Shown here one piece after another: positions 1-64,000 of a stretch of DNA of 64,000 nt (positions are counted from its first letter, which is position 1; each line of letters starts with the position of its first letter). Made by a program: the position numbers and the translations under genes. The DNA lies in the IMG/VR virus record IMGVR_UViG_3300020463_000001, positions 1-64,000 of that record. One strand, 5' to 3'. Below the pieces are notes generated by a model. That model searched no databases. It had not been told where the DNA came from and worked only from the letters and a program-made list of their open reading frames with translations. This DNA comes from a virus. Lineage: Duplodnaviria; Caudoviricetes.

Positions 1-359
1 TTCCATCAACCATCAACACTGTTCCTGATGAATTGAATGGATCAAAGCTATTGGAGATGCTGAAGTTGCTATGGACATTAGAAGCCCATCTAGAGGTTGT
101 ATCAACGTCTCCACCAACAGTCGTTCCACCAGTTGATTGTGTTCCATCAACCATCAACACTGTTCCTGATGAATTGAATGGATCAAAGCTATTGGAGATG
201 CTGAAGTTGCTATGGACATTAGAAGCCCATCTAGAGGTTGTATCAACGTCTCCACCAACAGTCGTTCCACCAGTTGATTGTGTTCCATCAACCATCAACA
301 CTGTTCCTGATGAATTGAATGGATCAAAGCTATTGGAGATGCTGAAGTTGCTATGGACA
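1..359. repeat. Perfect 141-bp tandem repeat (47-aa unit, about 2.5 copies visible)
   Basis: ttccatcaaccatcaacac starts at 1, 142 and 283; identity ends at 359; unit on minus strand VHSNFSISNSFDPFNSSGTVLMVDGTQSTGGTTVGGDVDTTSRWASN. Confidence 0.95.
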
Positions 360-982
360 GCAGATTGCCAATTTCCTCTGTAGATACCAGAGAAGACATC
401 TTGAACAATTGTCCAGAGACTTCCGTTAAAATAATAGACTTCAGAAGTTGCAGTTACATATGCAAGACTTCCCGTTATCGGAGATCCCGGCAAATCTGCT
501 TCTGCTGCATATACTGTGATTGTAAATGTATTTGTTGAGTTCTCAAATTTTCCACTGACACTATTATATACCAGTGATTCCCCAGTAGCGACAGAGGTTA
601 GTTCTAATTCGTCCAGTGTGGTTGTTGTGACTCCACCCCAACTCTTTTGATGACTTCCAGAAGTTCTTAGAAATTTACCGTCCGCGAATCTTTGATCTGG
701 CACAAAACCTTCTCTCCAATCCATCAAAAGATCTGTGCTCTGAGGTTCTAGTAAGTTACCGATTGCCATACCCAAACTTCGCAACTCATTTGCAGTCGCA
801 GTCGGTGCGAGATCTTGTGCTCTCGCGTTGAGAGTTATTTCTAAGTTGGCATTTTCGGTTTGTTCCAGACTAGGGCCAATCCTAGATATATTCAATAACT
901 CTCTCGGATTTGCAGTAGAGGCAACTGCTACCGCTCTATTGGTTACTGAGATTATTGAAGGATCTAAATTTGTATCTGACAT
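1..982 (-). CDS. Virion fibre/adhesin-like protein, 3' end outside window (MSDTNLDPSIISVTNRAVAVASTANPRELL...)
   Basis: Hand-translated from ATG at 982 with an AAATAGGAAA RBS; open to position 1; N-terminal helical domain resembles the three neighbouring paralogs; absent from the ORF track because no stop lies in the window. Confidence 0.8.
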   Translation of the reverse strand, partial: MSDTNLDPSIISVTNRAVAVASTANPRELLNISRIGPSLEQTENANLEITLNARAQDLAPTATANELRSLGMAIGNLLEPQSTDLLMDWREGFVPDQRFADGKFLRTSGSHQKSWGGVTTTTLDELELTSVATGESLVYNSVSGKFENSTNTFTITVYAAEADLPGSPITGSLAYVTATSEVYYFNGSLWTIVQDVFSGIYRGNWQSAVHSNFSISNSFDPFNSSGTVLMVDGTQSTGGTTVGGDVDTTSRWASNVHSNFSISNSFDPFNSSGTVLMVDGTQSTGGTTVGGDVDTTSRWASNVHSNFSISNSFDPFNSSGTVLMVDG

Positions 983-1000
983 CTTGATTTCCTATTTAAA

Positions 1001-3055
1001 TTAATCCGCGAAGAAGTAAACTTTACCAGCGGAGCTGCTTATACCGTTGTTATCTTCCTGTGCTCCAATAGCGATAGTGGTATCTGTTACTTCTATAGAA
1101 GACCCAAAACCCCCGCCCCACGCTGGATTCCACTCATTTGGTAGATACTGACTTGGGGTAGGGTTCTCTATTGTATTGACCAAGGTTCCGGATCTATCGT
1201 AAACATAAACGACACCTTTCCTTGGTTCGCCGTTCGCACCTTGAGACTTTTGCGTGGCTCCCACAAAGAAGAATTGTTGATCATTAGAAATTCCTACTGA
1301 CCATCCGAATCTCTCTCCGTATTCATATGGTGTAGGAGGCACCAGTCGGGTTACTAAGTTTCCGGTTGAAGTATCCCATACAACAGCAATCCCTACTTGA
1401 CCTACACCACCTTCTTCATAAGAAAATCCTCCACCTATTAGAGTGCTTCCTTTGACTTTAATACTGCCAGGATAGTATGCGAATTGTCCATAAGCAGTTG
1501 AAGTAACTCCAGCTACTGATGTAGGATCGTATGATCTAGTGTATGACGGTGATGTCTTGTCTGTGATATCATATTCCCAAATAATCCCTCTGAATGTATT
1601 ATAAGGCCCCTGACCTATAAACAAAGTATTGTTATCATCACTCAATGCTAGAGAACTTCCGAACTGTATGTCTCCATTCGGACAGTGAATTGCTGAAACT
1701 GGGACAGTAGTGGTATCGTGTATTGAAACCATCCCAGAACCTCCAGCAACGGGAACATCATTAGTCTGACCAGTATGTCCGATAATAAAATAGTTACCAT
1801 CAGAAGTCACTTCTACGCACTGTGCATATCTGTTATCGTTTGGATTGTTCCACCCAGCGATTTTACCATCACCCCAAGACCCATCTGATGCGTTGAATGT
1901 GAATACTGCACCGTCTCCACTATGACCTCCATTATCTAAAAATCTTGCGGCGACTGCGATTTTTCCTCCACCGACTGCAACATCCCATGCGAAAGAAATG
2001 CCACCTTGGTCTCCCCTTCCTGTCGCATTCATACCCATAGGATTATCTATTTCATATAAGAGAGTTCCGGAATGATCATATACATAGACTCTTCCTCTAT
2101 AGGAATATCCCCCCTGATAATGACCATATGCACCCACTACTATATAATTATCATCTGACGCCATACTATATCCGAACGCATGAGAATTACTTTCAGTGCT
2201 AGTACTCGTAACGGTTCCAGAATGTGTTGGACTTGACCAGTCTACCGCAAATGCTAATGTGAAACTTGAAACTGCAGTTGCGACATTCACTGAGTCATTT
2301 GCCGAAAATGTTAATTCGAATGTCGCAGGAAGAACTCCGTGTGGAGTAATTGTAAACACATTATCGTTTTGTGTGACTGTGGTTCCATTCAATGCTCCGT
2401 TGGTCACTGAATGTGAGAATGATACAGGATCATTCTCTGGATCCGTAGCGGTCAGTGTGATGACTGTAGGTGTCCCATCAGTCGCTAAAGTATATGCCGC
2501 ATCGTTTCCTGATACTGTTGGTGCAGTGTTAATTAATGCAACAGCGTACCATCCCTCTGCAGTTTTGATATATAATTTATTATTGGATTGAACAACTGCC
2601 TGATCCCCGGCACTTGCTCCAGCAGGCAAATCACCCACTGTTGCAACAACTTGTAGTGCGGCTGATGTCGGGGTAGTATAAGAAACTACACCATTATCAT
2701 ATGATAAGTCTCCGGTGACACTTATTGCCGGTTGAACACTATTTGCGTTTAGAAATTTTCTAGAACCCTCTACCATTTGATCTGTAGAAGTCATTCCTCC
2801 CAATGCTGGTCTTCTGTCTCTTAATTCATTAATTCCTTCAGAGAGTGATACTAGATCATCTATGGACGCTGCAGGAATTGCAGAGGCCATTTGAGTGTCC
2901 AGTTCTGTTTCTACTTCTGAATCATCTATAAGACCAACAAATCTAGCAGACTTAGCGAGTCTTCCTAGATCTCTTGGAGTTGTACTAATTGCTGCTCGGT
3001 TTCGAATCCGAGACTTCATATTAGTTTTAGCGTTTTCTAAATTAGTATTAGGCAT
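1001..3055 (-). CDS. Fibre/adhesin-like protein: shared N-terminal domain, Ig/cadherin-like domain, C-terminal FG-GAP-type beta-propeller
   Basis: Repeated FGxSxAxxxxxIVVGA ... G.VYVY motifs; APTVSG...VITLTATDPENDPV Ig-like segment. Confidence 0.7.
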   Translation of the reverse strand: MPNTNLENAKTNMKSRIRNRAAISTTPRDLGRLAKSARFVGLIDDSEVETELDTQMASAIPAASIDDLVSLSEGINELRDRRPALGGMTSTDQMVEGSRKFLNANSVQPAISVTGDLSYDNGVVSYTTPTSAALQVVATVGDLPAGASAGDQAVVQSNNKLYIKTAEGWYAVALINTAPTVSGNDAAYTLATDGTPTVITLTATDPENDPVSFSHSVTNGALNGTTVTQNDNVFTITPHGVLPATFELTFSANDSVNVATAVSSFTLAFAVDWSSPTHSGTVTSTSTESNSHAFGYSMASDDNYIVVGAYGHYQGGYSYRGRVYVYDHSGTLLYEIDNPMGMNATGRGDQGGISFAWDVAVGGGKIAVAARFLDNGGHSGDGAVFTFNASDGSWGDGKIAGWNNPNDNRYAQCVEVTSDGNYFIIGHTGQTNDVPVAGGSGMVSIHDTTTVPVSAIHCPNGDIQFGSSLALSDDNNTLFIGQGPYNTFRGIIWEYDITDKTSPSYTRSYDPTSVAGVTSTAYGQFAYYPGSIKVKGSTLIGGGFSYEEGGVGQVGIAVVWDTSTGNLVTRLVPPTPYEYGERFGWSVGISNDQQFFFVGATQKSQGANGEPRKGVVYVYDRSGTLVNTIENPTPSQYLPNEWNPAWGGGFGSSIEVTDTTIAIGAQEDNNGISSSAGKVYFFAD

Positions 3056-3076
3056 TATTGTTTCCTATTTGTATTA

Positions 3077-4426
3077 TTAACCACCAGCAAAAATTGGAAA
3101 TATTGAACTGTTATATCTCGCTGGCCCTCGGTAATCGGGCCCAGTGCCGTACAGTTCGAATTTGAATTTATTAATTCTTACGCCCGTATCTCCATATGCC
3201 CATTGAGGCATTAAATTAGTATTTAATGTATGACCAGCAGTGAAAAGACTTGGAGCTCCGTATTTGTAACCCTCGTAAGTCGGATAAAGTGTAATTACTT
3301 CCCATTGATTGGTATCTACATTAAAAACTGATGTCCGGTTAGTCCCTCCGTAGGGAGTACCTCCACCGCCGCCCGGAGTCCACTGCATACCAGTAACAAA
3401 TCCCAATAATGTCGCAGTTGTTCCCAAATTCACTATTACGCCAGAATTGACTCTAGGATTATATACCATATATCTAATTGCTTTGATGTGATTCTCTTTT
3501 TCGGAGTAGGTCAATGCCCCCCACTCATCAAAACTGGAAATTCCTTCTGCAGCAGTCCAATGATAGTAAGAACTGTATTGGCCGTATTCCAAGTAATGAC
3601 CAGAAAAATCTGGAGCAAAATTTAACGAAAAACTTGATGCACTCGTTGTCGCAACATTCACGGTGTCATCTGCAGAGAATGTTAAATCGAATGTCGCCGG
3701 ATTAGCATTGTGTGGTGTCACAGTGAACACATTGTCATTTTGTGTGACTGTGGTTCCATTAAGATCTCCACTAGATACTGAATGTGAGAATGTTACTGGA
3801 TCGTTCTCTGGATCCGTAGCAGTCAATGTAATAACTGTAGGAGTTTCATCAGTTGCAAGAGTGTATGATGCATCGTTTCCAGATACTGTTGGTGCGGTGT
3901 TAATCAGTGCGACTGCATACCAACCATCAGCGGTTCTAATATATAAGTTATTGTTCGCAGTAACGACTGCTTGTGTCCCTGCAGTTGCGTCTAGTGGTAA
4001 ATCTCCGACTGTTGCAACTACTTGAAGTGCCGCTGCAGTAGGAGCAGTGTATGAAACAACACCACTGTCATACGATAAATCACCAGCGACACTTATTTGT
4101 GGTTGTACATTCGCTGCTTTGAGAAACTTATTGCCACCTTCTGTCAAGTTATCTGTTGTTGCAACCTGACCCATATCTGCAGAACTACCTCTGAGTTCTT
4201 TAATTCCTTCTGACATCTCTACGAGATCATCTACAGTCGCGGCAGGAATCGCTGCGCTCATTTGAGTGTCGATATCTGTTTCTACTTCAGCATCATCTAA
4301 AAGACCAACGAACCTCGCAGACTTCGCAAGTCTACCTAGATCTCTTGGTGTTTGACCAGCTTGGACTCGGTTTCTAATACGAGTCTTCATGTTAGTCTTT
4401 GAGTTTTCTAAATTAGTATTAGGCAT
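3077..4426 (-). CDS. Fibre/adhesin-like paralog with beta-sandwich (discoidin/lectin-like) C-terminus
   Basis: First ~270 aa closely match 1001-3055; C-terminus closely matches 4445-5803. Confidence 0.7.
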   Translation of the reverse strand: MPNTNLENSKTNMKTRIRNRVQAGQTPRDLGRLAKSARFVGLLDDAEVETDIDTQMSAAIPAATVDDLVEMSEGIKELRGSSADMGQVATTDNLTEGGNKFLKAANVQPQISVAGDLSYDSGVVSYTAPTAAALQVVATVGDLPLDATAGTQAVVTANNNLYIRTADGWYAVALINTAPTVSGNDASYTLATDETPTVITLTATDPENDPVTFSHSVSSGDLNGTTVTQNDNVFTVTPHNANPATFDLTFSADDTVNVATTSASSFSLNFAPDFSGHYLEYGQYSSYYHWTAAEGISSFDEWGALTYSEKENHIKAIRYMVYNPRVNSGVIVNLGTTATLLGFVTGMQWTPGGGGGTPYGGTNRTSVFNVDTNQWEVITLYPTYEGYKYGAPSLFTAGHTLNTNLMPQWAYGDTGVRINKFKFELYGTGPDYRGPARYNSSIFPIFAGG

Positions 4427-4444
4427 TATTGTTTCCTATTTAAA

Positions 4445-5803
4445 TTATCCGAATATCGGGAATATTGCTCTTGGACATTGTGCATATGTGTTTGATGGAA
4501 TGGTCGAACTGCTGTGTTTTTCTCTCGCACGAATTCGTATTTTACTAATCCTTACTCCCGTCTCGCCGTATGCCCAAGCGGGATCATTATTTGTTGTACT
4601 ATGACCAGCAGTGAAAAGACTTGGTGCTCCATATTTTACATTGCTGACATTGCTATTTTTTGCAACAGTTTCCCACTGATTTGTATCTACATTAAAAACT
4701 TGTATCCAATCCAGCCCACCAAATGCATTAGAACCATTGTTTGCAGGACTAGTCCAGTTACTTAAAGTGACAAATCCCTTTAATGTGGCAACTGTTCCCA
4801 GATTTACATCTATTCCATTATTGGGCTGAGTACGGGGTTTAATTATCACTGCTCTAATTGCTTTACCAGAATTATTTTTATCTACTATTGCGTCATATTC
4901 ATCAAAACTGGAAACTCCTTCCGCATCATCCCAAAAATAGTAAGAACCGTTGATAGCACTTTCCGCAGAATGTCCAGAGAAATCTGGAGCAAAGCTGATC
5001 GTAAACTCTGAAGGAGTAGTTGTAGATACATTAGTTCCATCTGATGCACTAAATGTTATTGAAAATGGCGCGGTATCTGCCGGATCTGAACTTCCTGTAA
5101 TTGTGAAGACATTATCTGATTGTGCGACAGAAGAACCACCTAAAGCCCCTGCAGTTACTTGGTGACTATATGTGATAGGATCTCCTTGTGGATCAGTAGC
5201 GGACAATGTAATGACTGTCGCCTCGCCAGTTGATAATGCATAAGATCCATCTGGATTTGAATCAAAACTTGGTTTCTGATCAACCAGACCTACGCCAACC
5301 CACGATGCACCAGTAAAGACATAAAGTCTTTTGTTTTCTTCTACTATTCCCTTTGCGCCAGCAGCAACTCCACTTGATGGAAGATCTGCGACTGTTGCGT
5401 AAACCGTTAATGCATCCGGTAGTGCTGTGTAAGATAAGACTCCAGTTCCGGAATTATATGATAAGTCTCCAGATGCACTGAATGAACCTCTGACTCTATC
5501 CTGAGTGACATAAAGGTTACTAGAACCTTCTGCAACCATAGTAGATGTAGGAACGCCAGCACCTTCTGGTGTTCTGAGTTTCTTAACTCCGAATGCAAGT
5601 TTTTCTAAATCTTCTGGTTCTGCCGAGCCTGCAAGTGAAGATACTTTCGTATCTAATGCAGTCTCTAAGTCTGCATCATCGTCAAGATTTGCCTTTTCTA
5701 TTGATCTAGATAACTTGACAATTTTATCTGCAGTATTTGCTGCGTTAATCGCAGCAAGTAGTTTTGTTTTGAGTGTGTTTCTTGAACTGAATGTGTTGCC
5801 CAT
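4445..5803 (-). CDS. Fibre/adhesin-like paralog
   Basis: Same architecture; shares APDFSGH, FNVDTNQWE, KYGAPSLFTAGH and IFPIF with 3077-4426. Confidence 0.7.
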   Translation of the reverse strand: MGNTFSSRNTLKTKLLAAINAANTADKIVKLSRSIEKANLDDDADLETALDTKVSSLAGSAEPEDLEKLAFGVKKLRTPEGAGVPTSTMVAEGSSNLYVTQDRVRGSFSASGDLSYNSGTGVLSYTALPDALTVYATVADLPSSGVAAGAKGIVEENKRLYVFTGASWVGVGLVDQKPSFDSNPDGSYALSTGEATVITLSATDPQGDPITYSHQVTAGALGGSSVAQSDNVFTITGSSDPADTAPFSITFSASDGTNVSTTTPSEFTISFAPDFSGHSAESAINGSYYFWDDAEGVSSFDEYDAIVDKNNSGKAIRAVIIKPRTQPNNGIDVNLGTVATLKGFVTLSNWTSPANNGSNAFGGLDWIQVFNVDTNQWETVAKNSNVSNVKYGAPSLFTAGHSTTNNDPAWAYGETGVRISKIRIRAREKHSSSTIPSNTYAQCPRAIFPIFG

Positions 5804-5846
5804 GTAATCCTCTCTCCGAATTAGTTGGTCTAGGTGTGTTTCGAAA

Positions 5847-5854
5847 TATTTATA
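5847..5854 (-). promoter_or_regulatory. T4-type late promoter TATAAATA for the fibre array
   Basis: Exact consensus about 45 nt upstream of the ATG at 5803. Confidence 0.75.
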
Positions 5855-5892
5855 ATTATAAATTACTTTAGTACAAGAAATAGGAGTATTAA

Positions 5893-6108
5893 ATGCAAAA
5901 AAAATCTAAGATAATTCGCATCTCAGAATTTAATGCAGAAAAACGGAAAGATAAAGAACTTATTTATTATAATGAACAATTATCCAAACTGAATTTACGA
6001 CTATCTATAATTATGTCAGAGATAAAACTGACCAAAGAAATCATTGATATGATAGAAAATGAAAAACTGATGGACTTTGCAAAGAGACTCAATCAAGATA
6101 CTGAATAG
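5893..6108 (+). CDS. Hypothetical coiled-coil protein
   Basis: AGGAG RBS; 71 aa; converges on the cyclase stop. Confidence 0.7.
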   Translation: MQKKSKIIRISEFNAEKRKDKELIYYNEQLSKLNLRLSIIMSEIKLTKEIIDMIENEKLMDFAKRLNQDTE

Positions 6109-7919
6109 ATTCTGATTGGTTCTTCTTTGCCTTTAACCTTTATTGTGCCTATAGATTTCTTATTGTAAGTATCTGGTAGTTGCGAAACTGTGTATTCAGA
6201 CACTATAGTTTTATAATCTATATAATCCCCCCGAGCGGCAGTGGACTCAAGCCGTGCGGCGAGGTTGACTGCATCTCCAATAACCGAATAGTCAAATCTG
6301 GATTCACTGCCCATGTTACCGACAATACAATCACCGGAGTTAATACCAGTACCAACACTAATGTCAGGCAAATTGCGCTCTTTGTAGATTCTTTTAAGTT
6401 CATTTACTTCTTTTTCTATTTCTATTGATGATTTGACTGCAAGTTCCGCATGGTTCTCACACGGCAATGGCGCATTCCAAAAGGCCATTATACAGTCTCC
6501 CATATATTTATCTATCGTTCCACCGTTGTCTAGGATAATGTTGGACATTTTATTTAGAAATTCGTTGACCAACTCCACTAATCCTTCGGGGTCATCATTG
6601 TTTTTATAATGTTCAGATATGGGCGTAAATCCACATATATCCATAAAGAGGAAAGTCATCTCCTTTCTCTCCCCTCCCAGTTTAAGCAACTCTGGATTCT
6701 TCTGTAAAAGTGCAACTTGTCTTGGGTCAAGGTATGTCTCAAATTGTTTCTTAATTTGTTGACGCAACTTAAACTGACGATAGAATTCAATAAACGCAGT
6801 ATGACCAAATATTAGTATTCCTCCTAAGAGTATCATCACTGGACTGAATAACATATAGTGGGCATTGAATAGATACCCAGAACCTATTACGGATCCAGTA
6901 GACAATAAAAGGAACACCATACCACTCAACCACATAGGAGTTTTACGCAATAGAAGGACAAATAAACCTCCCAATAGAACCATTGTAAGCAGTTCTAAGA
7001 ACGCGAAATAGTCTGGTCTAGTAATGACAGTGTTCTTTACAATCGTCTCTATGAGGTTCGCTTGTACCTCATGAGGGAACATTCCACCCACTGGAGTACT
7101 AATAATATTAGAACCAGCGAATGTCGGCCCTATAATAACAATACTACCTTCTGGTATCCATAGATTTCCCAGATCCGATATAGATGCCCTCTGAAACTTA
7201 TTCCAGTAGGAGTTATACACCGCACCGTTGTCTGATGTGGTGATGGGTTTATAGGCAGGAATTCTCACCCATTCTATTCCTGTTTCCGTTGTCTTTATCT
7301 GGAAAGAAATATCTCCCACTGCTACTCTTATAGTTTCTAATGCAAATGATGGAAATATCTCTCCATGAGCTCCGACAATGATTGGAACCTCTCTCACTAC
7401 ACCATCAATAGATGGTTCTGCAGTTAACGCACCAAATCCATTAATGAATTGTGCAAGTTCCGGAATAGGGGTAAGAATCCCTTTGTAATCTTTAACGAAA
7501 TCTATTGCATCTCTGGGGCCTAGTGTAGTTGTCCCGATATGCATTTGTGGTTCGAATTCATAATCATCAATAACCTGTGTCGCAACGACTATCGGTTTCC
7601 TTACAAATGCCTCTGCGAGGAATATATCAGAGTTTCCTCTTCCTCGTTCTGAGAGAAGTACATTGAGTGCGATGAGAGTATTGTCTGGTAGTTTGTTGAT
7701 TTCTTTTGCAAGGACATCACGATCCCATGGCCATCTACCATTCTTCTTTATAGATTTCTCATCTATGTCTAATAGAATAATTTGTTCTGACTTATTCTCT
7801 TCATGGTTTCTCTGGAGTAAGTCAAAGTAGTTTAGTTGTGTTGCTTCTAAGATGTATGGATTGAGAACTTTAACCAGTATACATAATAAAAAAGTAATTC
7901 CAATATGGTATAATTTCAT
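6093..7919 (-). CDS. CHASE2-domain membrane class III adenylate cyclase
   Basis: N-terminal TM; CHASE2 motifs (LLDIDEKSI..GRWPWDR, DGVVREVP, P.GG...HEVQAN); 3 TMs; catalytic FMDICGFT, IDKYMGD, GINSG..IVGNMGS, DYSVIGDAVNLAARLE. Confidence 0.93.
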   Translation of the reverse strand: MKLYHIGITFLLCILVKVLNPYILEATQLNYFDLLQRNHEENKSEQIILLDIDEKSIKKNGRWPWDRDVLAKEINKLPDNTLIALNVLLSERGRGNSDIFLAEAFVRKPIVVATQVIDDYEFEPQMHIGTTTLGPRDAIDFVKDYKGILTPIPELAQFINGFGALTAEPSIDGVVREVPIIVGAHGEIFPSFALETIRVAVGDISFQIKTTETGIEWVRIPAYKPITTSDNGAVYNSYWNKFQRASISDLGNLWIPEGSIVIIGPTFAGSNIISTPVGGMFPHEVQANLIETIVKNTVITRPDYFAFLELLTMVLLGGLFVLLLRKTPMWLSGMVFLLLSTGSVIGSGYLFNAHYMLFSPVMILLGGILIFGHTAFIEFYRQFKLRQQIKKQFETYLDPRQVALLQKNPELLKLGGERKEMTFLFMDICGFTPISEHYKNNDDPEGLVELVNEFLNKMSNIILDNGGTIDKYMGDCIMAFWNAPLPCENHAELAVKSSIEIEKEVNELKRIYKERNLPDISVGTGINSGDCIVGNMGSESRFDYSVIGDAVNLAARLESTAARGDYIDYKTIVSEYTVSQLPDTYNKKSIGTIKVKGKEEPIRIYSVS

Positions 7920-8647
7920 TGCTGTGTTACGCTAATACTACATCCTGCTGCATTTTGACATAACTGAGAGATCGTATATGATTGTGCAGTTGTGCCTTGT
8001 TGTGATAAAGAGAAGTTAGTACCATAAGTACCGTCCAGTGTTACATTCGCAGTATGCGATGCATTTCCTAATTGATCAATACTCGCGGTATTATCTGAGT
8101 TATATACTGTCAAATTGAGAGTCTTGTTACTGTCATCTTTTTGAGATGTCCATATGTCGTTTCCACTACCAGCCATATGGAGATGATATGTATGAGAACC
8201 GCTGCCATTACTCTCTTGATAACCTACGACATCGTTATTATTGCCGTATATCTCATATCTCGCGGTATGCCCTCCACTTCCAACACCATCATATGTAAAT
8301 GAAGTATCATTTTTATCAGTCAGAGACGCTCCTTGTCCGTGTCTTAGTGTGTTGCTGCTTCCTGTTATCTCATTAATATTTATAGTGTTCTGTGAACCCA
8401 CATTTTGTTGATGGAAATGTACATTCCAGTTAGCTCCAGTAAAGTATGAAGATCCTGAGAACATCTTGATTTCATTATTTGAACCAATCTGATCCACATC
8501 AAATGTAAGATTAGTTCCACTCTGAGTAATATCTATTTTATTATCCCCATATGATTTTAATGTGATACACATGAGAAATGAGAATATCAGTAGAGTTCCT
8601 AGAATAGTACCTATACGATCTTTAGTAATCTTGTAATGGAATGCCAT
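7916..8647 (-). CDS. Curlin-like repeat secreted protein
   Basis: Signal peptide then DNKIDITQSG / DQIGSNN / DQLGN repeats (QxGxxN); G/S/N/T-rich; C-terminal Cx5C. Confidence 0.7.
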   Translation of the reverse strand: MAFHYKITKDRIGTILGTLLIFSFLMCITLKSYGDNKIDITQSGTNLTFDVDQIGSNNEIKMFSGSSYFTGANWNVHFHQQNVGSQNTININEITGSSNTLRHGQGASLTDKNDTSFTYDGVGSGGHTARYEIYGNNNDVVGYQESNGSGSHTYHLHMAGSGNDIWTSQKDDSNKTLNLTVYNSDNTASIDQLGNASHTANVTLDGTYGTNFSLSQQGTTAQSYTISQLCQNAAGCSISVTQQ

Positions 8648-9750
8648 TATCCCCCCTGTTGACGAATGGTGATACTGTTTCCGCCATCCCCAAGTTTTAT
8701 AATAGAAGGTCTTTCGTCTGTATAGGTATATATATCAAAATTAGCATCTGATTCAAATTTCAAACTAATGACACCAGTAACTTGACGATAAAACCATACA
8801 GTCCCTGCTGCTTTATCTATGATAGTATTATACTGCGTTTGTGGGTCATAACCTAACATTGTTCCCTCTATGTTTACCCTACCAGTTTTCTTCTTAAGAC
8901 TTAGGGGATCTCGTATATCCAGCACCAACAATAAGTCTTGTAAGAAGTCTACATTGAGAAGATCTATGTCTAGTTCGCTGTATTCGTCCAGAGTTTCGCC
9001 TATGTCCTTGAAGTAGTCTCTTTCCAACTCATTAAACTCTAGGAAGTCTACATCAAGTATATTAGAATCAGAACTATCAGATTGTTCTTCATCTATAGCT
9101 TGTTCTATTTCATCTGGAGGTGATACGATAAACATATTGTCTATCTGGGAGACTGTGATATTTTCTACTTTTACTGGTTGTACGGGCGGACTGGATATAG
9201 TAGACACTGATGTTGCTTCAAATGCCTCGTCTAGGACTACGGTTCCTGCCTCGTTAGTGACTGTTATTTCACCTGAGGCTGCTCCAGTTGCGTCTGGTAG
9301 TAGAATAATAAGAGATCGTCCTAGTTCATCGATAGTAGTAGTGAAGTCAGTTCCCCTGATACCGATAGTGGCAACCGGAGTATTGATTCGTATATTGGAC
9401 TTATTCATCAACGCAAGTTTACCAGAGGCAAACCTCGCGGTTCCCTGTGCAAAGTTGAGAACCATTTTAGACTTGTCTGGATTGGGGTCATAGATGACAG
9501 AATCTATGACCACTTCACTATGTTCTGTAAGACGCAAATTTGACTCATCGAGGAAGGTGATAGCCATACGCCCATTATTAGTCACGGCAACATCATTCAA
9601 CAGAATATCCAGACCGGAAGATACCGATAAGTCAGAGGCAGATCTACTTATAGATGTTTCGCCTGTAAATTCTGTTATGTCGCCAATAGTGAATCCAAAA
9701 CAACAAAGAATACCGCTAGTCGCCAGTATCTTTTTGAACAATCGTAACAT
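8647..9750 (-). CDS. FecR-domain secreted/periplasmic protein
   Basis: T..GRMAITFLDES.LRLTEHSEVVID ... G.ARF.SG ... TPVATIGIRGTDF FecR signature. Confidence 0.85.
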   Translation of the reverse strand: MLRLFKKILATSGILCCFGFTIGDITEFTGETSISRSASDLSVSSGLDILLNDVAVTNNGRMAITFLDESNLRLTEHSEVVIDSVIYDPNPDKSKMVLNFAQGTARFASGKLALMNKSNIRINTPVATIGIRGTDFTTTIDELGRSLIILLPDATGAASGEITVTNEAGTVVLDEAFEATSVSTISSPPVQPVKVENITVSQIDNMFIVSPPDEIEQAIDEEQSDSSDSNILDVDFLEFNELERDYFKDIGETLDEYSELDIDLLNVDFLQDLLLVLDIRDPLSLKKKTGRVNIEGTMLGYDPQTQYNTIIDKAAGTVWFYRQVTGVISLKFESDANFDIYTYTDERPSIIKLGDGGNSITIRQQGG

Positions 9751-10456
9751 TTGCGCTATTTGAGTTCAGTTGTAGATCAATGTAACCCTTACATGATGCG
9801 ATTCCACTACAGGTTCCAGAAGACTGAGTAAAACTACCAGTTCCTCCAGTTCCCGTCCAGTTAACCTTCATGTAATGACCAGTAGAATCTGATTGGACTG
9901 ATGTGAAATCGTTATTTCCGCCAATAACATCCCAATCCCATGTGGCGTTAGCTGAGTTTATATCTACATCAAAATCATTATCATCACCACCAGTGATGTC
10001 TAAATCGAAATTTAGGTTATTTGCTGCTGATGATCCTGCTATATCTAAGTCCATGTCACTATTACTTGATGTAATATCGACATCCATATCCATATCATCC
10101 GCATCGTTGCTGCCTGCTCCGATATTCCAGTCCCAAGTGTTGGTGTTACCTGTCCACTTAAGGTCTATCGTAGACGTATCTAGGATAATTGGCCCGAATA
10201 AGTCGTTGTTGTTACCAACTTGGTCTATATTCATCGTCAATGTGGTAGCGGTAATCAACATATCTGTTGCGACTACTCCACTAGACAATGTACCCCCGAC
10301 TTTGTTTCCGTAACCAAACTGGTCAAACGTAGCAATAAATGTATTACCTGATTGTTGTATCCAGATTTCGTTATCTGTCGCTGCTGCGCCGAACACACTC
10401 GACGGCAATAATATAGCCATAACAAAAAATAACATTTTGTTAAATTTATTAAGCAT
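9716..10456 (-). CDS. Curlin-like repeat secreted protein
   Basis: Signal peptide then DNEIWIQQSG, DQFGYGN, DQVGNNN repeats; D/N/S/T-rich beta-solenoid pattern; C-terminal Cx5C. Confidence 0.7.
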   Translation of the reverse strand: MLNKFNKMLFFVMAILLPSSVFGAAATDNEIWIQQSGNTFIATFDQFGYGNKVGGTLSSGVVATDMLITATTLTMNIDQVGNNNDLFGPIILDTSTIDLKWTGNTNTWDWNIGAGSNDADDMDMDVDITSSNSDMDLDIAGSSAANNLNFDLDITGGDDNDFDVDINSANATWDWDVIGGNNDFTSVQSDSTGHYMKVNWTGTGGTGSFTQSSGTCSGIASCKGYIDLQLNSNSANVTIVQKDTGD

Positions 10457-11354
10457 TGCTTTCTTCCTCTCTGTCGTATTCAGAAGATGGAGTTCTGCCC
10501 TCTATCTTCCAAAATCCCCTGTCGTTACCTTGATATATCATCTCTAAGACTGCTGCTTCTATTGCGGTTCTTGTCGCATAGGTAACACTCTCATTTTCTG
10601 ATACACCATCTTCCAACTCTACCAGTTTGGTGTCCATGTCTATAAATTTGAACACATCAACGCCTCCACCTACTGATAGTATAGTCTTTCGACTTTGTAC
10701 GTTCAACAATACCTCTCCTGTGAGTGTGCTAACTGCCCTTAGACTTATCACTACAGAGTCTCTCCTGTATTGTCTCGTAAATCCTATTCCTAAGTATCTT
10801 GCTCCCTTACCCCCAGTTTCTATGTTGGTATCGTAGCCTATAATACCTCCTTCTATTATCATTCCAGCAAATAGTAATGGTTGTATATTTGCCTTCGGAC
10901 TATCTTCTGACTGATGTTTCTTTCTTGTAGAGAGTATTATCTGTCTTTCTCTCACCAGATGATCTATACCATTTCTCTCTACAACCCGAAACCATCTACC
11001 TTTCCCTGCAGTCTTGAGCGCATCTATTAACATCTCTGTTGCGCCCTGAGTAACCGCTGTCGAGAAAGATGCGACATTATCCTGTCTCTTTCTTTGCCCT
11101 GTCTTGTCTGCGAAGTTATATACTGCGACAATAGGCATTTTCTCTGCTGGAGGCAAGTTCAGAAGCTTCTGATAACTAGGAAGTTTAACAACTTCCGGTT
11201 CCTCCACGCACTCCAGAAAATCCATCTTTCGCCATTCCCCTTCCTGATTCTTGAAGGGGGCCAACTTACACCCCAATCCCTCTTTGGTAAAAAGAGGAAG
11301 ACTAGAACATCCCATCAGAAGAATGGACATTATGAGCAATGCCGCTATCTTCAT
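10449..11354 (-). CDS. csgG: Curli secretion channel CsgG (lipoprotein)
   Basis: Lipobox LLMGC; VAVYNFADKTGQRK, FSTAVTQGA, WFRVVER.G, ERQII, LLFAGMIIEGGIIGYDTN, GGKGARYLGIG. Confidence 0.93.
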   Translation of the reverse strand: MKIAALLIMSILLMGCSSLPLFTKEGLGCKLAPFKNQEGEWRKMDFLECVEEPEVVKLPSYQKLLNLPPAEKMPIVAVYNFADKTGQRKRQDNVASFSTAVTQGATEMLIDALKTAGKGRWFRVVERNGIDHLVRERQIILSTRKKHQSEDSPKANIQPLLFAGMIIEGGIIGYDTNIETGGKGARYLGIGFTRQYRRDSVVISLRAVSTLTGEVLLNVQSRKTILSVGGGVDVFKFIDMDTKLVELEDGVSENESVTYATRTAIEAAVLEMIYQGNDRGFWKIEGRTPSSEYDREEESNA

Positions 11355-11839
11355 TAGAAACCTCCGGTGCCTATAGGTATTTCTATAACAGTTTCTGTCC
11401 CATCATCGTCTACAATTGTCATTCTAATGACTTCGCTTCCATCCTCACTAGTAACCACTTCGTAAGTGACCATATTACCTTCTAGTGCGAATGATCCAAA
11501 CCTAGCACCTTCTTCGTTGTTAAACATATTATCCACTAATTGTTTGGATAATTGTGCGTAGATTCTACTCTCCAAGTTCCTTATAAACTTAGCGAGGGTA
11601 GTATTGTCTGCTTCTCTCTCAGCTGACCTTTGGGCCGACTCTAGAGATTCTTCTATATCTTGTTTTCTACTAAACTGTTGGTTCTCTATCGTAAGATAGT
11701 GTGAACCAGTTCCTCTCCCAGAGAACGATGGAGACTTAAATTGATGTACAATTTCGTCTCCGTGTACTTCCACAGAAATAGGCATTGTCAGAAATCCGAC
11801 AATTAAAACTAATACTACCTTGGATATTGCAGTATCCAT
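11354..11839 (-). CDS. csgF: Curli assembly protein CsgF
   Basis: Signal peptide then EIVHQFKSPSFSG, AENQ-like IENQ, LESRIYAQLSKQL; directly upstream of csgG. Confidence 0.85.
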   Translation of the reverse strand: MDTAISKVVLVLIVGFLTMPISVEVHGDEIVHQFKSPSFSGRGTGSHYLTIENQQFSRKQDIEESLESAQRSAEREADNTTLAKFIRNLESRIYAQLSKQLVDNMFNNEEGARFGSFALEGNMVTYEVVTSEDGSEVIRMTIVDDDGTETVIEIPIGTGGF

Positions 11840-11864
11840 ACCAAACTCCTCTCTCCCCTAAAAA

Positions 11865-12167
11865 TTATTCAGTATCTTTTTCTAATAATTCTAAGGCTCT
11901 TTTTTCTTTTTGATCTCTGATTATCGCTTCTTTCTCACGATACTCTAAGACTACATTTACCTTTTGTTGTAATCGAATAAGGTCTTGATCCATCATTCTA
12001 GTTTGATCAATAACCCTAATCAATGCCTTATGCATTGTTCCTAGTGAGACGTTTATCTTATTATTGATAAACCACCACACATAGTAAACAAAATAACCCA
12101 TTCCTACTGCCATGATTATGGGAAACCCAAAATCAGATACAGCAGTAGACAACATCTTCATATCCAT
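11865..12167 (-). CDS. Small membrane protein (TM plus coiled coil; YvrJ/BhlA-like)
   Basis: DFGFPII.A.GMGYF TM then heptad helix; paralog of 12342-12638. Confidence 0.65.
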   Translation of the reverse strand: MDMKMLSTAVSDFGFPIIMAVGMGYFVYYVWWFINNKINVSLGTMHKALIRVIDQTRMMDQDLIRLQQKVNVVLEYREKEAIIRDQKEKRALELLEKDTE

Positions 12168-12178
12168 AAATCTATCCG

Positions 12179-12319
12179 TTATCTAAATCTTCTATCACCA
12201 CCACTAATCATCAACCTCTTTGTTGCACATTTAGAACAAAGTGTTTTATTCCATATAAAGGCCATTTCTAAGACAGTTCCCTTGAACTTACAATCGTGAC
12301 ATTTAAGTAAATCGCTCAC
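12179..12319 (-). CDS. 46-aa zinc-ribbon protein (MSDLLKCHDCKF...LCSKCATK...)
   Basis: Hand-found; GTG start with AGGAGG RBS; CxxC...CxxC. Confidence 0.7.
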   Translation of the reverse strand: MSDLLKCHDCKFKGTVLEMAFIWNKTLCSKCATKRLMISGGDRRFR

Positions 12320-12341
12320 GACTCTTACCTCCTAAAAAATG

Positions 12342-12638
12342 TTAATCTCTCCTTACGTCGAGTTTCTCATCCTCTATGAAATTTTCTGCCCTAGCAACTC
12401 TGTCTATGTCTGGTTTTAATTCTAGTGCGCTACTTACTAATAAATCAATCTTCAATATTTCATTACTCATCACTCTCGCTCTATTCTCAAGCGATTCCGC
12501 AAAACTAGTCAGAGTTCCCAAAGTAGAAATAATTCCGTCCATCAATTGTTTCAGTACTAACATGATAAAGACACCCATCACCAGAGCCCCGGCGATAGGT
12601 ATACCCACATCTTTTGCAAATATTAAAAATGCTTCCAT
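12342..12638 (-). CDS. Small membrane protein (TM plus coiled coil)
   Basis: DVGIPIA.A.VMGVF; paralog of 11865-12167. Confidence 0.65.
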   Translation of the reverse strand: MEAFLIFAKDVGIPIAGALVMGVFIMLVLKQLMDGIISTLGTLTSFAESLENRARVMSNEILKIDLLVSSALELKPDIDRVARAENFIEDEKLDVRRD

Positions 12639-12666
12639 TATGTCTCTTCCATTACATACGTCACAC

Positions 12667-12674
12667 TATTTATA
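12667..12674 (-). promoter_or_regulatory. T4 late promoter TATAAATA for the curli-cyclase operon
   Basis: Exact consensus 28 nt upstream of the ATG at 12638. Confidence 0.75.
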
Positions 12675-12691
12675 AAAAAACACATAAATAA

Positions 12692-12720
12692 TTGACAAAT
12701 CCTCGTTTATTTGATATGGT
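12692..12720 (+). promoter_or_regulatory. sigma70-type early promoter
   Basis: TTGACA-17-TATGGT. Confidence 0.6.
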
Positions 12721-12730
12721 ATACGGTAAT

Positions 12731-12925
12731 ATGGAAATGAGTAAAGAAGATCTGTTGAAACTCCTCTGGTTACAACAGAAGAAAATAGAACTACTTGAGA
12801 AAGAAAAGGGTAGGGATGATGGTTTGGATTATACTGCTAAGATTGCACATGATCCGAATACAGTGGAATCTAATGAGTCGGTTGAAGTAATTGGAGAGGT
12901 TCATGAGCCGGATAGCAAATCTTGA
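12731..12925 (+). CDS. Hypothetical protein
   Basis: ORF track; start moved to ATG at 12731. Confidence 0.6.
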   Translation: MEMSKEDLLKLLWLQQKKIELLEKEKGRDDGLDYTAKIAHDPNTVESNESVEVIGEVHEPDSKS

Positions 12926-13088
12926 GAAATCAAGAAAATTGATTGATGATATAAAGAGAAACCATGATCTCTTGAGGGCCATGGTTGCATTGGAAGAAGT
13001 GAGGTTCAGTACTTCTGAAATACTCAAACAAGAGACTGAGATGATAGGTTCTGTCAAGAATCTATATGATCATTTGGGGAAGAAATAA
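12891..13088 (+). CDS. Hypothetical coiled-coil protein
   Basis: ORF track; overlaps neighbours. Confidence 0.55.
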   Translation: MERFMSRIANLEKSRKLIDDIKRNHDLLRAMVALEEVRFSTSEILKQETEMIGSVKNLYDHLGKK

Positions 13089-13222
13089 TGTCAGAATCCC
13101 TATATAATAGAAGAATTGGTGCTGCATTGCGTCTTGCAATGAAGAGTAAAGAGGGTACTTGGGCAAACGAGTACTGGAATAGAGTTGTAGAACAACTCAA
13201 GAAGAACAAAAATGCCGAGTGA
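13088..13222 (+). CDS. 44-aa hypothetical protein (MSESLYNRRIGAALRLAMKSKEGTWANEYW...)
   Basis: Hand-translated; coupled start/stop. Confidence 0.6.
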   Translation: MSESLYNRRIGAALRLAMKSKEGTWANEYWNRVVEQLKKNKNAE

Positions 13223-13358
13223 TGATGATATTGTGACTCTGAGAAGACTCTTAACGCAACAAACTGCTGTTGTGGAATTGTCTGACGAAAGAAGAATGCG
13301 AGTTCTTATGATGTTACTATCTATTATCAGAAAAAATAATATACAGTTGAGGGTATAA
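13212..13358 (+). CDS. 48-aa hypothetical protein
   Basis: Hand-translated; fills the gap in the operon. Confidence 0.5.
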   Translation: MPSDDDIVTLRRLLTQQTAVVELSDERRMRVLMMLLSIIRKNNIQLRV

Positions 13359-13359
13359 T

Positions 13360-13542
13360 ATGGAACGAGATATGGAACAATTCTGTGCTAAACTTGATGC
13401 GGTTGCCAGTAAGGCCCAACAAATTAAAGATTTACTCGCGAAAGGTAAAGAGGCCTCCAATGTCAATTTTGCGATTGATGATCTACATCAATTATCAACC
13501 GAACTCAAACATTCTAAGATAGATGATAGTTCCGCCGGTTAA
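13360..13542 (+). CDS. Hypothetical protein
   Basis: ORF track; GAGG RBS. Confidence 0.6.
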   Translation: MERDMEQFCAKLDAVASKAQQIKDLLAKGKEASNVNFAIDDLHQLSTELKHSKIDDSSAG

Positions 13543-13640
13543 TCCAGTCTATATGATGTCCGATAGGATACGAAAGTATAGATTTAACGTCTATACTACG
13601 GACATCCGCACTCACCAAAAACCATTCCGACAAAAAGTAC

Positions 13641-13669
13641 TTGACATATTGGTCTAAATTTAGTATCAT
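13641..13669 (+). promoter_or_regulatory. sigma70-type early promoter
   Basis: TTGACA-17-TATCAT. Confidence 0.65.
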
Positions 13670-13676
13670 GTGTAAC

Positions 13677-14111
13677 ATGAAAAAAATAATCCTAACAGCA
13701 CTTCTGGTGCCTGTCATCGCACACTCGCAAGAACCTTACTGTGACTACGAGAATAATGTCAAGACATTCTATGAAAATAGAATACAGTCTGTGTCTATGG
13801 TTAAGAAGTCGGTTACACCGTATATAGACGATCTTAGAATGTGTCATATATCTGCAAAGATAAAGTTAAATGAAGAATGGCACTGGGCTGATGGTAAATA
13901 CGCATTTAATACTGATATGTCAGAAGAGGATGCGTGTAGTCGAGCACTCCATAAAGCGAAAGAACAAGTCATGAGAGAGAAATCTCTTGAATTTATAACA
14001 TCTAACTCCGACATGATGTGTAAGAACACACAATCTATTGCTGTAAATTATAATAACAGTGGTAGAATGTCATGTCGAAAAAACCACAATGGAGTGTATT
14101 TTTGTAGGTAA
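13677..14111 (+). CDS. Secreted Cys-containing hypothetical protein
   Basis: MKKIILTALLVPVIAHS signal peptide; start moved to 13677. Confidence 0.7.
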   Translation: MKKIILTALLVPVIAHSQEPYCDYENNVKTFYENRIQSVSMVKKSVTPYIDDLRMCHISAKIKLNEEWHWADGKYAFNTDMSEEDACSRALHKAKEQVMREKSLEFITSNSDMMCKNTQSIAVNYNNSGRMSCRKNHNGVYFCR

Positions 14112-14113
14112 TT

Positions 14114-14263
14114 ATGAAAAAATTATTAATCGGATTTGTTCTGGGTATGATCGTATCGGCGTATTATCCAAACATAGGGTCAGATTTGGTTCAAGCAACT
14201 AGAGATAGGTTTGTTGAGACTGGTCTGAAAGACAGAATCATTAATAAACTTGAGGAAATATAA
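14114..14263 (+). CDS. Small membrane protein (MKKLLIGFVLGMIVSAYYP...)
   Basis: Hand-translated; one TM. Confidence 0.6.
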   Translation: MKKLLIGFVLGMIVSAYYPNIGSDLVQATRDRFVETGLKDRIINKLEEI

Positions 14264-14838
14264 TGATGAAACGCGAAATTCTTGCAGCGGCGGCTGTATC
14301 ACTCTTTGTACTTGGCGGTTGTGCTAGTAACTCCGCGAAGGTTGCAAAGGCAAACTACAAACAGGCAGTCAAGTCTACTAAATCGGTAATGAAGAGTATC
14401 CCTAGTTGGTATGTTGATTTACCCAAAGATGAAGTTTCAGTATACTCTTCTGGTTCTGCAACTTCTCCTGATTTGCAGATGTCAGTTGATATTGCAATAA
14501 TGAACGCAAAGAGAACTCTTGCGGATCGTCTGAATGGCAAATTGCGGTCACAGACAAAATCTTATTTGTCTAGTGTAGGTAATTCTGCAGAGAATGTCAA
14601 TCTTCTTACAAATATTGAGAGAACATCTAAGAACTTAATTGCAGATACAGTCGTATCGGGTTATACTGTAGATAAGACTGAGATTATACAAGAAGGCCCA
14701 CGATATCGTGTATATGTTCTTCTTAAGTATAATGATGCCCGATTGAGCATGGCACTAAACAGTGGCCAGGGTAGTGCAGAACTGCTTGCGTCTAGTTCTT
14801 TTGATGAATTGGATTCTAGTGTAGAAGGGGGTCAATAA
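14263..14838 (+). CDS. LPP20-like lipoprotein
   Basis: Lipobox LGGC; IPSWY, YSSGSATSPDLQ, A...AKRTLA pattern. Confidence 0.65.
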   Translation: MMKREILAAAAVSLFVLGGCASNSAKVAKANYKQAVKSTKSVMKSIPSWYVDLPKDEVSVYSSGSATSPDLQMSVDIAIMNAKRTLADRLNGKLRSQTKSYLSSVGNSAENVNLLTNIERTSKNLIADTVVSGYTVDKTEIIQEGPRYRVYVLLKYNDARLSMALNSGQGSAELLASSSFDELDSSVEGGQ

Positions 14839-15170
14839 TGAAACGAATGAGTGCTGCTCAACGGACTCGACATATCGCAAACGCGAAAAGGAGTCTCAAA
14901 GAAACTCGTAGGCGCAAAATTACCCTACGAAAAAATAGAAATGAACTATTCTTTTCTAAAAAACGTATCAGAGACCAGATAAAAGGACTTCAGGCACTAC
15001 ATGATGCTGGATTTACTGATGAACAAATTGCAGAGTTATTCTCTGGAAATAAACGACAGGCTGTAGAGGATAAAGTCCGTGATGACTATAACTCTACCTA
15101 TGTTACTCCAGAGGATTCTGAAGGAGTATCTGATGCTGAATTTACGGAAGAACCTATTGAGGAAAAGTAA
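14838..15170 (+). CDS. Hypothetical protein (basic N-terminus, acidic tail)
   Basis: ORF track; coupled start. Confidence 0.65.
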   Translation: MKRMSAAQRTRHIANAKRSLKETRRRKITLRKNRNELFFSKKRIRDQIKGLQALHDAGFTDEQIAELFSGNKRQAVEDKVRDDYNSTYVTPEDSEGVSDAEFTEEPIEEK

Positions 15171-15370
15171 TGGAATTATTCTTGGGAGTAACCTGTGTAA
15201 TCATAGGAGTTGCCTACACATCATACAGAACTGGACTACATAGAGGGGCAGAATGGACTTTGCAGTCTTTACATGAAAGGAAAATCATCATCTTTGATCG
15301 ATGGGGAAATCCAGAACCAAACTTTATGTTGATCAATAAGGATACATTCCAAGAAACGCCCCCCGATTAA
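15170..15370 (+). CDS. Small membrane protein
   Basis: N-terminal TM; coupled start. Confidence 0.6.
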   Translation: MELFLGVTCVIIGVAYTSYRTGLHRGAEWTLQSLHERKIIIFDRWGNPEPNFMLINKDTFQETPPD

Positions 15371-15473
15371 CGAATAATTGAGGTAAAATGGAAAAACAAT
15401 TGAGATATATAGTATGTCGGTAAAAATTGTGACAAACTTTTGACATCGGCGAGAGAAACTAAGGAGAAAACTT

Positions 15474-16100
15474 ATGAAAATCTCAACAAAACTTGTTGTG
15501 CTATTTGGATTGTTATTCGGTTCAGTATCCGCCAACGCAGTGGAAATGTCCACAACAATCGGACTTGGGTCTGATTACTTCTGGAGAGGCGTATCCCAAA
15601 ACTCAGGTAACCCAGCATTAAGTGGTGGCACAGAAATCTCTCAAGGAGGATTCTATGTCGGCGTGTGGGGTAGTCAAGTTGATTTTGGTGACGATGCGTC
15701 ATATGAATACGATCTATACGGCGGATATGGAGTTTCTTTAACAGAAGAAATATCTGTAGGCGTAGGAATGGTTCGATATATGTATGACCATAGTTACGAT
15801 GCGGCTGAGGAAGTTTTTGTAACTGGCTCGTACAGATCACTTGATGTTGAATATTACAGAAATCGTGATCGTTCACTGTCGGATTTGGACTACTTTTCAG
15901 TAAGTACAGTCTTGCCTGGCATTTCTGTGGTAGATGTATCAGTACAATATGGACAATTTGGAGATGGCACAGACCATAAAGGAGTTACATTATCTAAGTC
16001 TTTGACTGATAAGGTTGATGTATCTCTCTTGGTAAGATCTACAGTTAGATCTGACCAATTCTGGGATGACGCCGCAGTGAGTATCTCGTATACTTTCTAA
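15474..16100 (+). CDS. TorF/TIGR02001 (gcw_chp)-family putative outer-membrane porin
   Basis: Signal peptide; SDYFWRGVSQ, PALSGG, GFYVGVWGS.VDF, EYDLYGGY; C-terminal YTF. Confidence 0.85.
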   Translation: MKISTKLVVLFGLLFGSVSANAVEMSTTIGLGSDYFWRGVSQNSGNPALSGGTEISQGGFYVGVWGSQVDFGDDASYEYDLYGGYGVSLTEEISVGVGMVRYMYDHSYDAAEEVFVTGSYRSLDVEYYRNRDRSLSDLDYFSVSTVLPGISVVDVSVQYGQFGDGTDHKGVTLSKSLTDKVDVSLLVRSTVRSDQFWDDAAVSISYTF

Positions 16101-16110
16101 AATATGATTT

Positions 16111-16148
16111 TATGTTTGTGGGCCTTCGGGCCCATAAACATATTTTTA
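16111..16148 (+). terminator. Rho-independent terminator with cUUCGg tetraloop
   Basis: tatgtttgtgggcc-ttcg-ggcccataaacata followed by a T tract. Confidence 0.85.
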
Positions 16149-16159
16149 TAAGGTAGATA

Positions 16160-16390
16160 ATGATAGAAAAGAAACGCAATAGATGGGTTTACACCGATGA
16201 AACTACTGGTGCAAGATTTCGACTGTCAAAAGAAGAACTGCATAATCATTCAATAGCATTAAGACCTTCTCACATATATATAGTAGAGAATCCTAATAAG
16301 ATTCCTACATCAGAGCTCAAAGAACAACTCATAGAAAGTTGGTTTGGTTCTGAGAATGAAATGTATAAGAAGGTGAAAAATGAAAAGTAA
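16160..16390 (+). CDS. Hypothetical protein
   Basis: ORF track; AGGT RBS. Confidence 0.6.
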   Translation: MIEKKRNRWVYTDETTGARFRLSKEELHNHSIALRPSHIYIVENPNKIPTSELKEQLIESWFGSENEMYKKVKNEK

Positions 16391-16943
16391 AGTTATTCAC
16401 GATCCGATATTCGATACGCAAATGATTTGCGATTATTATACAGAGAAAGATGGTGCAAAGGTAATGTATGTTTGTACTACAGACTTCTCTGTTCCTAATG
16501 TTCCAGTGGATGTATTCTATCGAAGGAGAAAGGTTAAAGGCCTTTCAAGATATTTTGGTTTGTTTATTAATCCAGAAACCGAAGGATTGATGGTCACAGA
16601 CCTAGATGATCTCATGGACTTTGAAATCCCTATGGTCAAGGATGACGAAGGCGATTACAGATATTCGCGTCAAGAATCAGATAATAAAGAATTCAGAAAT
16701 GGTAATTTTGTCGCTGGTGGCAGAATTACTACAAGATGGGGCCCAAGGGGCATCATATGTAATGTGGAAAAGGGTAAATTCTCACTGATAAAGTTCCCCG
16801 ATCAAGATGAAGAGCACAATGATTGTGGAACAGATGATTGTTGTGGTGAATGTGTGGATGATGTCCTAGATAATCTTGCCGCATCTAGAAGTGAACCAGA
16901 AGAAATAGTATCTGTTGCCTCCCTTGCAACTGACGCAAAGTAA
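16380..16943 (+). CDS. Hypothetical protein with C-terminal HxxCxxxxCCxxC Cys cluster
   Basis: HNDCGTDDCCGEC near the C-terminus. Confidence 0.7.
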   Translation: MKSKVIHDPIFDTQMICDYYTEKDGAKVMYVCTTDFSVPNVPVDVFYRRRKVKGLSRYFGLFINPETEGLMVTDLDDLMDFEIPMVKDDEGDYRYSRQESDNKEFRNGNFVAGGRITTRWGPRGIICNVEKGKFSLIKFPDQDEEHNDCGTDDCCGECVDDVLDNLAASRSEPEEIVSVASLATDAK

Positions 16944-17164
16944 TGTTGGTGTTGATACAAGTAGTAATACAAGCAATTATGTTTGGAGTACATGAATTAT
17001 GGAAGGGATTGACATTAACTGGATCGGCATTCTTGTATTTGCTGGGACTAGTATTGGCTCTATTATTTTTATCTTTTTTGCTACCTTTCTCCTTGTTGAA
17101 AGAAAAAATCCACTGGACTATTTTAGAAAAAAGGATGTTAAGAAGGTAAACTCTGGAGCCAAAT

Positions 17165-17449
17165 TTGGATAATAAACGGCTGAAACAAAAAATCAATAGA
17201 TTCAAGAGAGATATGGAGAATCATTCCAAGGAATTAATGGATCGATCTGAAGACTGGTGGCAAAATGCATCAGATGAGGAACGAGAAGATGCATTTCTTG
17301 CAGTCATGTCCAGATTGTATGATGGTGCGATAGTAGATAAAAAGTCTATATCCGATACATTGTCTGATATATTTGAGTTTGATTATCATATGGAAGTTTT
17401 TTGTATGGTATGTGGATTCGATGAATTATATGAAAAAATGGAGAATTGA
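17165..17449 (+). CDS. Hypothetical protein
   Basis: ORF track; GGAG RBS. Confidence 0.6.
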   Translation: MDNKRLKQKINRFKRDMENHSKELMDRSEDWWQNASDEEREDAFLAVMSRLYDGAIVDKKSISDTLSDIFEFDYHMEVFCMVCGFDELYEKMEN

Positions 17450-17658
17450 TTATGTTATTATCTGAATATTTTAGTGATGAAACTAATTCTAGTGGAAATC
17501 GTCTGCGAACAGCAGAAGTAAAAAAGAACATAAATGGTTATTACATCGATTGTTATGAGAATGGACATAAGGTTCTTTCTAGTAAATTGTATGAACACTC
17601 CGAATCATATGCAGAAGATGCCGCGGAAAATTGGGTATTAGGAATACTCAAGTTATGA
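17446..17658 (+). CDS. Hypothetical protein of a type common in T4-like phages (YAEDAAENWVLG)
   Basis: Recognisable C-terminal motif. Confidence 0.65.
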   Translation: MIMLLSEYFSDETNSSGNRLRTAEVKKNINGYYIDCYENGHKVLSSKLYEHSESYAEDAAENWVLGILKL

Positions 17659-17852
17659 GAGCTGTAATATTCCTTTTATTATTTGGATTATTATTTGTAG
17701 CAGTATCTGGTTGCGCGACGAATGATCCTTCAGTATCTGAAGTTCTAACAGAAACCAAAACGAAACGACAATCAGAAGTCAATTGTCCAAGAGGAACCAT
17801 TAAGGCCTGCATTGGGCCACCAAGAGAATGCGCCTGTTATAAGAGAGACTAA
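17655..17852 (+). CDS. Small Cys-rich lipoprotein
   Basis: VSGC lipobox; start moved to ATG 17655. Confidence 0.6.
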   Translation: MRAVIFLLLFGLLFVAVSGCATNDPSVSEVLTETKTKRQSEVNCPRGTIKACIGPPRECACYKRD

Positions 17853-18043
17853 TGAAACTAAAAGATATCACAAATATTTTATGGGGCAAAAAAACAACGC
17901 AGGAAGAAGATGATAAATCTCTTTCAATAGACAACGCATATAAAACCAGATGGGTATGGTATCATACAATCCTAGGCATAGAATTATTGATAGTAATTTT
18001 AGTGCAATTATCAATTCTTGTCCTTCTTGCGGTCAAGTTATAG
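17852..18043 (+). CDS. Small membrane protein
   Basis: C-terminal TM. Confidence 0.6.
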   Translation: MKLKDITNILWGKKTTQEEDDKSLSIDNAYKTRWVWYHTILGIELLIVILVQLSILVLLAVKL

Positions 18044-18066
18044 TTAAGTTTTAGACCATAAAAAGT

Positions 18067-18095
18067 TGGACAACGCACCTAAATAGTGTTATAAT
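18067..18095 (+). promoter_or_regulatory. sigma70-type promoter upstream of the respiratory module
   Basis: TGGACA-17-TATAAT. Confidence 0.6.
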
Positions 18096-18107
18096 ATTGG
18101 ACATAAT

Positions 18108-18227
18108 ATGGAATTTCCCGAAGATATACATTTAAGAAAGATGGAAAAATCTCTCGCTAAAATTGAGAGAATGATTTGGGGATTGTATATTATTATACCG
18201 TTGTTCTATTTTGCTAGTACATTATAG
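18108..18227 (+). CDS. 39-aa membrane peptide
   Basis: Hand-translated MEFPEDIHLRKMEKSLAKIERMIWGLYIIIPLFYFASTL. Confidence 0.5.
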   Translation: MEFPEDIHLRKMEKSLAKIERMIWGLYIIIPLFYFASTL

Positions 18228-18259
18228 TTCCAATAATTAATTTGTAGGAATATAAAGAA

Positions 18260-18622
18260 ATGAAAAATGCATTAATTTGGTTTTATTACTCTTGGGATAG
18301 TATTATGAATCTAAAATATAATCCCATAAGCTATATCAGAGATGTAAGTCTCCAGATGTACTTCATGATTGCTCTGTCTCTTTTATGGACACTGACTTTC
18401 TGTGGATTAATTGCTGGGTGGGCCAATGTGATACCACTGGTGTATGGTCACGTTGGATTTGTCTTCGCGATATTTATGACATATGGAGTGTTTAAAGACG
18501 CTGAGAGAGATAGACCAAACTGGTTTGAGAAATGGAACACCGAATATCTTGCGGATCGTGCATTTAAGAACAGAGACAAAACCAAAAACTCTTGTCAGTG
18601 GAATTTGGAGATCGAAGCATAA
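18260..18622 (+). CDS. Hypothetical membrane protein with 2-3 TMs and a TM histidine
   Basis: WDSIMNLKYNPI motif; hydrophobic segments; YGHVG. Confidence 0.7.
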   Translation: MKNALIWFYYSWDSIMNLKYNPISYIRDVSLQMYFMIALSLLWTLTFCGLIAGWANVIPLVYGHVGFVFAIFMTYGVFKDAERDRPNWFEKWNTEYLADRAFKNRDKTKNSCQWNLEIEA

Positions 18623-18624
18623 GA

Positions 18625-18632
18625 TATAAATA
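18625..18632 (+). promoter_or_regulatory. T4 late promoter TATAAATA upstream of sufT-sdhB-aox
   Basis: Exact consensus. Confidence 0.65.
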
Positions 18633-18661
18633 ATTATAATTTCTTATAAGAGGATATTATA

Positions 18662-18907
18662 ATGGAAAAACTGTCTTATTGGTGGAATTTTAGGGAAGGC
18701 AAAGAGTCAACAATTGTAATTATTATGTCTTTTGTGATCGGGAGTGTTGGTTTTCTTTTAGCAAGCCAACCAGAAGAACCAAAAGATCCAGACATTTGTA
18801 CATCTTTTTGTATTAGAGACATAAACGATGTTCCCAGACATCCGCATTTTTTCGAAGATAATCCAGATCTAATGCCCGAAAAGTTGAAAAAAGAACTTAG
18901 AGGTTAA
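18662..18907 (+). CDS. Small membrane protein
   Basis: One TM; GAGG RBS. Confidence 0.6.
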   Translation: MEKLSYWWNFREGKESTIVIIMSFVIGSVGFLLASQPEEPKDPDICTSFCIRDINDVPRHPHFFEDNPDLMPEKLKKELRG

Positions 18908-19240
18908 ATGGAAACTATATCTCGACCAGAGATACAAGAATCTGATATCGTTGCCTGTATGAAAATGGTTTACGATCCTGAGATTCCTGTCAACATTTAT
19001 GATCTTGGTCTTATATACGAAATAAACATATTCCAAGTAGCATCAGCGGTACATATAGTAATGACTCTGACTAGTGCTGGTTGTCCGGTTGCAGGAGAAA
19101 TGCCAGAATGGGTTAAGAGTGCAGCATTAATGGCTCATGGAGTGGAAAAGGTAGACGTAGAATTAGTATTCGATCCGCCTTGGGATCTTACCATGATGTC
19201 AGATGAAGCAAAATTAGAACTAAACGTATACGGTTATTAA
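18908..19240 (+). CDS. sufT: SufT/PaaD (DUF59) Fe-S cluster maturation protein
   Basis: VYDPEIPVNIYDLGLIYEI, MTLTSAGCPVAG, VELVFDPPW...MSDEAKLEL. Confidence 0.9.
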   Translation: METISRPEIQESDIVACMKMVYDPEIPVNIYDLGLIYEINIFQVASAVHIVMTLTSAGCPVAGEMPEWVKSAALMAHGVEKVDVELVFDPPWDLTMMSDEAKLELNVYGY

Positions 19241-19959
19241 TGAAAGTAAGTTTATACAGATACAATCCAGACATAGACGAAGTTCCGTATATGGAAGATT
19301 TTGAGTTTGCTCGCCCAGAGAAAGATATATTTGTACTTGATCTTTTGCATACGTTAAAGGAACGTGACTCTACTATAACCTATAGAAGAAGTTGCAGGGA
19401 AGGTGTGTGCGGTTCTGATGGTCTAAACATGAATGGCAAGAACGGACTTGCCTGTATAACTCCTCTGTCACAAGTAGTAAAGCGGAATAAACTGGTATTA
19501 AGACCATTGCCGGGCTTACCTGTTATCCGTGATCTTGTGATAGACATGACACAATTTTACGAGCAATATGAAAAAGTTACACCCTACCTCATCAACAAAG
19601 AACCGCCTCCAGAGAAGGAGAGATTACAATCACCAGAAGATAGAGAAAAGCTGGACGGACTCTATGAGTGTATATTGTGCGCTTGTTGTTCTACAAGCTG
19701 TCCTTCTTTTTGGTGGAATCCAGATAAATTCATCGGCCCAGCAGGATTACTCGCAAGTTATCGATTCCTCGCTGACACTAGAGATACAGCGACAGATCAA
19801 AGATTAGACGCACTAGATGATCCATTTAGTGTATTTCGATGTAGAGGTATTATGAATTGTGTCAGTGTCTGTCCTAAAGGACTTAATCCAACCAGAGCAA
19901 TCGGAAAGATTCGTTCTATGTTAATATCTAGGCCAAAACGAAAAACAGTAAATGAATAA
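19240..19959 (+). CDS. sdhB: Succinate dehydrogenase iron-sulfur subunit
   Basis: RRSCREGVCGSDG, PLPGLPVIRDLVIDM, ECILCACCSTSCPSFWWN, FRCRGIMNCVSVCPKGLNP; proteobacterial (gamma-like) type. Confidence 0.97.
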   Translation: MKVSLYRYNPDIDEVPYMEDFEFARPEKDIFVLDLLHTLKERDSTITYRRSCREGVCGSDGLNMNGKNGLACITPLSQVVKRNKLVLRPLPGLPVIRDLVIDMTQFYEQYEKVTPYLINKEPPPEKERLQSPEDREKLDGLYECILCACCSTSCPSFWWNPDKFIGPAGLLASYRFLADTRDTATDQRLDALDDPFSVFRCRGIMNCVSVCPKGLNPTRAIGKIRSMLISRPKRKTVNE

Positions 19960-20530
19960 AATATCAAATTGGGTCGCAATGTCAATGACTAGGTTCTTTC
20001 GCCTTGTCGCAGACACCTTTTTTGCGAAAAGATATGGTCATAGGGCAGTAGTTTTAGAGACAATTGCGGGTGTGCCGGGCATGGTTGCCGGAATGTGGGT
20101 TCATTTACGCAGTTTGCGACAAATGAAGACCGGATATGGGCCTATGATAAGAGAACTTCTTGCAGAGGCCGAGAATGAAAGAATGCATTTGATGTTCTTC
20201 GTTGAGATAACTAAACCAAATCTATTTGAGAGACTCTTAGTGTTGCTCGCTCAGGGGTCATTCTGGATGTTTTATTTTGTTCTATATGTGATCTTTCCCA
20301 AGACTGCACATAAAATGATACACTATTTTGAGGAAGAGGCAGTAAAGAGTTATACGGAATACCTAAAAATGGTAGAATCTGGAGAAGTAGAGAATATCCC
20401 AGCACCAGAAATCGCAATTGAGTACTATGGAATGGATTCCGATGCAAAATTATCAGATCTCATCATCAATGTAAGAGCAGATGAGGCAAAACACAGCGAA
20501 GTGAACCTAAGATATGCAGAAACCGACTGA
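19952..20530 (+). CDS. aox: Alternative oxidase (ubiquinol oxidase, di-iron)
   Basis: LETIAGVPGMV, EAENERMHL, FEEEAVKSYT, RADEAKH. Confidence 0.95.
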   Translation: MNKISNWVAMSMTRFFRLVADTFFAKRYGHRAVVLETIAGVPGMVAGMWVHLRSLRQMKTGYGPMIRELLAEAENERMHLMFFVEITKPNLFERLLVLLAQGSFWMFYFVLYVIFPKTAHKMIHYFEEEAVKSYTEYLKMVESGEVENIPAPEIAIEYYGMDSDAKLSDLIINVRADEAKHSEVNLRYAETD

Positions 20531-20696
20531 AACAGCCGACCAAGAACGAATAAAAGAGTGGCATGAAGAAGACTATTGGATGAAAATGGACTTTAGTCCT
20601 ACATGGATCTTTATTCTTCCAAGCATTATGTTAATCTCTGTTCTGGGTATCGCATTGTTCATAGGAAGTGTGCTAATCGCCTCCGCAACATCATAA
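20514..20696 (+). CDS. Small membrane protein
   Basis: C-terminal TM; overlaps the aox stop. Confidence 0.5.
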   Translation: MQKPTETADQERIKEWHEEDYWMKMDFSPTWIFILPSIMLISVLGIALFIGSVLIASATS

Positions 20697-20710
20697 AAAA
20701 AGCAAAATCA

Positions 20711-20739
20711 TTGACAAATGTTTCCTAAAAGACTATAAT
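20711..20739 (+). promoter_or_regulatory. sigma70-type early promoter
   Basis: TTGACA-17-TATAAT perfect. Confidence 0.85.
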
Positions 20740-20765
20740 ATAGGGATATTTTTTTAGGAAATATT

Positions 20766-21419
20766 ATGAAAAATGAACTGAAGTATCGTACAGTTGACGG
20801 AGAACCGGAATTGGTTAATAAACCGGCCGGAGTAGATTCATTAATGAATGGTTTACTTTCTCCTTTTAAGGAAATTGCACCAACAATAACCAACTCTTGG
20901 TGGTCTCGGTCGAGCGGAATGACGAAATATAGTTGGAATAGTATTACATCAATACAGGGACGGATCGTTGAAAAATTTTTCAACGATCTCCTACAAGAAG
21001 CCGGCGTCTGTCTGAAATATAAACTCAAGGACAAAAAACACGGCGGTTCCATTAGAATTAAGAATGGCGAGGTGAAACAAGTTGATATCTTGTTCAAGTC
21101 TAAACGAGGTAAAGTAATTTATCATGAATGCAAACTCAATCTTGATCTTGACTCTGGGAAGAGAAAAAAGTCTAACGAAACAATTATGGCAATAACAGAG
21201 GAATTGAAACCTGATCTTAGTGGTTATTTTGTGCCACTCACCCGAGCTGAAATTCAAAAAGCCGGATGGTTCAATAGTTATAAGAAGCAAGGAATTGTTG
21301 TTTATCCTATAGAATGGTTGATAGATCAATTCGATTGCCCATTCACTCTAAACGATTGGTGTGATTTTTGGAAGACTGATGAAGCTACGGAACTCTCCAA
21401 ATCTTGGGGATATCGTTGA
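20766..21419 (+). CDS. Putative type II restriction endonuclease (PD-(D/E)xK)
   Basis: E...VDILF...ECK pattern; overlaps the MTase gene. Confidence 0.55.
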   Translation: MKNELKYRTVDGEPELVNKPAGVDSLMNGLLSPFKEIAPTITNSWWSRSSGMTKYSWNSITSIQGRIVEKFFNDLLQEAGVCLKYKLKDKKHGGSIRIKNGEVKQVDILFKSKRGKVIYHECKLNLDLDSGKRKKSNETIMAITEELKPDLSGYFVPLTRAEIQKAGWFNSYKKQGIVVYPIEWLIDQFDCPFTLNDWCDFWKTDEATELSKSWGYR

Positions 21420-22237
21420 AACCAGTAGTTAAGTATCAGGGCGGAAAGGGAAGGGAATTACTCAGTATCAAGAAAAGAATGCCTTCTATTTTTGATGGTT
21501 TCAATATAGATAGAGTTGTTGAACCGTTTTGCGGTGGCGCAGCGTTATCTTTTGATCAAGAAAGACCAGCAATTTTGAATGATGTCAATCATCAAGTCAT
21601 TAACTTATATAAAGTGATTGCAGATAGACAACAGTATTCTCAACTGAAATCTCAAATAGATCAATATAAAGAGTATGATCATGATAAGTTGTCGGATTTA
21701 TTTTATCGATCCAGAGATATTATCAATCAACAAAAGACAGAAAACGGTTGTCTAGAAAAGGCAATCGCATATATTATAGTAAGACAACTCTGTTTTTCTG
21801 GAATGGAAAGATATAATTCTCTGGGCGAATTCAATGTTCCGTTTGGTCATTATAAAAAACTAACGTGCAATTTGTCTGACGGGCATCATAAATTCCTACA
21901 AAGATGTGATATAAGAGAGGGATCTTTTGTTGATGTATTTGAAGAATTAGCAGAAGAAGATTTTGTGTTCATCGATCCGCCTTATCTTGATCGACTTGGC
22001 TACATAACTGGTGATGGTGGCGACAGGCTGCATGAAGATTTGTTGGAGTGTTGTAAGAATACTAAATCAAATTGGATGATTGTTCATTCGGATCATGAGT
22101 TTTATCGAGACTCATACAAAGATTTTAATATAATTTGCGAAGATTTCTCGTATAGTCAAATATTTGGGAAAAATAGAGATCATTCTAATGCCAAAGTCAA
22201 GCATCTCTACATAACTAATTATTCTGTAACAATTTGA
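21404..22237 (+). CDS. N6-adenine DNA methyltransferase (Dam/D12 class)
   Basis: KYQGGK, EPFCGGAA (motif I), ILND.N, YNSLGEFNVPFG, FIDPPY (motif IV). Confidence 0.92.
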   Translation: MGISLKPVVKYQGGKGRELLSIKKRMPSIFDGFNIDRVVEPFCGGAALSFDQERPAILNDVNHQVINLYKVIADRQQYSQLKSQIDQYKEYDHDKLSDLFYRSRDIINQQKTENGCLEKAIAYIIVRQLCFSGMERYNSLGEFNVPFGHYKKLTCNLSDGHHKFLQRCDIREGSFVDVFEELAEEDFVFIDPPYLDRLGYITGDGGDRLHEDLLECCKNTKSNWMIVHSDHEFYRDSYKDFNIICEDFSYSQIFGKNRDHSNAKVKHLYITNYSVTI

Positions 22238-22241
22238 TACA
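22225..22241. promoter_or_regulatory. Palindromic operator-like site TGTAACA-att-TGATACA
   Basis: Matches 26634-26650; 19 bp upstream of a -35. Confidence 0.5.
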
Positions 22242-22260
22242 AAATAATTGTAAAAAAATG

Positions 22261-22289
22261 TTGACAAGTCCCTTATAATCCCCTATACT
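22261..22289 (+). promoter_or_regulatory. sigma70-type early promoter
   Basis: TTGACA-17-TATACT. Confidence 0.8.
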
Positions 22290-22318
22290 ATAAGAGAATC
22301 AAAAAACAAGAGATAAAT

Positions 22319-22630
22319 ATGGTAATAGGAGAAACAGAAGTCACCGTAACTGAGTCTGGTACTTACACTGGTGTTCCTTCAGAGCAAATCCGTCATGCCT
22401 TCTACGAGTATATGTACTTTGACCGCATTGGACACATCCGCCAACGCAAGTGCAAGTTAGTTCCTCACGCAGAGTGGCTCGCTGACTTTGTGACCGAAGG
22501 TCTGATTGACGGCATGACCGCCGAGATCTCTCTCAATGCGCTAGAATCAGAACGCAACCCTGCTGTCCGTCGATACGCAGAAGTGTCCGGAATGTTTGAA
22601 GAGCCCGTTAGACTGTCTTTGGTAGTTTAA
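22319..22630 (+). CDS. Hypothetical early protein
   Basis: ORF track. Confidence 0.65.
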   Translation: MVIGETEVTVTESGTYTGVPSEQIRHAFYEYMYFDRIGHIRQRKCKLVPHAEWLADFVTEGLIDGMTAEISLNALESERNPAVRRYAEVSGMFEEPVRLSLVV

Positions 22631-23046
22631 TGGGATACTGGGTTTTAGAAAGAGATACAAGAGGAAAAATTATGGCTCGTAAATTACCACTTTGGGAACA
22701 AAAGATTAATAAGTTCGAATCGATTTTTTGGGATACTCACACTCTAGACGATCTAGTTGAAGCAGTGAATAAGGAACTGCCTTCTTCTGGTGCAAGTGAA
22801 ATTCCTGAGTTAGAAGAATGGCGTCTGGCTCAGAATTTACTCTACGATATTTACAACAATGGAGGCGCTAATTGCATTGATCTCGCTGGATCTAATTCCA
22901 AGGAACAGTTTGGTGTTGGTAAGGCTCGTGCAAGTCAGCTACGAGGATCACCAGAAGAACTTGAGAACCGAACTCTGAAAGCACTTGAAACTGCTGCTGA
23001 GTTTCTAGGTCTTGAGGATGAGTTGGTCGCAATACAGCCTAGTTAA
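22630..23046 (+). CDS. Hypothetical early protein (NLLYDIYNNG motif)
   Basis: ORF track. Confidence 0.65.
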   Translation: MGYWVLERDTRGKIMARKLPLWEQKINKFESIFWDTHTLDDLVEAVNKELPSSGASEIPELEEWRLAQNLLYDIYNNGGANCIDLAGSNSKEQFGVGKARASQLRGSPEELENRTLKALETAAEFLGLEDELVAIQPS

Positions 23047-23061
23047 AAAAGGAAAAAAAAC

Positions 23062-23427
23062 ATGGGACAGGTAGTAGATCTCAGCTCTGGAGAGGTTCTA
23101 GAGCAAGAAGGCAAGGTGCCCATAACCATCTGCTTCGCTGGCACTAAGACTGTGTGGGTAGAAAAGGAGAAGCTCAATAGCGATGAAATTGGAATTCTCT
23201 GTGCAGAGGCTTCAGAAGCAACTACAGATAACATCAATGAAGGTTCAGTCACGGTTGGTTTTTATTCTCCAGATGTGGACTTTATCAATGTTCTACAAGC
23301 AGTCTGTGAGTTAGGCCCCCAAACTCTGACGTTTTGTGATCCTGAGATCGCAAAGATGCTGGAAGATATGCCTAATTGGGGCGATATGAAGGATATGTCC
23401 TTCATGGACGAAGATGAAGATGAGTGA
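23062..23427 (+). CDS. Acidic hypothetical protein
   Basis: ORF track; AAGG RBS. Confidence 0.65.
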   Translation: MGQVVDLSSGEVLEQEGKVPITICFAGTKTVWVEKEKLNSDEIGILCAEASEATTDNINEGSVTVGFYSPDVDFINVLQAVCELGPQTLTFCDPEIAKMLEDMPNWGDMKDMSFMDEDEDE

Positions 23428-23749
23428 ACGAAAGGAAACTTATTTACCTCTTCCCAAAGAATTGACAATCAGTTCTAGTCCAATTCATGGTCTGGGACTT
23501 TTTGCAACTGAGGATATAGATGCTGCGCTATATATTGGCACAACACATATCCAATACCGTGGAGACTGGGTAAGGACTCCGTTAGGTGGATTCATTAATC
23601 ACAATGAAAATCCTAATGCAGTTATTATTGAATGCTCTACAGACATGGAACGTCAACTCTTCACGATAAAGCCCATTAGTGCTGGTCAGGAATTGACAAT
23701 ATATTATACACTCTATAAAGTGTCTCAAAAATATGAAAGGATTGGTTAA
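23414..23749 (+). CDS. SET-domain protein (putative lysine methyltransferase)
   Basis: SSPIHGLGLFA..DI, GGFINH.E.PN, I.AGQELTI.Y. Confidence 0.85.
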   Translation: MKMSERKETYLPLPKELTISSSPIHGLGLFATEDIDAALYIGTTHIQYRGDWVRTPLGGFINHNENPNAVIIECSTDMERQLFTIKPISAGQELTIYYTLYKVSQKYERIG

Positions 23750-24030
23750 TGGACAAAAATCGGGAAATCAAAATCAAGGGTGCAGTCACTGAGATTGCTA
23801 ATTCACTTTTACGGATTGATGCGGAACGTGATCTCATAAAAGAGATTGTCGATAAACTGGCCGCCGAGGAAGATCTGAACAAGAAAACTCTTCGTAAGTT
23901 AGGGCGGACTTACTATAAACAAAATTATGGTGAAGAGCAACAGTCCTTTGATGAATTCTCTGATCTTTATGAATCGGTCTTTGAGACAACTTCAACTAAT
24001 CCACTAGAAGAGGCCGCTAACGCACTATGA
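23749..24030 (+). CDS. dsbA: T4 DsbA-like dsDNA-binding protein
   Basis: LIKEI...L.KK.LRKL..TYYKQNY.EE...F..LYESVF pattern. Confidence 0.7.
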   Translation: MDKNREIKIKGAVTEIANSLLRIDAERDLIKEIVDKLAAEEDLNKKTLRKLGRTYYKQNYGEEQQSFDEFSDLYESVFETTSTNPLEEAANAL

Positions 24031-24233
24031 GAATTCTAATATTGTTGGTGGTGATGTATAGTATGATGGGCTGTGCATCTCTCAAAGGACATCTTACGGA
24101 GCCAAGGAACAAAAACTACTATGAACAGTTCGGCCCCGATGATGTTCATTGTCACTCTCGAGCGGAAATGAAGGTGTGCCGCCAGTACGGAATATATCTC
24201 ATATGTGAGTGCTACTCTAAGAAAAGACTCTAA
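24027..24233 (+). CDS. Small Cys-rich lipoprotein
   Basis: MMGC lipobox. Confidence 0.6.
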   Translation: MRILILLVVMYSMMGCASLKGHLTEPRNKNYYEQFGPDDVHCHSRAEMKVCRQYGIYLICECYSKKRL

Positions 24234-24281
24234 GAATTAATGTTACGCGAAAGACTAAAATAAAAAATAAGGAAATATATT

Positions 24282-25304
24282 ATGAATAATGTCGCACAAA
24301 TAAAAACAAACACGCAATCTCTAGCAATAGGAGAAGGAATACTAGATATTGCTAATAAAATCAAAGATGGTTCATGGCCCCGAGTGGAGGAAAAGATGGA
24401 TCTGTCACAATTTGTGAAAACAGCGATTGCCTCGTATATTCTGCGTACAGAAAAACAGTTGCAGTCAAGAACCAGATCTATTAACATGGATTTTTGTGGT
24501 ATGATGATTTCGGGGATCGAAGAGAATCCAGAGCAAATAAAACATCTCAAAATGCCAGTTGTTGTTTGGTTCAAAAACGAGGTAGAATATGAAGGAGATA
24601 TTTTCCCAGCAAACAGCTACGGTCTTTTGGACGGAAATCATGGTGTTGTCATTAAGACCAATGTTGGTATTATGCAGTATGATGCATATTGTGTTCATTT
24701 TGAATTAGATCTCAATGGCGAACTGGCAAATATTCAACTTCTTGGAAATTTTCTTAATATAGAAGAAGAGAGAACTGTCGGATTGGCCAAAGAAGATATT
24801 GCTAAGTCTTATTATGCAATGATTGATGGTGCAATTGCGAGAGGGGATAACGCTCCAAGCTTACTTGAGGATGAAATTTTCATTGCATCTTTCTCCAGTT
24901 ATGGAATAAACAATCGTACTGTGGGACAATGGAGATCAAATCATGAGGATGGTGCAAGATCTAAAAAGTCTATTAAAGAATACGACAAAGAAATGCTAGA
25001 AGCAGAGTTGGAAAGAATTAAAAATATGAAGGCATATAAAGATGTTGGTTGGGCTGTTATGGCTCCATCTACTATACCAGCATATAATGGTGCTGCACTG
25101 GGTAATATGTTGAAAAACCTCACACAGCAAGACGTATATAAGTGCGTCATGATATTCTATGCTGCGGATGATAGACAAAAAATAGGCATGGACACAAACG
25201 ACAAGGTTTACGGTTATACTCATGTCAAAAAGTTTTTTGATAATGTACAGGACTGGTTCGGCAATGGTTGCAAAATCGAAGTTATATACCTCGCCACGTC
25301 TTAG
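24282..25304 (+). CDS. Hypothetical protein with ParB/Srx-like N-terminal motif
   Basis: PVVV...YGLLDGNH. Confidence 0.55.
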   Translation: MNNVAQIKTNTQSLAIGEGILDIANKIKDGSWPRVEEKMDLSQFVKTAIASYILRTEKQLQSRTRSINMDFCGMMISGIEENPEQIKHLKMPVVVWFKNEVEYEGDIFPANSYGLLDGNHGVVIKTNVGIMQYDAYCVHFELDLNGELANIQLLGNFLNIEEERTVGLAKEDIAKSYYAMIDGAIARGDNAPSLLEDEIFIASFSSYGINNRTVGQWRSNHEDGARSKKSIKEYDKEMLEAELERIKNMKAYKDVGWAVMAPSTIPAYNGAALGNMLKNLTQQDVYKCVMIFYAADDRQKIGMDTNDKVYGYTHVKKFFDNVQDWFGNGCKIEVIYLATS

Positions 25305-25448
25305 GATTATATATGAACCATCCCGAAGACTTAGATATTATCGTAATTGTGCTCGTCCTGCTCGCTCTCGCATCTTATCTTGCAACCAATTAGAGAGTAT
25401 CGGAGATACGCGGCTGAGAAACGCCCTAATTTTTTTAAGGAAAACACT

Positions 25449-25664
25449 ATGCAAAGAAACGCAAAGACACATTCTACTGGAGTGAAAGCAGATTCAATCA
25501 ACCTCATGTCACTCACAATATTCTTTAAGGAAACAAGGACAGTATTGGAAAAACGTGGCGAGTATCGTGAAGCTTTCTACTTTGAACAACTGGAATCGCA
25601 TCTACGCGAAGGTGGGTCTCTCAGTTCATCGCCCAAGGATATTGCGAGGATACTTGGATTATGA
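25449..25664 (+). CDS. Hypothetical protein
   Basis: Start moved to ATG 25449 (AAGG RBS). Confidence 0.6.
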   Translation: MQRNAKTHSTGVKADSINLMSLTIFFKETRTVLEKRGEYREAFYFEQLESHLREGGSLSSSPKDIARILGL

Positions 25665-25900
25665 AATACACTCTGTTTAAGGATAATGAAGCTGGATGCA
25701 CAGAGGCCAAACATTATCTCATATCAATCGGGAAATGGAGTAATGACATCGAACGCCGCGATGGCTGGGAAATTGTTTCTATAGCAAACAAAGAAATACA
25801 AAATCATAATGATCTACAGGATTTCGATACACTGTCTAATGGTGAATGGGGAAGTCTTATAGATGATAGTGAGGATTGGAAGCCATACAATGACATATAA
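25661..25900 (+). CDS. Hypothetical protein
   Basis: ORF track; coupled. Confidence 0.6.
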   Translation: MKYTLFKDNEAGCTEAKHYLISIGKWSNDIERRDGWEIVSIANKEIQNHNDLQDFDTLSNGEWGSLIDDSEDWKPYNDI

Positions 25901-26090
25901 AGTATACGATGCAAGAGAGTTTTTAAGAAAAGTTGGTTCTGGATCAGGAACTAACCTTCCTCATATCACTGATGAATATGCAAAGACTCTTGCAAAGGAT
26001 GTTTCTGATTATTTTAAAAAAAATAATATGAATAAGGGTGCATGGGATGTGGAGTATATTGACTTGGATGAAGAGAATTCTGAGGAATGA
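25890..26090 (+). CDS. Hypothetical protein
   Basis: Start moved to ATG 25890. Confidence 0.55.
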   Translation: MTYKVYDAREFLRKVGSGSGTNLPHITDEYAKTLAKDVSDYFKKNNMNKGAWDVEYIDLDEENSEE

Positions 26091-26320
26091 GAACGATTGC
26101 ACTAGGAGAATATTTTAGAGTCTTAGAACATAGAGTCTTTGGAATTAATATGAGCCCCTTTCGGTATTATATTCTAGAGGATTATAGAAACTGGTCTAAG
26201 GTGGCTGGTGTTGACTATAATGTTAAACTTACATACTTCTATTGGTATACAGAACCTCAGATAAAACTATATTGTCATGAGATATATTCAGATGTCTTTA
26301 AGAAGGGTGTCTGGAAATGA
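26087..26320 (+). CDS. Hypothetical protein
   Basis: ORF track; coupled. Confidence 0.55.
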   Translation: MRTIALGEYFRVLEHRVFGINMSPFRYYILEDYRNWSKVAGVDYNVKLTYFYWYTEPQIKLYCHEIYSDVFKKGVWK

Positions 26321-26481
26321 GTCAATGGATACTGAATAAACTCTCACCATATCTTCTCAAATTCAGAGAGTGGTCAAAAGGAAAAATTTGGATAAAAATT
26401 CCTCTCTGGATTCTGATATTATGGGGGTTAGGACTCGGAAATGCATACTGGTGTGTGTATCCTGTGTGCTGGGTAGTTTGA
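26317..26481 (+). CDS. 54-aa Trp-rich membrane protein
   Basis: Hand-translated MSQWILNKLSPYLLKFREWSKGKIWIKIPLWILILWGLGLG... Confidence 0.55.
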   Translation: MSQWILNKLSPYLLKFREWSKGKIWIKIPLWILILWGLGLGNAYWCVYPVCWVV

Positions 26482-26633
26482 GAGAGAAATCTTAGTGATT
26501 TTGAGTGGGTCTTTGTGGGGAAAAGTGTCGATTCTGATGCAGAAACATATGGTTCGTATGTCCGACTAAATCTGCGGATAATTTTCTGAAAACACTCGGC
26601 GGCCCGCCCAAAACACACTGGATATGCCAACTC

Positions 26634-26650
26634 TGTAACACTTTGTTACA
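26634..26650. promoter_or_regulatory. Perfect palindrome TGTAACA-ctt-TGTTACA
   Basis: 20 bp upstream of a -35. Confidence 0.55.
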
Positions 26651-26670
26651 AAAAACTTTAAATAAAGCCC

Positions 26671-26699
26671 TTGACTTATCTCTGAGTATACTTTATAAT
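26671..26699 (+). promoter_or_regulatory. sigma70-type early promoter
   Basis: TTGACT-17-TATAAT. Confidence 0.8.
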
Positions 26700-26726
26700 G
26701 CTCATATATTAATCAGAGAGGTCTCT

Positions 26727-26939
26727 ATGATCATATCCAAAACCACTAAGCGTCAACTCTTGGAAATCTTCAAGGGATTCGGAGTCAAGCAATCCTGTGC
26801 AATGCAGTTTATTGCAGACAATCAAAACAAGCTTGTCGCAACCGGAGAGGCCTTTGATGAGATGACTCTAGAGGAACTCAAAGCGGTTAAGAAACTGGTT
26901 CAGTTCTCTATCCATGAGCGTGAAGGAGTGGCAGTATAG
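26727..26939 (+). CDS. Hypothetical early protein
   Basis: Start moved to ATG 26727 (GAGG RBS). Confidence 0.65.
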   Translation: MIISKTTKRQLLEIFKGFGVKQSCAMQFIADNQNKLVATGEAFDEMTLEELKAVKKLVQFSIHEREGVAV

Positions 26940-26941
26940 CA

Positions 26942-27175
26942 ATGCAAGGACATCTTATTGATGAGATAGGCATTAATCCTATCGAAGAGGAACCAAGATA
27001 TCAGTTTTTCTCTGAGGGAGAACTGAAGGGCTCTGGAACTTCTGTTGAGTTCGCTGCATGGTTGATCAATACCTGTGGTGGTGTGAAGAACTTTGTTTAC
27101 GAAAACGAGTCTTGGAAAGAGCACTATCAAGAGGAAGATGACCTCTGGTGGCGACAGGTCTGTAAATTAATCTAA
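26942..27175 (+). CDS. Hypothetical early protein
   Basis: ORF track. Confidence 0.6.
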   Translation: MQGHLIDEIGINPIEEEPRYQFFSEGELKGSGTSVEFAAWLINTCGGVKNFVYENESWKEHYQEEDDLWWRQVCKLI

Positions 27176-27185
27176 GGAACTTACT

Positions 27186-27359
27186 ATGCTATTCTCACAC
27201 GACACCATCACTCAAAACTTTCCATCTACTGCTGGTATGGTGTTGGGTGAGATTAGAACTGTCAAAAATGTTCCTGCATCCCATCGCCCCAAAGGCACTA
27301 CTACACTTCGTATCATTCGACGCACAGAAGAACACTATAAAGTCTACGAAATAATTTAA
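27186..27359 (+). CDS. 57-aa hypothetical early protein
   Basis: Hand-translated; AAGG RBS. Confidence 0.55.
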   Translation: MLFSHDTITQNFPSTAGMVLGEIRTVKNVPASHRPKGTTTLRIIRRTEEHYKVYEII

Positions 27360-27378
27360 ATTATTTTGGCTAAAAGCC

Positions 27379-27406
27379 TTGACTTATTCTCAGATTGTGG
27401 TATTAT
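27379..27406 (+). promoter_or_regulatory. sigma70-type early promoter
   Basis: TTGACT-16-TATTAT with TG extension. Confidence 0.65.
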
Positions 27407-27433
27407 AGCTACATCAACTAGAGAGAGAACACT

Positions 27434-27703
27434 ATGATTGGAAAAGAAATCTTTGCGAACTACGGCGCGATGATCGAGCCTCACTATGGTATGGTGACTG
27501 GTGTGAAGACCACAACTATCCAGAGAACTGGTGAGTCCGTGAAAGAAGTCAAAGTCTGGTGGTTCGAAGCCGGAGAGTCTACTGGTGAAACTCAGTGGAT
27601 TCCTGAGTGTACTATTCGTACCGAAGGTGGTGGTGAGACTATCGAAGGTAGTCCTATTGGATTCTACTGGAGTCCAGTTCCAATTCTTGAAAGATATTTG
27701 TAA
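27434..27703 (+). CDS. Hypothetical early protein
   Basis: ORF track. Confidence 0.65.
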   Translation: MIGKEIFANYGAMIEPHYGMVTGVKTTTIQRTGESVKEVKVWWFEAGESTGETQWIPECTIRTEGGGETIEGSPIGFYWSPVPILERYL

Positions 27704-27711
27704 AAAAGTTC

Positions 27712-27740
27712 TTGACAAAACCTTCGAGAACCTTTATAAT
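27712..27740 (+). promoter_or_regulatory. sigma70-type early promoter
   Basis: TTGACA-17-TATAAT perfect. Confidence 0.85.
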
Positions 27741-27745
27741 AGCTT

Positions 27746-28140
27746 TGTATTCATTTAAGGATAACTCCAATTAATTAAAAAGTTACTCCACAAAAACCGG
27801 CACACTCACCTAGTACGAGGGTATGGGTGCCTATGGAGAAGGGTTGGTACTAGGGAGATCTGGAAGAAGTCCTGTCCGGATCTTAATGTAAAGGAGCGCC
27901 ACTCTAAATGTGCCAGGCAGTACTAGGAGATCTCCGAGTCACTTCGCTAAATTGCTATTAATTGCTATGGAGTGATTCGGAAAGTACTCCGAGTGAATGA
28001 GAATTCGGCCCCCCCTCCGAGACTGTGGGCTGAAGGTTTAGTTTTATGGGACTCCTAAAATAAATGACCAAAGTCTATAAGAGGCCACCCCCCAAATCCT
28101 AGAGTGATTCTAAAAGGAATTCTCAAAAAAAAATTTCTTA
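27746..28140 (+). ncRNA. Candidate structured ncRNA (or origin-like element) in a 400-nt gene-free stretch
   Basis: Directly downstream of a perfect promoter; several inverted repeats; no convincing ORF. Confidence 0.45.
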
Positions 28141-28150
28141 GGTAGCAAAC

Positions 28151-28384
28151 ATGGCAGAATCCAAAAAGATCAATATGTACGAGAATGAACACTACAGATA
28201 TTGTGGTTCTCAGATCGAAGATAGAATCAATCATAAGTTCCTAGTGAAGGCCACTGGTGAGACTTACACATTGGTTCAGAGTCCATTCTATTCTTTTCAG
28301 AGTGATGACTTTGAGTACACTTGCAATTGTTTCGAAGAGAATCGGCTCAAGTATTCCTCTATAGAGTATCGATCTCATTATTGA
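28151..28384 (+). CDS. Hypothetical protein
   Basis: ORF track. Confidence 0.6.
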   Translation: MAESKKINMYENEHYRYCGSQIEDRINHKFLVKATGETYTLVQSPFYSFQSDDFEYTCNCFEENRLKYSSIEYRSHY

Positions 28385-28389
28385 GTTTC

Positions 28390-28408
28390 TTAGATCAAAT
28401 CGGTCTAA
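28390..28408. promoter_or_regulatory. 19-bp palindromic box TTAGATCAAATCGGTCTAA (copy 1 of 4)
   Basis: Consensus TTAGAYYRAAWYRRTCTAA; upstream of an early promoter. Confidence 0.7.
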
Positions 28409-28426
28409 AAATAACATAAAAAAGAT

Positions 28427-28455
28427 TTGACTCAACCTCAGAAATCGATTATAAT
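28427..28455 (+). promoter_or_regulatory. sigma70-type early promoter
   Basis: TTGACT-17-TATAAT. Confidence 0.8.
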
Positions 28456-28483
28456 ACACACATCAATTAAGGAAAGAACCAAC

Positions 28484-28909
28484 ATGGCGTATGTATCTAA
28501 AGAAACCAAACAAGTCCTCGCTCCTGAGATCAAGCGAGTCTTGTCTAAGTGGAAGATGAAGGGATCGATTTCGGGTCAGGGTTCTGCAACTCTGAAAGTC
28601 ACGATCAACGAAGGCCCTTTCACTCTTCCGAAGACTGCAACCAACCATTACTCCACTGGGTATGAATACTACCAAGTGAATCCGTATTGGTATCAGGAAG
28701 CGGAAGGTCTCTCTGGATCTTGGAAGGGTTTCTTAGTTGAATTAGAAGCAGCCATGAAGGGTTCGATTTGGTTTGACAAGTCAGACTCTATGACTGACTA
28801 CTTCCACACTGCATACTATATTGATATGCAGATTGGATCCGGCGTTCGCGAATATCGGTTTGAACCTAAACTCCGAAAGGCTCTGTTAAAGTCTGCAGGA
28901 ATCGCATAA
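28484..28909 (+). CDS. Hypothetical early protein (SDSMTDYF motif)
   Basis: Start moved to ATG 28484 (AAGG RBS). Confidence 0.7.
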   Translation: MAYVSKETKQVLAPEIKRVLSKWKMKGSISGQGSATLKVTINEGPFTLPKTATNHYSTGYEYYQVNPYWYQEAEGLSGSWKGFLVELEAAMKGSIWFDKSDSMTDYFHTAYYIDMQIGSGVREYRFEPKLRKALLKSAGIA

Positions 28910-28918
28910 GGAAAAATT

Positions 28919-29110
28919 ATGACTGAATTGGAAATTTATCTAGACCATTGGCACATATTCAAAGCCGATGGGACATTCGTTCTCAACGGTGCGTACTATG
29001 AGTACATCGAAGGTCTCAAGCGTCTTTTCGAAAAGGAGCGAATAGATACTTTGGATCGCGCAACGAAGGCTGTCGCGATGTTGAAAGTTGGAGAACAACA
29101 TGGAGAGTAA
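28919..29110 (+). CDS. Hypothetical protein, paralog of 29100-29264
   Basis: TELEIYLDHWHIF vs TELEIFLEHWFVF. Confidence 0.65.
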   Translation: MTELEIYLDHWHIFKADGTFVLNGAYYEYIEGLKRLFEKERIDTLDRATKAVAMLKVGEQHGE

Positions 29111-29264
29111 GACCGAACTGGAAATCTTTCTGGAACATTGGTTTGTCTTTGATGCAAATCGTGGATCGTATATGTTGAAGGGTTCTCCTAGAGACTTCAA
29201 AGAAGCTTTGTCTCGACTGGTGAACCAGTGTGTCCGATCTCAACTAGTTTTTGATTTTAAATAG
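29100..29264 (+). CDS. 54-aa hypothetical protein, paralog of 28919-29110
   Basis: Hand-translated MESKTELEIFLEHWFVFDANRGSYMLKG... Confidence 0.6.
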   Translation: MESKTELEIFLEHWFVFDANRGSYMLKGSPRDFKEALSRLVNQCVRSQLVFDFK

Positions 29265-29273
29265 GAGAACTAC

Positions 29274-29507
29274 ATGGATAGTTTAGGTATGATCAAGACG
29301 GAAGTTCTAGAACAACTTCTGACCATCGAAAAGCGACTTCGCGCAATAGAGGATTCTCTTGAAGGGATTCCTCAGATTTCTCAGTTGAACGGACAGAAAA
29401 TTGCTTACGAACACGTTCTGAAGCTTCTGGATATTCACGCAGAGTATCAGGTGAAGATGTCTGAAATTTCAACTTGCGAGGGAGGTGAGTATGTCACAGG
29501 ACGTTAA
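29274..29507 (+). CDS. Hypothetical coiled-coil protein
   Basis: AGGAG RBS. Confidence 0.65.
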   Translation: MDSLGMIKTEVLEQLLTIEKRLRAIEDSLEGIPQISQLNGQKIAYEHVLKLLDIHAEYQVKMSEISTCEGGEYVTGR

Positions 29508-29742
29508 TTACTACAGAAGCGCTCTGGGCGGAATGCGAAAGGCTCTTTTGGAGGAATTAGATTTCGCTCAGAGTTTTCTGGACGAAGGTGTTCAGAATAA
29601 AGATTTTCTTGCGAGACTCTCTGCATCCACTGAGGTTCTGCATTCTGTCATTGAGATGGTCGATGATATCTTGGTTGAATCGGTTGAGTCCGATACTGAA
29701 CGGAATGCGAGAAGGTCTACTCCACATGGTCAGGAAAATTAG
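29485..29742 (+). CDS. Hypothetical protein
   Basis: GGAGG RBS. Confidence 0.6.
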   Translation: MSMSQDVNYYRSALGGMRKALLEELDFAQSFLDEGVQNKDFLARLSASTEVLHSVIEMVDDILVESVESDTERNARRSTPHGQEN

Positions 29743-29796
29743 CGGGAAAACCAGCGCGTTTTCCCTAAATAGTTTTCTAAGTTGTCGGAGTTGAAA

Positions 29797-31125
29797 ATGG
29801 CTTATAATTATAGACCAAAATCGGTAGAAGATATTGTCAACCTTGGATTGCCAAGAGCAAAAGAAGAATCCGTGGTGGCCCTGTTCAAAGAAATGGAAGC
29901 AAACTTTGGAAGATCTCGCGATGAATTCATCTCCATTGATACGGATAGAGCTAAATTCGGAAACACAAATATTCTCAGAGAGTTTACTAGAGAAGTAGAC
30001 ATAAACTCATATAGGAAAACATACGCAGGAATAGCACTCAAATTTGGAAACGGATCTAATCCCAATTCTACTGCCCCCTCTACTCAACAACAAGAATTAA
30101 TTAGTCTTAAAATATTCGAAGAATTATTATCCAGCAAGACAAAGAACTATAAGAAGTTTGAACAATTACTTCCTACTCTTCTGGAAATATATCCAAATCT
30201 TCCATACGAAAAGAGCTGGTTTAAATCCTTCGAATTGCAATTTTATGAGATCGTCAACGAAACTAAACTTCCCAATAGTAAATTTGATGTTTACAATCGG
30301 GACGGTGGGTTTATGGATTATATAACCAGATTGGTGAACAGTAAATTTCAGATAGCAAAAAAAGACTCTTGGAATCCTGCTGATATATGGTTGATAAGAT
30401 CATCCAACTTTAGAGAGTATGAAAAAAAATTAGATGATGCAATAAGTGTTTTAGAATGTAATGCAATACTAGTTTCTGCATTTGAGAAAAATCATATTAT
30501 TGGAATTTCTTTAAAGAAGAATGACGGAAGGAAATTAAACTACGATCTCGTAAATTTAAAAACCGTGGCGAAAGATAGTCCGGTGTTGTACTCAAAATTT
30601 CTATTGAATATTCCTTATGATGAAAGAAAAAAATCTTTCACATCAGTCTCCAGTAAACTACAAGTCACTTATCAAAGTAAAATATTTGAAATGGGAGTGA
30701 AGAGTAATCAGGCTGGGTTGGCAAACATTACATATGAATTTGTTGCCAAGGGAGGAGCTGCATTTCTAGGGAAGGTTCCTAAAGATATGTTAAAGATTGA
30801 ATTGAAAAAAAATAACCATCAAATGCCAGAACATAAACATTATATGAAATTTGATAGAAAAGATTTCGAAAGAAAAATATCGACTATAAAATCAAATAAA
30901 TCTCTATTTCAAGTTGTCGGCGATTTAAATAAATTTGTAGATCAACTTGAAGAATCGTGGACGAAGGGAAGATCAAAAGATAATGTCATTATATCTCAGA
31001 TTGTGTGTTTTGCATATATTATAGCGAGTTTATCCAAAACCAAAAGAGAAGAATTTATAAGAGATTTATTTTTTATGTCTCAAAAGAAGGGAACTCTGTT
31101 TGGCCCATTTGGCAAATTATACTAG
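29797..31125 (+). CDS. Putative nuclease-like protein (WNPADIW ... GISLKK)
   Basis: T.QQE, KDSWNPADIWL and IGISLKK motifs suggest a PD-(D/E)xK variant; start moved to ATG 29797. Confidence 0.5.
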   Translation: MAYNYRPKSVEDIVNLGLPRAKEESVVALFKEMEANFGRSRDEFISIDTDRAKFGNTNILREFTREVDINSYRKTYAGIALKFGNGSNPNSTAPSTQQQELISLKIFEELLSSKTKNYKKFEQLLPTLLEIYPNLPYEKSWFKSFELQFYEIVNETKLPNSKFDVYNRDGGFMDYITRLVNSKFQIAKKDSWNPADIWLIRSSNFREYEKKLDDAISVLECNAILVSAFEKNHIIGISLKKNDGRKLNYDLVNLKTVAKDSPVLYSKFLLNIPYDERKKSFTSVSSKLQVTYQSKIFEMGVKSNQAGLANITYEFVAKGGAAFLGKVPKDMLKIELKKNNHQMPEHKHYMKFDRKDFERKISTIKSNKSLFQVVGDLNKFVDQLEESWTKGRSKDNVIISQIVCFAYIIASLSKTKREEFIRDLFFMSQKKGTLFGPFGKLY

Positions 31126-31136
31126 GAGATGGGAAG

Positions 31137-31223
31137 ATGGCACAACCACAACAACAACAACCACAACCTACAGAAGAAGAACTGGAGGAATTGAAACGAC
31201 AAGCTGAAGAAGGAGGCTTTTAA
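31137..31223 (+). CDS. 28-aa Q/E-rich peptide (MAQPQQQQPQPTEEELEELKRQAEEGGF)
   Basis: AGGAG upstream; coupled to the next ATG. Confidence 0.45.
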   Translation: MAQPQQQQPQPTEEELEELKRQAEEGGF

Positions 31224-31396
31224 TGTATCGCGATGTAATGATTGGCATAGGAAATTCCCTAAAAGATCTTATTGAATTCCATAAACGAGTCTTCGATAGG
31301 TTCATGGAGGAATTGAATCTGGATGAATACGAACTCTCGTGGGTAAGTTTCTTCACTGGAGTTGCAGTCACACTACTGTTCACGGCATTCGTATGA
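31223..31396 (+). CDS. 57-aa membrane protein
   Basis: Hand-translated; AGGAGG RBS; C-terminal TM. Confidence 0.6.
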   Translation: MYRDVMIGIGNSLKDLIEFHKRVFDRFMEELNLDEYELSWVSFFTGVAVTLLFTAFV

Positions 31397-31623
31397 TATA
31401 TCAAGACTTTTTAGATGAAAATCTTTCAAGGTATGAGGTAATCAAGTCCACTGACGACTGGATTAAAGGAATGTCGGATAAAAATGTCGTATCTCTTGCA
31501 GAAGAACGAAAATTTGATACAGGAAGTTGGTCTGTCGAAGAGTTGAGAGAGATGTTATCTTCTGATATCGCCGCAGATAAGCTGGAACGCAGAAAAAAGA
31601 AGAAAGAAAATGGCAAAACGTAG
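31393..31623 (+). CDS. Hypothetical protein
   Basis: Start moved to ATG 31393. Confidence 0.6.
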   Translation: MIYQDFLDENLSRYEVIKSTDDWIKGMSDKNVVSLAEERKFDTGSWSVEELREMLSSDIAADKLERRKKKKENGKT

Positions 31624-31786
31624 AAGAAGCAGGATAACTATCGGAAAAACTTCCGAAGATCCTGCGAAAAATCCACTAAACAACTATGTTGCGAAGTATG
31701 CTCACCAATTTGGTGCGACCGCAAAGACGCACAGGGACAAAACTAAGTATCATAGGCCCGATAGTTATGAAGAAGAAGAGTCTTAG
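31610..31786 (+). CDS. 58-aa basic protein (NYVAKYAHQF...HRDKTKY.R)
   Basis: Hand-translated; motif common in small phage proteins. Confidence 0.65.
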   Translation: MAKRRRSRITIGKTSEDPAKNPLNNYVAKYAHQFGATAKTHRDKTKYHRPDSYEEEES

Positions 31787-31801
31787 ATCGAATTAATCTA
31801 A
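31783..31801. promoter_or_regulatory. 19-bp palindromic box TTAGATCGAATTAATCTAA (copy 2)
   Basis: Same consensus. Confidence 0.7.
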
Positions 31802-31830
31802 AAAAAGTTATTATATTTGATAAAATATAG

Positions 31831-31859
31831 TTGACATATAACTCAATATACCGTATAAT
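31831..31859 (+). promoter_or_regulatory. sigma70-type early promoter
   Basis: TTGACA-17-TATAAT perfect. Confidence 0.85.
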
Positions 31860-31900
31860 TGTATTTCACTTGGTAAGATTGTAAGGAAAGAGAGAAAAAA

Positions 31901-32134
31901 ATGTCTATCGCAACTGAAATGACAACTAAAGAGGAGGCCGTTGGAAAAACTGCCTGTGCCTTGTACATTGGAGAGTTCCCGATAGAGGGAACTGTGATTG
32001 GACGCCGTATCTTTTACGGAGGCAAGATCGAATTAGAGATTGAGTTGACAAAAGAAGTCAGCATCATGGGTACGATTCGTCCGGTTGGGACTATCATGCC
32101 TGTTTACGCAGAAGAAATCGTGGAGATTGTGTAG
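31901..32134 (+). CDS. Hypothetical early protein
   Basis: ORF track. Confidence 0.65.
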   Translation: MSIATEMTTKEEAVGKTACALYIGEFPIEGTVIGRRIFYGGKIELEIELTKEVSIMGTIRPVGTIMPVYAEEIVEIV

Positions 32135-32400
32135 TGATTAAGTCATCTAAAGGAACTCAATTAGAACTTTTTGCCATTTCTGGCGAACAAGATCAGAAAC
32201 TGGAAGAATTTATTGAGTACGTTCTCGATTTTTACAGTCCTGAGTCTGAACTTTATCCCGAAATGCAATTCACTAGGGAAGAAGTTGTTGCTGGTTACGA
32301 GGAACGACTTATTCGCCACCAAGAACATGAGTTCGAAGGCGACACTATAGACCGCGAATGGGTTCGCGACATCGTTTTAGAAATGCGAGAGGCAGCATAA
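32134..32400 (+). CDS. Acidic hypothetical protein (FEGDTIDRE.VRD)
   Basis: ORF track. Confidence 0.65.
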   Translation: MIKSSKGTQLELFAISGEQDQKLEEFIEYVLDFYSPESELYPEMQFTREEVVAGYEERLIRHQEHEFEGDTIDREWVRDIVLEMREAA

Positions 32401-32612
32401 TGTTTACTAGAGAATATCTCCGCAAAGAATTAGAAACTCTAAAGTCAGAAGGCAAAGAATTTGGTGGTGAATTTTATTACAAGGAAAATATACATTCTTG
32501 TAATAAGAACTTAGTTTCTTTTTGGAATAAACAAGAACTAAGAGAAGAGATTCCGGAGATGGAATACTACACTTTAGACTCTAATCACGGGTTAGGATGG
32601 GAGTATTCGTAA
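32400..32612 (+). CDS. Hypothetical protein
   Basis: Start moved to ATG 32400 (coupled). Confidence 0.6.
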   Translation: MFTREYLRKELETLKSEGKEFGGEFYYKENIHSCNKNLVSFWNKQELREEIPEMEYYTLDSNHGLGWEYS

Positions 32613-32851
32613 TGGAAACAATTTCCGCTGGACAATTTGTCAATCCCCTTACAGTCACCAAACTTAAGGTATACGAAACCGTAGATGGTTCGGAGATTAT
32701 TGCTGGATCATCTCGCGGGCCCAGTGGAACTTGGGTTGCCGTCTATGATTGGAACAAGGAAGATAATACGCTCTACCGCATATGCAATCTTACCTATTCA
32801 GAGAACAAAACTCTGATCGAACTTGCGGATTCTCTTTATTACGGAGAATAG
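32612..32851 (+). CDS. Hypothetical protein
   Basis: Start moved to ATG 32612. Confidence 0.6.
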   Translation: METISAGQFVNPLTVTKLKVYETVDGSEIIAGSSRGPSGTWVAVYDWNKEDNTLYRICNLTYSENKTLIELADSLYYGE

Positions 32852-32853
32852 TC

Positions 32854-33117
32854 ATGGGGAATATCATAGATTTCCCCGGCGGAGATAAACCGAAGACAGA
32901 CGAAGATCTGACAGAAGAGGAAAAAAGATTAGAGGCCGAGAAGTATGAAACTTTTCTGCGATACATACATTCTATCCGCGAAAGAATCTATGCAAAGAAT
33001 GAATTGGATCGTCAAACAGCAGAAGTTTATATCGCAGCAATCAATACAATATTTCCAGAATTGAGAGAAGCGATTAAGTACGCAATGGAAACTGAGATTG
33101 ACTGGAAGAAAAAATAA
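32854..33117 (+). CDS. Hypothetical protein
   Basis: Start moved to ATG 32854 (GGAG RBS). Confidence 0.6.
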   Translation: MGNIIDFPGGDKPKTDEDLTEEEKRLEAEKYETFLRYIHSIRERIYAKNELDRQTAEVYIAAINTIFPELREAIKYAMETEIDWKKK

Positions 33118-33118
33118 A

Positions 33119-33307
33119 ATGGAAAGTATTTGGAAATGTTTTGAAGTTTTTGATTCCAAACCAGAACGAGCCCATCGTGTATTTGAACTCCAGAGATATG
33201 CAAAGAAGAAACATTTGACTCTCAAATATGAGTTAAAACAAAACGACAGAGATGTTGTTTTATATTATCAATTTTTTGAAAACAAGGAAGAAAGTCAGTA
33301 TAAATAA
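33119..33307 (+). CDS. Hypothetical protein
   Basis: Start moved to ATG 33119. Confidence 0.55.
   Translation: MESIWKCFEVFDSKPERAHRVFELQRYAKKKHLTLKYELKQNDRDVVLYYQFFENKEESQYK
33299..33306 (+). promoter_or_regulatory. T4 late promoter TATAAATA for the tRNA cluster
   Basis: Exact consensus. Confidence 0.7.
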
Positions 33308-33311
33308 TATG

Positions 33312-33485
33312 ACAGAATCGGCGATAGAGTCGAATACTCAACCAGTGATTGCATGGAGTTCTGCAGACTCCACCTACTAGGCTAGACTTTTCGTTCTCCG
33401 TTTTATTAAGGAGATCCCTAGAGGTAACAATCGTCTGAGTGTTGAGGATGACCTGAGTAAGTCATCTAGGATAAAACTGCTCACT
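33312..33485 (+). ncRNA. Candidate structured ncRNA ahead of tRNA-Gly
   Basis: Hairpins 33355-33371, 33396-33413 and 33447-33466; long-range ctcaac/gttgag pair. Confidence 0.35.
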
Positions 33486-33488
33486 TTT

Positions 33489-33563
33489 GCGGGTATCGTA
33501 TAAAGGCTATTACGTCAGCCTTCCAAGCTGATCATCTGAGTTCGATTCTCAGTACCCGCTCCA
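33489..33563 (+). tRNA. trnG: tRNA-Gly(TCC)
   Basis: Cloverleaf GCGGGTA/TACCCGC, anticodon arm TCAGC-CTTCCAA-GCTGA, TTCGATT loop, encoded CCA. Confidence 0.95.
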
Positions 33564-33579
33564 AAGAGAGACTTTTGTA

Positions 33580-33801
33580 ATGGATACAATTGAAAACCTG
33601 TTGAAGACCCTTAGTTTGGGCACAGCAAAAATCACTTACAAAACTGTCAACTCTGGTAGAACGGAGTCTGTGATCGGAACCATGAAAGGTAAACCGATGC
33701 ATCAGAATTCTACTAGTGATGTTATTGTGGTACAAAATACAGAAACTAAACAGTATCAAGATATACGAGTTTCTACAATAAAGGATTGGAAAAAAATATA
33801 G
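33580..33801 (+). CDS. Small SH3-fold protein (WYL_2/DUF2693-like)
   Basis: AKITYKT..GR.R-type start and V.DTE..QY..IRV..I C-terminal pattern. Confidence 0.5.
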   Translation: MDTIENLLKTLSLGTAKITYKTVNSGRTESVIGTMKGKPMHQNSTSDVIVVQNTETKQYQDIRVSTIKDWKKI

Positions 33802-33807
33802 AATAAT

Positions 33808-33973
33808 GAGGCGTCTGCGATTTGAGGAAATGCTCTATAGAGAGCCTGAGTCAATTGCCCCCTAGTACTTCAGAGATGGCATTAATCGTGTGGGCAACAC
33901 GGTTCCTGTACTACGCACTGAGGATAGGATACGACAAGTTTTCCGATGGGTTGGATTCCCATCCGCCTCTACC
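33808..33973 (+). ncRNA. 166-nt tRNA-like/tmRNA-like RNA
   Basis: GAGGCG/CGCCTC acceptor-like stem; T-arm GATGGG-TTGGATT-CCCATC; ends ACC; sits between tRNAs. Confidence 0.6.
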
Positions 33974-33979
33974 CTCTTT

Positions 33980-34055
33980 GCCGGTTTAGCTCAGCAGGTA
34001 GAGCAACTCACTTGTAATGAGAAGGTCGGGAGTTCGATTCTCTCAACCGGCACCA
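33980..34055 (+). tRNA. trnT: tRNA-Thr(TGT)
   Basis: GCCGGTT/AACCGGC, anticodon loop CTTGTAA, TTCGATT, encoded CCA. Confidence 0.96.
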
Positions 34056-34070
34056 AATATCGGAGATTCC

Positions 34071-34214
34071 GTGATCATATTACGAAAGTGTAAAAGGTGT
34101 GAGGAATTAAAAGATGTAGATCTCTTCGTTATCGCGCATTATTCACAACTCGGCCCAATACATGGTACAATATGTAGACAGTGCGACGAACCAACCAAAA
34201 CCCCACCCAAATAG
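34071..34214 (+). CDS. 47-aa zinc-finger-like protein
   Basis: GTG start after GGAG; CKRC...CRQC. Confidence 0.55.
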   Translation: MIILRKCKRCEELKDVDLFVIAHYSQLGPIHGTICRQCDEPTKTPPK

Positions 34215-34263
34215 AGATTCTAAATACTTATTGATTATAAATTAAGAGTATAGGGAATCTATT

Positions 34264-34740
34264 ATGGAAAACGAACAAGGCTCTAAAAAGAAAGATACCG
34301 GAAACAACTCTTCGCATTTGACGATGCGAACGCTTATGAGTGCGGATAATGTTTTCTTTGACGATCCTAAAGTTAAAATAGAAAGAATTCCTAGAAATGT
34401 CGCTGACAAATATATTGTGAGAGTAAGTTATGAACCTGTGTGGGTGAATTCAACTGGCGACTTCAATTCAACTGGCGAGATAGAAGATGTATTTGACATC
34501 ACTAGACAAGTCAACCAAATTCAAACTATCTTTAAGATTATAGAAAGAGATGATAAGACATATAAGACTGGATACGAAGCATATGAAATGCATTGTCCTA
34601 CTCTTTTGAAAATCGGGAAAGAACTCAATGAAATGTTTGGAGTCTGGTTGCTATACGCAGTATCTAAAATAATCCATTCAAAGAGCGAAAATCATTATAA
34701 TTTATTATGCGAGGCCTGGGAACCATTGAATCACTGGTAA
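34264..34740 (+). CDS. Hypothetical protein
   Basis: ORF track. Confidence 0.65.
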   Translation: MENEQGSKKKDTGNNSSHLTMRTLMSADNVFFDDPKVKIERIPRNVADKYIVRVSYEPVWVNSTGDFNSTGEIEDVFDITRQVNQIQTIFKIIERDDKTYKTGYEAYEMHCPTLLKIGKELNEMFGVWLLYAVSKIIHSKSENHYNLLCEAWEPLNHW

Positions 34741-34746
34741 AAAAAC

Positions 34747-34775
34747 TTGACAACTGCAGATTAAATCTGTATAGT
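34747..34775 (+). promoter_or_regulatory. sigma70-type promoter
   Basis: TTGACA-17-TATAGT. Confidence 0.8.
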
Positions 34776-34823
34776 GTATTCTAAGAAATGAAAAAACCTC
34801 AATTTCTTTTTTGTTATTAATTA

Positions 34824-34965
34824 TGAACGAGGTGGCTGCGGAACTATACCTTCCAGTTCTAAAATAAGGGTATAGGGTTGGTTGCCAAAAGACCGCGACA
34901 ACTGTGGGTGATAGAGACTTTCCTCTCTCCCTCATCAACGCTCTTGATCCCACATTGTCGCACTT
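34824..34965 (+). ncRNA. Candidate structured leader RNA/sRNA upstream of the guaC operon
   Basis: ctatacc/gggtatag hairpin; GCGACAA.TGTGGG/CCCACATTGTCGC stem. Confidence 0.45.
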
Positions 34966-34985
34966 ATTAATATATAGGAAATTCG

Positions 34986-35168
34986 ATGTCTGACGATGAT
35001 GATGGAAAGTATGAAGGGCCTGAAATGTCTGATGAAGAATTACTTCTCATCAAAATGGCGTTAGACTTAGTTGCGAAGAAGAGAGAAAGAAGAGAAAAAA
35101 ATAATGTCGTACATATTGAGAGATGGAGAGATAAGAACAAAAAAGACGAGCTCCCCGAAGAAAGATAG
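34986..35168 (+). CDS. Hypothetical charged protein
   Basis: ORF track. Confidence 0.6.
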   Translation: MSDDDDGKYEGPEMSDEELLLIKMALDLVAKKRERREKNNVVHIERWRDKNKKDELPEER

Positions 35169-35406
35169 ATTTAATTTAGAACAAGACATACAACAATGCT
35201 GGTTTATTACAGAAGATATTGATTTGCTCATGGAGTATATTCTTGAAAATCCGAAGTATCCTATGTCTCCCCAAGTAGAAGATTACGTCGCGAATAAGTT
35301 GCTGGGAATCCGAGAGTTGTATGAAATGAGATTTGAAAGATTGTGGGATACATTCCTGCAGTGTTATAAACTAACTCCCTACGGAGAGGATGTTAATGAT
35401 AATTGA
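35104..35406 (+). CDS. Hypothetical protein (DRFNLEQDIQQCW...D)
   Basis: ORF track; start uncertain. Confidence 0.6.
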   Translation: MSYILRDGEIRTKKTSSPKKDRFNLEQDIQQCWFITEDIDLLMEYILENPKYPMSPQVEDYVANKLLGIRELYEMRFERLWDTFLQCYKLTPYGEDVNDN

Positions 35407-36523
35407 TGAGACGTTGAAGTATGACTTCGATGATGTTTTGATTAGGCCTAAAAGGTCTGCCCTTAAGTCCAGAGAAGATGTAGATCTTTTTAGACTTCAC
35501 ACATTTAGGAACTATGAGGTTCCCTCACAATACGCTCCTAACTATCCAGAGTTTCTTAAGATAGAAGATTTTCCTTGTTGTCTAGGTCGAGAACCAAATC
35601 AAGAATTCCAGTATAAGGGAGTTCCGATAATGGCTGCGAATATGGATGGAGTTGGAACTATGAAGATGGCATCGACTCTATCTCATTCTGGAATATTTAC
35701 TTGTCTCAAGAAAAATTATAGTGCAGAAGAATTAATAAATTTCTTTAATGAAGAAACTCACCTAACGGAATGTGTCGCAGTAACCATTGGAATGACTCTA
35801 GAAGATAAAGAGAAGTTGGAACGAGTATATTCTGAAACAAAAATAAAGTATGTCTGTATTGATGTAGCAAATGGATATACGGAAAGTTTCTGTGACTATG
35901 TAGAAGATATTCGAAATACGTTTCCACACTTAGTTATCATCGCAGGCAATGTTGCAACTGCAGACCAAACTGGAGAACTGATTCTCAGAGGAGCGGATAT
36001 CGTCAAGGTCGGTATTGGGCCAGGATCTGTATGTACAACTAGAATTAAAACTGGAGTCGGGTATCCCCAGCTCTCCGCAATAATAGAATGTGCGGATGCC
36101 GCACATGGTTTGGGTGGCCATATTATTGCAGATGGTGGATGCCGCACTCCAGCAGATATTGCAAAGGCATTTTGCGCTGGTGCAGATTTTGTTATGGTCG
36201 GAGGAATGTTATCTGGTCATAAACAAGGTTTAGAAGATGACGCAGAAATAACTGATGGTAATATCACATTCTACGGAATGAGCTCCAAGACTGCAAATGA
36301 AACTCACAACGGCGGTCTCAAAGACTATCGTAGCGCAGAAGGAAGAGAAGTATTGATAAAGTATAGGGGAAATGTAGAACCTACCTTACATGACATTCTG
36401 GGGGGTCTGAGATCTACCTGTAGTTATATCGGAGCAAAGACACTCAAGGATATGTCCAAGTGCTGCACGTTCATCCGTACTACTCGACAATATAATACGG
36501 TGTATGAGCAAAACACCATATAA
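35390..36523 (+). CDS. guaC: GMP reductase
   Basis: YDFDDVLIRPKRS, PIMAANMDGVG, CIDVANGY, GIGPGSVCTTR, DGGC, FYGMSS, GGLRSTCSY.GA. Confidence 0.95.
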   Translation: MLMIIDETLKYDFDDVLIRPKRSALKSREDVDLFRLHTFRNYEVPSQYAPNYPEFLKIEDFPCCLGREPNQEFQYKGVPIMAANMDGVGTMKMASTLSHSGIFTCLKKNYSAEELINFFNEETHLTECVAVTIGMTLEDKEKLERVYSETKIKYVCIDVANGYTESFCDYVEDIRNTFPHLVIIAGNVATADQTGELILRGADIVKVGIGPGSVCTTRIKTGVGYPQLSAIIECADAAHGLGGHIIADGGCRTPADIAKAFCAGADFVMVGGMLSGHKQGLEDDAEITDGNITFYGMSSKTANETHNGGLKDYRSAEGREVLIKYRGNVEPTLHDILGGLRSTCSYIGAKTLKDMSKCCTFIRTTRQYNTVYEQNTI

Positions 36524-36526
36524 ATA
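36519..36526 (+). promoter_or_regulatory. T4 late promoter TATAAATA
   Basis: Exact consensus upstream of the fibre gene. Confidence 0.75.
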
Positions 36527-36543
36527 GTTCTTTAGGAATTATT

Positions 36544-38700
36544 ATGGCCGAAGCATATAACAACACCGTAACTACTTTACCAGAAATCACGGAAGATTTT
36601 TTCGCGTTTCTTGTTGTGCCTCCGGTCACATATTTTCGAAATCTTCAAACAACGGCAAGAGGGGTTTTGAGAGAAGACAGCTTTCTCAGAGTAACATCTA
36701 CTCAAGAAGAAGCAGAAAGTGTTAGAACATATCTGAAAGATAACTATGGCGTAGACACGCAAGTAGTTCCCCTCTCAGTAAATTTTAGAGAGGATTCAAA
36801 CGTGACATTATCACTAAAAAGATTAGTAGACGTAGAAGCAATAGATCGCGAACCAGATATCGGAGATTTAATCCAATACACTGGTAATCGCATGTTAATC
36901 CAAGGAGTAGATTCTCCAAGATATAATTTTGGAAGAATAGATACTCAATACGTCGATGAACATCCATCAAATTTATACTACACCAATTCCAGAGTCTCTT
37001 CTCATATAGGAACAACGTCACTAGATACTTTAACTCCAGATGAAGGTGATAACTCGACTAAAGTTGCAACAACGCAATATACTGATAGAGCAATCGCTAG
37101 TCTGATAGATTCTGCTCCGTCTACACTAGATACACTCAATGAACTCGCAGCAGCAATTAATGATGATGCGGATTTCCATACAACGGTATTGAGTGCGAAT
37201 GCAGCACTTCAGACTGAATTGGATACTACTCAGGCGGGGGCTGGTTTAACCGGAACCGGATTATACGAAGAAGATTCTAATACAACCTATCTTCGAGCCG
37301 CATCATCACTAAAGAATGCCGATTCTCTTTTAGATTCAGCATTATTTTCAATAGCGCAAGATTTAGATAGGACGCAAGCATCCGTTGGTTTAGATAGTGA
37401 CGGGGCTTTCATTTCTTTCTCAGATACTAATTACATAGATACTGCAACGACGATGAAAGATGCGGATGAGAAATTAGATGCACAGGCGAAAGTAAACGAA
37501 GATGCAATCGCAAACGAAGCGGTAACAAGGCAAAATGCGGATAGTGGGTTACAGATAGAATTAGATACAACTCAATCCGGAGCAGGACTAAGTGTATCTG
37601 GCCAATATTTCGCAAATAATTCTAGTACTCATTTGACCGCAGCAACGAGTCTCAAAGATGCGGATAATAAACTTGATGCCGCGTTGGTACAAGAAACTTC
37701 TGACAGAGCATCTGCAGATACTACCTTACAAACTAATATAGATTCCGAGGCATCTACAAGAGCATCTGCAGACACCGCATTGGATACTAGAATAGATAAT
37801 CTCCACGCAGTCGCAAGCTCTGGAAGTTACAATGATCTAATTAATAAACCAAGTCTGTTCTCTGGATCTTATAATGACTTGTCCAATAAACCAAGTTTGT
37901 TCTCTGGATCTTATAATGACTTGTCCAATAAACCAAGTTTATTCTCCGGTAACTATAGTGACTTGTCCAGTAAACCAAGTCTTTTCTCTGGATCTTATAA
38001 TGACTTGACCGATGTTCCCGCTGGAACAGACCTAACTGGTTATGCCACAGAAACATATGTCAATACTGCAGTTTCTAATTTAGTAGACTCTGCCCCTTCC
38101 GCACTAAACACATTGAATGAACTGGCAGCGGCACTGGGAGATGATTCTAACTTTAGCACAACAATAACAAATGCCCTTGCAAACAAAGCAAATACTTCAG
38201 ATATTTTTTCTGGCAACTATAATGACTTATCTAATAAACCATCTATTCCATCCGCATATAGTTTGCCAACTGCATCTAGTAGTACAAAGGGGGGTATTAC
38301 TACCAACTATACAACAAACGGAAAAAATTACGCAGTCCAGATGTCTGGTACAAACGCATATGTAAATGTTCCTTGGGTTTCTTCTACTGGTGGCGGTTTC
38401 TCTGGTGCGTATGCAGATCTTACCGGAAAACCTACTATCCCTACAAATAACAATCAACTGACAAATGGTGCTGGATATATTACTTCATCAAGTATCCCAT
38501 CAGTTCCCACGCACACTAGTCATTTGACTAATAATTCTGGATTTATTACTGCATCAAGTATCCCATCAGTTCCTACAAATAACAATCAACTAACAAATGG
38601 TGCTGGGTATATTTCTTCGATCCCTGCAGCCACTTCCCAAGCATTGGGTGGAGTCAAAGTATCATTCAGTAATGGCAATCTGTATATTTCGACAACATAA
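36544..38700 (+). CDS. Tail fibre-like protein with coiled coil and SGSYNDL repeats
   Basis: Two DSAPxxLxTLNELAAA motifs; SGSYNDLSNKP repeats; LTNGAGYIT repeats; ATTSxxGG motif. Confidence 0.8.
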   Translation: MAEAYNNTVTTLPEITEDFFAFLVVPPVTYFRNLQTTARGVLREDSFLRVTSTQEEAESVRTYLKDNYGVDTQVVPLSVNFREDSNVTLSLKRLVDVEAIDREPDIGDLIQYTGNRMLIQGVDSPRYNFGRIDTQYVDEHPSNLYYTNSRVSSHIGTTSLDTLTPDEGDNSTKVATTQYTDRAIASLIDSAPSTLDTLNELAAAINDDADFHTTVLSANAALQTELDTTQAGAGLTGTGLYEEDSNTTYLRAASSLKNADSLLDSALFSIAQDLDRTQASVGLDSDGAFISFSDTNYIDTATTMKDADEKLDAQAKVNEDAIANEAVTRQNADSGLQIELDTTQSGAGLSVSGQYFANNSSTHLTAATSLKDADNKLDAALVQETSDRASADTTLQTNIDSEASTRASADTALDTRIDNLHAVASSGSYNDLINKPSLFSGSYNDLSNKPSLFSGSYNDLSNKPSLFSGNYSDLSSKPSLFSGSYNDLTDVPAGTDLTGYATETYVNTAVSNLVDSAPSALNTLNELAAALGDDSNFSTTITNALANKANTSDIFSGNYNDLSNKPSIPSAYSLPTASSSTKGGITTNYTTNGKNYAVQMSGTNAYVNVPWVSSTGGGFSGAYADLTGKPTIPTNNNQLTNGAGYITSSSIPSVPTHTSHLTNNSGFITASSIPSVPTNNNQLTNGAGYISSIPAATSQALGGVKVSFSNGNLYISTT
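37819..38010 (+). repeat. 42-bp coding tandem repeat (SGSYNDLSNKPSLF, about 4.5 copies)
   Basis: Units start at 37819, 37861, 37903, 37945 and 37987. Confidence 0.9.
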
Positions 38701-39368
38701 TGACTAAATTTCATTATAATAACGGAGTACCTACTAATGTTTACTACAATAACCAAGTGGTAAATAAAGTATTCTATACAGACGCAAATGGAAACAATAC
38801 CGAAGTGTGGCCATTAACTCCTGCTACCCCGACTACTCCTGTTGCCCCGACTACTTCAATTGGAACTGCATTGACTGAGGTAGAAGTAACCTCAACTGGA
38901 TCGGGTCAACCTTTTATGCGAATTATTGTGAATTTTTTGGAGAATGGATTTATAGAAATTCGATCTCAGGAAGTAACCGCAATATCTGGTCATTCATTAA
39001 ATACAACTCCGATGCACTCTTCGTCTATTGGATACAGCGAACCTGATCCAACAATGTTTATTCAAGAATCGATTCTTCGAGAATTTAAGTGGACAACATC
39101 CGCAGCATCTAGTTTTTCTGGTTATCAATTTAAGTGCAGCGATAACCAAGGTACGGGATCTTCTTTGACTGAAGGCGGAGTTCTATCTAACTTCGATAAT
39201 TATTATACCTACGCTTACCAAGGCCCAGGCACGTTGGGATTTGTGCAGCTTAGGTTAGATAAAAACGGAATGGGCGATGCATCAAACACACATAAGTTTA
39301 CAATAAAAGATCCAACTGGAAATGAGGCTTCATTTAGTATTGATTTTTCAATTGAGATATCAGCATAA
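38700..39368 (+). CDS. Putative virion/fibre-associated protein
   Basis: Coupled to the fibre gene; N-terminal VYYNNQVV.KVFY motif; beta-rich. Confidence 0.55.
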   Translation: MTKFHYNNGVPTNVYYNNQVVNKVFYTDANGNNTEVWPLTPATPTTPVAPTTSIGTALTEVEVTSTGSGQPFMRIIVNFLENGFIEIRSQEVTAISGHSLNTTPMHSSSIGYSEPDPTMFIQESILREFKWTTSAASSFSGYQFKCSDNQGTGSSLTEGGVLSNFDNYYTYAYQGPGTLGFVQLRLDKNGMGDASNTHKFTIKDPTGNEASFSIDFSIEISA

Positions 39369-39395
39369 ATAGTTTTTTAATCGGAGGATTATAAT

Positions 39396-39848
39396 ATGGG
39401 ATTTAATTTATCATCAAGATCATTGAAGAGACTAGACGGAGTTGATCCGGATTTAGTCCAAGTAGTAAAATATGCAATCAAAGAAACCAAGATTGATTTT
39501 GGAGTCATCGAAGGTGTCCGTTCTATTCAGAAACAAGAAGAACTGGTTGCTGCTGGTGCATCACAAACAATGAAGTCAAAACACCTAGAAGGTCGCGCAG
39601 TCGATCTCATGGCTTATATCGGTAGTCGCGGAAGTTGGGAACTCAATGTCTATGATGAAATCGCAGACGCAATGAAAATCGGTGCGGAGAAAGTTGGTGT
39701 TGCGATTCGTTGGGGTGCTGCATGGACTATCAGTGATATCGGTGACTGGGATGGAACGATGGAAGATGCGATGAACTCTTACATCGATACGAGACGATCT
39801 CAGGGTAGAAGACCGTTCATTGATGCCCCTCACTTTGAGTTAATGTAG
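39396..39848 (+). CDS. M15-family peptidoglycan endopeptidase (endolysin)
   Basis: SSRSLKRLDGVDPDL, GVRS..KQ, SKHLEGRAVDL, DAPHFEL; CATAAATA at 39364. Confidence 0.9.
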   Translation: MGFNLSSRSLKRLDGVDPDLVQVVKYAIKETKIDFGVIEGVRSIQKQEELVAAGASQTMKSKHLEGRAVDLMAYIGSRGSWELNVYDEIADAMKIGAEKVGVAIRWGAAWTISDIGDWDGTMEDAMNSYIDTRRSQGRRPFIDAPHFELM

Positions 39849-39851
39849 GGA

Positions 39852-39908
39852 CTGTCATAATTCTGTAACATTTTTTTATATATAGTATAGTTGTCACAAT
39901 TTTGTAAC
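39852..39908 (+). promoter_or_regulatory. Two Pho-box-like direct-repeat sites flanking a TATAGT -10
   Basis: CTGTCAT-AATT-CTGTAAC (39852-69) and TTGTCAC-AATT-TTGTAAC (39891-908); 11-bp period. Confidence 0.6.
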
Positions 39909-39928
39909 AATTATATTAGGAGTAAAAA

Positions 39929-40012
39929 ATGTCTAATGTTGCCCTGCTACGGATTCTCAGTCCAATTGCACTTTTTATGGTGTCACCATTCATCTGCGCG
40001 ATGGTATTATAG
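39929..40012 (+). CDS. 27-aa hydrophobic peptide (MSNVALLRILSPIALFMVSPFICAMVL)
   Basis: AGGAG RBS; directly downstream of the Pho-like boxes. Confidence 0.55.
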   Translation: MSNVALLRILSPIALFMVSPFICAMVL

Positions 40013-40030
40013 TTATATCAACTATCACTC

Positions 40031-40049
40031 TTAGACCAAATCGGTCTAA
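40031..40049. promoter_or_regulatory. 19-bp palindromic box TTAGACCAAATCGGTCTAA (copy 3)
   Basis: Same consensus. Confidence 0.7.
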
Positions 40050-40077
40050 AAAAACTTAAATTATTTTCAAAAAGTCC

Positions 40078-40106
40078 TTGACATTATCTCTCAAATCATT
40101 CATAAT
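40078..40106 (+). promoter_or_regulatory. sigma70-type early promoter
   Basis: TTGACA-17-CATAAT. Confidence 0.75.
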
Positions 40107-40138
40107 ATACCCAAGTTAGTTGATTTGAGAGATAAAAT

Positions 40139-40432
40139 ATGCGAATGAAAGGTATTCCAGAACTTCCCCAATCGATGATAAATCAGATGACTCGTAAAGA
40201 GGCTTCTCGGATTGTCAATCGATTCGGTGGATTCGAAGGTGCCTCCAATGGTTCCTATGAGATGCGCCTTAAGTATCTGATGTTGTGCGATAAGTACGGC
40301 GAAGAAAGTGAAAAGGTCGATGACTGGATCATGTACTGGAGGCGCGAACTCAACGCACTCATCAAGCTTCACACTCCCAGAACTCTTTGGGAAAAGATGC
40401 TTTCTAAAATTGGTATTCACATCAAGATATAA
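40139..40432 (+). CDS. Hypothetical early protein
   Basis: ORF track. Confidence 0.65.
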   Translation: MRMKGIPELPQSMINQMTRKEASRIVNRFGGFEGASNGSYEMRLKYLMLCDKYGEESEKVDDWIMYWRRELNALIKLHTPRTLWEKMLSKIGIHIKI

Positions 40433-40442
40433 GGAGACTTTT

Positions 40443-40796
40443 ATGGGTTATACCGCAAGCTTTGTGACTGGTCAGACTGGTCACTATTCAATCCAAGAGA
40501 TCGATGGTGATCTCTTTGACCTCACCAATATGCAAGTAGGAGAGATTGGAACTAAGTTCGAACTTCCCGAAATGAAGTTTTTCAAGTCGGTTCAGTTAAA
40601 TGAACTGATCAGTGTCACCAAGGCGTGGGCTGAATCTTGGAATCTTCTTGCAACCAAGGTTATGGAAGAGGGTGTGGAGTTGACTGAAACTGTCGAACTC
40701 TATCGCGAAGCTTCTTCCGGAACCAGAGGTTGGAAGTGCATCGAATTTGGCGGAGTCAAGTACGCCATCAAGAGTGGAAAGTACCTTATCTTATGA
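40443..40796 (+). CDS. Hypothetical early protein
   Basis: Start moved to ATG 40443 (AAGGAG RBS). Confidence 0.65.
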   Translation: MGYTASFVTGQTGHYSIQEIDGDLFDLTNMQVGEIGTKFELPEMKFFKSVQLNELISVTKAWAESWNLLATKVMEEGVELTETVELYREASSGTRGWKCIEFGGVKYAIKSGKYLIL

Positions 40797-41011
40797 GGAA
40801 GTTTCCCACTGATCTAGATCTCTATGAAGAATATAGAGATTTTGATCAACCGCCTAGTGCTGTGGATGACGCAGCACAGGCGATGATGGAGTCTGCGACT
40901 CCAGAAGAGGAAGAAGAATTGCCCACTTGGGGTGAGATCATGAGAGATTCAGAAACGTGGCCAATACTTGCTGTTATAGTATTGACTTTAATTTTAAACT
41001 TTACTTGGTAG
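40793..41011 (+). CDS. Acidic protein with C-terminal TM
   Basis: Start moved to ATG 40793. Confidence 0.6.
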   Translation: MRKFPTDLDLYEEYRDFDQPPSAVDDAAQAMMESATPEEEEELPTWGEIMRDSETWPILAVIVLTLILNFTW

Positions 41012-41014
41012 AAC

Positions 41015-41230
41015 ATGAGATATCGACAAGAAATAACGGAATGGGATGAGAGTGACGGAAAAGTTTCTAACCACATCTACATCACATCAGGCAGTTCTCT
41101 AATGGGGTATATCCCAGTAGGAACTAAAACTCCTAAATATTTTTCAAAGCCACCATCCAATTGGAGTGTTTCGCGAAGAAAATTTAGGGATCTTACCAAA
41201 AAGGAATTACTGGAGTTGGACTTAGATTAA
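41015..41230 (+). CDS. Hypothetical protein (NHIYI...F.KP...W...RRKF)
   Basis: ORF track; motif common in T4-like marine phages. Confidence 0.65.
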   Translation: MRYRQEITEWDESDGKVSNHIYITSGSSLMGYIPVGTKTPKYFSKPPSNWSVSRRKFRDLTKKELLELDLD

Positions 41231-41240
41231 AATAATCTAA
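41222..41240. promoter_or_regulatory. 19-bp palindromic box TTAGATTAAAATAATCTAA (copy 4)
   Basis: Same consensus. Confidence 0.7.
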
Positions 41241-41248
41241 AAAAAGTC

Positions 41249-41277
41249 TTGACTCGACTCTCAATATATGAGAGAAT
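41249..41277 (+). promoter_or_regulatory. sigma70-type early promoter
   Basis: TTGACT-17-GAGAAT with TG extension. Confidence 0.6.
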
Positions 41278-41309
41278 AGCTCAGTAAGTTGATAGAGAGA
41301 TCCAAAAAT

Positions 41310-41753
41310 ATGTCCAATGTTTATTCTGTAAGAGGCGGCCTGAAAGGTGAATCTGAGATCGCTAGGATTACAGTTGAATGGTGTGCAAAAAAACTTCTTT
41401 CAAGATTCAGAACTCTTGATATTGAAGTCATCTTTAAAAATTTTGCAGACGGAACTCATGCAGAATGTCATCATATCGACAAAAATGAGTTTGAGATTCG
41501 TATCCAGAAAGGTATGAAAATCTTTGATTTGATATCTGCACTTTGTCATGAAATGGTTCATGTTAAACAGTACGCTCGTAAGGAATTGCGAGATGTTTAT
41601 GATGGCCCTTGGCACGTTGGAACGATGTGGAAAAAGTCTCCGAAAAACTGGGATAACGTCGAGTACATGGAACAACCTTGGGAAAAGGAGGCATATCGAT
41701 TGGAAGTGCCTTTAGCAATGGAGTGTTTTTGTGAAGCACACTCTGATTTCTAG
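41310..41753 (+). CDS. HExxH zinc metallopeptidase-like protein
   Basis: ALCHEMVHVKQY ... QPWEKEAY. Confidence 0.75.
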   Translation: MSNVYSVRGGLKGESEIARITVEWCAKKLLSRFRTLDIEVIFKNFADGTHAECHHIDKNEFEIRIQKGMKIFDLISALCHEMVHVKQYARKELRDVYDGPWHVGTMWKKSPKNWDNVEYMEQPWEKEAYRLEVPLAMECFCEAHSDF

Positions 41754-41763
41754 GAGAGAAAAT

Positions 41764-41928
41764 ATGACAGGTTTCGATGAATGGGTACTGATTATGTACA
41801 ACGAGAACTGCAAAGAAAGAATGCATTATCAACTTCCGCGTTTTGAAAGACTTCAAGATTATATTGAGGCAAATAAAGAGTTTTTGGAAAAGAAATATCA
41901 GGAGATCCTTGATGCGAAAACCCCATAA
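41764..41928 (+). CDS. Hypothetical protein
   Basis: AGGAG RBS; start moved to 41764. Confidence 0.55.
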   Translation: MTGFDEWVLIMYNENCKERMHYQLPRFERLQDYIEANKEFLEKKYQEILDAKTP

Positions 41929-42469
41929 TTATTATGTAGCAATCTATGCAACCATAATCTTTGCAACTGTTTTCATAACAAATGCGGTTCATGGTGCGGA
42001 GTTAATCGAAGCAGAAGTTATATCTTCTGAGCCCGTATATTACGAAGTGGTTAATAAAAGACCACAAAGAATATGTAGGGATGTTTTGGTTCCTATTGAA
42101 AGATATCGTTCTGGTGGCGGAAGAATCGGTCAATCTGTAGAACGTGAATTCGGGTCTACGGGGGGTCTAGTTGGCGCTGTAATAGGTGGCGGTTTGGGGA
42201 GTAGAGTTGGTGAGGGTAAAGGTAAAGTCCTTGCTACGATCACTGGAGTCGTTATAGGTGCCCGTGTTGGAGATAGGGTAGAACAAAATCGCAGAGAAAG
42301 GAACGCAGAATACAAAACTGTGAACCATTGCGAGACTGTTTTTACTGAAGAAGTATTTCAGAAAGTGGACTACTATAGAGTTACTGTAGAGGTAGACGGA
42401 ATGTATACTACTACTAACTCCAAGAGGCAGCCAGGAGTTGGAAGCAAGATTAAGGTACTAATGAAATAA
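41912..42469 (+). CDS. Glycine-zipper 2TM domain exported protein
   Basis: GLVGAVIGGGLGSRVGEGKGKVLATITGVVIGARVG; signal peptide. Confidence 0.8.
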   Translation: MRKPHNYYVAIYATIIFATVFITNAVHGAELIEAEVISSEPVYYEVVNKRPQRICRDVLVPIERYRSGGGRIGQSVEREFGSTGGLVGAVIGGGLGSRVGEGKGKVLATITGVVIGARVGDRVEQNRRERNAEYKTVNHCETVFTEEVFQKVDYYRVTVEVDGMYTTTNSKRQPGVGSKIKVLMK

Positions 42470-42894
42470 TGTTTGGACGGAAAAGAATTATAATGGATAG
42501 GGACAATGTACGTCCCTATATGATCCGGTGGCAATTGATAAAAGATAAAACCAGTACCTTGGGAGAAAGCAGGGATTTGAAGTTTAACATTTATCTTCAT
42601 AAGATTATGTTATCTGATGAGCCGGTTCTTCACGATCATCCTTGGGATTACTTCACATTCATTCTCTGGGGCGGATACTGGGAACATACACCAGAAGGAA
42701 AATTCTGGAGAGGGACAGGTCATTGGAGATTTGCCAAAGCAGAATCTTTACACTGGATAGAAATTCCGGAAGGATCTTACGCACTGAGTCTCTTTATGAG
42801 AACTAAGAAAACTCGCACTTGGGGGTTTAATACCAACAAGGGATGGGTGGACTATAAAAAATATTTAACAGAGCGAGCAACAAATGGGTCTTGA
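42469..42894 (+). CDS. Cupin-fold protein
   Basis: YLHKI..SD..LHDHPW.Y.TFILWGGYWE. Confidence 0.7.
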   Translation: MFGRKRIIMDRDNVRPYMIRWQLIKDKTSTLGESRDLKFNIYLHKIMLSDEPVLHDHPWDYFTFILWGGYWEHTPEGKFWRGTGHWRFAKAESLHWIEIPEGSYALSLFMRTKKTRTWGFNTNKGWVDYKKYLTERATNGS

Positions 42895-43093
42895 GTACGC
42901 AGAAAAAAATTGGAATACATTAACTCAGTTGATAAAACAAATTGAGTCAGATGGAAAGGAGAAGATTAAAGATTATACTGGAATGCATATAATCACAAAT
43001 AAGTTTACTTATGGTCTTGTTCATGGCCGTCTTAGTGTATATGACAAGAAAGACAATTTACTCAATCCCATAGTCGGTGATCCTTTGGAGTGA
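42884..43093 (+). CDS. Hypothetical protein
   Basis: ORF track. Confidence 0.6.
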   Translation: MGLEYAEKNWNTLTQLIKQIESDGKEKIKDYTGMHIITNKFTYGLVHGRLSVYDKKDNLLNPIVGDPLE

Positions 43094-43151
43094 TTTTGGA
43101 TCGGGGTGTTGTTTCCACGCAACACTAGAAAGGTGAATAAACATCAAAATT

Positions 43152-43427
43152 ATGTTCACATTTCACACTATTTTTACCTCCTTATTTATAAATAATTTCG
43201 TTACTCAGAGTAACGAAGTGACGTTACACAAAGTAACTCAACCCTATGTCTTAAAGGAGGCAAAAAATAAAACAAGAATGAGAAATATTGAGGAAAATCT
43301 GGTAAGTCAACAATCTAACAGTTGGATTTTCACAGATAATTTCGGAAGAAAGTTAGAATATTTTATGTATATCGCGATTGGGTTTGGCCCATCTATCGCC
43401 GCGTTACACGCGCTAGGAAATATGTAA
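43152..43427 (+). CDS. Hypothetical protein with C-terminal TM (true start probably internal)
   Basis: ORF track; promoter lies inside the annotated 5' part. Confidence 0.4.
   Translation: MFTFHTIFTSLFINNFVTQSNEVTLHKVTQPYVLKEAKNKTRMRNIEENLVSQQSNSWIFTDNFGRKLEYFMYIAIGFGPSIAALHALGNM
43183..43194. promoter_or_regulatory. Palindromic bidirectional late promoter TATTTATAAATA
   Basis: TATAAATA on both strands. Confidence 0.55.
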
Positions 43428-43684
43428 TGATCAGAAGAATAATAATCTCTGCAGTTGCATTCATCACCCTGACAGGATGCACAACCTCGACTACCAGCGA
43501 TCTCTCCAGATATGGATTTTCGAATATAAGTCCACAAAGAGAGATGCTCGGTAAATGTCTAAGTAAATACGGTATTCAGTACAGAAAAAAGACAGGAAGA
43601 GACTTAGTTTTCATTAACGGATACAGCGTATTTGATTATTGTAGAGTAATAGTAGCTAACACAGATTTCGGTGTTGCTGGTTAA
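43427..43684 (+). CDS. Small lipoprotein
   Basis: LTGC lipobox. Confidence 0.65.
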   Translation: MIRRIIISAVAFITLTGCTTSTTSDLSRYGFSNISPQREMLGKCLSKYGIQYRKKTGRDLVFINGYSVFDYCRVIVANTDFGVAG

Positions 43685-43708
43685 AACTCCATTTTATCTT
43701 CAGAACCG

Positions 43709-43740
43709 CCCCGATTTGGGAGACTGAATCGGGGTTTTTC
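43709..43740 (+). terminator. Rho-independent terminator
   Basis: ccccgatt...aatcgggg followed by ttttt. Confidence 0.75.
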
Positions 43741-43767
43741 TAAAAAATAAAATACTAAATATTTTTC

Positions 43768-44364
43768 ATGTCAAATTTTAATGATAGACTTTTCTACAAA
43801 AGATTGAAATTGATAGAAGCTCCTCACAATATTCTAACGACTAAAGTGAAGAAATTCGATTTTAAATTATACGATGCTCCACAATTAAGCGTGGAGATGA
43901 TAGATATCATGTTATTTCACGCTGGTCGAGGTCTTAGCGCGAACCAACTCAACCTAGACGCTCGAATATTTGTTATGCAGAAAAGTTCTGGCGAATACAT
44001 TACAGCAATTAATCCCAAAATAATATCCAAATCCAAAAAGACTCAATTAGACACGGAAGGCTGTTTGAGTTACCCCAATATATTCTTAGAAATATCTAGA
44101 CCAAAATCTGTCGAAGTAGAGTATTATGACGAACATGAAAACAAAGTAACTGAGTTTTTGGCCGGAATCGATGCAAGATGTTTTCAACATGAATTAGATC
44201 ATTTGAACGGCGTTGTCTATACATCGAAGGTATCCAGTCTGAAACTGCAGAGGGCGAAAAATCGTGCGAAGAAACAAACGAAAAATAATTATACTATAAA
44301 TAATAGTAATATTATGGGGGTTCATAATGGAACTGGATCTAAAAACAGAATTCGAAAAATATAA
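43768..44364 (+). CDS. def: Peptide deformylase
   Basis: GRGLSANQ, EGCLS, QHELDHLNG. Confidence 0.95.
   Translation: MSNFNDRLFYKRLKLIEAPHNILTTKVKKFDFKLYDAPQLSVEMIDIMLFHAGRGLSANQLNLDARIFVMQKSSGEYITAINPKIISKSKKTQLDTEGCLSYPNIFLEISRPKSVEVEYYDEHENKVTEFLAGIDARCFQHELDHLNGVVYTSKVSSLKLQRAKNRAKKQTKNNYTINNSNIMGVHNGTGSKNRIRKI
44295..44302 (+). promoter_or_regulatory. T4 late promoter TATAAATA upstream of the lipase
   Basis: Exact consensus inside the def 3' end. Confidence 0.6.
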
Positions 44365-45121
44365 AACTATCGAAAAGATAGGTGAGTATTCTACATCTGT
44401 CGCTAAACAACTAGCACTCTTTTCAACCCTAGTGTACAAGACTGATAACAAGCACTTTCTAGAGAATGCGTTATCCGGTTACACTAAATCACACTTTAAA
44501 ACTTTTGATAACGATGGTACAGAAGCACTCGTAGTAAAGACTGGAACTTGCATTGTTCTTTCTTTTCGCGGAACTGAACCAACAGAACTCAAAGATATCT
44601 TAGCCGATATCAATATCATTCCAAAAAAATCCGAAGAAAGACAGGGGATTGTCCATAGTGGTTTCGCAGAAGCCCTAGATAAAATTTGGGATGATGTGGA
44701 ACTCTATCTGGACTCAATCCATGCGTCCGGAGATCTGGTCTACATATGCGGTCACAGTCTTGGTGGGGCTCTTGCGACTGTCGCAGCTGCTAGATCGAAG
44801 TATCTTTGTCAAGTGTATACTTATGGCCAACCTAGAGTTGGAAATAGGAAATATGCAAAGAATGTAAAATCAACTATCTACCGTCATGTACAAGGAGCTG
44901 ATATAGTTCCTGCCGTTCCGTTACCTATGCTTTTCTATAGACATATCGGAGACATAAAAGTGGTAGACAAACAGAAAAAAATAGTATACACTACAAAGTC
45001 TTTAATAAATTTTGATTGGATTAGATTTAAACTTATGGTAGGATCAATCTTTTCCAAAATACCGTTAATGTCATTGGTCAAAGACCACAACATAACGGAT
45101 TATTATGATAATATTGCATAA
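44327..45121 (+). CDS. Class 3 lipase (alpha/beta hydrolase)
   Basis: SFRGTE, VHSGF, CGHSLGGALA, YTYGQPRVG, DIVPAVP, C-terminal DH. Confidence 0.92.
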   Translation: MELDLKTEFEKYKTIEKIGEYSTSVAKQLALFSTLVYKTDNKHFLENALSGYTKSHFKTFDNDGTEALVVKTGTCIVLSFRGTEPTELKDILADINIIPKKSEERQGIVHSGFAEALDKIWDDVELYLDSIHASGDLVYICGHSLGGALATVAAARSKYLCQVYTYGQPRVGNRKYAKNVKSTIYRHVQGADIVPAVPLPMLFYRHIGDIKVVDKQKKIVYTTKSLINFDWIRFKLMVGSIFSKIPLMSLVKDHNITDYYDNIA

Positions 45122-45129
45122 GGAATAAT

Positions 45130-45372
45130 ATGCCAACATACACTTATATTTGCAATTCATGTAATTATAGATTTGAGAAAATGCTGAAAATATCCGAAAG
45201 AAAAAGACCTCTACAGGAACCATGTGAAACGTGCGGAGAAAATACAGTATCTCAAACTATATTGCAAGTGAATGTCGGCGATCCGATTGCATTAGGTGTC
45301 AAGAAGATACCAAAAGACTTTAAAGAAGGAGTTTTAGATAAAGCCAGAAAAGTGCCAGGCGCTGCGATTTGA
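45130..45372 (+). CDS. FmdB-family zinc-ribbon protein
   Basis: MPTYTYICNSC ... PCETCG. Confidence 0.85.
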   Translation: MPTYTYICNSCNYRFEKMLKISERKRPLQEPCETCGENTVSQTILQVNVGDPIALGVKKIPKDFKEGVLDKARKVPGAAI

Positions 45373-45382
45373 GTTTTACATT

Positions 45383-46129
45383 ATGGAATATTATGGGATG
45401 GTGCTTAACACAAGGAGCCATTTCATGGGTAAACATAGAAGGAAAACTGCGAGGTTCGCATTGAACGAGTCACACTTTAATTTAGTTGACATTCATCCAA
45501 TGACCGCGAATCAGAGCAGAGTATTTGAAGACTTTGAAGACGGAAAACACCTGTTTTTACATGGTGTCGCTGGAACAGGAAAGACTTACATTTCATTGTA
45601 TCTAGCATCAAGAGAACTATTTGACTTAGGCCCGAGATATAAAAATTTAAGCATAGTAAGGAGTATTGTACCTACAAGAGATATCGGGTTTTTGCCAGGC
45701 TCGGAAGAACAAAAGATGGAAGTCTATGAGTCTCCATATAAATCAATCTTCTCTGATTTATTTTGCAGAGGGGATGCGTACCAACTACTGAAAAAGAAGG
45801 GTGCGATTAATTTCATGACTACCTCATTCATCAGGGGAGTCACATTAAACGACACCATCATTTTAGTAGATGAGTGTCAGAATATGAATTTCCATGAGTT
45901 GGATTCAATTATTACGAGATTAGGAAAGAATTGTAGAATTATATTTTGTGGCGATTTCAGACAAAGCGATTTCACCAAAACAAATGATAAGGATGGCATA
46001 CTACAATTCATGAATATTATGAAGAACATGACGGATGTAGGATTTACAGAATTCGAAGAACACGATATTGTGAGAAGTTGTTTTGTTAAATCCTATATAC
46101 TCAATAAATTGCAGGCTGGAATAGTCTAA
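45383..46129 (+). CDS. phoH: PhoH-family ATPase
   Basis: GVAGTGKT, GFLPG...K, FIRGVTL, DECQN, RLGKNCRIIFCGD..QSD, DIVRS; likely start at 45426. Confidence 0.93.
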   Translation: MEYYGMVLNTRSHFMGKHRRKTARFALNESHFNLVDIHPMTANQSRVFEDFEDGKHLFLHGVAGTGKTYISLYLASRELFDLGPRYKNLSIVRSIVPTRDIGFLPGSEEQKMEVYESPYKSIFSDLFCRGDAYQLLKKKGAINFMTTSFIRGVTLNDTIILVDECQNMNFHELDSIITRLGKNCRIIFCGDFRQSDFTKTNDKDGILQFMNIMKNMTDVGFTEFEEHDIVRSCFVKSYILNKLQAGIV

Positions 46130-46139
46130 GGAGTTACCG

Positions 46140-46466
46140 ATGGGCGATTTAGTAGATGCAAGAGATGTATTCGCGGTTAGGAAACATATCAACGCAAAAG
46201 ATTTGGAAGGTATTCAGAATTATATGAAAGCAGAGGAATATTCTAGAAATATATCTCATAGTCTGATGGAGAATATCATAGACGCAATTGATCAGTCTGG
46301 ATTTAATATATCAGAAAGAAAAATGCTAGATGATTTGACGTTTATTAGTATGGCAATAACTGCCAGTCTGGATAGACAGTTAGGTGTGGATAATCAATTT
46401 TACGAACATATCGGAAAAATGATTAAGAAAATTAAGTCTGAGATAGTTAAGGCTGAAATAAAATAA
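46140..46466 (+). CDS. Hypothetical protein
   Basis: AAGGAG RBS. Confidence 0.7.
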   Translation: MGDLVDARDVFAVRKHINAKDLEGIQNYMKAEEYSRNISHSLMENIIDAIDQSGFNISERKMLDDLTFISMAITASLDRQLGVDNQFYEHIGKMIKKIKSEIVKAEIK

Positions 46467-46479
46467 GGAGGCACATAAC

Positions 46480-46524
46480 ATGAATTGCAAATGCTGCGAA
46501 TGTTGTAATTGTGATTGTTGTTAG
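46480..46524 (+). CDS. 14-aa Cys-rich micropeptide MNCKCCECCNCDCC (metallothionein-like)
   Basis: Perfect TAAGGAGG RBS 8 nt upstream; fills the gap between two genes; 8 of 14 residues are Cys. Confidence 0.65.
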   Translation: MNCKCCECCNCDCC

Positions 46525-46531
46525 ATAAATT

Positions 46532-47254
46532 ATGTTTAATCATGTGGAGTTTGAGTCTGATGACTTTGAACTTAAAACTGTGAATGAAGATGGAAAAAGA
46601 TGGTATGTTACTGATAGTGGTGGGAGATATCCATCCATCACTACAGTAATTTCTTACTTTAGTAAGGCCGCCATCATGGCGTGGAGAAAACGAGTCGGAG
46701 AAGCAGAGGCAAATAAAGTCTCTCTCAAAGCATCTCGTAGAGGAACCAACGTCCACTTAATGTGCGAAGACTATATTAACAATCTTCCTACAAAAAAAGA
46801 AGCGATGCCAAGTGACTTAGAAATGTTTCATATTATGAAACCAGTCCTTGACGAAAGAATTGGAAATGTCTACGCTCAAGAGTATGCGATGTATTCCGAT
46901 CATCTGGGAATAGCAGGACGATGTGACTGTATTGCGGAATTCGATGGTAAACTGTCCATCATAGATTTTAAAACGTCTAAGAGACCTCTCAGTGCGTTTG
47001 GTGGAGAGAAATTAGACAAGTATCTGAGACAGGCCTCGGGGTATGCAGTGATGTTTGAAGAACGAACTAAAATACCTGTTTCTCAGGTCGTTATTATCGC
47101 TGCAGTAGATAATGAATTACATCCGGAAGTTCATGTCTCAAAAAGAGACAAACATATCGGAGATTTGATTGGAATGATTGATGAATATTATGTCAAAAAT
47201 GGTCTGACAAATAATAATAACCATCAATTAAAAAAAGGAATAATTGGGAAGTAA
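46532..47254 (+). CDS. PD-(D/E)xK exonuclease conserved in T4-like marine phages
   Basis: RYPSITTV, RGTNVH...E.Y, AGRCDCIAEFDG, IIDFKTS, Q.SGYA. Confidence 0.85.
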   Translation: MFNHVEFESDDFELKTVNEDGKRWYVTDSGGRYPSITTVISYFSKAAIMAWRKRVGEAEANKVSLKASRRGTNVHLMCEDYINNLPTKKEAMPSDLEMFHIMKPVLDERIGNVYAQEYAMYSDHLGIAGRCDCIAEFDGKLSIIDFKTSKRPLSAFGGEKLDKYLRQASGYAVMFEERTKIPVSQVVIIAAVDNELHPEVHVSKRDKHIGDLIGMIDEYYVKNGLTNNNNHQLKKGIIGK

Positions 47255-47321
47255 TGATTTCCAAATATTCCTCATTTATTTCACGGTTTTTTGACGAAAA
47301 TCGGAAGGTGAGGTACTAAAT

Positions 47322-47567
47322 ATGTGGGTATGGTTAATTCAAGCTATCGCTGGAAGTATAATCGGAAGTGCTACAAGCAGTTGGTTTCAGAACACTGCAG
47401 CAGGGAAATGGTTCTTTGCAAAAGTATCTTCACTATACGACTGGGCCGCAGTGCGGTATAATTTAAAAGTCTTGGACGCAGAAGATACATGGAGAAAAAA
47501 GTATCCAAATGTTTCTGCTAAAATGGACGAATTAGAAAGTAGATTGGAGGCGCTAGAAGAAAAATAA
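47322..47567 (+). CDS. Small membrane-associated protein
   Basis: Hydrophobic N-terminus; GAGG RBS. Confidence 0.65.
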   Translation: MWVWLIQAIAGSIIGSATSSWFQNTAAGKWFFAKVSSLYDWAAVRYNLKVLDAEDTWRKKYPNVSAKMDELESRLEALEEK

Positions 47568-47590
47568 TTCACAAATTAAGGACACTCACA

Positions 47591-47821
47591 GTGGAAAACT
47601 ACAGACAACTTCAAGCAAGTCTAACAGACCTCAATTGGGATGGAGAAGATTACGAAGAGACTGTCGTGATATTTCCGACAGAACGCAATATCAAATCCGT
47701 AAAATCGATAACATCAGATTATACTAAATACTTTGATGTGATTAAGAACGCTGTGAGAAACTCCGCCTCGGTGAATTATGATCCAGACCTAGAGCCTATC
47801 GCAGTCTTATCTACAAACTAA
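47591..47821 (+). CDS. Hypothetical protein
   Basis: ORF track. Confidence 0.55.
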   Translation: MENYRQLQASLTDLNWDGEDYEETVVIFPTERNIKSVKSITSDYTKYFDVIKNAVRNSASVNYDPDLEPIAVLSTN

Positions 47822-47832
47822 TGTAGAACTTA

Positions 47833-47861
47833 TTGACAAACCCTTCGTTATGTTATATAAT
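47833..47861 (+). promoter_or_regulatory. sigma70-type promoter
   Basis: TTGACA-17-TATAAT perfect. Confidence 0.85.
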
Positions 47862-47897
47862 TGTTGAGTTATTTAACATAGCACAGGAATATTGCAT

Positions 47898-48440
47898 ATG
47901 AAATTTACGCTTCTGTTTGCCGTGGCGTTGGGAATATTTACACCCAATAAAGTGGCTACTAGTGTTCTGGATAGAGATGCATCAATTGAAGAAGAAGTTC
48001 GATGTCTTGCAGAGAACGTCTACTTTGAATCAAGAAATGAGAGTGTTATGGGACAAATCGCTGTCGCATATGTTACTCTCAATCGTGTTTTTGCACCAAA
48101 ACATCCAGACACTATTTGTGGCGTAGTCCGTCAGGGAGAATACAAAGAATCTTGGAAAACTAGGGCAACCAAAGATCCAAATGATGCGGTATTCATCCCT
48201 GTAAAGGACAGATGTCAATTTTCTTGGTACTGTGATGGTAAATCTGACAAAATACTTGATTTGACTGCATGGAAAAGTGCAGTCAATGTAGCCGCAATGG
48301 TTACAGTCGAGTACGGATCAGAACGACATAGTGATCCTACAGACGGAGCATTATGGTATCATGCAGACTATGTTCAATCCAAATTCCATTCTAAGTTGGT
48401 CTATACCACTAAGATTGGAACTCACATATTCTACCGATAG
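47898..48440 (+). CDS. SleB/Hydrolase_2 cell-wall hydrolase
   Basis: CLAENVYFESRNE, GQIAVAYVTLNRV, CQFSWYCDG, DPTDGALWYHA, IGTHIFY. Confidence 0.92.
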   Translation: MKFTLLFAVALGIFTPNKVATSVLDRDASIEEEVRCLAENVYFESRNESVMGQIAVAYVTLNRVFAPKHPDTICGVVRQGEYKESWKTRATKDPNDAVFIPVKDRCQFSWYCDGKSDKILDLTAWKSAVNVAAMVTVEYGSERHSDPTDGALWYHADYVQSKFHSKLVYTTKIGTHIFYR

Positions 48441-48452
48441 GAAAAAACTAGT

Positions 48453-48677
48453 ATGCTAAAGACTATGACTCAGAAAGAGTTCAGCGAAGAAATTGAAAAG
48501 TATGTAAAAATATCAAGAGAATCTTACATGGATTCCGTTATTATGTATTGTAAAGAGAATGATATGGACTATGAGAATATTAATTCTCTTATGAGTACGG
48601 TACTCAAACAAAAAATACAATTTGAGGCGGAAAACCTCAACATGATGGCAAAAACTGCTAATCAATTACCCCTGTGA
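48453..48677 (+). CDS. 33: gp33 late-transcription co-activator
   Basis: FSEEIE...YMDSVI.YC.EN......L.QKIQFEAENLNM. Confidence 0.9.
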   Translation: MLKTMTQKEFSEEIEKYVKISRESYMDSVIMYCKENDMDYENINSLMSTVLKQKIQFEAENLNMMAKTANQLPL

Positions 48678-49378
48678 GGTCGGGTCTGGTCATGGCCAGC
48701 AGAAAAATGGATGATTTTGAATGTTATAAGATGTTTATAGCAATGAAAAATCATTTCTCCACAAAAAACGACTCCTATGATTACATAAAATATCGTGGAA
48801 GAGTCTCTATACCCGAAAATACCTACCTAAAACGAAAAGATCGTGCGATTTTCAAGGATTTGAGTAAAAAATACACTCGCAAAGAGTTGGAAAATTACTT
48901 TTTATCTGTATTTCTGTCTTCTAACGAAAATGGAACAGCAATTGCGAGAGGAGAATTCTTGAATTCTTCGGATTTACTCTCAGAAGAGACTCAAGATTAC
49001 TATAAACTCTGGAAAACGAGAAATCAGAGTCTTTCGTATCTGTTTGAGGAAGATTTTGGTAAAATTATGGACTCTGCTTTGGAAAATCAGTTAAATTTTA
49101 ACGAAATTTTCGAATGTATCGACGGAGATTATCCTTTGGTCATGCAAATGGAACGTAGAGGATTGATTTCTATTGAAACATTAGTGATTTTAGACAAAAT
49201 TCTCGATTTTTTGGACAATGTTAAGATACAGGATACGATATACTGGCCAATATACAAACGAAAGTGTAAAAAGTACTCAGGATTTTTAGTCATAAATAAT
49301 AAAACCTATACTAAAAAGGTGAGGAAAATACTAATAGAAGATTATTACGAAGAGTATGGTAAATCACTAGAGAAGTAA
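48674..49378 (+). CDS. 59: gp59 helicase loader
   Basis: CYKMFIAMKNHF...YDYIKYRG, KRKDR..F, ISIETLVILD. Confidence 0.9.
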   Translation: MRSGLVMASRKMDDFECYKMFIAMKNHFSTKNDSYDYIKYRGRVSIPENTYLKRKDRAIFKDLSKKYTRKELENYFLSVFLSSNENGTAIARGEFLNSSDLLSEETQDYYKLWKTRNQSLSYLFEEDFGKIMDSALENQLNFNEIFECIDGDYPLVMQMERRGLISIETLVILDKILDFLDNVKIQDTIYWPIYKRKCKKYSGFLVINNKTYTKKVRKILIEDYYEEYGKSLEK

Positions 49379-49379
49379 A

Positions 49380-50720
49380 ATGCATTTAGCAGTAATTACA
49401 CTTTTGTCGGCACTTGCAATCAGTGGAGTCGCCGCTTATTATTCTATATTTGGATTGGCAAAGATATTTTCTGCAGCCGTTCTTCCAATTATCATTATGG
49501 GTGTTGTTCTTGAGGTAGGTAAACTCGTAACTGCATCTTGGTTATACCGAAACTGGAAAACTTGTCCATTATTGCTCAAGAGTTACTTTGTAAGTGCGGT
49601 AGTAGTCTTGATGTTCATAACATCTATGGGCATATTCGGGTTCTTATCGTCTGCACACATAGAACAGACATTAGGGAATCAAGAGAATCAATCTAAGATA
49701 CTCAGAGTAGAAGAAGAAATTCAACGGACAGATTATCTTATTGACGCATCCGAGGCAAAGATAAAAGATCTAGAGACTGCGGACATAGATTTCTCTGATG
49801 GGATACAGAGTCAAATAGATAGAGAACAACAACGAATCGATACCGCATATGAACGTGCGGATCCCCAAATAAAATCTCAAATGGCTATTATCGAAAGAGA
49901 GAATGAGATAATCGAAAATAGAGTCAAACCCTACAGAGATGAAATTGCAAATATCGATTCTCGCGTAGAACAACTAGACGAAGCCATAAAAGAGAATAAC
50001 GTAAGAATAATCCAAAGAATTGTCGGTACTATTGTTGATGGTTCTTATGGAGAAGAAACTGCATCTAAAGTAGACTATTTCAGAGATCAACAATTAGAAG
50101 AAAGAGACAAACTTCTGGAAAAAATTGACGAACTAAGAAACAAGGATAATCAAAATGTAGACTCCGCAATGGATCAAATTGCAGATATAAGAGAAACTGT
50201 GCGTCAGGAGATAACTGACTCCAATGCTCTCATACAACGTCTTAGATCGCAACTGGGTGCGCCTGTGAACGATAATAAATTAGAGTTGGTTGCAGAACAA
50301 AGAAATATTATAGATACCTTAGAAGACAAACTGGACGATCTGAACCTAGAAAAATTTGATCTGGAAACCAGTTATCGACAACTGGAAGCAGAAGTCGGGC
50401 CAATTAAGTATATTGCAGAACTTGCTATTGGGAATAACGCATCAGAAGAAGCATTAGAGAACGCAGTCAAGTGGATAATACTTCTTATCGTATTTGTATT
50501 TGATCCTCTTGCGGTACTTCTTTTGATTGCCGCGAATATGAACTTGGTGCAAGTTAAGAATGCAAAACTCGTAGAAGGGGGCATACTTGCCCATGTTCCA
50601 GATTTTGATGATGCGGAAAATGTACTAATGAAAACCTCTGATGGATGGCAGAGGCTTGATAGAACAGAGAAACGTCGAAGAGATCTCAACGAAACTTTGA
50701 AAGAAAATAAAGAAACTTAA
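49380..50720 (+). CDS. Membrane-anchored long coiled-coil protein conserved in T4-like marine phages
   Basis: ISGVAAYYSIFGLAKIF, LEVGKLVTASWLY, EAEVGPIKYIA, VFDPLAVLLL. Confidence 0.75.
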   Translation: MHLAVITLLSALAISGVAAYYSIFGLAKIFSAAVLPIIIMGVVLEVGKLVTASWLYRNWKTCPLLLKSYFVSAVVVLMFITSMGIFGFLSSAHIEQTLGNQENQSKILRVEEEIQRTDYLIDASEAKIKDLETADIDFSDGIQSQIDREQQRIDTAYERADPQIKSQMAIIERENEIIENRVKPYRDEIANIDSRVEQLDEAIKENNVRIIQRIVGTIVDGSYGEETASKVDYFRDQQLEERDKLLEKIDELRNKDNQNVDSAMDQIADIRETVRQEITDSNALIQRLRSQLGAPVNDNKLELVAEQRNIIDTLEDKLDDLNLEKFDLETSYRQLEAEVGPIKYIAELAIGNNASEEALENAVKWIILLIVFVFDPLAVLLLIAANMNLVQVKNAKLVEGGILAHVPDFDDAENVLMKTSDGWQRLDRTEKRRRDLNETLKENKET

Positions 50721-50734
50721 GGAGAAATTATATT

Positions 50735-50959
50735 ATGCCAATAAAATATCAGAAAAGCGCGACAAACGTGAATCGACAAACAAAAAAGAAAACAATAAAA
50801 CATTATTATATGAAGAGCCTCAGCAAAGATGAGGTTTTGGACAAATACTATACAGCAAATAAACCGAAACTAAAACAAAAATTCCGAAATGAGTTAATCT
50901 CAAAGCGGGGTTTCACACAAGAATCTCTTCAACTTGCGGAAGCAAGTAGGGATAATTAG
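50735..50959 (+). CDS. Small basic hypothetical protein
   Basis: AAGGAG RBS. Confidence 0.7.
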   Translation: MPIKYQKSATNVNRQTKKKTIKHYYMKSLSKDEVLDKYYTANKPKLKQKFRNELISKRGFTQESLQLAEASRDN

Positions 50960-50962
50960 TAG

Positions 50963-50991
50963 TTGACAAACCAATATTACTTTGGTATGAT
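50963..50991 (+). promoter_or_regulatory. sigma70-type promoter for gene 32
   Basis: TTGACA-17-TATGAT. Confidence 0.8.
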
Positions 50992-51053
50992 ACTACACAA
51001 TATCATAATGATGATATTAACATACAAAAATACTACGAATATAAGGAAATATA

Positions 51054-51959
51054 ATGTCGAATGCATTCGCAAAACTCAAAAAAGGAAAGGACTTCAGCAA
51101 GCTCACTGCTGAGTTAGAGAAGATCCAATCCCCCCAACAAACTTCTTCCAACAGGGATGATCGTTTCTGGAAGCCAACTACAGACAAAACCGGAAATGGT
51201 TATGCTGTAATCCGTTTCTTGCCGCCTCCTGCGGATGAAGATTTGCCTTGGGTTCGCGTCTTTACTCATGGGTTCAAAGGCCCAGGCGGTTGGTTCATTG
51301 AGAACTCTTTGACAACCTTGGGTAAGAAGTGCCCTGTCAGTGAAGCAAACACTGAATTGTGGAACACTGGAACTACGGAAAACCAAAACCTTGCGAGAGA
51401 ACGCAAGCGTAAGTTGAAGTATTTCTCAAACATCTATGTGGTGAGTGATCCCGCTCATCCAGAAAATGAAGGTAAGGTATTCTTATACCAGTTTGGTAAA
51501 AAGATCTTTGATAAGGTCTCTGACATCATGCAGCCTGCGTTTGAGGATGAAGAACCTACAAACCCATTTGATTTATGGGAAGGTGCGAACTTCAAGTTGA
51601 AGATTCGAACTGTAGACGGTTATATCAACTATGACAAGTCTGAGTTTGACTCTGTTAGTGCATTGTCTGATGATGATGAGGAATTAGAAGCAGTTTTTAA
51701 CAAAGAGTATTCTTTGCAAGAGTTTGTTTCTCCTGATTCATTCAAGACTTATGAACAGTTAAAGGAACGTCTTGATAGAGTTCTTGGTACTGTATCTGTG
51801 ACTAGGACTGCTGCAGAGGATATGGTTGAAGACACAATGGAAGTTCCATTCGCTGTCGAAACTCCGGCTCCTGCTCCTGCTAGGGAAAAGGTCGCAACCA
51901 TAGAAGATGAGGAAGATGATGCCTTATCTTACTTTGAGAAGTTAGCAAACGAGGATTAA
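51054..51959 (+). CDS. 32: gp32 ssDNA-binding protein
   Basis: DDRFWKP..DK.GNGYAVIRFLP, WFIENSLTT, YQFGKKIFDK, NYDKSEF, acidic tail. Confidence 0.97.
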   Translation: MSNAFAKLKKGKDFSKLTAELEKIQSPQQTSSNRDDRFWKPTTDKTGNGYAVIRFLPPPADEDLPWVRVFTHGFKGPGGWFIENSLTTLGKKCPVSEANTELWNTGTTENQNLARERKRKLKYFSNIYVVSDPAHPENEGKVFLYQFGKKIFDKVSDIMQPAFEDEEPTNPFDLWEGANFKLKIRTVDGYINYDKSEFDSVSALSDDDEELEAVFNKEYSLQEFVSPDSFKTYEQLKERLDRVLGTVSVTRTAAEDMVEDTMEVPFAVETPAPAPAREKVATIEDEEDDALSYFEKLANED

Positions 51960-51968
51960 TATCTCTCA

Positions 51969-51998
51969 GGGGCGAGGAAACTCGCCCCATTCTTTCTT
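51969..51998 (+). terminator. Rho-independent terminator (GAAA loop)
   Basis: ggggcgag-gaaa-ctcgcccc followed by attctttctt. Confidence 0.75.
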
Positions 51999-52000
51999 GC

Positions 52001-52085
52001 GGCGGGGTTCCCGAGCGGTCAAAGGGATCAGACTGTAAATCTGACGGCTATGCCTTCGAAGGTTCGAATCCTTCCCCCGCCACCA
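52001..52085 (+). tRNA. trnY: tRNA-Tyr(GTA)
   Basis: GGCGGGG/CCCCGCC, TCAGA-CTGTAAA-TCTGA, long variable arm, TTCGAAT, CCA. Confidence 0.96.
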
Positions 52086-52087
52086 TC

Positions 52088-52267
52088 TTATCCCTTCTTA
52101 TAAATCTTATAAGCACCATACAGAATCGCTGCGTATGCAATGTACGCAACAATAGATTTAACAAACAATACTGCAACGCCGGCGGCGATTAATACTGCTC
52201 CATCCCATGTAGAAGCTTCTCCTACTTTCTCTTTCAGTTTTGCTTTTAGATATTCTAATTGTAACAT
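52088..52267 (-). CDS. Small membrane protein (EASTWDGAVLIA)
   Basis: Start moved to ATG 52267 (AAGGAG RBS); two TMs. Confidence 0.7.
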   Translation of the reverse strand: MLQLEYLKAKLKEKVGEASTWDGAVLIAAGVAVLFVKSIVAYIAYAAILYGAYKIYKKG

Positions 52268-52277
52268 AAGATTCTCC

Positions 52278-54752
52278 TTATACTGCACCGGATAGTGCTG
52301 AGTTGATTTTGTTAAAGCTGTTTTCAGTATTGTATGCTTTTGTTGGAATTACAGTACTGCTTGAATTTGATACATTATTGTTAGTAACATTTGACAGATT
52401 ATTGAGTATGGGACTGATATTGGTCGCTGCAACTTTTTCTATCGCGTTCTCCTTCATGGTCATCGCGGCCGCATTCTTCATTCCGGCCGAAGGTGAACTT
52501 ATATTTCCTAATTCTTGCGTAGGAGCCCCAGAAACTTGTTGCATGGGTGTGGATTCTCTAGCAGGAATAACTGCACCCCCACTGTCTCCAACACTCTGAG
52601 AAGAACTCTGTGTTCCTTGAGCGAGTTCTGTGGGTATGATCGATACATTTGCGTTCTCAGGAGAAGATAAATCTGGTGAAATTCCTGTTACATTTTGGTT
52701 CACTGGGGTACTGGATCCATCTACAGAAACTCCATCTCTTATCGCAGTAACATTTTCTTGATTAGTATTTTCTGTTGTCGCTGGAGTTATATTTGATTGG
52801 GGTTCGTCATCTCCGCCGAAACCCAGAAAGTTTGATACACTATCTCCCACATTACCTATAGCATCTCCTACTTTTCCTGCAACTTCTTTTCCTGTTTCTA
52901 GTGCCTTTTGTGCTCCATCTTTTATATTATTTCCGACATTTTTTACGGCGTCCACGGGGCCCTTAATAATACCTAATACTTTTTCTACTAAGTTGCTAAA
53001 AAATTCTTTGATAGAATCAAATGCGGAACTTATCGCCCCGCTGACTTTTTCTGGAATTGATGAAATAAATTCACCAATCTTTTGAGGAAAATCTGAAGTT
53101 ATAAACGCAACTGCGGCAGCAATTCCAGCGCCTACTGCCATTATTTTTAATGCAACTGGACTGAACAACATAGAAAGAACTCTAGGAATTCCCATCAAAA
53201 ATCTCAAAACTCCCTTAAACATACCAATGCCACCGGCAATTGATTCAAATGCCCCCTTACTTTCTTCTCTTGATTCTTCTGCACTCTCTATCGAATCTTC
53301 TAGAAGAGATGATTGTTTTCTTTCTACTCGTAAATTTGCTTGGTCAGATCTCTTTTTTTCTCTTTGAGTTTCTATTGCACTGAGTTCTCCTTCCGATTGT
53401 TGAGACCCCAAATATTCTAATAAATCTCGTATCTCTTGAAGAAAGGGGGAACTCACAGGTACTTCAGAATCTCCGGAAGATTCTTCTGTTCTAACTGGTG
53501 TTATTTGTGGAACCTCAGACGAAGATTCTATTGTTTCTCTAGTGATACTTTGCTCGCCCGCAGCACCAGCGACAGTTTCTCTAGAAATATCAGACACATT
53601 GGATATATTATTATCTGCTCCTTCTCTGATAGTTGATACTTGAGAGGTATCTATAGTATTACTTTGTTCGCCCGGAGCTCCTGTAATAGTTTCTCTAATA
53701 GTTGATACTTGAGAGGTATCTATAGTATTACTTTGTTCGCCCGGAGCTCCTGTAATAGTTTCTCTAGAAGTATCAGAGACATTGGATACATTATTGTCTG
53801 CCCCTTCTCTTGTAGATGATATTCGAGTTGTGTCTGTAGATTGCCCAGAAATTTGAGTTATATCTGGCGCAGTTTGATTTGTTATTTGATTTACCTCTGC
53901 CGAGTCTGCTTCAATTTCTGTTATAGGAGAAACTCTTTCTTGGTCTGTAGGTTGCAAATCTAATCCTACACTGTCTCTCAGTTCCTGTATCCTTTTTTGT
54001 TCCGCTTGGGCGTTTTCTCTTTGTTCTTTTGCAATCTTGGATTGTTCTATAATTCTGTCTCTTTCTTCATTATAGATTTGTTCTCTGGTCTTATTAGCCT
54101 CTTCTGCCTTCTTTTGTATATCTTCTTCGGAGAGATTTAATTTATTTTGGACATCAGATTCTGAAATCTGTTCTCTCAGAATTCTTCTTTCTTCTGAATC
54201 AATTCTTTCCTGCTCTCTAAAAAGTTCTCTTTGTTTTTCTCTAATTTCTTTTTCTTGACGTTTCTTCTTTCTGAAATTTCGGAACGCAACTACCCCCTTT
54301 CTTACACTATCGCCCAAGAATTTAACTCCTAACGCAAGGATAGGACTATCGGAAACCACACCAGCGACTACCGCACTAATATTAGTTACGCCTTCAGTGA
54401 GAGTATCTGTAATCTTTGCGCCGACATCATTCATCAACGAAGAATCCGATTTAACTCGTTGGTCATGCATTTGGATTAGTGATTGAAATCTTTGTTTGTC
54501 AGAATCCCCGACTTCTTTGGAGTCTCCAATTAACTTTGCAATATTCGCCATTTCCTTTCTACTGGCTCTGCGCTCTTTTGCGTCCATGTCTCCCTGTTTT
54601 GATATCAGTTCTGATACTTGTCGCAGAGCCTCATTTGTGGTATTGGATTCCATTTCGCCAGAGGCTTTGTCTAGACTCTCAGACAGACCCCGATAGTCCA
54701 TATTTACGGATTCTAATTTATCGATTACTGAGTCTAGACTTGCTTCAGCCAT
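52278..54752 (-). CDS. Tape-measure/baseplate-hub-like protein (T4 gp29 position)
   Basis: Long helical coiled coil, amphipathic segments, C-terminal NNVTNNNVSNS motif; downstream of gp26/gp51. Confidence 0.55.
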   Translation of the reverse strand: MAEASLDSVIDKLESVNMDYRGLSESLDKASGEMESNTTNEALRQVSELISKQGDMDAKERRASRKEMANIAKLIGDSKEVGDSDKQRFQSLIQMHDQRVKSDSSLMNDVGAKITDTLTEGVTNISAVVAGVVSDSPILALGVKFLGDSVRKGVVAFRNFRKKKRQEKEIREKQRELFREQERIDSEERRILREQISESDVQNKLNLSEEDIQKKAEEANKTREQIYNEERDRIIEQSKIAKEQRENAQAEQKRIQELRDSVGLDLQPTDQERVSPITEIEADSAEVNQITNQTAPDITQISGQSTDTTRISSTREGADNNVSNVSDTSRETITGAPGEQSNTIDTSQVSTIRETITGAPGEQSNTIDTSQVSTIREGADNNISNVSDISRETVAGAAGEQSITRETIESSSEVPQITPVRTEESSGDSEVPVSSPFLQEIRDLLEYLGSQQSEGELSAIETQREKKRSDQANLRVERKQSSLLEDSIESAEESREESKGAFESIAGGIGMFKGVLRFLMGIPRVLSMLFSPVALKIMAVGAGIAAAVAFITSDFPQKIGEFISSIPEKVSGAISSAFDSIKEFFSNLVEKVLGIIKGPVDAVKNVGNNIKDGAQKALETGKEVAGKVGDAIGNVGDSVSNFLGFGGDDEPQSNITPATTENTNQENVTAIRDGVSVDGSSTPVNQNVTGISPDLSSPENANVSIIPTELAQGTQSSSQSVGDSGGAVIPARESTPMQQVSGAPTQELGNISSPSAGMKNAAAMTMKENAIEKVAATNISPILNNLSNVTNNNVSNSSSTVIPTKAYNTENSFNKINSALSGAV
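53629..53766. repeat. Perfect 69-bp tandem duplication (23 aa) with flanking diverged duplication
   Basis: 53629-53697 equals 53698-53766; ~53577-53627 resembles ~53761-53811. Confidence 0.9.
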
Positions 54753-55072
54753 TATTTTTCGCCGTTAAAGGATTTGTTTGATTTACTTGTTCCGGCATAC
54801 AGACCAAACCAGGCAGCACCCGCCCCAACAATCACTGAGATAAGACCGGATTGTTCCATAGATGGTGCTGGAAGATCCATATACCAAAGAACTGTTTTGT
54901 ATAATAAGAATATATATACAGATAAGAATAATCTTGGAAAAATTCTCCAAGCATCTACTGCAGCAGCAAGATGAATCATTTTTTTGTATGGATTACTTCC
55001 GCTGTTTACTGTATCTGTGTCAATTTCTAGATCTATTTTAACTTTTTTTGTTAAAGGTTTTTCTACTGCCAT
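54752..55072 (-). CDS. Two-TM membrane protein (possible holin-like)
   Basis: AVDAWRIFPRLFL ... GAGAAWFGLY. Confidence 0.65.
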   Translation of the reverse strand: MAVEKPLTKKVKIDLEIDTDTVNSGSNPYKKMIHLAAAVDAWRIFPRLFLSVYIFLLYKTVLWYMDLPAPSMEQSGLISVIVGAGAAWFGLYAGTSKSNKSFNGEK

Positions 55073-55081
55073 AATAATTTC

Positions 55082-55201
55082 CTATTTTTTCATTCTATCT
55101 TTTTCTTCTTGTAGATAGTTCAAGAGCATTGATACATAGATTTCTCTTTCCCACGGCATCATGTTCTCTAATTCTGTCAGACTATATTTATGGTGTTGCA
55201 T
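55082..55201 (-). CDS. 51: gp51 baseplate hub assembly protein (possibly the -1 frameshift extension of gp26)
   Basis: Hand-translated MQHHKYSLTELENMMPWEREIYVSMLLNYLQEEKDRMKK. Confidence 0.85.
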   Translation of the reverse strand: MQHHKYSLTELENMMPWEREIYVSMLLNYLQEEKDRMKK

Positions 55202-55251
55202 CAATGCGAAGTTCGTCTGATAGAGAGAATATAATGTTTCATGATATAAAC

Positions 55252-55983
55252 CTATACGAAAAAATCGGTGATTCCTCGTAGTTTAAAGGTATTTGTCCAT
55301 CCACAATCAGGACATTTCACAACTGCATCAGTTACGCACTGAGGCATAGTCTCAAAAAAAGTATTTATCTTCTGAAACTGCATTTGCGACAAAGATTCTA
55401 GAAATTCAGAAACTTCTTCATCATTAGAATCCGCAATATCATAAACTTCATCGCCATCATAGATATATTCGATACAATTTTTTAACATTTTCATTGTATC
55501 TTCAAATGTATTCAGATTCTGAACACCCTTAAGGATTTTAAAATCTGGATACTTCATTATCACACCAATAGTATCTGTTAAATCAATTCTATTTGTATGA
55601 TCCTCATTATTTTCAATTTCAACATTGTCGAGATTGATATCAAATCTAACATCTTTCTCAGTAGTTGATCCGTCTTCGGAACCAGCCGGACAGTCATGTT
55701 TATAATTTAACTGTACGATGTTTCCTACAGACTTACTACGAATGTTGACAAACAAATACTCTATATCAAATGTCGCAAGACTTTCAATCTTTACGCCTTT
55801 GGTAATAATGCAGTTCGCAATAATTTGTTTTGCTGCATCTACTTGTTCTTCAACATCGTCTCCTTCGTTAGCCATCAATAGAATCTTTTCTTCCCTAACC
55901 AAAAAAGGTCTAAACTTGATTTTTTTCTTGGTTGACGGAATTGTAAGATTATAAGTTGGCGTATCTAACTTAGGTAGAGCCAT
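55252..55983 (-). CDS. 26: gp26 baseplate hub assembly chaperone
   Basis: MALPKLDTPTY.L.IPS, FRPFLVREEKILL, FDIEYLF..IRSKSVG, G..DFF. Confidence 0.92.
   Translation of the reverse strand: MALPKLDTPTYNLTIPSTKKKIKFRPFLVREEKILLMANEGDDVEEQVDAAKQIIANCIITKGVKIESLATFDIEYLFVNIRSKSVGNIVQLNYKHDCPAGSEDGSTTEKDVRFDINLDNVEIENNEDHTNRIDLTDTIGVIMKYPDFKILKGVQNLNTFEDTMKMLKNCIEYIYDGDEVYDIADSNDEEVSEFLESLSQMQFQKINTFFETMPQCVTDAVVKCPDCGWTNTFKLRGITDFFV
55258..55264 (-). other. Slippery heptamer T-TTT-TTC at the gp26 3' end
   Basis: X XXY YYZ in frame with gp26; -1 frame continues into gp51. Confidence 0.6.
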
Positions 55984-56022
55984 TCTAATCTCCTATAATA
56001 AAAAATAAGTCACTACTATTAT

Positions 56023-56688
56023 TTAGTCTGACTTTCTCCACTTGCGATATGCCATTGTGACAGGTAAACTTGCAATTTCTTCTGATGCGTATGCGTAGGT
56101 TATCTGTCCAATAGAAATCGGGTATGCCTCTTCAAAGGTCACAGAATAATTTGAAAAGTGTTCTAGTCCTTTATCTTCTAAACTTCCAAGTGTTTGTTTA
56201 ACTTTATCTGTTGTAGACTGAGATTCATTTTGATTTGAAGTTCTATCATATGAGTAGAATGTACAGTCTTTGACGATATCATCGTAGTATGACACATATG
56301 CAGTTTTATAACTTATCGCCAAATCCATCCATGCACTGAAGAAATCTCTTTCTTTCAAATTTTTACTTAAATATACATTGAATGACAAATCTTCATATAT
56401 CATTCCGTATGCGGATTTTCTTGGTGGGCCATAATATTGAACTTCTTCTGTAGCGAGTTGTTTGCCAGGCAGTTCTAGATTATCAATCCTTAGAGTCAAG
56501 TTTTCTGTCATTCCATCTCTAAGAGTAGATGGAAGTCCATCTGGATACGGTATACTTAATGCATAAGTATTGGGTATTAATAAGTCATTAGATACTCTAG
56601 AAGTAAAATTGTCTATACTAAATTTTCCTCCTCTTTTGAGGATAGTACCTCCGTAAAGGTTACTACTTGTTGGTGAATTCCCTGCCAT
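56023..56688 (-). CDS. 54: gp54-like tail tube initiator
   Basis: LELPGKQL.T, Y...SF.VY....L.ERDFF.AW, FEEAYPISIG, LPVTMAYR.W. Confidence 0.7.
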   Translation of the reverse strand: MAGNSPTSSNLYGGTILKRGGKFSIDNFTSRVSNDLLIPNTYALSIPYPDGLPSTLRDGMTENLTLRIDNLELPGKQLATEEVQYYGPPRKSAYGMIYEDLSFNVYLSKNLKERDFFSAWMDLAISYKTAYVSYYDDIVKDCTFYSYDRTSNQNESQSTTDKVKQTLGSLEDKGLEHFSNYSVTFEEAYPISIGQITYAYASEEIASLPVTMAYRKWRKSD

Positions 56689-56690
56689 TC

Positions 56691-57287
56691 TTATCCTCTC
56701 GCGGAATCAGACCAGACTTTACTCGCGCTGGCCTTTTTGAATCTTTGTACTGGAAGGAATATTGCAATATCCCATTCATTTGCGTCTATCGTCACAAAAC
56801 TACTTCTCATATTATTGTATAAGTATCTTTTAATGCATGGTTTAATTGTACTGAACTTACTTGCACCCTGTAAGACTCTGTATGATAAAGCAAGTCTAGT
56901 AGTGGAGTCGTAGTTTTTATTTGTAGCAATATTACTCAGACTATTCATGATCAACATTCTGTTTCTAGGAGATACATAATGCAAATTCATCCCCAGAAAT
57001 CCTCTAGGGAAGTAATCCACTGCGAATATCAACGGAAACTCATCGTAGTACGGCAATTTGTCCTTAAACTTCGGATCGTAATTATAGAAATACATTTTTC
57101 CTATCTGTGGAGTTGCTGCCTTTCTATCTGAGTCAGATAAAAGACTTCTCCTACCCGGCTGTCGGGACAATGCACTTGTTACTGCACTCTGTCTCACCTT
57201 TTTGCTAAACCACTCTCTAGCCGCCGATGAGTTCGGTTGTATACCCTTCTGGGCCAGTCGTTTGAGTAGTGGTCTAAAGTCTGCCAT
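56691..57287 (-). CDS. 2: gp2 DNA end protector
   Basis: S.AAREWF, IGKMYFYNYDPKFK..LPYYDEFPL, GFLGMNLHY, KPCIKRYL, FLPV..FKKAS. Confidence 0.95.
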   Translation of the reverse strand: MADFRPLLKRLAQKGIQPNSSAAREWFSKKVRQSAVTSALSRQPGRRSLLSDSDRKAATPQIGKMYFYNYDPKFKDKLPYYDEFPLIFAVDYFPRGFLGMNLHYVSPRNRMLIMNSLSNIATNKNYDSTTRLALSYRVLQGASKFSTIKPCIKRYLYNNMRSSFVTIDANEWDIAIFLPVQRFKKASASKVWSDSARG

Positions 57288-57300
57288 GTTCTATTTATGT

Positions 57301-58695
57301 TTATTTTCGATAAACTTTCACAGGAAGTTCAGTATAACCTCTGACAAATGATGAAAAAGTGCGTTTCTCTTCTCCTACAACCTCTATTCGATCAAATCTT
57401 TTCATAATTTCTTCCCAGAGAACCTTGAGTTGTAGTTCTGCGGTTCTGTTTCCCATACAACGATGGATTCCAAAACCAAATGATAAATGATTACGAGCAT
57501 TCTCTCTATCAATGATTAGATCTTCTCCATTGGGGAAAACTTCTTCGTCACGATTTCCGGAAAGATACCACATTAGTATCTGGTCATGTTTTTTGATTTC
57601 TTTGTCTCTGATCATGCAGTCATTGTTTGCGGTTCGTCTCATATATGCGAGAGGGGTTTGCCATCTAATAATTTCTGATACCATATTCGGTATCAATCCT
57701 AGATCTCCTTTTAGTTTTTCGTATTCTGACGGAAACAGGTTAAGTCCATGAACACCAGCAGTCATAGAATTTCTTGTAGTATCATTTCCTCCCACAATCA
57801 GTAGAATAAGATTACCTAGAAACTCCATTGGCTCCATATCTTTTGTGTGTTCTCCCTTGACCATCATAGAAACAAAGTCATTTGTGGGTTCTTTCTTTCT
57901 CATTTCCCAGATTTCGGTAAAATACTGAAGACATTCTACTAATTCGTCAATTCTTTGTTGTTCGGTATCGATAATTCCTGCGCCAGGCACTGCAGTCGCA
58001 ACATCAGACCATCGTGTTAACTTTCTGCGTTCTTCGAATGGAAAATCAAAGAGAGTTGCGAGCATTTGTGTAGTCAGTTCAATAGAAACTTTGTCTACCC
58101 AATTAAATGTCTCATCTTCGGGCAAAGAATCTAAAACTGCACCAGTCCTTTCTCTTATCATGGGTTCTAGTCCCATCATACTTCTCATAGAGACTACCGG
58201 AGCAACTGTTCGTCGTTGCAGATCATGTTTGGGCGGATCCATTGCGATAAACAAAGAGATATCTAACGAACCTTCTGGACGGGGACTTCCGACAGGATAC
58301 CCTATTGTTATCATTGGTTCAGAAGAAAACTCTTGGTGATTCATATCAACTTTTTTGATATCATCATATTTTGTCAATGACCAGAATCTTCCAGCAACTT
58401 CTGTCTCATTAAAGTGTATTGGATCTTCTTCTCTAAGTCTTTTAAACATTTCAAGACTTTTGTTTTCTTCAAAGAGTCTATTCCATACTGGGTTGAGTGT
58501 CTCTAGAGGAACATCGTATGCGGAAGGAATTTCACCAGTAAATTCATCTTGTTCTGATCCTGCTCTGGCAAATCCCGCAGCTGCAGCGGATTCTCTTTCT
58601 TCTAGTACCGCATAGTGTTCGCCATCATTGCCATTACTACCGATGACATCCATTCTTTTCTCATCTTCGTCTGTCCACATTGGTTCGTTGCTCAT
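57301..58695 (-). CDS. Cytochrome P450, CYP153-like (alkane hydroxylase family)
   Basis: FIAMDPPKHD.QR, VSIELTTQMLATLFDFPFE.RRKLTRWSD, LLIVGGNDTTRNSM, EIIRWQTPL.YMRRTA, HLSFGFGIHRCMG. Confidence 0.95.
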   Translation of the reverse strand: MSNEPMWTDEDEKRMDVIGSNGNDGEHYAVLEERESAAAAGFARAGSEQDEFTGEIPSAYDVPLETLNPVWNRLFEENKSLEMFKRLREEDPIHFNETEVAGRFWSLTKYDDIKKVDMNHQEFSSEPMITIGYPVGSPRPEGSLDISLFIAMDPPKHDLQRRTVAPVVSMRSMMGLEPMIRERTGAVLDSLPEDETFNWVDKVSIELTTQMLATLFDFPFEERRKLTRWSDVATAVPGAGIIDTEQQRIDELVECLQYFTEIWEMRKKEPTNDFVSMMVKGEHTKDMEPMEFLGNLILLIVGGNDTTRNSMTAGVHGLNLFPSEYEKLKGDLGLIPNMVSEIIRWQTPLAYMRRTANNDCMIRDKEIKKHDQILMWYLSGNRDEEVFPNGEDLIIDRENARNHLSFGFGIHRCMGNRTAELQLKVLWEEIMKRFDRIEVVGEEKRTFSSFVRGYTELPVKVYRK

Positions 58696-58709
58696 AATGC
58701 CTCCATATT

Positions 58710-59150
58710 TTAACTATTTAGTTTGGGTAAAATATGTTTTTCGGTGATGATCTTAAAATCCCATCCCTTCATTTCGCAGTATTTCTCTGCGGCCTTCCAT
58801 TTTGCTTCATTGACACCCCAAGTCTTCATCTCATTGATATATCTTTTCTGATTTTTCTTTTTTCTGGGTGGTTTTGTTTCTCGATTTGGTTTGATTTCAA
58901 TCATACTAACTTTATCTTTCGTTTTTACTATAAAGTCTGGATAATATCTATGTATTTTATGATCTATGGGAGACAAATAGGGAATTACAATTTCTTCACT
59001 TGCCCATGAAAGAATGAGGGGATTTCTATCGCAATAGATCATAAATCTTCTCTCCCAACTGGAGCGATACACTATTTTCGATAGATCACCTATGTATTTT
59101 TTGGGATTCTCTGGAGTATATCTACCTTTGTAGGTAAATTTCCGCAACAT
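58710..59150 (-). CDS. 4: gp4 head completion nuclease
   Basis: YKGRY.P.NPKKYIGD, YRSSWER, WASEE..IPY, RYYPDF, IEIKP, NEAKW.AA. Confidence 0.95.
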   Translation of the reverse strand: MLRKFTYKGRYTPENPKKYIGDLSKIVYRSSWERRFMIYCDRNPLILSWASEEIVIPYLSPIDHKIHRYYPDFIVKTKDKVSMIEIKPNRETKPPRKKKNQKRYINEMKTWGVNEAKWKAAEKYCEMKGWDFKIITEKHILPKLNS

Positions 59151-59162
59151 TCAAAAACCTCA

Positions 59163-59193
59163 TATAAATAATAGGTGTAAATAATTATTTATA
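59163..59193. promoter_or_regulatory. Overlapping divergent T4 late promoters
   Basis: TATAAATA + strand at 59163-70; - strand at 59186-93. Confidence 0.8.
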
Positions 59194-59213
59194 AAAAATA
59201 AAACGGACTAGTT

Positions 59214-60128
59214 ATGGCAGAAGAAACTACACAAACTAAGATGCGTGATACTGTAGAACGGGCGGTCGATAAAGCCAGATCGCCGACCACAAGTCTAAAA
59301 TTTCCTAGTAGGTTGGGAGAAGGGGGTACAGAACTTCAGAGTTTCATAGAATTTAGAATTCTAAAAGAATCTAACACTAGGGAACAGACACAAAAGAAAC
59401 TCATGGAAAGTTTTGGAAGGGGGGGTGAACCCGAAACCCCTGATCCGACAACCACTAAGATAAACACTCGCGTCGAATCTGGTTCAGTGATAAGTCTATT
59501 CATTCCCGAAAATCTTGCAACCCCTACTGCTGCACAGTATGATTCGCAGACAATGGGCTCAATTGGTGGTTCATTGACTAACCTAGTTGGAGGAAGTTTT
59601 GCAGACCTCAAAGATGTCGGTGCCGGAGGAAATATGGGGGCCACTGCGTTAAACGAAGTAGTACAAACAGCGGGCAATCTTCTCGGCGGTGGAGCGGGAG
59701 ATGTTATCAATCAGGCAGTTTTTAACCGAGCCGCAAATGCAGCAAAATATCTACTCTTCAAAGGAATAGATTTTAGAAAATTTCAATTTCAATATAATTT
59801 TGTACCACAAAATTTACAAGAGTCTAAAAATCTTGAAGAAATAATTAAGATATTCAGACAGGCAATGTTGCCAGATATTGTTTCTGTGGGGTTTTATGAT
59901 ATACCGCAATCTTTTCAAATCCAATATGTCATTAAAAAGGCAGATGGAAACCCTGCACCCATAATACATCAATTTAAACCATGCAATCTTGAAGAATGTA
60001 ATGTATCATATGGAGCGAATGGAAGATTCACTTTGACAGAGGCTGGTTATCCTGCTAATATTCAGTTATCTTTGACCTTTTCTGAAAATGAGCAGGTTAC
60101 GAGAAAAGATGTAGACGAAGGATTTTAA
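59214..60128 (+). CDS. 48: gp48 baseplate tail tube cap
   Basis: LKFP, I.LFIP, LLFKGIDFRKFQF.YNF.PQN..ES..I..IIK.FR..MLP, C.L....VSY, LSLTFSE. Confidence 0.88.
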   Translation: MAEETTQTKMRDTVERAVDKARSPTTSLKFPSRLGEGGTELQSFIEFRILKESNTREQTQKKLMESFGRGGEPETPDPTTTKINTRVESGSVISLFIPENLATPTAAQYDSQTMGSIGGSLTNLVGGSFADLKDVGAGGNMGATALNEVVQTAGNLLGGGAGDVINQAVFNRAANAAKYLLFKGIDFRKFQFQYNFVPQNLQESKNLEEIIKIFRQAMLPDIVSVGFYDIPQSFQIQYVIKKADGNPAPIIHQFKPCNLEECNVSYGANGRFTLTEAGYPANIQLSLTFSENEQVTRKDVDEGF

Positions 60129-60130
60129 GA

Positions 60131-60676
60131 ATGGCAGGTAAAAGTTTATTTAATAAGGTTCCCTATACAAACTATGACATATTTCTCAACAATAAAAATA
60201 GAGTTGTAAAGAATATATTTAAAGTTGCTCAAGTTGTAGAGAAATATCAAGTAGAACCATCATCTTCATATGAATATATCGTAAAAGACGGAGATACTCC
60301 AGAAATCATTTCTCAGTTATATTATGGTTCTCCTTTATATCACTGGACAATATTAGTATTTAATAATGTAATAAGTTTTTATGACGAATGGCCATTAAAT
60401 TCTTCTGCATTTGCAACCATGATAGCAGAAAAATATGGAGATGTCCTTACTGCAGAAACTACTCCGCACTGTTATGTACATAAAACGAATTCTACAAAAA
60501 TAAGTCCAGAAACTTATAATTTTTTTACCGAAGATTTTGAACGAACACAATATGACTTATATTCTAAGTTTGAATATGAGAATGAACTAAATGAAAAAAA
60601 TAGAGTTATCCGAGTCATAAGAGATGATGTTGTAGATGATTTTGTGAAAGAATATGAAAGAGTTATTAGGTTATGA
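60131..60676 (+). CDS. 53: gp53 baseplate wedge
   Basis: Y.VKDGDTPEIIS..YYGS..YHWTILVFN, EWPL, YE.E.NE..R.I. Confidence 0.9.
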   Translation: MAGKSLFNKVPYTNYDIFLNNKNRVVKNIFKVAQVVEKYQVEPSSSYEYIVKDGDTPEIISQLYYGSPLYHWTILVFNNVISFYDEWPLNSSAFATMIAEKYGDVLTAETTPHCYVHKTNSTKISPETYNFFTEDFERTQYDLYSKFEYENELNEKNRVIRVIRDDVVDDFVKEYERVIRL

Positions 60677-61878
60677 AATTTGCTGGCCAGTATGATGTAA
60701 AAAGTTTTAAAGTATATCAAACTGAAGACATGGGAATTGATCTTGGTGGTGTATTTTTAGAATTATCAATTTATGAGAATATATTCTCTCAGAGTCTGTC
60801 TGTTCGGGCAACTATAGTGGATACTTATGATTTTATAAAATTAATACCCATTATTGGTCAAGAGTCGGTAGAATTGGAACTAGAAATGACATCTGAACCA
60901 GAAGAAGAGCCAATAGATCCAATAAAACTAGATTTGGTTATCTATAACATAACTAACATAGAACAAGAAGGAGAAAATATTACTTATGTATTAGATATGA
61001 CAACTAAAGATTTCATTACAAATTTTGAAAAAAGAATTTGCACTGGACACAGAGATGAGAGCTCGTCTTCAATAGTTAAGAGAGTGTTTGGAGAACTAAG
61101 TTCAAAAAAAGAATTAAACATTACTTCAAGTAACGACAGTCAATCTTTAGTAGTACCAAATATGACTCCCTTCAGGGCAATAAATTGGTTGAAAGATAAA
61201 TCATTTTCTGATACTTATTCTGCCCCCTATTATTTTTTCGAAACTGTTAATGAATATAGATTTAAACCTCTTTTGCAGATGGCAGAATCAGAATCTAAAA
61301 GGGAGTATGTTAAAGCAGTTCCAAACACAGAAAATCCCGCTGCAGAGGAAACAAAATTATTAGATTACTCAGTAATATCCAAATTTTCTGTATTGGATAA
61401 TATAACATCCGGAATGTATGCAACAAAGGCAAGAACTGTAGATTTAATAGGAAGAACATATGAACAGTTTGATCATAACTATTGGAAAAATAATTATTCC
61501 CCAAAACTCGCAGAGAATAAATTACAATCAAGTTCTGCATATAATTACTCTCCCACAAATGAATATTTACTTCCGGAAAACTTTCTCAATCCATATCAAC
61601 AGGATAAATTTTACCTACAGTCAAAAGCAAACGAACAAATATTCAAAAACTTTAAAATAAAAATAGATGTTTTTGGTGACAATCGAATTTCTTCTGGTGA
61701 CGTAATTAAATTAGTATTTCCAGAAATATCTCCGCCAGAAGACGAGAGAGGCAGAGAAGAAGATAAACATTATAGTGGAAATTGGTTGATAGTCGCAATA
61801 AAACATACCTTTGGGAAAAGAAACTACACCATGACTATGGAGTTAGTCAAGGATGGTTCCGGAGTCAGTTATGGATAG
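60673..61878 (+). CDS. Baseplate hub protein (gp27-like)
   Basis: SIYENIFS, IPIIGQE, VPNMTPFRAI, YFFET, YSGNWLI.AIKH.F; between 53 and 5. Confidence 0.75.
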   Translation: MKFAGQYDVKSFKVYQTEDMGIDLGGVFLELSIYENIFSQSLSVRATIVDTYDFIKLIPIIGQESVELELEMTSEPEEEPIDPIKLDLVIYNITNIEQEGENITYVLDMTTKDFITNFEKRICTGHRDESSSSIVKRVFGELSSKKELNITSSNDSQSLVVPNMTPFRAINWLKDKSFSDTYSAPYYFFETVNEYRFKPLLQMAESESKREYVKAVPNTENPAAEETKLLDYSVISKFSVLDNITSGMYATKARTVDLIGRTYEQFDHNYWKNNYSPKLAENKLQSSSAYNYSPTNEYLLPENFLNPYQQDKFYLQSKANEQIFKNFKIKIDVFGDNRISSGDVIKLVFPEISPPEDERGREEDKHYSGNWLIVAIKHTFGKRNYTMTMELVKDGSGVSYG

Positions 61879-62716
61879 TCTAATTAACTCCAACCTTATT
61901 TGGTGGCAAGGTACTGTTCAAGATGTCGATGATCCAGAGAAGATTGGACGAGTCAAGGTTAGGATATTTGGATATCATACAGAAGAAGTAGATATCGATT
62001 TATTACCTTGGGCTTCACCGATACTACCAATTACTTCTGCAAGTATTGGTGGTCTTGGAACATCTCCGACTGGTGTAGTTACTGGTGCATGGGTAATTGG
62101 TTTTTTTCGCGATGGGTCTTCTGCAGAAGATCCGATTATATTTGGTACAGTTCCGGGCAAACCACAAAATGAGATAAACAAAGAAAATAAATTTTCTGAT
62201 CCTGCTGGACTTTATCCTACAGAGAATAAAGATTCTTTGTTACCCAATGGTAGTGTTCTTAGGGAATCTGATGTCAATAGACTTGCGACTGGAGACAATA
62301 CTTCAGAGACGATTGTACAGGAAAAGAAGGATTCACTAGACTCAAAGTCAGGAGAACCATCCACACCATATGCGGCAGAATACCCACACAACAATGTAAT
62401 CAGTACTAAGTCAGGTCATCATGTGGAGTTCGATGATACGCCAGGCGCAGAAAGAATACACATCTATCATAAATCAGGAACATTCATAGAAATTCACCCA
62501 GACGGTACTACAGTTAAGAAGTCAAAAAGTGACGATTATGAGATAGTAGAGGGAGATAAGACAGTCCATATTACAGGTAATTATAAGATGATAGTAGATG
62601 GAAAAATTTCTGTTGATGTAGGTTCGTCTGCGGAGTATAAATATGGTGGAACACATAAAGTAAATTCGGGAGGAACTCACACGATTGAGGCCCCCAAACT
62701 AGACTTAAATCCGTAA
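61871..62716 (+). CDS. 5: gp5 baseplate spike (OB-fold plus beta-helix, no lysozyme domain)
   Basis: WWQGTV.DV.DP.KIGRVKVRIFGYH, LPWA, EYPHNNV..T.SGH..EFDDTPG.ERI..YHKSGT; start moved to 61871. Confidence 0.92.
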   Translation: MDSLINSNLIWWQGTVQDVDDPEKIGRVKVRIFGYHTEEVDIDLLPWASPILPITSASIGGLGTSPTGVVTGAWVIGFFRDGSSAEDPIIFGTVPGKPQNEINKENKFSDPAGLYPTENKDSLLPNGSVLRESDVNRLATGDNTSETIVQEKKDSLDSKSGEPSTPYAAEYPHNNVISTKSGHHVEFDDTPGAERIHIYHKSGTFIEIHPDGTTVKKSKSDDYEIVEGDKTVHITGNYKMIVDGKISVDVGSSAEYKYGGTHKVNSGGTHTIEAPKLDLNP

Positions 62717-62722
62717 AACATC

Positions 62723-63154
62723 ATGGCATATTCAAACACATCATCAGAAAATAGAATTGGTTTGCTCGGGGGCGATCAGTATCTAGATATTGATTTGTCC
62801 TTTAAAAGAAACCCTATTACTAACGATGTAATGATGAAAAAAAATGTTAATGCGGTAAACCAGTCATTGAGAAATCTTCTTCTAACAAATAGATTCGAAA
62901 GACAATTCTCTCCATCTTTTGGGGGAAATATATACAATTCTTTATTCGAGCCCCAAGACGAATTTACGGCAAGAGATTTAGAAGATAGAATTTCTAAAAC
63001 TATTACTAACTTTGAAAAAAGAGTTCAAGTTGTGGGTGTTTCCGTAGAATATCCAGAACTCTACCAAAATTCGGCAAAAATACAAGTAGTTTATGTCTTG
63101 ATTGCAACTGATGAGGAAGTGACAACTACATTTACTATAGAGAGAGTAAGATAA
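62723..63154 (+). CDS. 25: gp25 baseplate wedge
   Basis: DIDLSF..NP.T.D, AV.QSLRNLLLT...ER.F.P.FG, I..FE.RV. Confidence 0.92.
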   Translation: MAYSNTSSENRIGLLGGDQYLDIDLSFKRNPITNDVMMKKNVNAVNQSLRNLLLTNRFERQFSPSFGGNIYNSLFEPQDEFTARDLEDRISKTITNFEKRVQVVGVSVEYPELYQNSAKIQVVYVLIATDEEVTTTFTIERVR

Positions 63155-64000
63155 TGGCAAGAACTATTCAAATATCAGATCTTGATTTTAAAGATATTAA
63201 AAGAAACATAATTTCATATATGAAGGCCGACTCGACTTTTTCGGATTACGATTTTGAGGCTTCTGGTTTGAATACTCTAATGGATATATTATCGTATAAT
63301 ACACATTACACTTCATATTACTTAAATATGGTTGCAAATGAAATGTTCTTGGATACTGCAAGAATCCGAGAGAATGTGGTTTCCAGAGCGAAAATGTTGG
63401 GCTATGAATCCAGATCTAATGTCGCCCCGAAAGCCGTTGTCTCAATTGTTATAGAAAGGGTTGGCCCGTTAGAAAGCGAAACATCTACTGTTCTAATTAA
63501 CAACGAATTCAAGTTTTCTGCAAACTTGGATGGTGTTTCTTATAATTTTTTTCCAGAAGTTCCGAGGTCTGCCCCAGTATTATCGTCCACTGTTGCAAAT
63601 GACGGAATTACTGTAACTACTCGATATTTTTTAGGAGACTTGGTTTTGGTGCAGGGAAATCCAGTCACAGAATTTTTTATAGTAGATACGACTAATCCAA
63701 ATCAAAGATTTATTTTGTCTAATGCAGATGCGGATACTTCTTCAATAAAAGTTACTGTGCGAGAAGATTTGACTACTGACGAATTTACAGAATTCAAAAG
63801 ACCAACAGATACTATGGATTTAAGTGATGTATCTACTTCCTTCTTTGTCCAAGAAGTCGAAAGTGGCTTATATGAAATATTTTTCGGAGACGGAGTATTA
63901 GGAACCTCGTTAGAAAGTGGAAATTTGATTACAGTTGATTATTTAACTACATCCGGAGCAGCTGCAAATGGCATTGCAAAAATAAATACCAGCGCTACAG
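63154..64000 (+). CDS. 6: gp6 baseplate wedge, partial (runs off window)
   Basis: Hand-translated MARTIQISDLDFKDIK.NI..YMK....FSDYDFE.SGL..LMDILSYNTHY...NEMFLDTA. Confidence 0.95.
   Translation, partial: MARTIQISDLDFKDIKRNIISYMKADSTFSDYDFEASGLNTLMDILSYNTHYTSYYLNMVANEMFLDTARIRENVVSRAKMLGYESRSNVAPKAVVSIVIERVGPLESETSTVLINNEFKFSANLDGVSYNFFPEVPRSAPVLSSTVANDGITVTTRYFLGDLVLVQGNPVTEFFIVDTTNPNQRFILSNADADTSSIKVTVREDLTTDEFTEFKRPTDTMDLSDVSTSFFVQEVESGLYEIFFGDGVLGTSLESGNLITVDYLTTSGAAANGIAKINTSAT

Follow-up and report, generated by a model that had tools for sequence, protein, structure and literature searches.

Wittmers et al. (2022, mSystems; PMC9599517) described a type VIII secretion system (T8SS, curli) 'partner-AMG' module with the gene order "HK"-CsgF-CsgG-CsgA/B-FecR-CsgA/B-AC in podo- and myo-pelagiphages (SAR11), and noted that FecR and the adenylate cyclase (AC) do not belong to curli operons of bacteria. 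The locus analyzed here, within a 64-kb stretch of DNA (the window) from a complete 200.7-kb T4-like marine myophage, is almost certainly this known T8SS module with FecR and AC. As in Pelagibacter phage HTVC008M and Methylophilales phage Melnitz, the genes and their order are the same, one or two small proteins are encoded upstream, and the affinity is alphaproteobacterial; the present copy differs in being carried by a larger, uncultured myophage and in having a possible extra 46-aa ORF. The original prediction held that such a signalling arm was undescribed for phage curli loci. It had been published in 2022, with FecR and AC in the pelagiphage T8SS cluster (PMC9599517), and the GenBank record of Melnitz annotates all six genes.

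Our analysis adds to the published description that (i) the cyclase is a CHASE2 receptor, a domain not named in PMC9599517, with invariant catalytic residues, and the "HK" proteins are not kinases; (ii) the FecR protein has the periplasmic fold only and no sigma partner, and the phage encodes no cNMP-binding protein; and (iii) the nearest bacterial cyclases have as neighbors not curli genes but genes for type I secretion and for giant repeat proteins with a FecR domain.

Gene layout and conservation of the locus

Nine minus-strand ORFs, running from 12638 to 6093, were all verified at their predicted coordinates (Table 1). Pfam and family matches upheld the identities proposed for csgF, csgG, the curlin-like genes, FecR and the CHASE2 cyclase. 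The predicted overlaps from csgF onward were also confirmed, at five junctions (1, 8, 35, 1 and 4 nt): csgF overlaps csgG by 1 nt, fecR sits between curA and curB and overlaps both, and curB overlaps the cyclase gene directly with no Fe-S or Mom insert between them, unlike in many relatives. The three upstream ORFs (tmA, the 46-aa ORF and tmB) are spaced by gaps of 22, 11 and 25 nt.

Table 1. Features of the T8SS-FecR-cyclase locus, in the order tmA to cyclase (positions in the window)
Feature	Coordinates	Strand	Length, matches and remarks
T4-type late-promoter-like motif TATAAATA	12667..12674	-	28 nt upstream of first ATG
tmA	12342..12638	-	98 aa; phrog_18771 4e-19
46-aa CxxC...CxxC ORF, Zn-ribbon-like	12179..12319	-	doubtful or lineage-specific
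tmB	11865..12167	-	100 aa; phrog_18771 4e-24
csgF	11354..11839	-	PF10614 (CsgF) 2e-12
csgG	10449..11354	-	PF03783 (CsgG) 6e-53
curA (curlin-like A)	9716..10456	-	family Curlin_rpt matches; homology to curB
fecR (FecR-domain exported protein)	8647..9750	-	PF04773 (FecR) 1e-9
curB (curlin-like B)	7916..8647	-	Curlin_rpt 21.5 bits
Receptor adenylate cyclase	6093..7919	-	PF05226 (CHASE2) 2e-34; PF00211 (Guanylate_cyc) 7e-20

The locus was compared with 80 related viral loci, each gene being counted only where downstream DNA sufficed. Under this rule curA was present in 71/71 loci, FecR in 60/60, curB in 47/47 and the cyclase in 32/32. The related loci that hold the cyclase were collinear on one strand in 47/47 cases, and the gene arrangement is far beyond chance. 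The same gene order was found in HTVC008M (CsgG 47% and cyclase 45% identical) and in Melnitz. Synteny among relatives thus bears out the original proposal that csgFG is linked in a conserved manner to FecR and a CHASE2 cyclase. In 23 of 37 related loci, however, unrelated Fe-S assembly (IscU, IscA-type) or Mom-like genes separate curB from the cyclase gene, so that physical translational coupling is not a conserved feature. The proposal that the genes form one unit is thus supported as far as collinear linkage goes, but weakened by these unrelated genes.

Secretion channel and curlin-repeat proteins

By sequence, the operon encodes a CsgG channel, a CsgF partner and curlin-repeat subunits, as expected of a T8SS. 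CsgG is an outer-membrane lipoprotein secretion channel with the lipobox LMGC (a lipobox is found in 50/58 family members), and the E. coli CsgG structure 4uv3 matches its residues 57-288 (2.4e-48). When the constriction was aligned with that of E. coli, Y51 was replaced by Q and N55 by S, and F56 was retained. The csgF product, a T8SS accessory protein, has a signal peptide-like N-terminus and the N-terminal plug motif FKSPSFSG. The pattern F-x-[SN]-P-x-F-x-G is kept in 53/55 family members, and there was no direct sequence match to solved CsgF chains. No Pfam match to CsgE, CsgC or CsgH was found among the nine ORFs. The absence of csgE had been predicted, and it agrees with the published pelagiphage module, which likewise lacks CsgE, CsgC and CsgD (PMC9599517).

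The curA and curB products are predicted to be two homologous exported curlin-repeat proteins. The curA product has a signal peptide-like N-terminus, a Cys loop and a C-terminal phi-x-phi-x-Q strand. Alone, the window protein gave no Pfam match, but Curlin_rpt was matched by 15/26 members of its family, and the curA and curB families are homologous (hhalign probability 99.3%, E 1.5e-20). For the curA product AlphaFold predicts an all-beta solenoid (pLDDT 81, pTM 0.76), for which Foldseek returned no significant match to solved chains or to reviewed CsgA/CsgB models. The curB product also starts with a signal peptide-like segment. Its own Curlin_rpt match is barely above the cut-off (21.5 vs. 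20.7 bits), and 14/23 family members match Curlin_rpt (best 3e-9). The Cx5C motif is present in 41/41 curB family members, and identity to relatives is just 28-48%; curA is the conserved curlin-repeat protein and curB the variable one.

The CHASE2 cyclase, the FecR-domain protein and their bacterial counterparts

The cyclase is predicted to be an inner-membrane receptor with CHASE2 facing the periplasm and an intact class III catalytic center. One TM segment is followed by CHASE2 (PF05226, residues 10-318), three TM segments and a class III (IIIb-like) catalytic domain. Hydrophobic segments lie at residues 1-19 and in the 303-379 region, the third post-CHASE2 segment (∼326-348) having been identified by eye from the sequence. 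The best solved relative of the catalytic domain is P. aeruginosa CyaB (3r5g, 8e-35). Alignment to CyaB places the metal Asp pair at D427 and D475, the adenine-specifying Lys at K471 and the transition-state residues at N552 and R556. These residues, which CyaB and class IIIb cyclases share, and S545 are invariant across 19 phage sequences; CyaB differs in its sensor module, and it and other class IIIb enzymes have Thr in place of Ser545. The cyclase is the sole Guanylate_cyc match in the 200.7-kb genome, and the genome encodes no cNMP_binding domain. Any reader of cAMP must therefore be host-encoded.

The FecR-domain protein comprises a signal peptide-like N-terminus, a FecR/PupR-type beta domain, an acidic linker (residues 207-289, of low confidence in the model) and a small beta domain at the C-terminus, whose last residues are I-T-I-R-Q. 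The terminal phi-x-phi-x-Q strand is present in 48/48 family members and is the same as in both curlins. Residues 50-205 of the model match the PupR CCSSD 6ovk_R (Z 15.8, rmsd 2.3, 134 residues) and, with Z 14.1, 4m0n. This periplasmic beta fold is common to the FecR/PupR cell-surface-signalling anti-sigma regulators, but these also have an anti-sigma domain, an ECF sigma factor and a TonB-dependent transducer. In the phage protein the fold starts ∼20 residues past the signal peptide-like segment, and sequence, topology and model reveal no cytoplasmic N-terminal anti-sigma domain. There was no Sigma70_r2-type match anywhere in the 200.7-kb genome, and the operon showed no TonB-dependent transducer. 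The phage FecR protein is thus the periplasmic signalling fold only, without a sigma partner in the phage.

The original prediction took a relay from FecR to a CHASE2 cyclase as established in bacteria, which is too strong. The available reports describe adjacency of the two genes (PMC5192318) and a FecR-domain protein dispensable for signal perception, itself a target of cAMP/Clr (PMC5498481). Contact between FecR and CHASE2 in the phage is putative, suggested by gene neighborhood.

Two kinds of alphaproteobacterial loci resemble parts of the module. Curli loci (Dueholm et al. 2012 type, as cited in PMC7029224) share with the phage the csgF-csgG order, adjoining curlin-like genes and the lack of csgE, and their CsgG is 43-49% identical to the phage protein. 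Unlike in the phage, neither a FecR-domain gene nor a cyclase lies within 10 kb in any of seven such loci (0/7), so that this linkage is not a standard feature of the bacterial curli loci sampled. In contrast, CHASE2-cyclase clusters (for example in Afipia birgiae and in three marine SAG/MAG loci) encode a receptor of the same architecture along its entire length (31-35% identity), have a gene for a FecR-domain protein next to it or close by, and are linked to outer-membrane export of repeat proteins. Here, however, export is by a T1SS (ABC and HlyD), FecR forms the N-terminal part of an RTX- or cadherin-repeat protein 880 to >1400 aa long, and cNMP-binding proteins are encoded. The A. birgiae cluster (L121) has, all on one strand, a FecR-cadherin giant, ABC, HlyD, the CHASE2 cyclase, an MBL hydrolase and a cNMP-binding protein, and a marine one (L132; the others are L120 and L130) has C39-ABC, a cNMP-binding HlyD, the CHASE2 cyclase, a cNMP-binding protein and a FecR-RTX protein. 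Among 78 bacterial cyclase loci, HlyD-like genes occurred in 32-33 and FecR-RTX-like genes in 19. A literature search found no published description of this cluster. Because the nearest cellular cyclases adjoin T1SS genes, FecR-bearing giants and cNMP-binding proteins, the FecR and CHASE2-cyclase pair resembles, by analogy, a portable sensor fitted to a secretion system. In the phage lineage this sensor seems to have been coupled to a T8SS rather than to a T1SS.

Overall, we consider it somewhat probable that the known pelagiphage module combines curlin export with sensing by the cyclase. The mechanism is proposed more tentatively. In the infected cell, CsgG-CsgF would bring curlin-like subunits to the cell surface, the FecR-domain protein would act in the periplasm as the partner of CHASE2, and the cyclase would convert the state of secretion, fiber or envelope into cAMP. 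The roles originally suggested, sensing of contact, of superinfection or of fiber state, are hypothetical. The cellular cyclase neighborhoods back the logic of such a mechanism by analogy. The absence of clumping of Melnitz-infected cells (Buchholz et al.; PMC9004378) counts against this reading.

It has been argued instead that CsgG-CsgF is a bare outer-membrane pore, either a gated secretin/pinholin that times lysis or an uptake channel, with the other genes accessory or unrelated (Buchholz et al. 2022; Zaragoza-Solas et al. 2020; PMC9004378 and PMC7029224). The late-promoter motif upstream of the operon, the lack of a CsgE gate and constriction residues partly unlike those of E. coli fit this proposal. 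Its authors, however, assumed that there were no curlin subunits, whereas two homologous signal-peptide curlin-repeat genes are found in every locus, and a conserved CsgF plug motif would be superfluous in a bare pore. We regard this alternative as unlikely.

A role of the cyclase, with or without FecR, as an independent host-manipulating gene in a conserved slot, its cAMP reprogramming host metabolism regardless of the curli proteins, has a similarly low probability. The unrelated cargo upstream of the cyclase in relatives, the podophage modules from which the AC and the second curlin are sometimes missing (PMC9599517) and the bacterial cyclase relatives without curli genes point that way. 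Against it, the cyclase is present and collinear in every myophage-type locus with enough DNA, FecR is embedded between the curlin genes, and the CHASE2 and FecR parts are extracytoplasmic, as are the T8SS parts.

The idea that FecR is an iron-responsive anti-sigma regulator as in the Fec system, tying the module to iron/siderophore uptake via CsgG, draws on the Pfam FecR domain, the Fe-S assembly genes inserted nearby in relatives and the discussion by Wittmers et al. (2022; PMC9599517), but it is highly improbable for a signal peptide-like segment leading straight into a periplasmic fold, in a phage with no Sigma70_r2-type match and an operon with no transducer seen.

Within curlin export coupled to cyclase sensing, a bolder and rather improbable variant has the FecR protein as a trans-outer-membrane tether, resembling in build the retention module of adhesins secreted by type I systems. 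The periplasmic N-terminal FecR domain would touch CHASE2, the ∼80-residue conserved acidic linker would thread CsgG and the C-terminal domain would dock on the fiber. If so, the cyclase would read fiber load or secretion state directly, and phages would have moved a bacterial FecR and CHASE2-cyclase secretion sensor from T1SS/giant adhesin to T8SS/curlins; the FecR protein might further substitute for the missing CsgE.

Late-promoter motif, small upstream genes and transcripts

The motif TATAAATA occurs 12 times in the 64-kb window, against 5.4 copies expected, and in 51/77 related loci it precedes the tmA homologue by no more than 100 nt. It is a putative promoter of the operon, and the gene run is probably transcribed late.

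The small upstream proteins of the pelagiphage module were termed histidine kinases ("HK") by Wittmers et al. (2022; PMC9599517), and by position tmA and tmB would correspond to them. The two are paralogues (27% identity, E 7e-8 by BLASTP) that both belong to phrog_18771, and tmA has a single N-terminal TM segment (residues 11-29) followed by a helical tail. An assignment as sensor histidine kinases was rejected. At 98-100 aa, neither protein matched a Pfam kinase domain (HisKA/HATPase_c) at E ≤10, and tmA matched no Pfam domain at all at that threshold; tmA is not a histidine kinase, since 42/46 members of its family wholly lack histidine.

The 46-aa CxxC...CxxC ORF gave tblastn matches only in two near-identical contigs (L002 and L003), and a single metatranscriptome contig carries 143 other letters in place of 12186-12329, where this ORF lies; for these reasons it is a doubtful or lineage-specific gene. 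Metatranscriptome expression of the pelagiphage module has been reported (PMC9599517). Contigs from four marine RNA libraries, in which DNA carry-over is possible, match csgF, csgG, curA, the start of fecR, curB, the cyclase gene and tmB at 90-99% identity.

Gene order and conservation of the curli module

The virus record holding the window is complete (200,733 bases, with terminal repeats) and encodes parts of T4 type, namely the OB and trimerisation domains of gp5 and a tail-tube cap. Pelagibacter phage HTVC008M was the only nucleotide-level match to the window among isolated phages. The original prediction of nine ordered minus-strand genes, overlapping from csgF onward, was confirmed by ORF coordinates, Pfam domains and junction lengths, and the observation was therefore correct. 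The junctions from csgF to the cyclase gene overlap by 1, 8, 35, 1 and 4 nt in order, and gaps of 11–25 nt part the three ORFs upstream of csgF. A terminator scan revealed no clear operon end 3′ of the cyclase gene.

ORFs of the curli module in the window
ORF	Position	Strand	Features
tmA	12342-12638	minus	98 aa, one TM segment
CxxC...CxxC ORF (Zn-ribbon)	12179-12319	minus	46 aa
tmB	11865-12167	minus	100 aa, tmA paralogue
CsgF	11354-11839	minus	Pfam CsgF
CsgG	10449-11354	minus	Pfam CsgG
curA, curlin-like	9716-10456	minus	no Pfam match of its own
FecR-domain protein	8647-9750	minus	Pfam FecR
curB, curlin-like	7916-8647	minus	marginal Pfam Curlin_rpt match
Cyclase	6093-7919	minus	Pfam CHASE2 and Guanylate_cyc

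An IMG/VR scan for CsgG relatives yielded 367 contigs, and 80 of these were fetched for locus comparison. When enough downstream DNA was available, curA was present in 71/71 loci, FecR in 60/60, curB in 47/47 and the cyclase in 32/32, and the expected synteny of the FecR and cyclase genes with csgFG in related genomes thus held. All 47 cyclase-holding loci were collinear on a single strand. Median identity to the window proteins was highest (64%) for CsgG, CsgF and tmA and lowest (35%) for curB. Gene order in HTVC008M and Melnitz is identical to that of the window, and the Melnitz record is annotated with a curlin repeat, a FecR domain, a second curlin repeat and an adenylate/guanylate cyclase. 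The module is real and strongly conserved.

Additional genes lie between curB and the cyclase gene in 23/37 relatives, and thus the curB-cyclase overlap of the window is not general, but the gene order is. Such inserts were located at 11375-12134, 11598-12582, 7399-8219 and 6737-7159 of the related viral loci L017, L039, L080 and L061, respectively; the window has none. The inserted small ORFs were considered as cNMP readers and rejected, as those scanned were IscU/NifU_N, IscA-type (Fe-S carrier) and Mom-like genes.

CsgF, CsgG and unnamed neighbours are all that was covered by Zaragoza-Solas et al. 2020 (PMC7029224) and Buchholz et al. 2022 (PMC9004378); no cyclase, FecR or CHASE2 appears in either paper. 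The whole module was reported by Wittmers et al. 2022 (PMC9599517), both in podophages of the HTVC023P type and in re-examined myophages, as one or two 'HK' genes, CsgF, CsgG, CsgA/B, FecR, a second CsgA/B and AC. They inferred an alphaproteobacterial origin with transfer between viral families and reported metatranscriptome expression of the module; CHASE2 and membrane topology are not mentioned. The claim that the signalling arm was undescribed for phage curli loci therefore fails, and as a finding the module, being already published, has little novelty.

Protein components of the module

Phage CsgG aligned to E. coli CsgG (2.4e-48) and kept constriction residue F56, but not Y51 and N55. The N-terminal plug motif is retained in phage CsgF; a phmmer search of CsgF against PDB sequences gave no match. 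Homology of curA to curB at the family level was shown by hhalign (99.3%, E 1.5e-20), and a Curlin_rpt match was obtained for 15/26 curA relatives. The predicted fold of curA is an all-beta solenoid (pLDDT 81). Foldseek searches with this model (PDB and reviewed AlphaFold models) returned weak generic beta-helix matches only, with CsgA and CsgB not among them, a result that was not counted against a curlin fold.

The small membrane proteins tmA and tmB are 27% identical and share a PHROG of unknown function. They correspond by position to the 'HK' genes of Wittmers et al. 2022. No kinase domain was found in either protein and histidine is absent from most tmA relatives; the 'HK' label is therefore unsupported for these genes. 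The Zn-ribbon ORF was confined to two near-identical contigs. In a metatranscriptome contig (run X15) both flanks match and 143 different letters replace window positions 12186-12329, the region of this ORF, showing that the small slot varies between relatives.

In the model of the FecR-domain protein (pLDDT 72), the N-terminal beta domain is confident and matched the C-terminal cell-surface signalling domain of PupR (Z 15.8). Residues 207-289 form an acidic low-confidence linker with conserved Leu/Asp motifs, and a small C-terminal beta domain follows. A match of residues 19-116 to the 'cell surface anchoring domain' of 5ix9 (Z 7.1) fell in the range that the tool flags as a possibly common arrangement, and so was not used as evidence. 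The identity of a Fec-type regulator was rejected, because the FecR-domain protein lacks an anti-sigma domain and the phage genome encodes no Sigma70_r2 protein. The phage 'FecR' is a periplasmic binding fold only.

A phi-x-phi-x-Q strand forms the C-terminal end of FecR (48/48), curA (54/54) and curB (41/41), an ending shared by none of the other five families of the module. Profile-profile comparison of FecR with curA or curB revealed no homology (probability about 3%); therefore, the 'curlin-like' end of FecR is a short shared motif only.

The catalytic domain of the cyclase was closest to P. aeruginosa CyaB (3r5g, 8e-35). Among 19 phage sequences, the two metal Asp residues were invariant, as were Lys471, Asn552 and Arg556, and the CyaB Thr position is occupied by Ser545. 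This residue pattern is in keeping with a competent type IIIb adenylate cyclase. As placed by the hydrophobic segments, CHASE2 would be periplasmic and the catalytic domain cytoplasmic.

Bacterial relatives and proposed working

The 78 bacterial loci with the nearest cyclase relatives (31–35% identity over the full length) were mostly from Alphaproteobacteria. No csgG, csgF or curlin homologue was found within 9 kb in these loci, and CsgG was wholly absent in five genomes from this set. A FecR-domain ORF, often of 1000–2500 aa, was present in ∼22 of the 78. Conversely, a close CsgG (43–49% identity) was found in 7/401 sampled Alphaproteobacteria, with csgF-csgG in 7/7 and curlin-like genes nearby in 5/7, and FecR or cyclase genes within 10 kb in 0/7. 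Hence, linkage to FecR and cyclase genes, which might have been standard in bacterial curli operons, is not so in the sampled loci. With no curli genes at the cyclase loci and neither FecR nor cyclase at the curli loci, the two halves are separate in the sampled cells, in agreement with Wittmers et al. 2022 (PMC9599517).

Among the same 78 loci, HlyD-like genes were observed in 32–33 and FecR-RTX-like genes in 19. The locus of Afipia birgiae (L121:1282-12952) encodes, on one strand, a 1427-aa FecR and cadherin-repeat protein, an ABC exporter, HlyD, a CHASE2 cyclase, an MBL-fold hydrolase and a cNMP-binding protein. The order in a marine locus (L132:5025-19937) is a C39-ABC exporter, HlyD with an N-terminal cNMP-binding domain, a CHASE2 cyclase, a small cNMP-binding protein, DUF1538, a second HlyD and ABC, and a FecR and RTX protein. 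In these type I secretion clusters, cNMP readers are encoded within the cluster itself, whereas no cNMP-binding protein or cAMP reader was found in the phage genome (200,733 bases). We found no paper linking CHASE2 cyclases to type I secretion or describing a cluster of type I secretion, cyclase and FecR genes.

On the most likely reading, the phage would install late in infection a CsgG-CsgF channel, through which two curlin-repeat proteins would be exported. The periplasmic FecR-fold protein would be the partner of the CHASE2 domain, and the cyclase would make cAMP as a report of secretion, fibre or envelope state. Rival explanations are that the module provides a bare lysis or uptake pore, that the cyclase is an independent gene, or that the module serves iron signalling. 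By analogy, the bacterial type I secretion clusters support reading the phage module as a 'secretion-coupled sensor'.

SAR11 and OM43 cells rank with the most abundant in the ocean, and to our knowledge neither group encodes curli parts. This widespread phage module would equip an infected cell with machinery for exporting surface fibres and with a receptor cyclase. On the scale of the ocean it could alter cell aggregation, superinfection, the timing of lysis or the physiology of the host, a case that is already in print. The mechanism is narrowed in that (i) the CHASE2 receptor cyclase is predicted from its residues to be competent; (ii) FecR is a periplasmic fold; (iii) the 'HK' proteins are not kinases; and (iv) the phage has no cAMP reader. 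In cellular relatives this sensor pair is found together with a different secretion system, which provides a concrete model to test.

Expression and other genes in the window

A T4-type late-promoter-like motif, TATAAATA, sits 28 nt upstream of the first ATG (tmA), and was found ≤100 nt from tmA in 51/77 relatives. Its placement is compatible with late transcription of the T4 type; the motif by itself is no proof. Four marine RNA libraries yielded contigs 90–99% identical to parts of tmB, csgF, csgG, curA, curB and the cyclase gene and to the start of fecR; strand, start sites and freedom from DNA cannot be read from contigs of this kind.

A further copy of TATAAATA (5847-5854) lies by three adjoining large minus-strand genes (1001-5803) with no PHROG match. 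Two of their products, of about 450 aa, share about 33% identity across part of the sequence, and this region also encodes a protein of 684 aa with FG-GAP and cadherin-like domains. The group probably represents variable genes for fibres or adhesins. A 446-aa protein (49380-50720) matched SMODS nucleotidyltransferase weakly (E 3e-4, under the Pfam cut-off); it could be a second nucleotide-signal enzyme, or the match could have arisen by chance. The window also encodes a Gcw_chp protein of the outer-membrane beta-barrel family (15474-16100), an SdhB-like 2Fe-2S/4Fe-4S protein (19240-19959), a D12-class adenine methyltransferase (21404-22237), an IMPDH/GMP-reductase family enzyme (35390-36523; PF00478, 3e-68) and a cytochrome P450 domain protein (57301-58695; PF00067, 2e-20).

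Follow-up and report, generated by a model that had tools for sequence, protein, structure and literature searches.

The window analysed here, a stretch of 64,000 nucleotides, is the first part of the IMG/VR record IMGVR_UViG_3300020463_000001, which is 200,733 bp long with terminal repeats and is judged complete. The DNA is viral and comes from a marine T4-like phage; it carries T4-like tail genes, and its closest named relatives are Pelagibacter phage HTVC008M and Methylophilales phage Melnitz. An initial annotation had placed an intact phage adenylate cyclase at 6093–7919, and the open reading frame lies exactly there, on the minus strand, encoding 608 aa from an ATG start. The same annotation treated it as a stand-alone enzyme. 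The gene is instead the final member of a curli/FecR operon, in which two small membrane proteins are followed by CsgF, CsgG, a curlin-like protein, a FecR-domain protein, a second curlin-like protein and the cyclase (Table 1); residues 1–380 of the product are predicted to form a periplasmic CHASE2 sensor with four membrane helices. Start and stop codons overlap along the operon, including the stop of curlin-repeat protein 2 and the start of the cyclase (ATGA), and the cyclase is translationally coupled and last behind a T4-type late-promoter motif. The phage carries an intact sensor enzyme, predicted to be membrane-bound, which should make cAMP.

Table 1. Features of the cyclase operon in the order of transcription, with positions in the window.
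Feature	Position	Strand	Basis or remark
T4-type late-promoter-like TATAAATA	12667..12674	-	Exact match, 29 nt upstream of first ORF
Small bitopic membrane protein, 98 aa	12342..12638	-	Sequence; no Pfam match
46-aa putative ORF, two Cys pairs (zinc-ribbon-like)	12179..12319	-	Weak HypA-like match, E 0.03; mechanical ORF call
Small bitopic membrane protein, 100 aa, before CsgF	11865..12167	-	In 52/52 viral loci
CsgF (type VIII secretion)	11354..11839	-	Pfam CsgF, E 2e-12
CsgG outer-membrane curli channel	10449..11354	-	Pfam CsgG, E 6e-53; NCBIfam CsgG, E 4e-52, which falls short of the equivalog cut-off
Curlin-like repeat protein 1, 246 aa	9716..10456	-	Syntenic gene annotated curlin-associated in HTVC008M and Melnitz
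FecR-domain protein, 367 aa, hydrophobic N-terminus	8647..9750	-	Pfam FecR, E 1e-9
Curlin-repeat protein 2, 243 aa	7916..8647	-	Pfam Curlin_rpt, E 2e-4
CHASE2 receptor adenylate cyclase (predicted), 608 aa	6093..7919	-	ATG start, Pfam domains, solved relatives, motifs, dN/dS
Periplasmic CHASE2 sensor domain (predicted), residues 23–303	7011..7853	-	Pfam CHASE2, hydropathy, AF2 model
TM1, residues 5–22; TM2–4, residues 304–380	6780..7010 (TM2–4)	-	Flank CHASE2; hydropathy
Cytoplasmic linker (predicted), residues 381–418	6666..6779	-	Column conservation, 6FHT alignment
Class IIIb cyclase catalytic domain (predicted), residues 419–601	6117..6665	-	D427, K471, D475, S545, N552, R556

Among IMG/VR loci with enough upstream sequence, the cyclase stands behind the CsgF-CsgG-curlin-FecR set in 52 of 52, and the matching gene order is found in HTVC008M, Melnitz and one metagenomic phage contig. 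Curlin-like protein 1, which gave no Pfam match here, and the FecR gene, which has thousands of homologues and whose product is likely exported, are both present at all 52 loci; curlin-repeat protein 2 is present at 23. The two small bitopic proteins that precede CsgF are paralogues (27% identity, E 7e-8), and neither matches a Pfam family; the published module contains one or two short ‘histidine kinase’ genes at this place, and the 98-aa protein is probably its short ‘HK’ gene. A search of the 200-kb genome for the CsgE gate (PF10627), which the pelagiphage module likewise lacks, gave no match.

By its motifs, the C-terminal part is a class III cyclase of the subclass IIIb adenylate-cyclase type, with all six catalytic residues present. 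In the classification of Linder and Schultz, a lysine together with Thr or Ser, in place of the Asp of classes IIIa, IIIc and IIId, defines class IIIb adenylate cyclases; a response to bicarbonate or CO2, possible in this subclass, does not define it. The initial call of an intact class IIIb-type enzyme holds: the motifs it quoted are all present, namely FMDICG at residues 425–430 (D427), IDKYMGD at 469–475 (K471, D475), DYSVIGD at 543–549 (S545) and VNLAAR at 551–556 (N552, R556), and Pfam Guanylate_cyc (PF00211) matches residues 419–601 with E 7e-20. Agreement of this kind goes far beyond what chance would give. The closest solved structure is the class IIIb cyclase CyaB of P. aeruginosa (3R5G, E 8e-35), and the other top matches, likewise characterised class IIIb cyclases, include Synechocystis Cya2 (2W01/6FHT), Spirulina CyaC (1WC0), bPAC/OaPAC and human sAC. 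The metal-binding D427 and D475 align with the Asp residues of CyaB, Cya2 and CyaC, and the metal Asp, Lys, Thr/Ser, Asn and Arg positions align throughout CyaB, CyaC, bPAC and human sAC. K471 lies opposite the CyaB Lys and S545 opposite the CyaB Thr (DYTIIG), so that the phage enzyme differs from CyaB in having Ser at the subclass-defining position. Cya2 is instructive at the position of K471, where the native guanylate cyclase (2W01) has Glu, while the Lys version is an adenylate-cyclase chimera (6FHT).

The six residues recur in about 200 relatives. In 121 database homologues, about 52% identical to the phage cyclase, K471, N552 and R556 are each invariant, D427 and D475 are kept in 121 and 120, and the position of S545 holds 119 Ser and 2 Thr; among cellular CHASE2-cyclase homologues Ser is again the commonest residue there (62 Ser, 11 Thr). 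The six are also invariant or nearly so in 79 viral-locus translations and are kept in about 75 cellular ones. The sequence as a whole is only 45–59% identical to most relatives. Measured against two relatives that are 95% identical, dN/dS is 0.06 overall, 0.03 in the linker and cyclase part and 0.07 in the CHASE2 sensor domain. NCBIfam offers no meaningful family for the cyclase. Its relatives make up a large family, with thousands of database clusters and 213 IMG/VR contigs, which is under strong selection and whose activity is predicted from sequence. To judge from solved relatives, the catalytic domain would act as a homodimer, arranged head-to-tail and sharing its active sites, in which D427 and D475 would bind two metal ions, K471 and S545 would select adenine, and N552 and R556 would stabilise the transition state, the predicted reaction being the conversion of ATP to cAMP and pyrophosphate. 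Product, activity and regulation are likewise predictions for the whole viral clade.

Most of the remainder of the protein is a predicted sensor and membrane part. Pfam CHASE2 (PF05226) matches residues 10–318 with E 2e-34, and hydropathy gives hydrophobic segments at about 5–22, 305–325, about 329–350 and 355–378, the third of which was read by eye and falls below the threshold of the script. With one helix at the N-terminus, about 280 residues of periplasmic CHASE2 and three more helices, the C-terminal part is predicted to lie in the cytoplasm. Since two thirds of the protein would consist of periplasmic CHASE2 and four membrane helices, it is best described as a receptor cyclase. The linker of about 38 residues is the best-conserved stretch of the protein (column conservation 0.88); the alignment with the Cya2 chimera 6FHT begins at residue 389 and pairs this linker with the one of the chimera. 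The AF2 model of the CHASE2 domain has a pLDDT of 75.6 and a pTM of 0.79. Foldseek of this model against the PDB returned nothing at E <= 0.001, and a wide VIA-align search gave a best Z of 6.0 to generic alpha/beta domains, which is inside the noise range of the tool; no ligand class can be inferred. The VIA-align matches included a Mur-ligase C-terminal domain and periplasmic binding proteins. A complex prediction of CHASE2 (23–303) with the mature FecR protein (25–367), both with alignments, scored 0.00, which counts neither for nor against an interaction.

Expression of the operon late in infection, as originally proposed for the cyclase, is plausible: 29 nt separate its first gene from an exact upstream TATAAATA, a consensus match only, and a gp33 homologue is encoded in the window at 48456–48662. 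Octamers of this type occur 12 times in the window against 5.4 expected, so the single late-promoter site is suggestive only. In four marine RNA libraries, from as many studies, there are contigs of 150–370 nt, 90–99% alike, that cover stretches of the cyclase and of further genes in the operon, and two of these contigs span the junction of curlin-repeat protein 2 and the cyclase; these contigs show neither strand nor level and may reflect DNA carry-over, and so are not counted as proof of transcription. Transcripts of the type VIII secretion (T8SS) region have been reported from metatranscriptomes (PMC9599517).

The cyclase itself is not new, and the basic finding is already published for ocean phages. 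It has been discussed as the adenylate cyclase (AC) of the pelagiphage curli, or type VIII secretion, module (Wittmers et al. 2022, PMC9599517), and the T8SS region containing FecR and AC was reported in both podo- and myo-pelagiphages (PMC9599517). Homologues are also annotated in GenBank for HTVC008M (AGE60353) and Melnitz (QZI94833). These have the same domain architecture, likewise stand last after CsgF-CsgG-curlin-FecR-(curlin), fall in the same tree clade and are 45% (HTVC008M) and 35% (Melnitz) identical to the present cyclase in full-length alignments, although the phage studied here, at 200 kb, is larger than carriers of the HTVC008M/Melnitz type. In PMC9599517 the gene is called AC, whereas the IIIb subclass and the CHASE2 sensor are not mentioned, the word CHASE2 being absent. 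The assignment to class IIIb with CHASE2, that is, a receptor architecture, is new here. CyaB and the other solved class IIIb cyclases have different sensor modules, none of them CHASE2. Also new is the comparison of cellular loci, which have neighbouring cNMP-binding genes, with viral loci, which do not; both new points bring into focus which protein reads the signal.

In the tree the viral cyclases form one clade (SH-aLRT 100) together with L008, a bacterial contig carrying the entire CsgF-CsgG-curlin-FecR-cyclase set, and this clade adjoins marine alphaproteobacterial cyclases. Its sister group contains cellular CHASE2 cyclases in clusters resembling type I secretion loci. At one such locus, L027, the cyclase is flanked by a cNMP-binding HlyD fusion and a 146-aa cNMP-binding protein, and a C39-peptidase ABC exporter is also there; in clusters of this type the cyclase is likewise tied to an envelope secretion machine. 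Cellular homologues lie within 7 kb of genes with a cNMP-binding domain at 30 of 52 loci, whereas such receivers are never found beside the cyclase at viral loci. Curli genes occur at only one of 51 cellular loci. A FecR-domain gene lies near the CHASE2 protein at 13 of these 51, the other 38 being without a FecR neighbour.

The association of FecR with CHASE2 has precedents in bacteria. The S. meliloti cyclases CyaD1, CyaD2 and CyaK, which also combine a CHASE2 sensor, membrane helices and a class III cyclase, raise cAMP in experiments upon an external protein signal (PMC13001267), and the FecR-domain gene smc02177 adjoins cyaD1 (PMC5498481); an Ensifer homologue (L066), 33% identical to the phage protein, also has a FecR neighbour. 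As smc02177 is not required for signal perception (PMC5498481), the idea of FecR as a co-sensor is weakened. Unlike the phage module, the S. meliloti system is cellular and lacks curli genes; its cAMP has a known receiver of the CRP type, Clr, and NsrA is its partner in the outer membrane. A cluster in Campylobacterota comprises a CHASE2-cyclase, a cAMP phosphodiesterase, a FecR-domain protein of the outer membrane and a TPR protein (PMC9239204), and the BiofilmReg operon of Burkholderia encodes a LysM/FecR protein and a CHASE2 histidine kinase (PMC5192318). Both resemble the phage in placing the gene of a FecR-domain envelope protein next to that of a CHASE2 sensor protein. These clusters are, however, without curli genes, and their outputs, a phosphodiesterase or a histidine kinase, have no counterpart found in the phage, where the phosphodiesterase search was for class II.

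Searches of the 200-kb phage genome for cNMP_binding, GAF_2 and PDEase_II (class II phosphodiesterase) were negative, as was one for PycTM, with nothing above cut-off; nor does any cNMP-binding gene occur in 1.2 Mb of DNA from related viruses. The target of the cAMP would therefore be a host protein or a protein that is not recognised as a receiver. A literature search on cAMP and Crp in Pelagibacter returned nothing useful. PycTM beside the cyclase was rejected as a general feature, since it is seen only at L008, where a PycTM-family gene follows the cyclase, and none of the other 79 cellular loci has it.

Taken together, the protein is probably an inner-membrane receptor adenylate cyclase that acts late in infection as the signalling arm of an imported curli-type envelope module. 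CHASE2, perhaps with the FecR-domain protein, would at that stage sense a cue in the periplasm or at the surface, and the cyclase would respond with cAMP; the receiver would be either a cAMP-binding protein of the host or a phage protein that is not recognised as such. Alternatively, in line with the initial annotation, the enzyme might work independently of its sensor: it would flood the infected cell with cAMP at a late stage and thereby reprogram CRP-family regulons, and its position within a curli operon would be incidental. Such a takeover would fit the intact adenylate-cyclase residues, the late-promoter motif and a phage that lacks its own receptor, for which host receptors are the natural target; it is nonetheless unlikely, as two thirds of the protein are a conserved sensor and membrane part under purifying selection, and the gene, which here overlaps its predecessor, follows CsgF-CsgG-curlin-FecR at every viral locus compared. 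Somewhat less likely still is a lysis-timing device, in which CsgG and CsgF would be repurposed as a gated channel and the FecR/CHASE2 cyclase would report the state of the envelope and trigger or delay lysis, rather than serve fibre secretion. For Melnitz, structure models and synteny have been used to argue that phage CsgGF acts like a pinholin or secretin (PMC9004378), and both the late-promoter motif and the missing CsgE gate would suit a lysis-timing device. That work, however, leaves the cyclase out of consideration, no lysis gene was identified within the operon, and the genes for the two curlin-like cargo proteins are both there and conserved, in keeping with a genuine export of fibres.

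The product could also be another cyclic nucleotide (cGMP, cCMP or cUMP), made as or against a Pycsar-like defence signal. PADLOC PycC models do match the catalytic domain (best E 8e-25), and the PycTM-family gene stands beside the cyclase in the sole bacterial locus with the full module. The PADLOC matches mean that both are class III cyclase domains and nothing more; the match to the solved PycC 7R65 reaches no better than E 6e-4, whereas CyaB gives 8e-35, and the Lys/Ser pair is that of proven adenylate cyclases, in contrast to the Glu of native Cya2. The Pycsar layout, a cyclase beside a cNMP-binding effector fused to TM or TIR, is absent in the phage and the related viral loci, as is any PycTM or cNMP-binding effector, and PycTM is confined to that one cellular locus. 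A different nucleotide is accordingly very improbable, and the suggestion of interference with cyclic-nucleotide defence, made initially, finds no support. Hardest to credit is the idea, for which nothing speaks directly, that the protein has no catalytic activity and is kept only as a scaffold, partnering the curli and FecR proteins in the membrane: all six catalytic positions are conserved throughout the clade, and purifying selection is strongest in the catalytic part.

The signalling reading has a bolder extension, which we regard as speculative. The phage clade may have become an ‘orphan transmitter’, having kept a sensor (CHASE2, FecR) and a cyclase and joined them to a curli pore, without the receivers usual in cells, where these are often fused to parts of secretion systems. 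Were this so, the phage would equip the envelope or surface with a sensor, and its cAMP would be read by a regulator of the host or by a phage protein not recognised as a receiver; the infected cell could then react to superinfection, to fibres or to its neighbours, lysis timing being one example. More generally, the bacteria that are most abundant in the ocean have phages with a complete envelope module, of which the cyclase is the only enzymatic signalling part. If it is active, streamlined hosts would gain during infection a source of cAMP coupled to a periplasmic sensor, and aggregation, lysis timing or host metabolism could be affected ocean-wide. As a weaker possibility, the DNA of the catalytic core in the viral clade may also encode, in the +1 frame, a small peptide that is exported.

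The interval in which the initial annotation recognised an intact class IIIb-type adenylate cyclase corresponds exactly to one ORF of 608 residues. Pfam searches identify a CHASE2 domain, a periplasmic sensor, followed by a class III cyclase domain, and hydropathy indicates an N-terminal helix and a cluster of hydrophobic segments, read as three helices (see table). The predicted layout is that of a standard CHASE2 receptor, with a periplasmic sensor and a cytoplasmic output domain. The catalytic motifs quoted in that annotation were all found, and by motif position the catalytic residues are D427, K471, D475, S545, N552 and R556.

Among solved structures the best match is P. aeruginosa CyaB (3R5G, E 8e-35), and the top matches are all class IIIb enzymes; these also include Synechocystis Cya2 (2W01), a Cya2 adenylate cyclase chimera (6FHT), Spirulina CyaC (1WC0), photoactivated cyclases and the human soluble cyclase. 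Solved class IIIa and IIIc enzymes score much lower. Class IIIb adenylate cyclases are marked by a Lys paired with Thr or Ser. K471 aligns with the CyaB Lys, at a position occupied in Cya2 by Glu in the native guanylate cyclase and by Lys in the adenylate cyclase variant, while S545 aligns with the CyaB Thr; within the CHASE2–cyclase family Ser, rather than Thr, is usual at this position. A pyrimidine or other product is unlikely, given that the two residues setting specificity are those of adenylate cyclases. All six catalytic residues are invariant or nearly so across 121 database homologues (~52% identity to the query) and are retained in 79 viral and ~75 cellular translations. In comparison with two relatives 95% identical to it, the gene has a dN/dS of 0.06 overall, 0.07 in the sensor and 0.03 in the linker and cyclase part; together with the conservation of the catalytic residues, this contradicts a role as a catalytically dead scaffold. 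The protein's most conserved stretch is the 38-residue linker preceding the catalytic domain, which aligns to the linker of the Cya2 chimera. The structural matches, the Lys/Ser pair, the conserved catalytic residues and linker, and the low dN/dS suggest that the phage enzyme is very likely active with cAMP as its product; at the sequence level, the observation of an intact class IIIb-type cyclase is upheld.

The window lies in a complete viral record of 200,733 bp with terminal repeats, from a phage encoding T4-like tail genes. The cyclase is the final gene of a densely packed string, with overlapping stops and starts, which runs on the minus strand from two small bitopic paralogues and a 46-residue Cys-rich ORF through CsgF, CsgG, a curlin-like protein, a FecR-domain protein and a curlin-repeat protein; no CsgE was found in the phage. 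An exact TATAAATA, a T4-type late-promoter-like octamer, lies 29 nt upstream of the first ORF and a gp33 homologue is encoded in the window, making late transcription of the operon plausible. The window holds 12 TATAAATA sites against 5.4 expected, and the exact copy within the curlin-repeat gene may be either an internal late promoter or a chance occurrence. The paralogues at the operon head and the small ORF convergent with the cyclase gave no family match.

Features of the cyclase gene, its operon and two cellular loci
Feature	Position	Strand	Remarks
Cyclase ORF	window 6093-7919	minus	
N-terminal helix	residues ~5-22		hydropathy
CHASE2 domain	residues 10-318		E 2e-34
Hydrophobic cluster	residues 304-380		hydropathy
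Class III cyclase domain	residues 419-601		E 7e-20
Convergent ORF	window 5893-6108	plus	71 aa; overlaps last 16 nt of cyclase
+1-frame ORF	window 6218-6403	minus	61 codons; in catalytic core; signal-peptide-like start
Internal TATAAATA	window 8377-8384	minus	~460 nt upstream of cyclase start
Small bitopic membrane paralogues	window 11865-12638	minus	98 and 100 aa; 27% identity
CsgF-CsgG-curlin-FecR-CHASE2 cyclase set	L008 2962-10054		Caulobacteraceae MAG
Cyclase and exporter cluster	L027 3025-11536		cellular locus

The closest named homologue is the ‘adenylate/guanylyl cyclase’ of Pelagibacter phage HTVC008M (45% identity over 98%); a protein of the same name in Methylophilales phage Melnitz shows 35% identity. 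Both phages, and one metagenomic phage contig, match the gene order of the operon. Relatives of the cyclase occur on 213 IMG/VR contigs, and wherever 5.5 kb or more of sequence is available upstream of the cyclase (52 loci), it is preceded by genes for the small membrane protein (the 100-residue paralogue), CsgF, CsgG, a curlin-like protein and FecR; 23 of the 52 have a second curlin gene. The Melnitz curli genes have been discussed, leaving out the cyclase (Buchholz et al. 2022, PMC9004378). In pelagiphages, both podo- and myophages, a type VIII secretion region that includes FecR, an adenylate cyclase and short ‘HK’ genes has been described; it was reported to be globally distributed, to have transcripts in metatranscriptomes and to originate from Alphaproteobacteria, and CHASE2 was not mentioned (Wittmers et al. 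2022, PMC9599517). The small membrane proteins at the operon head are probably these ‘HK’ genes. The ORF encodes the receptor adenylate cyclase already known from the phage curli module, here in a new 200-kb phage.

A genome collection yielded 591 matching stretches, the best 80 of which (29–49% identity) derive chiefly from Alphaproteobacteria and SAR86. Viral cyclases group in a single clade (SH-aLRT 100) of a 99-row tree, together with L008 and two short contigs, the latter probably mis-binned; the adjoining group consists of marine Alphaproteobacteria (SH-aLRT 85). Exact placement is tentative owing to the quick tree search and long branches near L008; the tree agrees with the published alphaproteobacterial origin. 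L008 is a 32-kb contig on which the full curli–cyclase set is flanked by ordinary bacterial genes (glycosyltransferase, S9 peptidase, TonB receptor). Its cyclase is directly followed by a 197-residue membrane protein of the PycTM family (PF18967, E 9e-25), which lacks a cNMP-binding domain. The public records P0002, L006 and L007 are close homologues filed under Saprospirales, Rhizobiaceae and Saprospiraceae MAGs; since all lie inside the viral clade, on short contigs or a 66-kb contig, they probably represent phage DNA that was mis-assigned to bacterial MAGs during binning.

Of the 51 cellular loci whose flanks are complete, 13 have a FecR-domain gene within 7 kb of the cyclase, and FecR/CHASE2 pairing has been published for Burkholderia (PMC5192318), Campylobacterota (PMC9239204) and S. 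meliloti, where perception is independent of the FecR neighbour (PMC5498481); FecR is therefore only hypothesised to act as a co-sensor with CHASE2. ORFs with a cNMP-binding domain occur at this distance in 30 of 52 cellular loci. The sister group has its cyclase flanked by a cNMP-binding HlyD fusion and a 146-residue cNMP-binding protein, adjoined by a C39-peptidase ABC exporter; clusters of this kind, exemplified by L027, are common among the cellular CHASE2 cyclases of the family and resemble a type I secretion-like cassette under cAMP control. These neighbourhoods indicate that in cells the family supplies cAMP to receivers encoded nearby, often in association with a secretion machine. The whole phage genome, by contrast, lacks genes for cNMP-binding, GAF_2 or class II phosphodiesterase proteins, and 85 viral pieces (1.2 Mb) contain no cNMP-binding ORF: the phages have retained the sensor and transmitter, but not the receivers.

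The initial annotation further proposed that the phage can raise cAMP late in infection, either hijacking CRP-family regulons or interfering with cyclic-nucleotide defence signalling; this interpretation is supported in part. A flood of cAMP independent of the sensor is unlikely, because the sensor is conserved and the position in the operon fixed. A defence-related role is likewise unlikely: PADLOC matches to PycC, the cyclase family of Pycsar defence, reflect only the shared class III cyclase domain, the solved PycC is a remote match, the phage holds no effector, and a PycTM (membrane effector) gene follows the cyclase in L008 alone among 80 cellular loci. A role in lysis timing is compatible with the data, which do not distinguish it from fibre control.

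The +1-frame ORF overprints the cyclase's most conserved motifs. The open stretch of the +1 frame across the GNMGS motif exceeds that of 95% of synonymous-codon shuffles for 62 of 80 viral genes (median 80 codons) versus 8 of 70 cellular genes; the +2 frame does so for none of 80. Synonymous diversity at conserved residues is slightly reduced in this region, 0.77 against 0.83–0.86 in the adjacent cyclase and linker (p 0.008), though not below that of the CHASE2 part, and the start codon has no conserved position. Regional codon bias or relatedness of the sequences may account for the openness, which is a lead rather than a finding.

More distant class III cyclase genes occur in phage records CAKLQH020000011.1, CAKLQF020000009.1 and MT838110.1; they include ‘cyaA’ of Acinetobacter phage MD-2021a (29% identity over the catalytic part) and one on a human-faecal phage contig. 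Phage-borne cyclases are not limited to the curli module.

What the first reader, a model, noticed from the sequence alone, without database searches (positions are those of the whole stretch)
18108..20696. Phage respiratory module: sufT-sdhB-alternative oxidase flanked by small membrane proteins
Seen: adjacent or overlapping full-length SufT, SdhB (all three Fe-S motifs) and AOX (all di-iron ligands), with four small TM ORFs around them, one carrying a TM His. Both an early-type and a late promoter lie upstream. No sdhA/C/D is in the window. Established: SDH feeds the quinone pool, AOX drains it to O2 without proton pumping, and SufT matures Fe-S proteins. Inference: a succinate-quinone-O2 bypass that keeps TCA flux and redox balance going during infection. 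It may work by replacing the damage-prone Fe-S subunit, a heterotroph analogue of cyanophage psbA. I know of no characterised phage sdhB.
Basis: partly seen in the sequence, partly recalled or inferred. Interest (0 to 1): 0.87.

Follow-up and report, generated by a model that had tools for sequence, protein, structure and literature searches.

The report
Phage-borne complex II subunit plus alternative oxidase
A complete 200-kb marine T4-like phage carries a tightly packed operon for an iron-sulfur maturation factor, the iron-sulfur subunit of succinate dehydrogenase and an alternative oxidase, and related searches show that phages of marine Gammaproteobacteria have captured this one respiratory subunit at least six separate times, which points to viral control of host respiration.

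Summary
At 18108-20696 (+) lie tm39, tm120, tm81, a DUF59/SufT-like gene, a full-length SdhB, a full-length AOX and tm60. The last five genes abut or overlap. The genome is a complete T4-like phage (200,733 bp, terminal repeats, Gp23 capsid). It has no sdhA, sdhC or sdhD anywhere.

It is not a chimera. Independent assemblies, including a virome contig, show the same synteny, and sdhB has the phage's own codon composition. dN/dS is 0.05-0.09 for sdhB and aox.

New here:
- Stand-alone sdhB sits in 30 IMG/VR contigs and phage C48C1, never beside sdhA/C/D. All 84 cellular homologues lie in sdhCDAB.
- The viral genes fall in at least six places among gammaproteobacterial SdhB.
- DUF59-SdhB also occurs behind a T5-like DNA polymerase, so the pair moves between phage families.
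- AOX is common in marine phage contigs, usually without sdhB, yet the two became linked at least two or three times.

Most likely, phage SdhB supplements host complex II and AOX re-oxidises ubiquinol. This function is inferred, not shown.

Papers I could search mention viral sdhB only as virome reads.

The parts
17631..17852 (+). 73-aa lipoprotein (lipobox VSGC, four further conserved Cys). A companion of the cassette.
   Evidence: Hydrophobic signal 11-29. A 59-64% homologue lies between sdhB and tm60 in the T5-like contigs L165 and L166. Invariant VLTETKTKRQS and C52, C60, C67, C69.
17852..18043 (+). 63-aa single-pass membrane protein (tm63)
   Evidence: TM 43-61. dN/dS 0-0.06 against L003/L004.
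18067..18095 (+). Sigma70-like (early-type) promoter candidate: TGGACA-17-TATAAT with extended -10 TG
   Evidence: 11 of 12 consensus matches. -35 hexamer identical and -10 hexamer TATAAT/TACAAT in L003/L004. Function inferred.
18108..18227 (+). 39-aa ORF with hydrophobic C-terminal tail (tm39). Coding status uncertain.
   Evidence: Conserved at 90-92% in L003/L004. dN/dS 0.43-0.65 on few changes.
18260..18622 (+). 120-aa two-TM protein with invariant His64 (tm120), a member of a family with mostly viral look-alike clusters
   Evidence: TM 35-53 and 55-78. 324 representatives found by profile search. Among the held loci it occurs only near sdhB, in five sub-lineages. dN/dS 0.08-0.19.
18625..18632 (+). 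T4-type late promoter motif TATAAATA, 30 nt before tm81
   Evidence: The spacer 18600-18670 is 100% identical in three genomes whose flanking genes have dS up to 0.95. Function inferred.
18662..18907 (+). 81-aa single-pass membrane protein (tm81)
   Evidence: TM 16-34. 89-98% identity in L003/L004. dN/dS 0.24-0.51 on few changes.
18908..19240 (+). DUF59 / short SufT-like Fe-S assembly protein (110 aa)
   Evidence: PF01883 4.8e-16; TIGR02945 133 bits, below its cut-off of 143. dN = 0 against L003/L004. Nearest cellular relatives are named 'SUF system Fe-S cluster assembly protein', at 60-68% identity.
19240..19959 (+). SdhB, the iron-sulfur subunit of succinate:quinone oxidoreductase (239 aa)
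   Evidence: NF004616 355 bits. 1NEK_B 5e-117. All ligands invariant. dN/dS 0.05-0.07. Sister to a cellular sdhCDAB clade at 82% identity.
19952..20530 (+). Alternative oxidase, a di-iron ubiquinol oxidase (192 aa)
   Evidence: PF01786 1.3e-70. TAO 3VV9 1.5e-37, with the TAO motifs that hold the di-iron ligands (my knowledge) conserved. dN/dS 0.07-0.09.
20514..20696 (+). 60-aa single-pass membrane protein (tm60). A companion of the DUF59-SdhB cassette.
   Evidence: TM 32-50. 62-66% homologues follow sdhB in the T5-like contigs L165, L166 and L168. Invariant W16, EDYW, F27, P29, WIFI. dN/dS 0.11-0.19.
20711..20739 (+). Perfect sigma70-like promoter that starts the next unit (orf217 plus Dam methylase). 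Marks the 3' boundary of the module.
   Evidence: 12 of 12 matches. A virome contig lacks 20620-22223 but keeps the module.

Best explanation
This is a genuine auxiliary metabolic operon of a lytic T4-like marine phage. The probable host is an uncultured marine gammaproteobacterium.

Proposed mechanism:
1. The phage makes its own SdhB, a copy descended from a gammaproteobacterial sdhB, probably of the host's lineage.
2. The DUF59/SufT-type factor encoded one nucleotide upstream helps load SdhB with its three Fe-S clusters.
3. The loaded SdhB joins host SdhA and SdhC/D. This keeps or raises succinate:ubiquinone reductase activity after host gene expression stops.
4. The AOX, translated from the same message, oxidises ubiquinol with O2 without pumping protons. 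The quinone pool then stays oxidised, and the TCA cycle and other quinone-linked dehydrogenases keep running independently of the cytochrome branch and of respiratory control.

SdhB and AOX would be coupled only through the quinone pool.

Shown: gene identity, intact catalytic residues, phage residence, purifying selection, recurrent capture, and cassette mobility.

Inferred: assembly with host subunits, the role of DUF59, the direction of flux, and the benefit to the phage.
For: Phage residence:
- The genome is complete, with terminal repeats and a T4 capsid gene.
- Upstream synteny is the same in two IMG/VR contigs. Contigs of an independent seawater metagenome cover both flanks, and a 19-kb virome contig spans 16000-20620.
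- sdhB GC3 is 0.308, against a phage mean of 0.307. The nearest cellular sdhB genes have GC3 of 0.46-0.65.

Intact function:
- Fe-S ligands are invariant in all viral copies. Of 89 columns invariant in cells, 71 are also invariant in phages.
- The AOX motifs that hold the di-iron ligands in TAO (my knowledge) are conserved.
- dN/dS is 0 for DUF59, 0.05-0.07 for sdhB and 0.07-0.09 for aox.

Need for host partners:
- No sdhA/C/D is in the genome, nor beside any of 31 viral sdhB genes. All 84 cellular loci have sdhA directly upstream, with sdhC/D where the contig reaches.
- Viral sdhB is polyphyletic, with at least six placements. Each lies next to a different gammaproteobacterial group: an uncultured clade, SAR86, Halieaceae, Porticoccaceae and an Acinetobacter-like sequence.
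- The contigs checked by PHROGs, from the Porticoccaceae-, SAR86-, Halieaceae- and Acinetobacter-like placements, carry typical phage genes.

Linkage:
- tm81, DUF59, sdhB, aox and tm60 abut or overlap.
- DUF59-SdhB recurs with a 1-nt overlap behind a T5-like polymerase.
- sdhB-AOX adjacency or co-residence recurs in L024, L030 and C48C1, with different SdhB and AOX lineages.

Transcription: small metatranscriptome contigs cover 18522-18727 and 18866-19041. This is weak evidence.
Against: - There is no biochemical or infection data, and the host is not cultured.
- Most phage AOX loci lack sdhB within 8 kb.
- Four large sdhB phage contigs lack AOX and DUF59 in the DNA held. The pairing is therefore optional.
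- Nothing shows that SdhB is the limiting or short-lived subunit of bacterial complex II.
- AOX was not found in the five genomes nearest by SdhB. AOX may therefore add a new route and not support a host one.
- The metatranscriptome contigs could come from DNA carry-over.
Confidence: 0.6

Rival explanations
1. The genes are neighbours but functionally independent. AOX would be a general redox, ROS or low-iron safety valve, as PTOX is in cyanophages. DUF59-SdhB would serve complex II separately. Their adjacency would only reflect insertion into the same hypervariable region.
For: - 24 of 26 IMG/VR AOX loci, plus two pairs of AOX contigs from assemblies (L120-L123), have no sdhB within 5-8 kb.
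- The window's AOX nests in a 21-member viral clade whose other members lack sdhB nearby.
- The T5-like cassette has DUF59-SdhB without AOX.
- sdhB contigs G006-G009 have no AOX in the DNA held.
Against: - sdhB and aox overlap by 8 nt, and aox and tm60 by 17 nt.
- The pairing arose at least two or three times with unrelated alleles: the window lineage, L024 with C48C1, and L030.
- Both enzymes act on the same quinone pool (established biochemistry).
Confidence: 0.2
2. Phage SdhB is a takeover tool. It would displace host SdhB or trap SdhA or SdhCD, to block or redirect succinate oxidation and not to sustain it.
For: Only one subunit is carried. Its match to one host lineage after another fits a decoy as well as it fits a working subunit.
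Against: - All cluster ligands, and the Trp and Ile positions that I recall as quinone-site residues (my knowledge), are invariant in all viral copies.
- dN/dS is 0.05-0.07.
- A dedicated Fe-S maturation factor is co-translated.
- Pairing with a quinol oxidase makes sense only if electrons reach quinone.
Confidence: 0.06
3. Phage SdhB works in a new phage-specified membrane assembly with the small membrane proteins (tm60, the Cys-rich lipoprotein, tm120 with its invariant TM His) and possibly AOX. It would not simply occupy the host SdhCD anchor.
For: - tm60 and the lipoprotein accompany DUF59-SdhB in two unrelated phage backbones.
- Among the held loci, tm120-family genes occur only near sdhB, in five sub-lineages.
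- These small genes are under purifying selection.
Against: - tm120 shows no similarity to SdhC or SdhD (hhalign probability below 1%).
- L171 has DUF59-SdhB without tm60 or the lipoprotein.
- A weak tm120 relative exists in Melnitz phages, which lack sdhB.
- The SdhB C-terminal domain is 91% identical to the nearest cellular SdhB. By the E. coli structure this is the domain that docks on SdhC/D (my knowledge).
Confidence: 0.08
4. The finding is an assembly chimera or host DNA contamination.
For: Several 'phage' database records with sdhB are really bacterial chromosome, for example Acinetobacter phage MD-2021a with gltA-sdhCDAB-sucAB.
Against: - The genome is complete, with terminal repeats.
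- Three independent assemblies and a virome contig share the synteny.
- Codon composition matches the phage.
- No sdhA/C/D flanks the gene.
Confidence: 0.01

Closest known systems
Cyanophage psbA/psbD (photosystem II core subunits carried by T4-like and T7-like cyanophages)
   Same: The phage encodes a single host-derived core subunit of a multi-subunit membrane redox complex and relies on the host for the rest. The gene was acquired repeatedly from hosts. (Established knowledge.)
   Different: The complex here is respiratory complex II in heterotrophs. SdhB is not known to turn over fast as D1 does. The gene comes with its own cofactor-maturation factor.
Cyanophage PTOX (plastoquinol terminal oxidase, PHROG 4235)
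   Same: Both are di-iron quinol oxidases of the AOX superfamily carried by marine T4-like phages. PTOX is thought to act as an electron safety valve.
   Different: The match to the PTOX PHROG is only 8e-4, against 1.3e-70 to Pfam AOX and 1.5e-37 to mitochondrial AOX. tblastn finds no cyanophage copy at 1e-5. The substrate would be ubiquinol in a heterotroph.
Giant-virus succinate dehydrogenase (PkV-RF01, co-PelV; PMC12338748)
   Same: Virus-encoded complex II genes, proposed to sustain energy supply during infection.
   Different: Those eukaryotic viruses carry all four subunits. The phages here carry SdhB alone, in every lineage examined.
E. coli-type SdhB in sdhCDAB (PDB 1NEK chain B)
   Same: The alignment is end to end at 5e-117, with identical cluster ligands including the Asp ligand of the 2Fe-2S cluster.
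   Different: The gene stands alone in phage genomes and has a short basic C-terminal extension. Arg replaces E. coli His207, but this is shared with Pseudomonas and Marinobacter and is not phage-specific.
Bacterial AOX (Novosphingobium aromaticivorans, Vibrio fischeri; cited in PMC12801897)
   Same: A compact AOX of about 190-200 aa without the long eukaryotic N-terminal arm. A cellular marine homologue has 74% identity.
   Different: It is phage-encoded and belongs to a clade that circulates among marine phage contigs.
Short SufT / SUF-associated DUF59 proteins (TIGR02945) and phage Fe-S assembly AMGs
   Same: A DUF59-only protein of about 110 aa with the T-x-x-x-C-P motif, 60-68% identical to proteins named 'SUF system Fe-S cluster assembly protein'. 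Phage C48C1 carries a NifU-like gene 2 kb from its sdhB.
   Different: It scores just under the NCBIfam cut-off and has no PHROG match. Here it is translationally coupled to one specific client protein.

Membership tests
SdhB (succinate dehydrogenase/fumarate reductase iron-sulfur subunit) | N-terminal 2Fe-2S domain plus C-terminal dicluster domain, scoring above curated family cut-offs | tested here: met
   PF13085 2.4e-28 and PF13534 9e-10. NF004616 355 bits (cut-off 228) and TIGR00384 273 bits (cut-off 88).
SdhB (succinate dehydrogenase/fumarate reductase iron-sulfur subunit) | All ligands of the 2Fe-2S, 4Fe-4S and 3Fe-4S clusters | tested here: met
   All 11 positions are present and invariant in 32 viral and 85 cellular sequences. 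The alignment to 1NEK_B agrees.
SdhB (succinate dehydrogenase/fumarate reductase iron-sulfur subunit) | Encoded with, and assembled with, SdhA and the membrane anchor subunits | tested here: not met
   No PF00890 or PF01127 match in the complete genome. No sdhA/C/D lies near any viral sdhB. Assembly with host subunits cannot be tested with these tools.
Alternative oxidase (AOX, PF01786) | Family profile match over the whole four-helix-bundle core | tested here: met
   PF01786 1.3e-70, covering positions 17-215 of 216.
Alternative oxidase (AOX, PF01786) | Di-iron ligands (four Glu, two His) and the conserved Tyr | tested here: met
   LETIAG, ENERMH, EEEAV..Y and RADEAKH align with the TAO motifs. 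The ligand numbering is from my own knowledge.
Alternative oxidase (AOX, PF01786) | Cyanide-insensitive ubiquinol oxidase activity | not testable with these tools
   Needs expression and respirometry.
Cyanophage PTOX (PHROG 4235) | Significant match to the PTOX family profile | tested here: inconclusive
   E = 8.3e-4 and 20 bits only. No cyanophage hit by tblastn. I do not file it as PTOX.
SufT / SUF-associated DUF59 protein (TIGR02945) | DUF59 domain above the Pfam cut-off | tested here: met
   PF01883 59 bits, cut-off 23.5.
SufT / SUF-associated DUF59 protein (TIGR02945) | Score above the NCBIfam equivalog cut-off | tested here: not met
   133.1 bits against 143.4. I therefore call it 'SufT-like'. 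The nearest named relatives are SUF system Fe-S cluster assembly proteins.
SufT / SUF-associated DUF59 protein (TIGR02945) | Location in a suf operon | tested here: not met
   It lies before sdhB in phage genomes.
Phage auxiliary metabolic gene (AMG) | A host-type metabolic gene inside a bona fide phage genome, flanked by phage genes | tested here: met
   Gp23 capsid, terminal repeats, 100% completeness. Phage neighbours. Present in a virome contig.
Phage auxiliary metabolic gene (AMG) | Expressed during infection and altering host metabolism | tested here: inconclusive
   Only short metatranscriptome contigs at 95-99% identity. DNA carry-over is not excluded.

The most novel reading that the evidence does not exclude
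The DUF59-SdhB cassette and its travelling small membrane proteins (tm60, the Cys-rich lipoprotein, and tm120 with an invariant TM His), together with AOX in this lineage, build a phage-specified respiratory assembly that host complex II does not form. For example, SdhA/SdhB could be tethered to a phage anchor, or directly to AOX, giving a minimal non-pumping succinate oxidase.
Probability: 0.1. Interest if true: 0.9.

Novelty: new variant of a known kind. Interest (0 to 1): 0.72.

Why it matters
Known phage takeovers of energy metabolism centre on photosynthesis (psbA, PTOX). For heterotrophic marine bacteria, which recycle most ocean carbon, no phage-encoded respiratory-chain subunit has been characterised in the papers I could search.

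The results here give four leads:
- Phages of several abundant gammaproteobacterial groups (SAR86-like, Porticoccaceae/SAR92-like, Halieaceae-like and others) have each captured sdhB alone.
- One lineage packaged it with an Fe-S maturation factor and moved the pair between T4-like and T5-like phages.
- AOX is widespread in the same virosphere.
- Together these suggest that SdhB is the limiting part of complex II in infected cells, and that viruses tune the respiration, and hence the carbon and oxygen fluxes, of heterotrophs.

The idea can be tested directly by complementation and respirometry with synthetic genes.

Tried and rejected
1. Arg at the position of E. coli SdhB His207 looked like a phage-specific change at the quinone site. 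It is shared by 58 of 85 cellular sequences, including Pseudomonas, Marinobacter and Halomonas. Dropped.
2. tm120 as a stand-in for SdhC or SdhD. hhalign probability is 0.2-0.6%. Rejected on sequence grounds.
3. AF2 model of tm120. pLDDT is 66 and the model is a plain helical hairpin. I ran no fold search, because a low-confidence two-helix model gives meaningless hits.
4. A locus scan with the tm120 alignment failed, as no stretch was conserved enough. Context look-ups of distant tm120 relatives returned only contigs of 1-2 kb.
5. I looked for AOX in the five GTDB genomes nearest by SdhB, to see whether the phage duplicates a host gene. None was found. The true host is unknown, so this remains a hint.
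6. Other 'phage' database hits for sdhB and DUF59 (Acinetobacter phage MD-2021a, Salmonella phage S.Kent, Listeria and Staphylococcus records) are, or appear to be, bacterial DNA filed as phage. I excluded them.
7. No NifU-like, peroxiredoxin or cytochrome c homologue of those seen near sdhB or AOX in other phages exists in this genome.
8. The pelagimyophage survey paper PMC7029224 does not mention succinate, AOX or Fe-S genes.
Full report
WHAT IS THERE

- The 110-aa protein is a DUF59 protein. PF01883 scores 4.8e-16. The SUF_assoc equivalog TIGR02945 gives 133 bits, just under its cut-off of 143.
- The 239-aa protein is a canonical SdhB. NF004616 scores 355 bits against a cut-off of 228. It aligns end to end with E. 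coli 1NEK_B at 5e-117.
- The 192-aa protein is an alternative oxidase. PF01786 scores 1.3e-70 and trypanosomal AOX 3VV9 scores 1.5e-37. The TAO motifs that hold the di-iron ligands and the conserved Tyr (ligand roles from my own knowledge) are conserved.
- The stop of tm81 abuts the DUF59 start (TAAATG). DUF59/sdhB overlap by 1 nt, sdhB/aox by 8 nt and aox/tm60 by 17 nt.
- A sigma70-like site (TGGACA-17-TATAAT with TG) lies at 18067-18095, before tm39 and tm120. A T4 late motif TATAAATA lies at 18625-18632, 30 nt before tm81. Both are kept in two related contigs. The 18600-18670 spacer is 100% identical, although neighbouring genes have dS up to 0.95.

IT IS A PHAGE, NOT A CHIMERA

- The window is the first 64 kb of a 200,733-bp virus record. 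The record has direct terminal repeats, a CheckV completeness of 100% and a T4-type major capsid gene (Gp23, 2e-142).
- Its relatives by other genes are Pelagibacter phage HTVC008M and the Melnitz methylophages.
- The whole genome has no SdhA (PF00890), SdhC/D (PF01127) or cytochrome c family member.
- Two IMG/VR contigs from other samples (L003 at 98.9 kb, L004 at 20 kb) carry the module from the porin gene to tm60 in the same order, at 84-100% protein identity apart from two variable small ORFs (57-60% in L003).
- Contigs of an independent 2025 seawater metagenome cover both flanks (16000-19529 and 20167-22500). A 19-kb contig from a viral-fraction metagenome covers 16000-20620 at about 93% identity, and it lacks the neighbouring restriction-modification pair.
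- sdhB has a GC3 of 0.308, equal to the phage mean of 0.307 +/- 0.054. The nearest cellular sdhB genes have GC3 of 0.46-0.65.
- dN/dS against L003/L004 is 0 for DUF59, 0.05-0.07 for sdhB, 0.07-0.09 for aox, 0.08-0.19 for tm120 and 0.11-0.19 for tm60. It is poorly determined for tm39 and tm81.

STAND-ALONE sdhB IS A RECURRENT PHAGE GENE

- A scan of IMG/VR found 30 contigs with SdhB at 62-95% identity. The isolate-style record Phage C48C1 (156 kb, circular, Kyanoviridae) has one at 72.5%, annotated 'hypothetical protein'.
- None of these 31 loci has sdhA, sdhC or sdhD within the flanks.
- All 84 cellular loci fetched with the same query have sdhA directly upstream, with sdhC/D where the contig reaches. 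This serves as a positive control for the detection.
- In a maximum-likelihood tree of 117 sequences the viral label needs at least six changes, and well-supported branches force all six. The six placements are:
  - the window clade, sister (100/94) to an uncultured marine gammaproteobacterium with a canonical gltA-sdhCDAB-sucAB locus (82% identity, about 48% GC);
  - two contigs with SAR86;
  - one contig with Halieaceae;
  - eleven contigs inside Porticoccaceae;
  - a 14-member all-viral clade that includes C48C1;
  - one contig with an Acinetobacter-like sequence.
- PHROG scans of contigs from the Porticoccaceae-, SAR86-, Halieaceae- and Acinetobacter-like placements find typical phage genes: major head protein, phage DNA polymerase, topoisomerase II large subunit and an exonuclease.
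- All 11 cluster ligands are invariant in the 32 viral copies. Of the 89 columns invariant in 85 cellular sequences, 71 are also invariant in the viral set.
- Repeated capture of sdhB alone is the strongest indirect argument that the phage protein works with host partner subunits. Each copy lies close to a different cell lineage.

THE MODULE IS A MOSAIC, AND ITS CORE IS DUF59-SdhB

- The nearest cellular relatives of the DUF59 protein are short 'SUF system Fe-S cluster assembly proteins', mostly of Rhodobacterales, at 60-68% identity. It is only 47-53% identical to the DUF59 domain of the long SufT-like proteins in the gammaproteobacterial genomes nearest by SdhB.
- The AOX nests (96% support) in a clade of 21 viral AOX genes whose other members have no sdhB within 8 kb. 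One of them lies beside nrdAB, a cytochrome c, glutaredoxin and RNase H.
- A cellular AOX has 74% identity. AOX was not found in the five GTDB genomes nearest by SdhB (the family search rings on C48C1).
- Tara contigs L165, L166, L168 and the 26-kb L171 carry DUF59 (80-84%) and SdhB (88%) with the same 1-nt overlap. There they sit directly behind a family-A DNA polymerase (PF00476, 1e-77; 47% to the polymerase of T5-like Vibrio phage VspSw_1). The surrounding replication module is T5-like: ligase, DnaB, primase and a weak T5 A2 hit. No AOX is present.
- In L165 and L166 a homologue of the window's lipoprotein (59-64%) and of tm60 (62-66%) follow sdhB. L168 has tm60 only and L171 has neither.
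- So DUF59-SdhB is a cassette that has moved between two unrelated phage backbones. tm60 and the lipoprotein are frequent companions. AOX lies between sdhB and tm60 only in the T4-like lineage.
- sdhB and AOX nevertheless came together at least two or three times with unrelated alleles: in the window lineage, in L024 and C48C1 (whose AOX genes are sisters), and in L030.
- Four other large sdhB contigs lack both AOX and DUF59 in the DNA held.

THE SMALL MEMBRANE PROTEINS

- tm120 has an N-terminal helix, two TM helices with an invariant His64, and a C-terminal helix.
- Its family has 324 representatives in the 1.8-billion-protein library and mostly viral clusters in the ESM Atlas.
- Among all loci held, an HMM finds it only near sdhB, in five sub-lineages. 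It finds none in the AOX-only loci.
- A weak relative exists in Melnitz phages, which have no sdhB.
- It shows no similarity to SdhC or SdhD.
- I treat the association as suggestive only.

HOW IT MOST LIKELY WORKS

Shown:
- A phage operon encodes an intact SdhB, a DUF59 Fe-S factor and an intact AOX.
- The genes are under purifying selection.
- No other complex II subunit is present.

From established biochemistry:
- SdhB relays electrons from the SdhA flavin to ubiquinone at the SdhB/C/D interface.
- AOX oxidises ubiquinol with O2 without proton pumping.
- DUF59/SufT proteins assist the maturation of Fe-S proteins.

Inferred:
- After infection, phage SdhB is loaded with clusters with the help of DUF59. 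It then joins host SdhA and SdhCD to maintain or raise succinate oxidation.
- AOX keeps the quinone pool oxidised. The TCA cycle and other quinone-dependent dehydrogenases can then run independently of the cytochrome branch, of respiratory control and, possibly, of iron supply.
- One speculative beneficiary is quinone-dependent dihydroorotate dehydrogenase, which supplies pyrimidines.
- I give this model 0.6.

Rivals:
- Functional independence of AOX and SdhB: 0.2.
- A new assembly with the small phage membrane proteins: 0.08.
- A decoy or takeover role: 0.06.
- Chimerism: 0.01.

COMPARISON WITH WHAT IS KNOWN

- The logic matches cyanophage psbA (one subunit for a host complex) and PTOX (a quinol oxidase valve). 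However, the PTOX profile matches only at 8e-4.
- Giant viruses of algae carry all four SDH subunits (PMC12338748). These phages carry only SdhB.
- In the papers I could search, viral sdhB appears only as virome reads. Roux et al. [quoted passage not shown] Hurwitz et al. 2013 list sdh among Pacific Ocean Virome genes (PMC4053976).
- An 'AOX' is annotated in one cyanomyovirus (PMC12801897).
- The pelagimyophage survey does not mention these genes.
- Earlier notes of this scan hold nothing similar on other DNA.

VERDICT

This is a new variant of the AMG theme with a clear, testable prediction. I score interest at 0.72.

Noticed in passing
L030:6691-8583: In this sdhB phage contig the AOX gene is preceded by a 79-aa copy of the AOX N-terminus and by a 314-aa HNH-type endonuclease gene on the opposite strand. 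This looks like a homing-endonuclease insertion with a partial target duplication.
   Followed up: partly
L024:256-582; L120:3264-3707: c-type cytochrome genes (CxxCH motif in L024; PF00034 in L120) are encoded by marine phage contigs close to sdhB/AOX (L024) or close to nrdAB and AOX (L120). This is a further sign of phage-borne respiratory genes.
   Followed up: no
window 20620-22223: A related virome contig replaces the orf217 (phrog_26553) plus Dam-methylase pair with 66 other letters. The putative restriction-modification unit next to the module is therefore an indel between close relatives.
   Followed up: no
L171:11839-12984; L032:3380-4555; L030:4112-5257: Serine hydroxymethyltransferase genes (63-69% identical to each other) lie within 2 kb of sdhB in three phage lineages: one T5-like, one in the all-viral clade (sub-clade E1 in my working labels) and L030.
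   Followed up: no
OQ984149.1 43111-43818 and 26249-26818 (L001, L150): Phage C48C1 carries sdhB and AOX, both annotated as 'hypothetical protein'. A NifU-like gene lies 2 kb upstream of its sdhB and a peroxiredoxin 5 kb downstream.
   Followed up: partly
CAKLQH020000002.1 233128-245802 (L002): The record named 'Acinetobacter phage MD-2021a' holds a plain bacterial gltA-sdhCDAB-sucAB-lpd locus. Several short 'Salmonella', 'Escherichia', 'Listeria' and 'Staphylococcus' phage records also look like host DNA. Hits in the phage collection need a context check.
   Followed up: partly
window 15474-16100: The phage encodes a 208-aa outer-membrane beta-barrel protein of the Gcw_chp family (PF09694, 2e-17). 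It is conserved at 84-96% in L003 and L004.
   Followed up: no
L025, L032 (IMG/VR contigs of 262 kb and 156 kb): sdhB of one all-viral sub-clade lies in contigs that CheckV rates 73% and 42% complete. These would be jumbo phages of roughly 360 kb.
   Followed up: no
window 6093-7919: The CHASE2-type adenylate/guanylate cyclase gene has 45% identity to the one in Pelagibacter phage HTVC008M and 35% to the one in the Melnitz phages. This helps place the phage among marine T4-like phages of heterotrophs.
   Followed up: no
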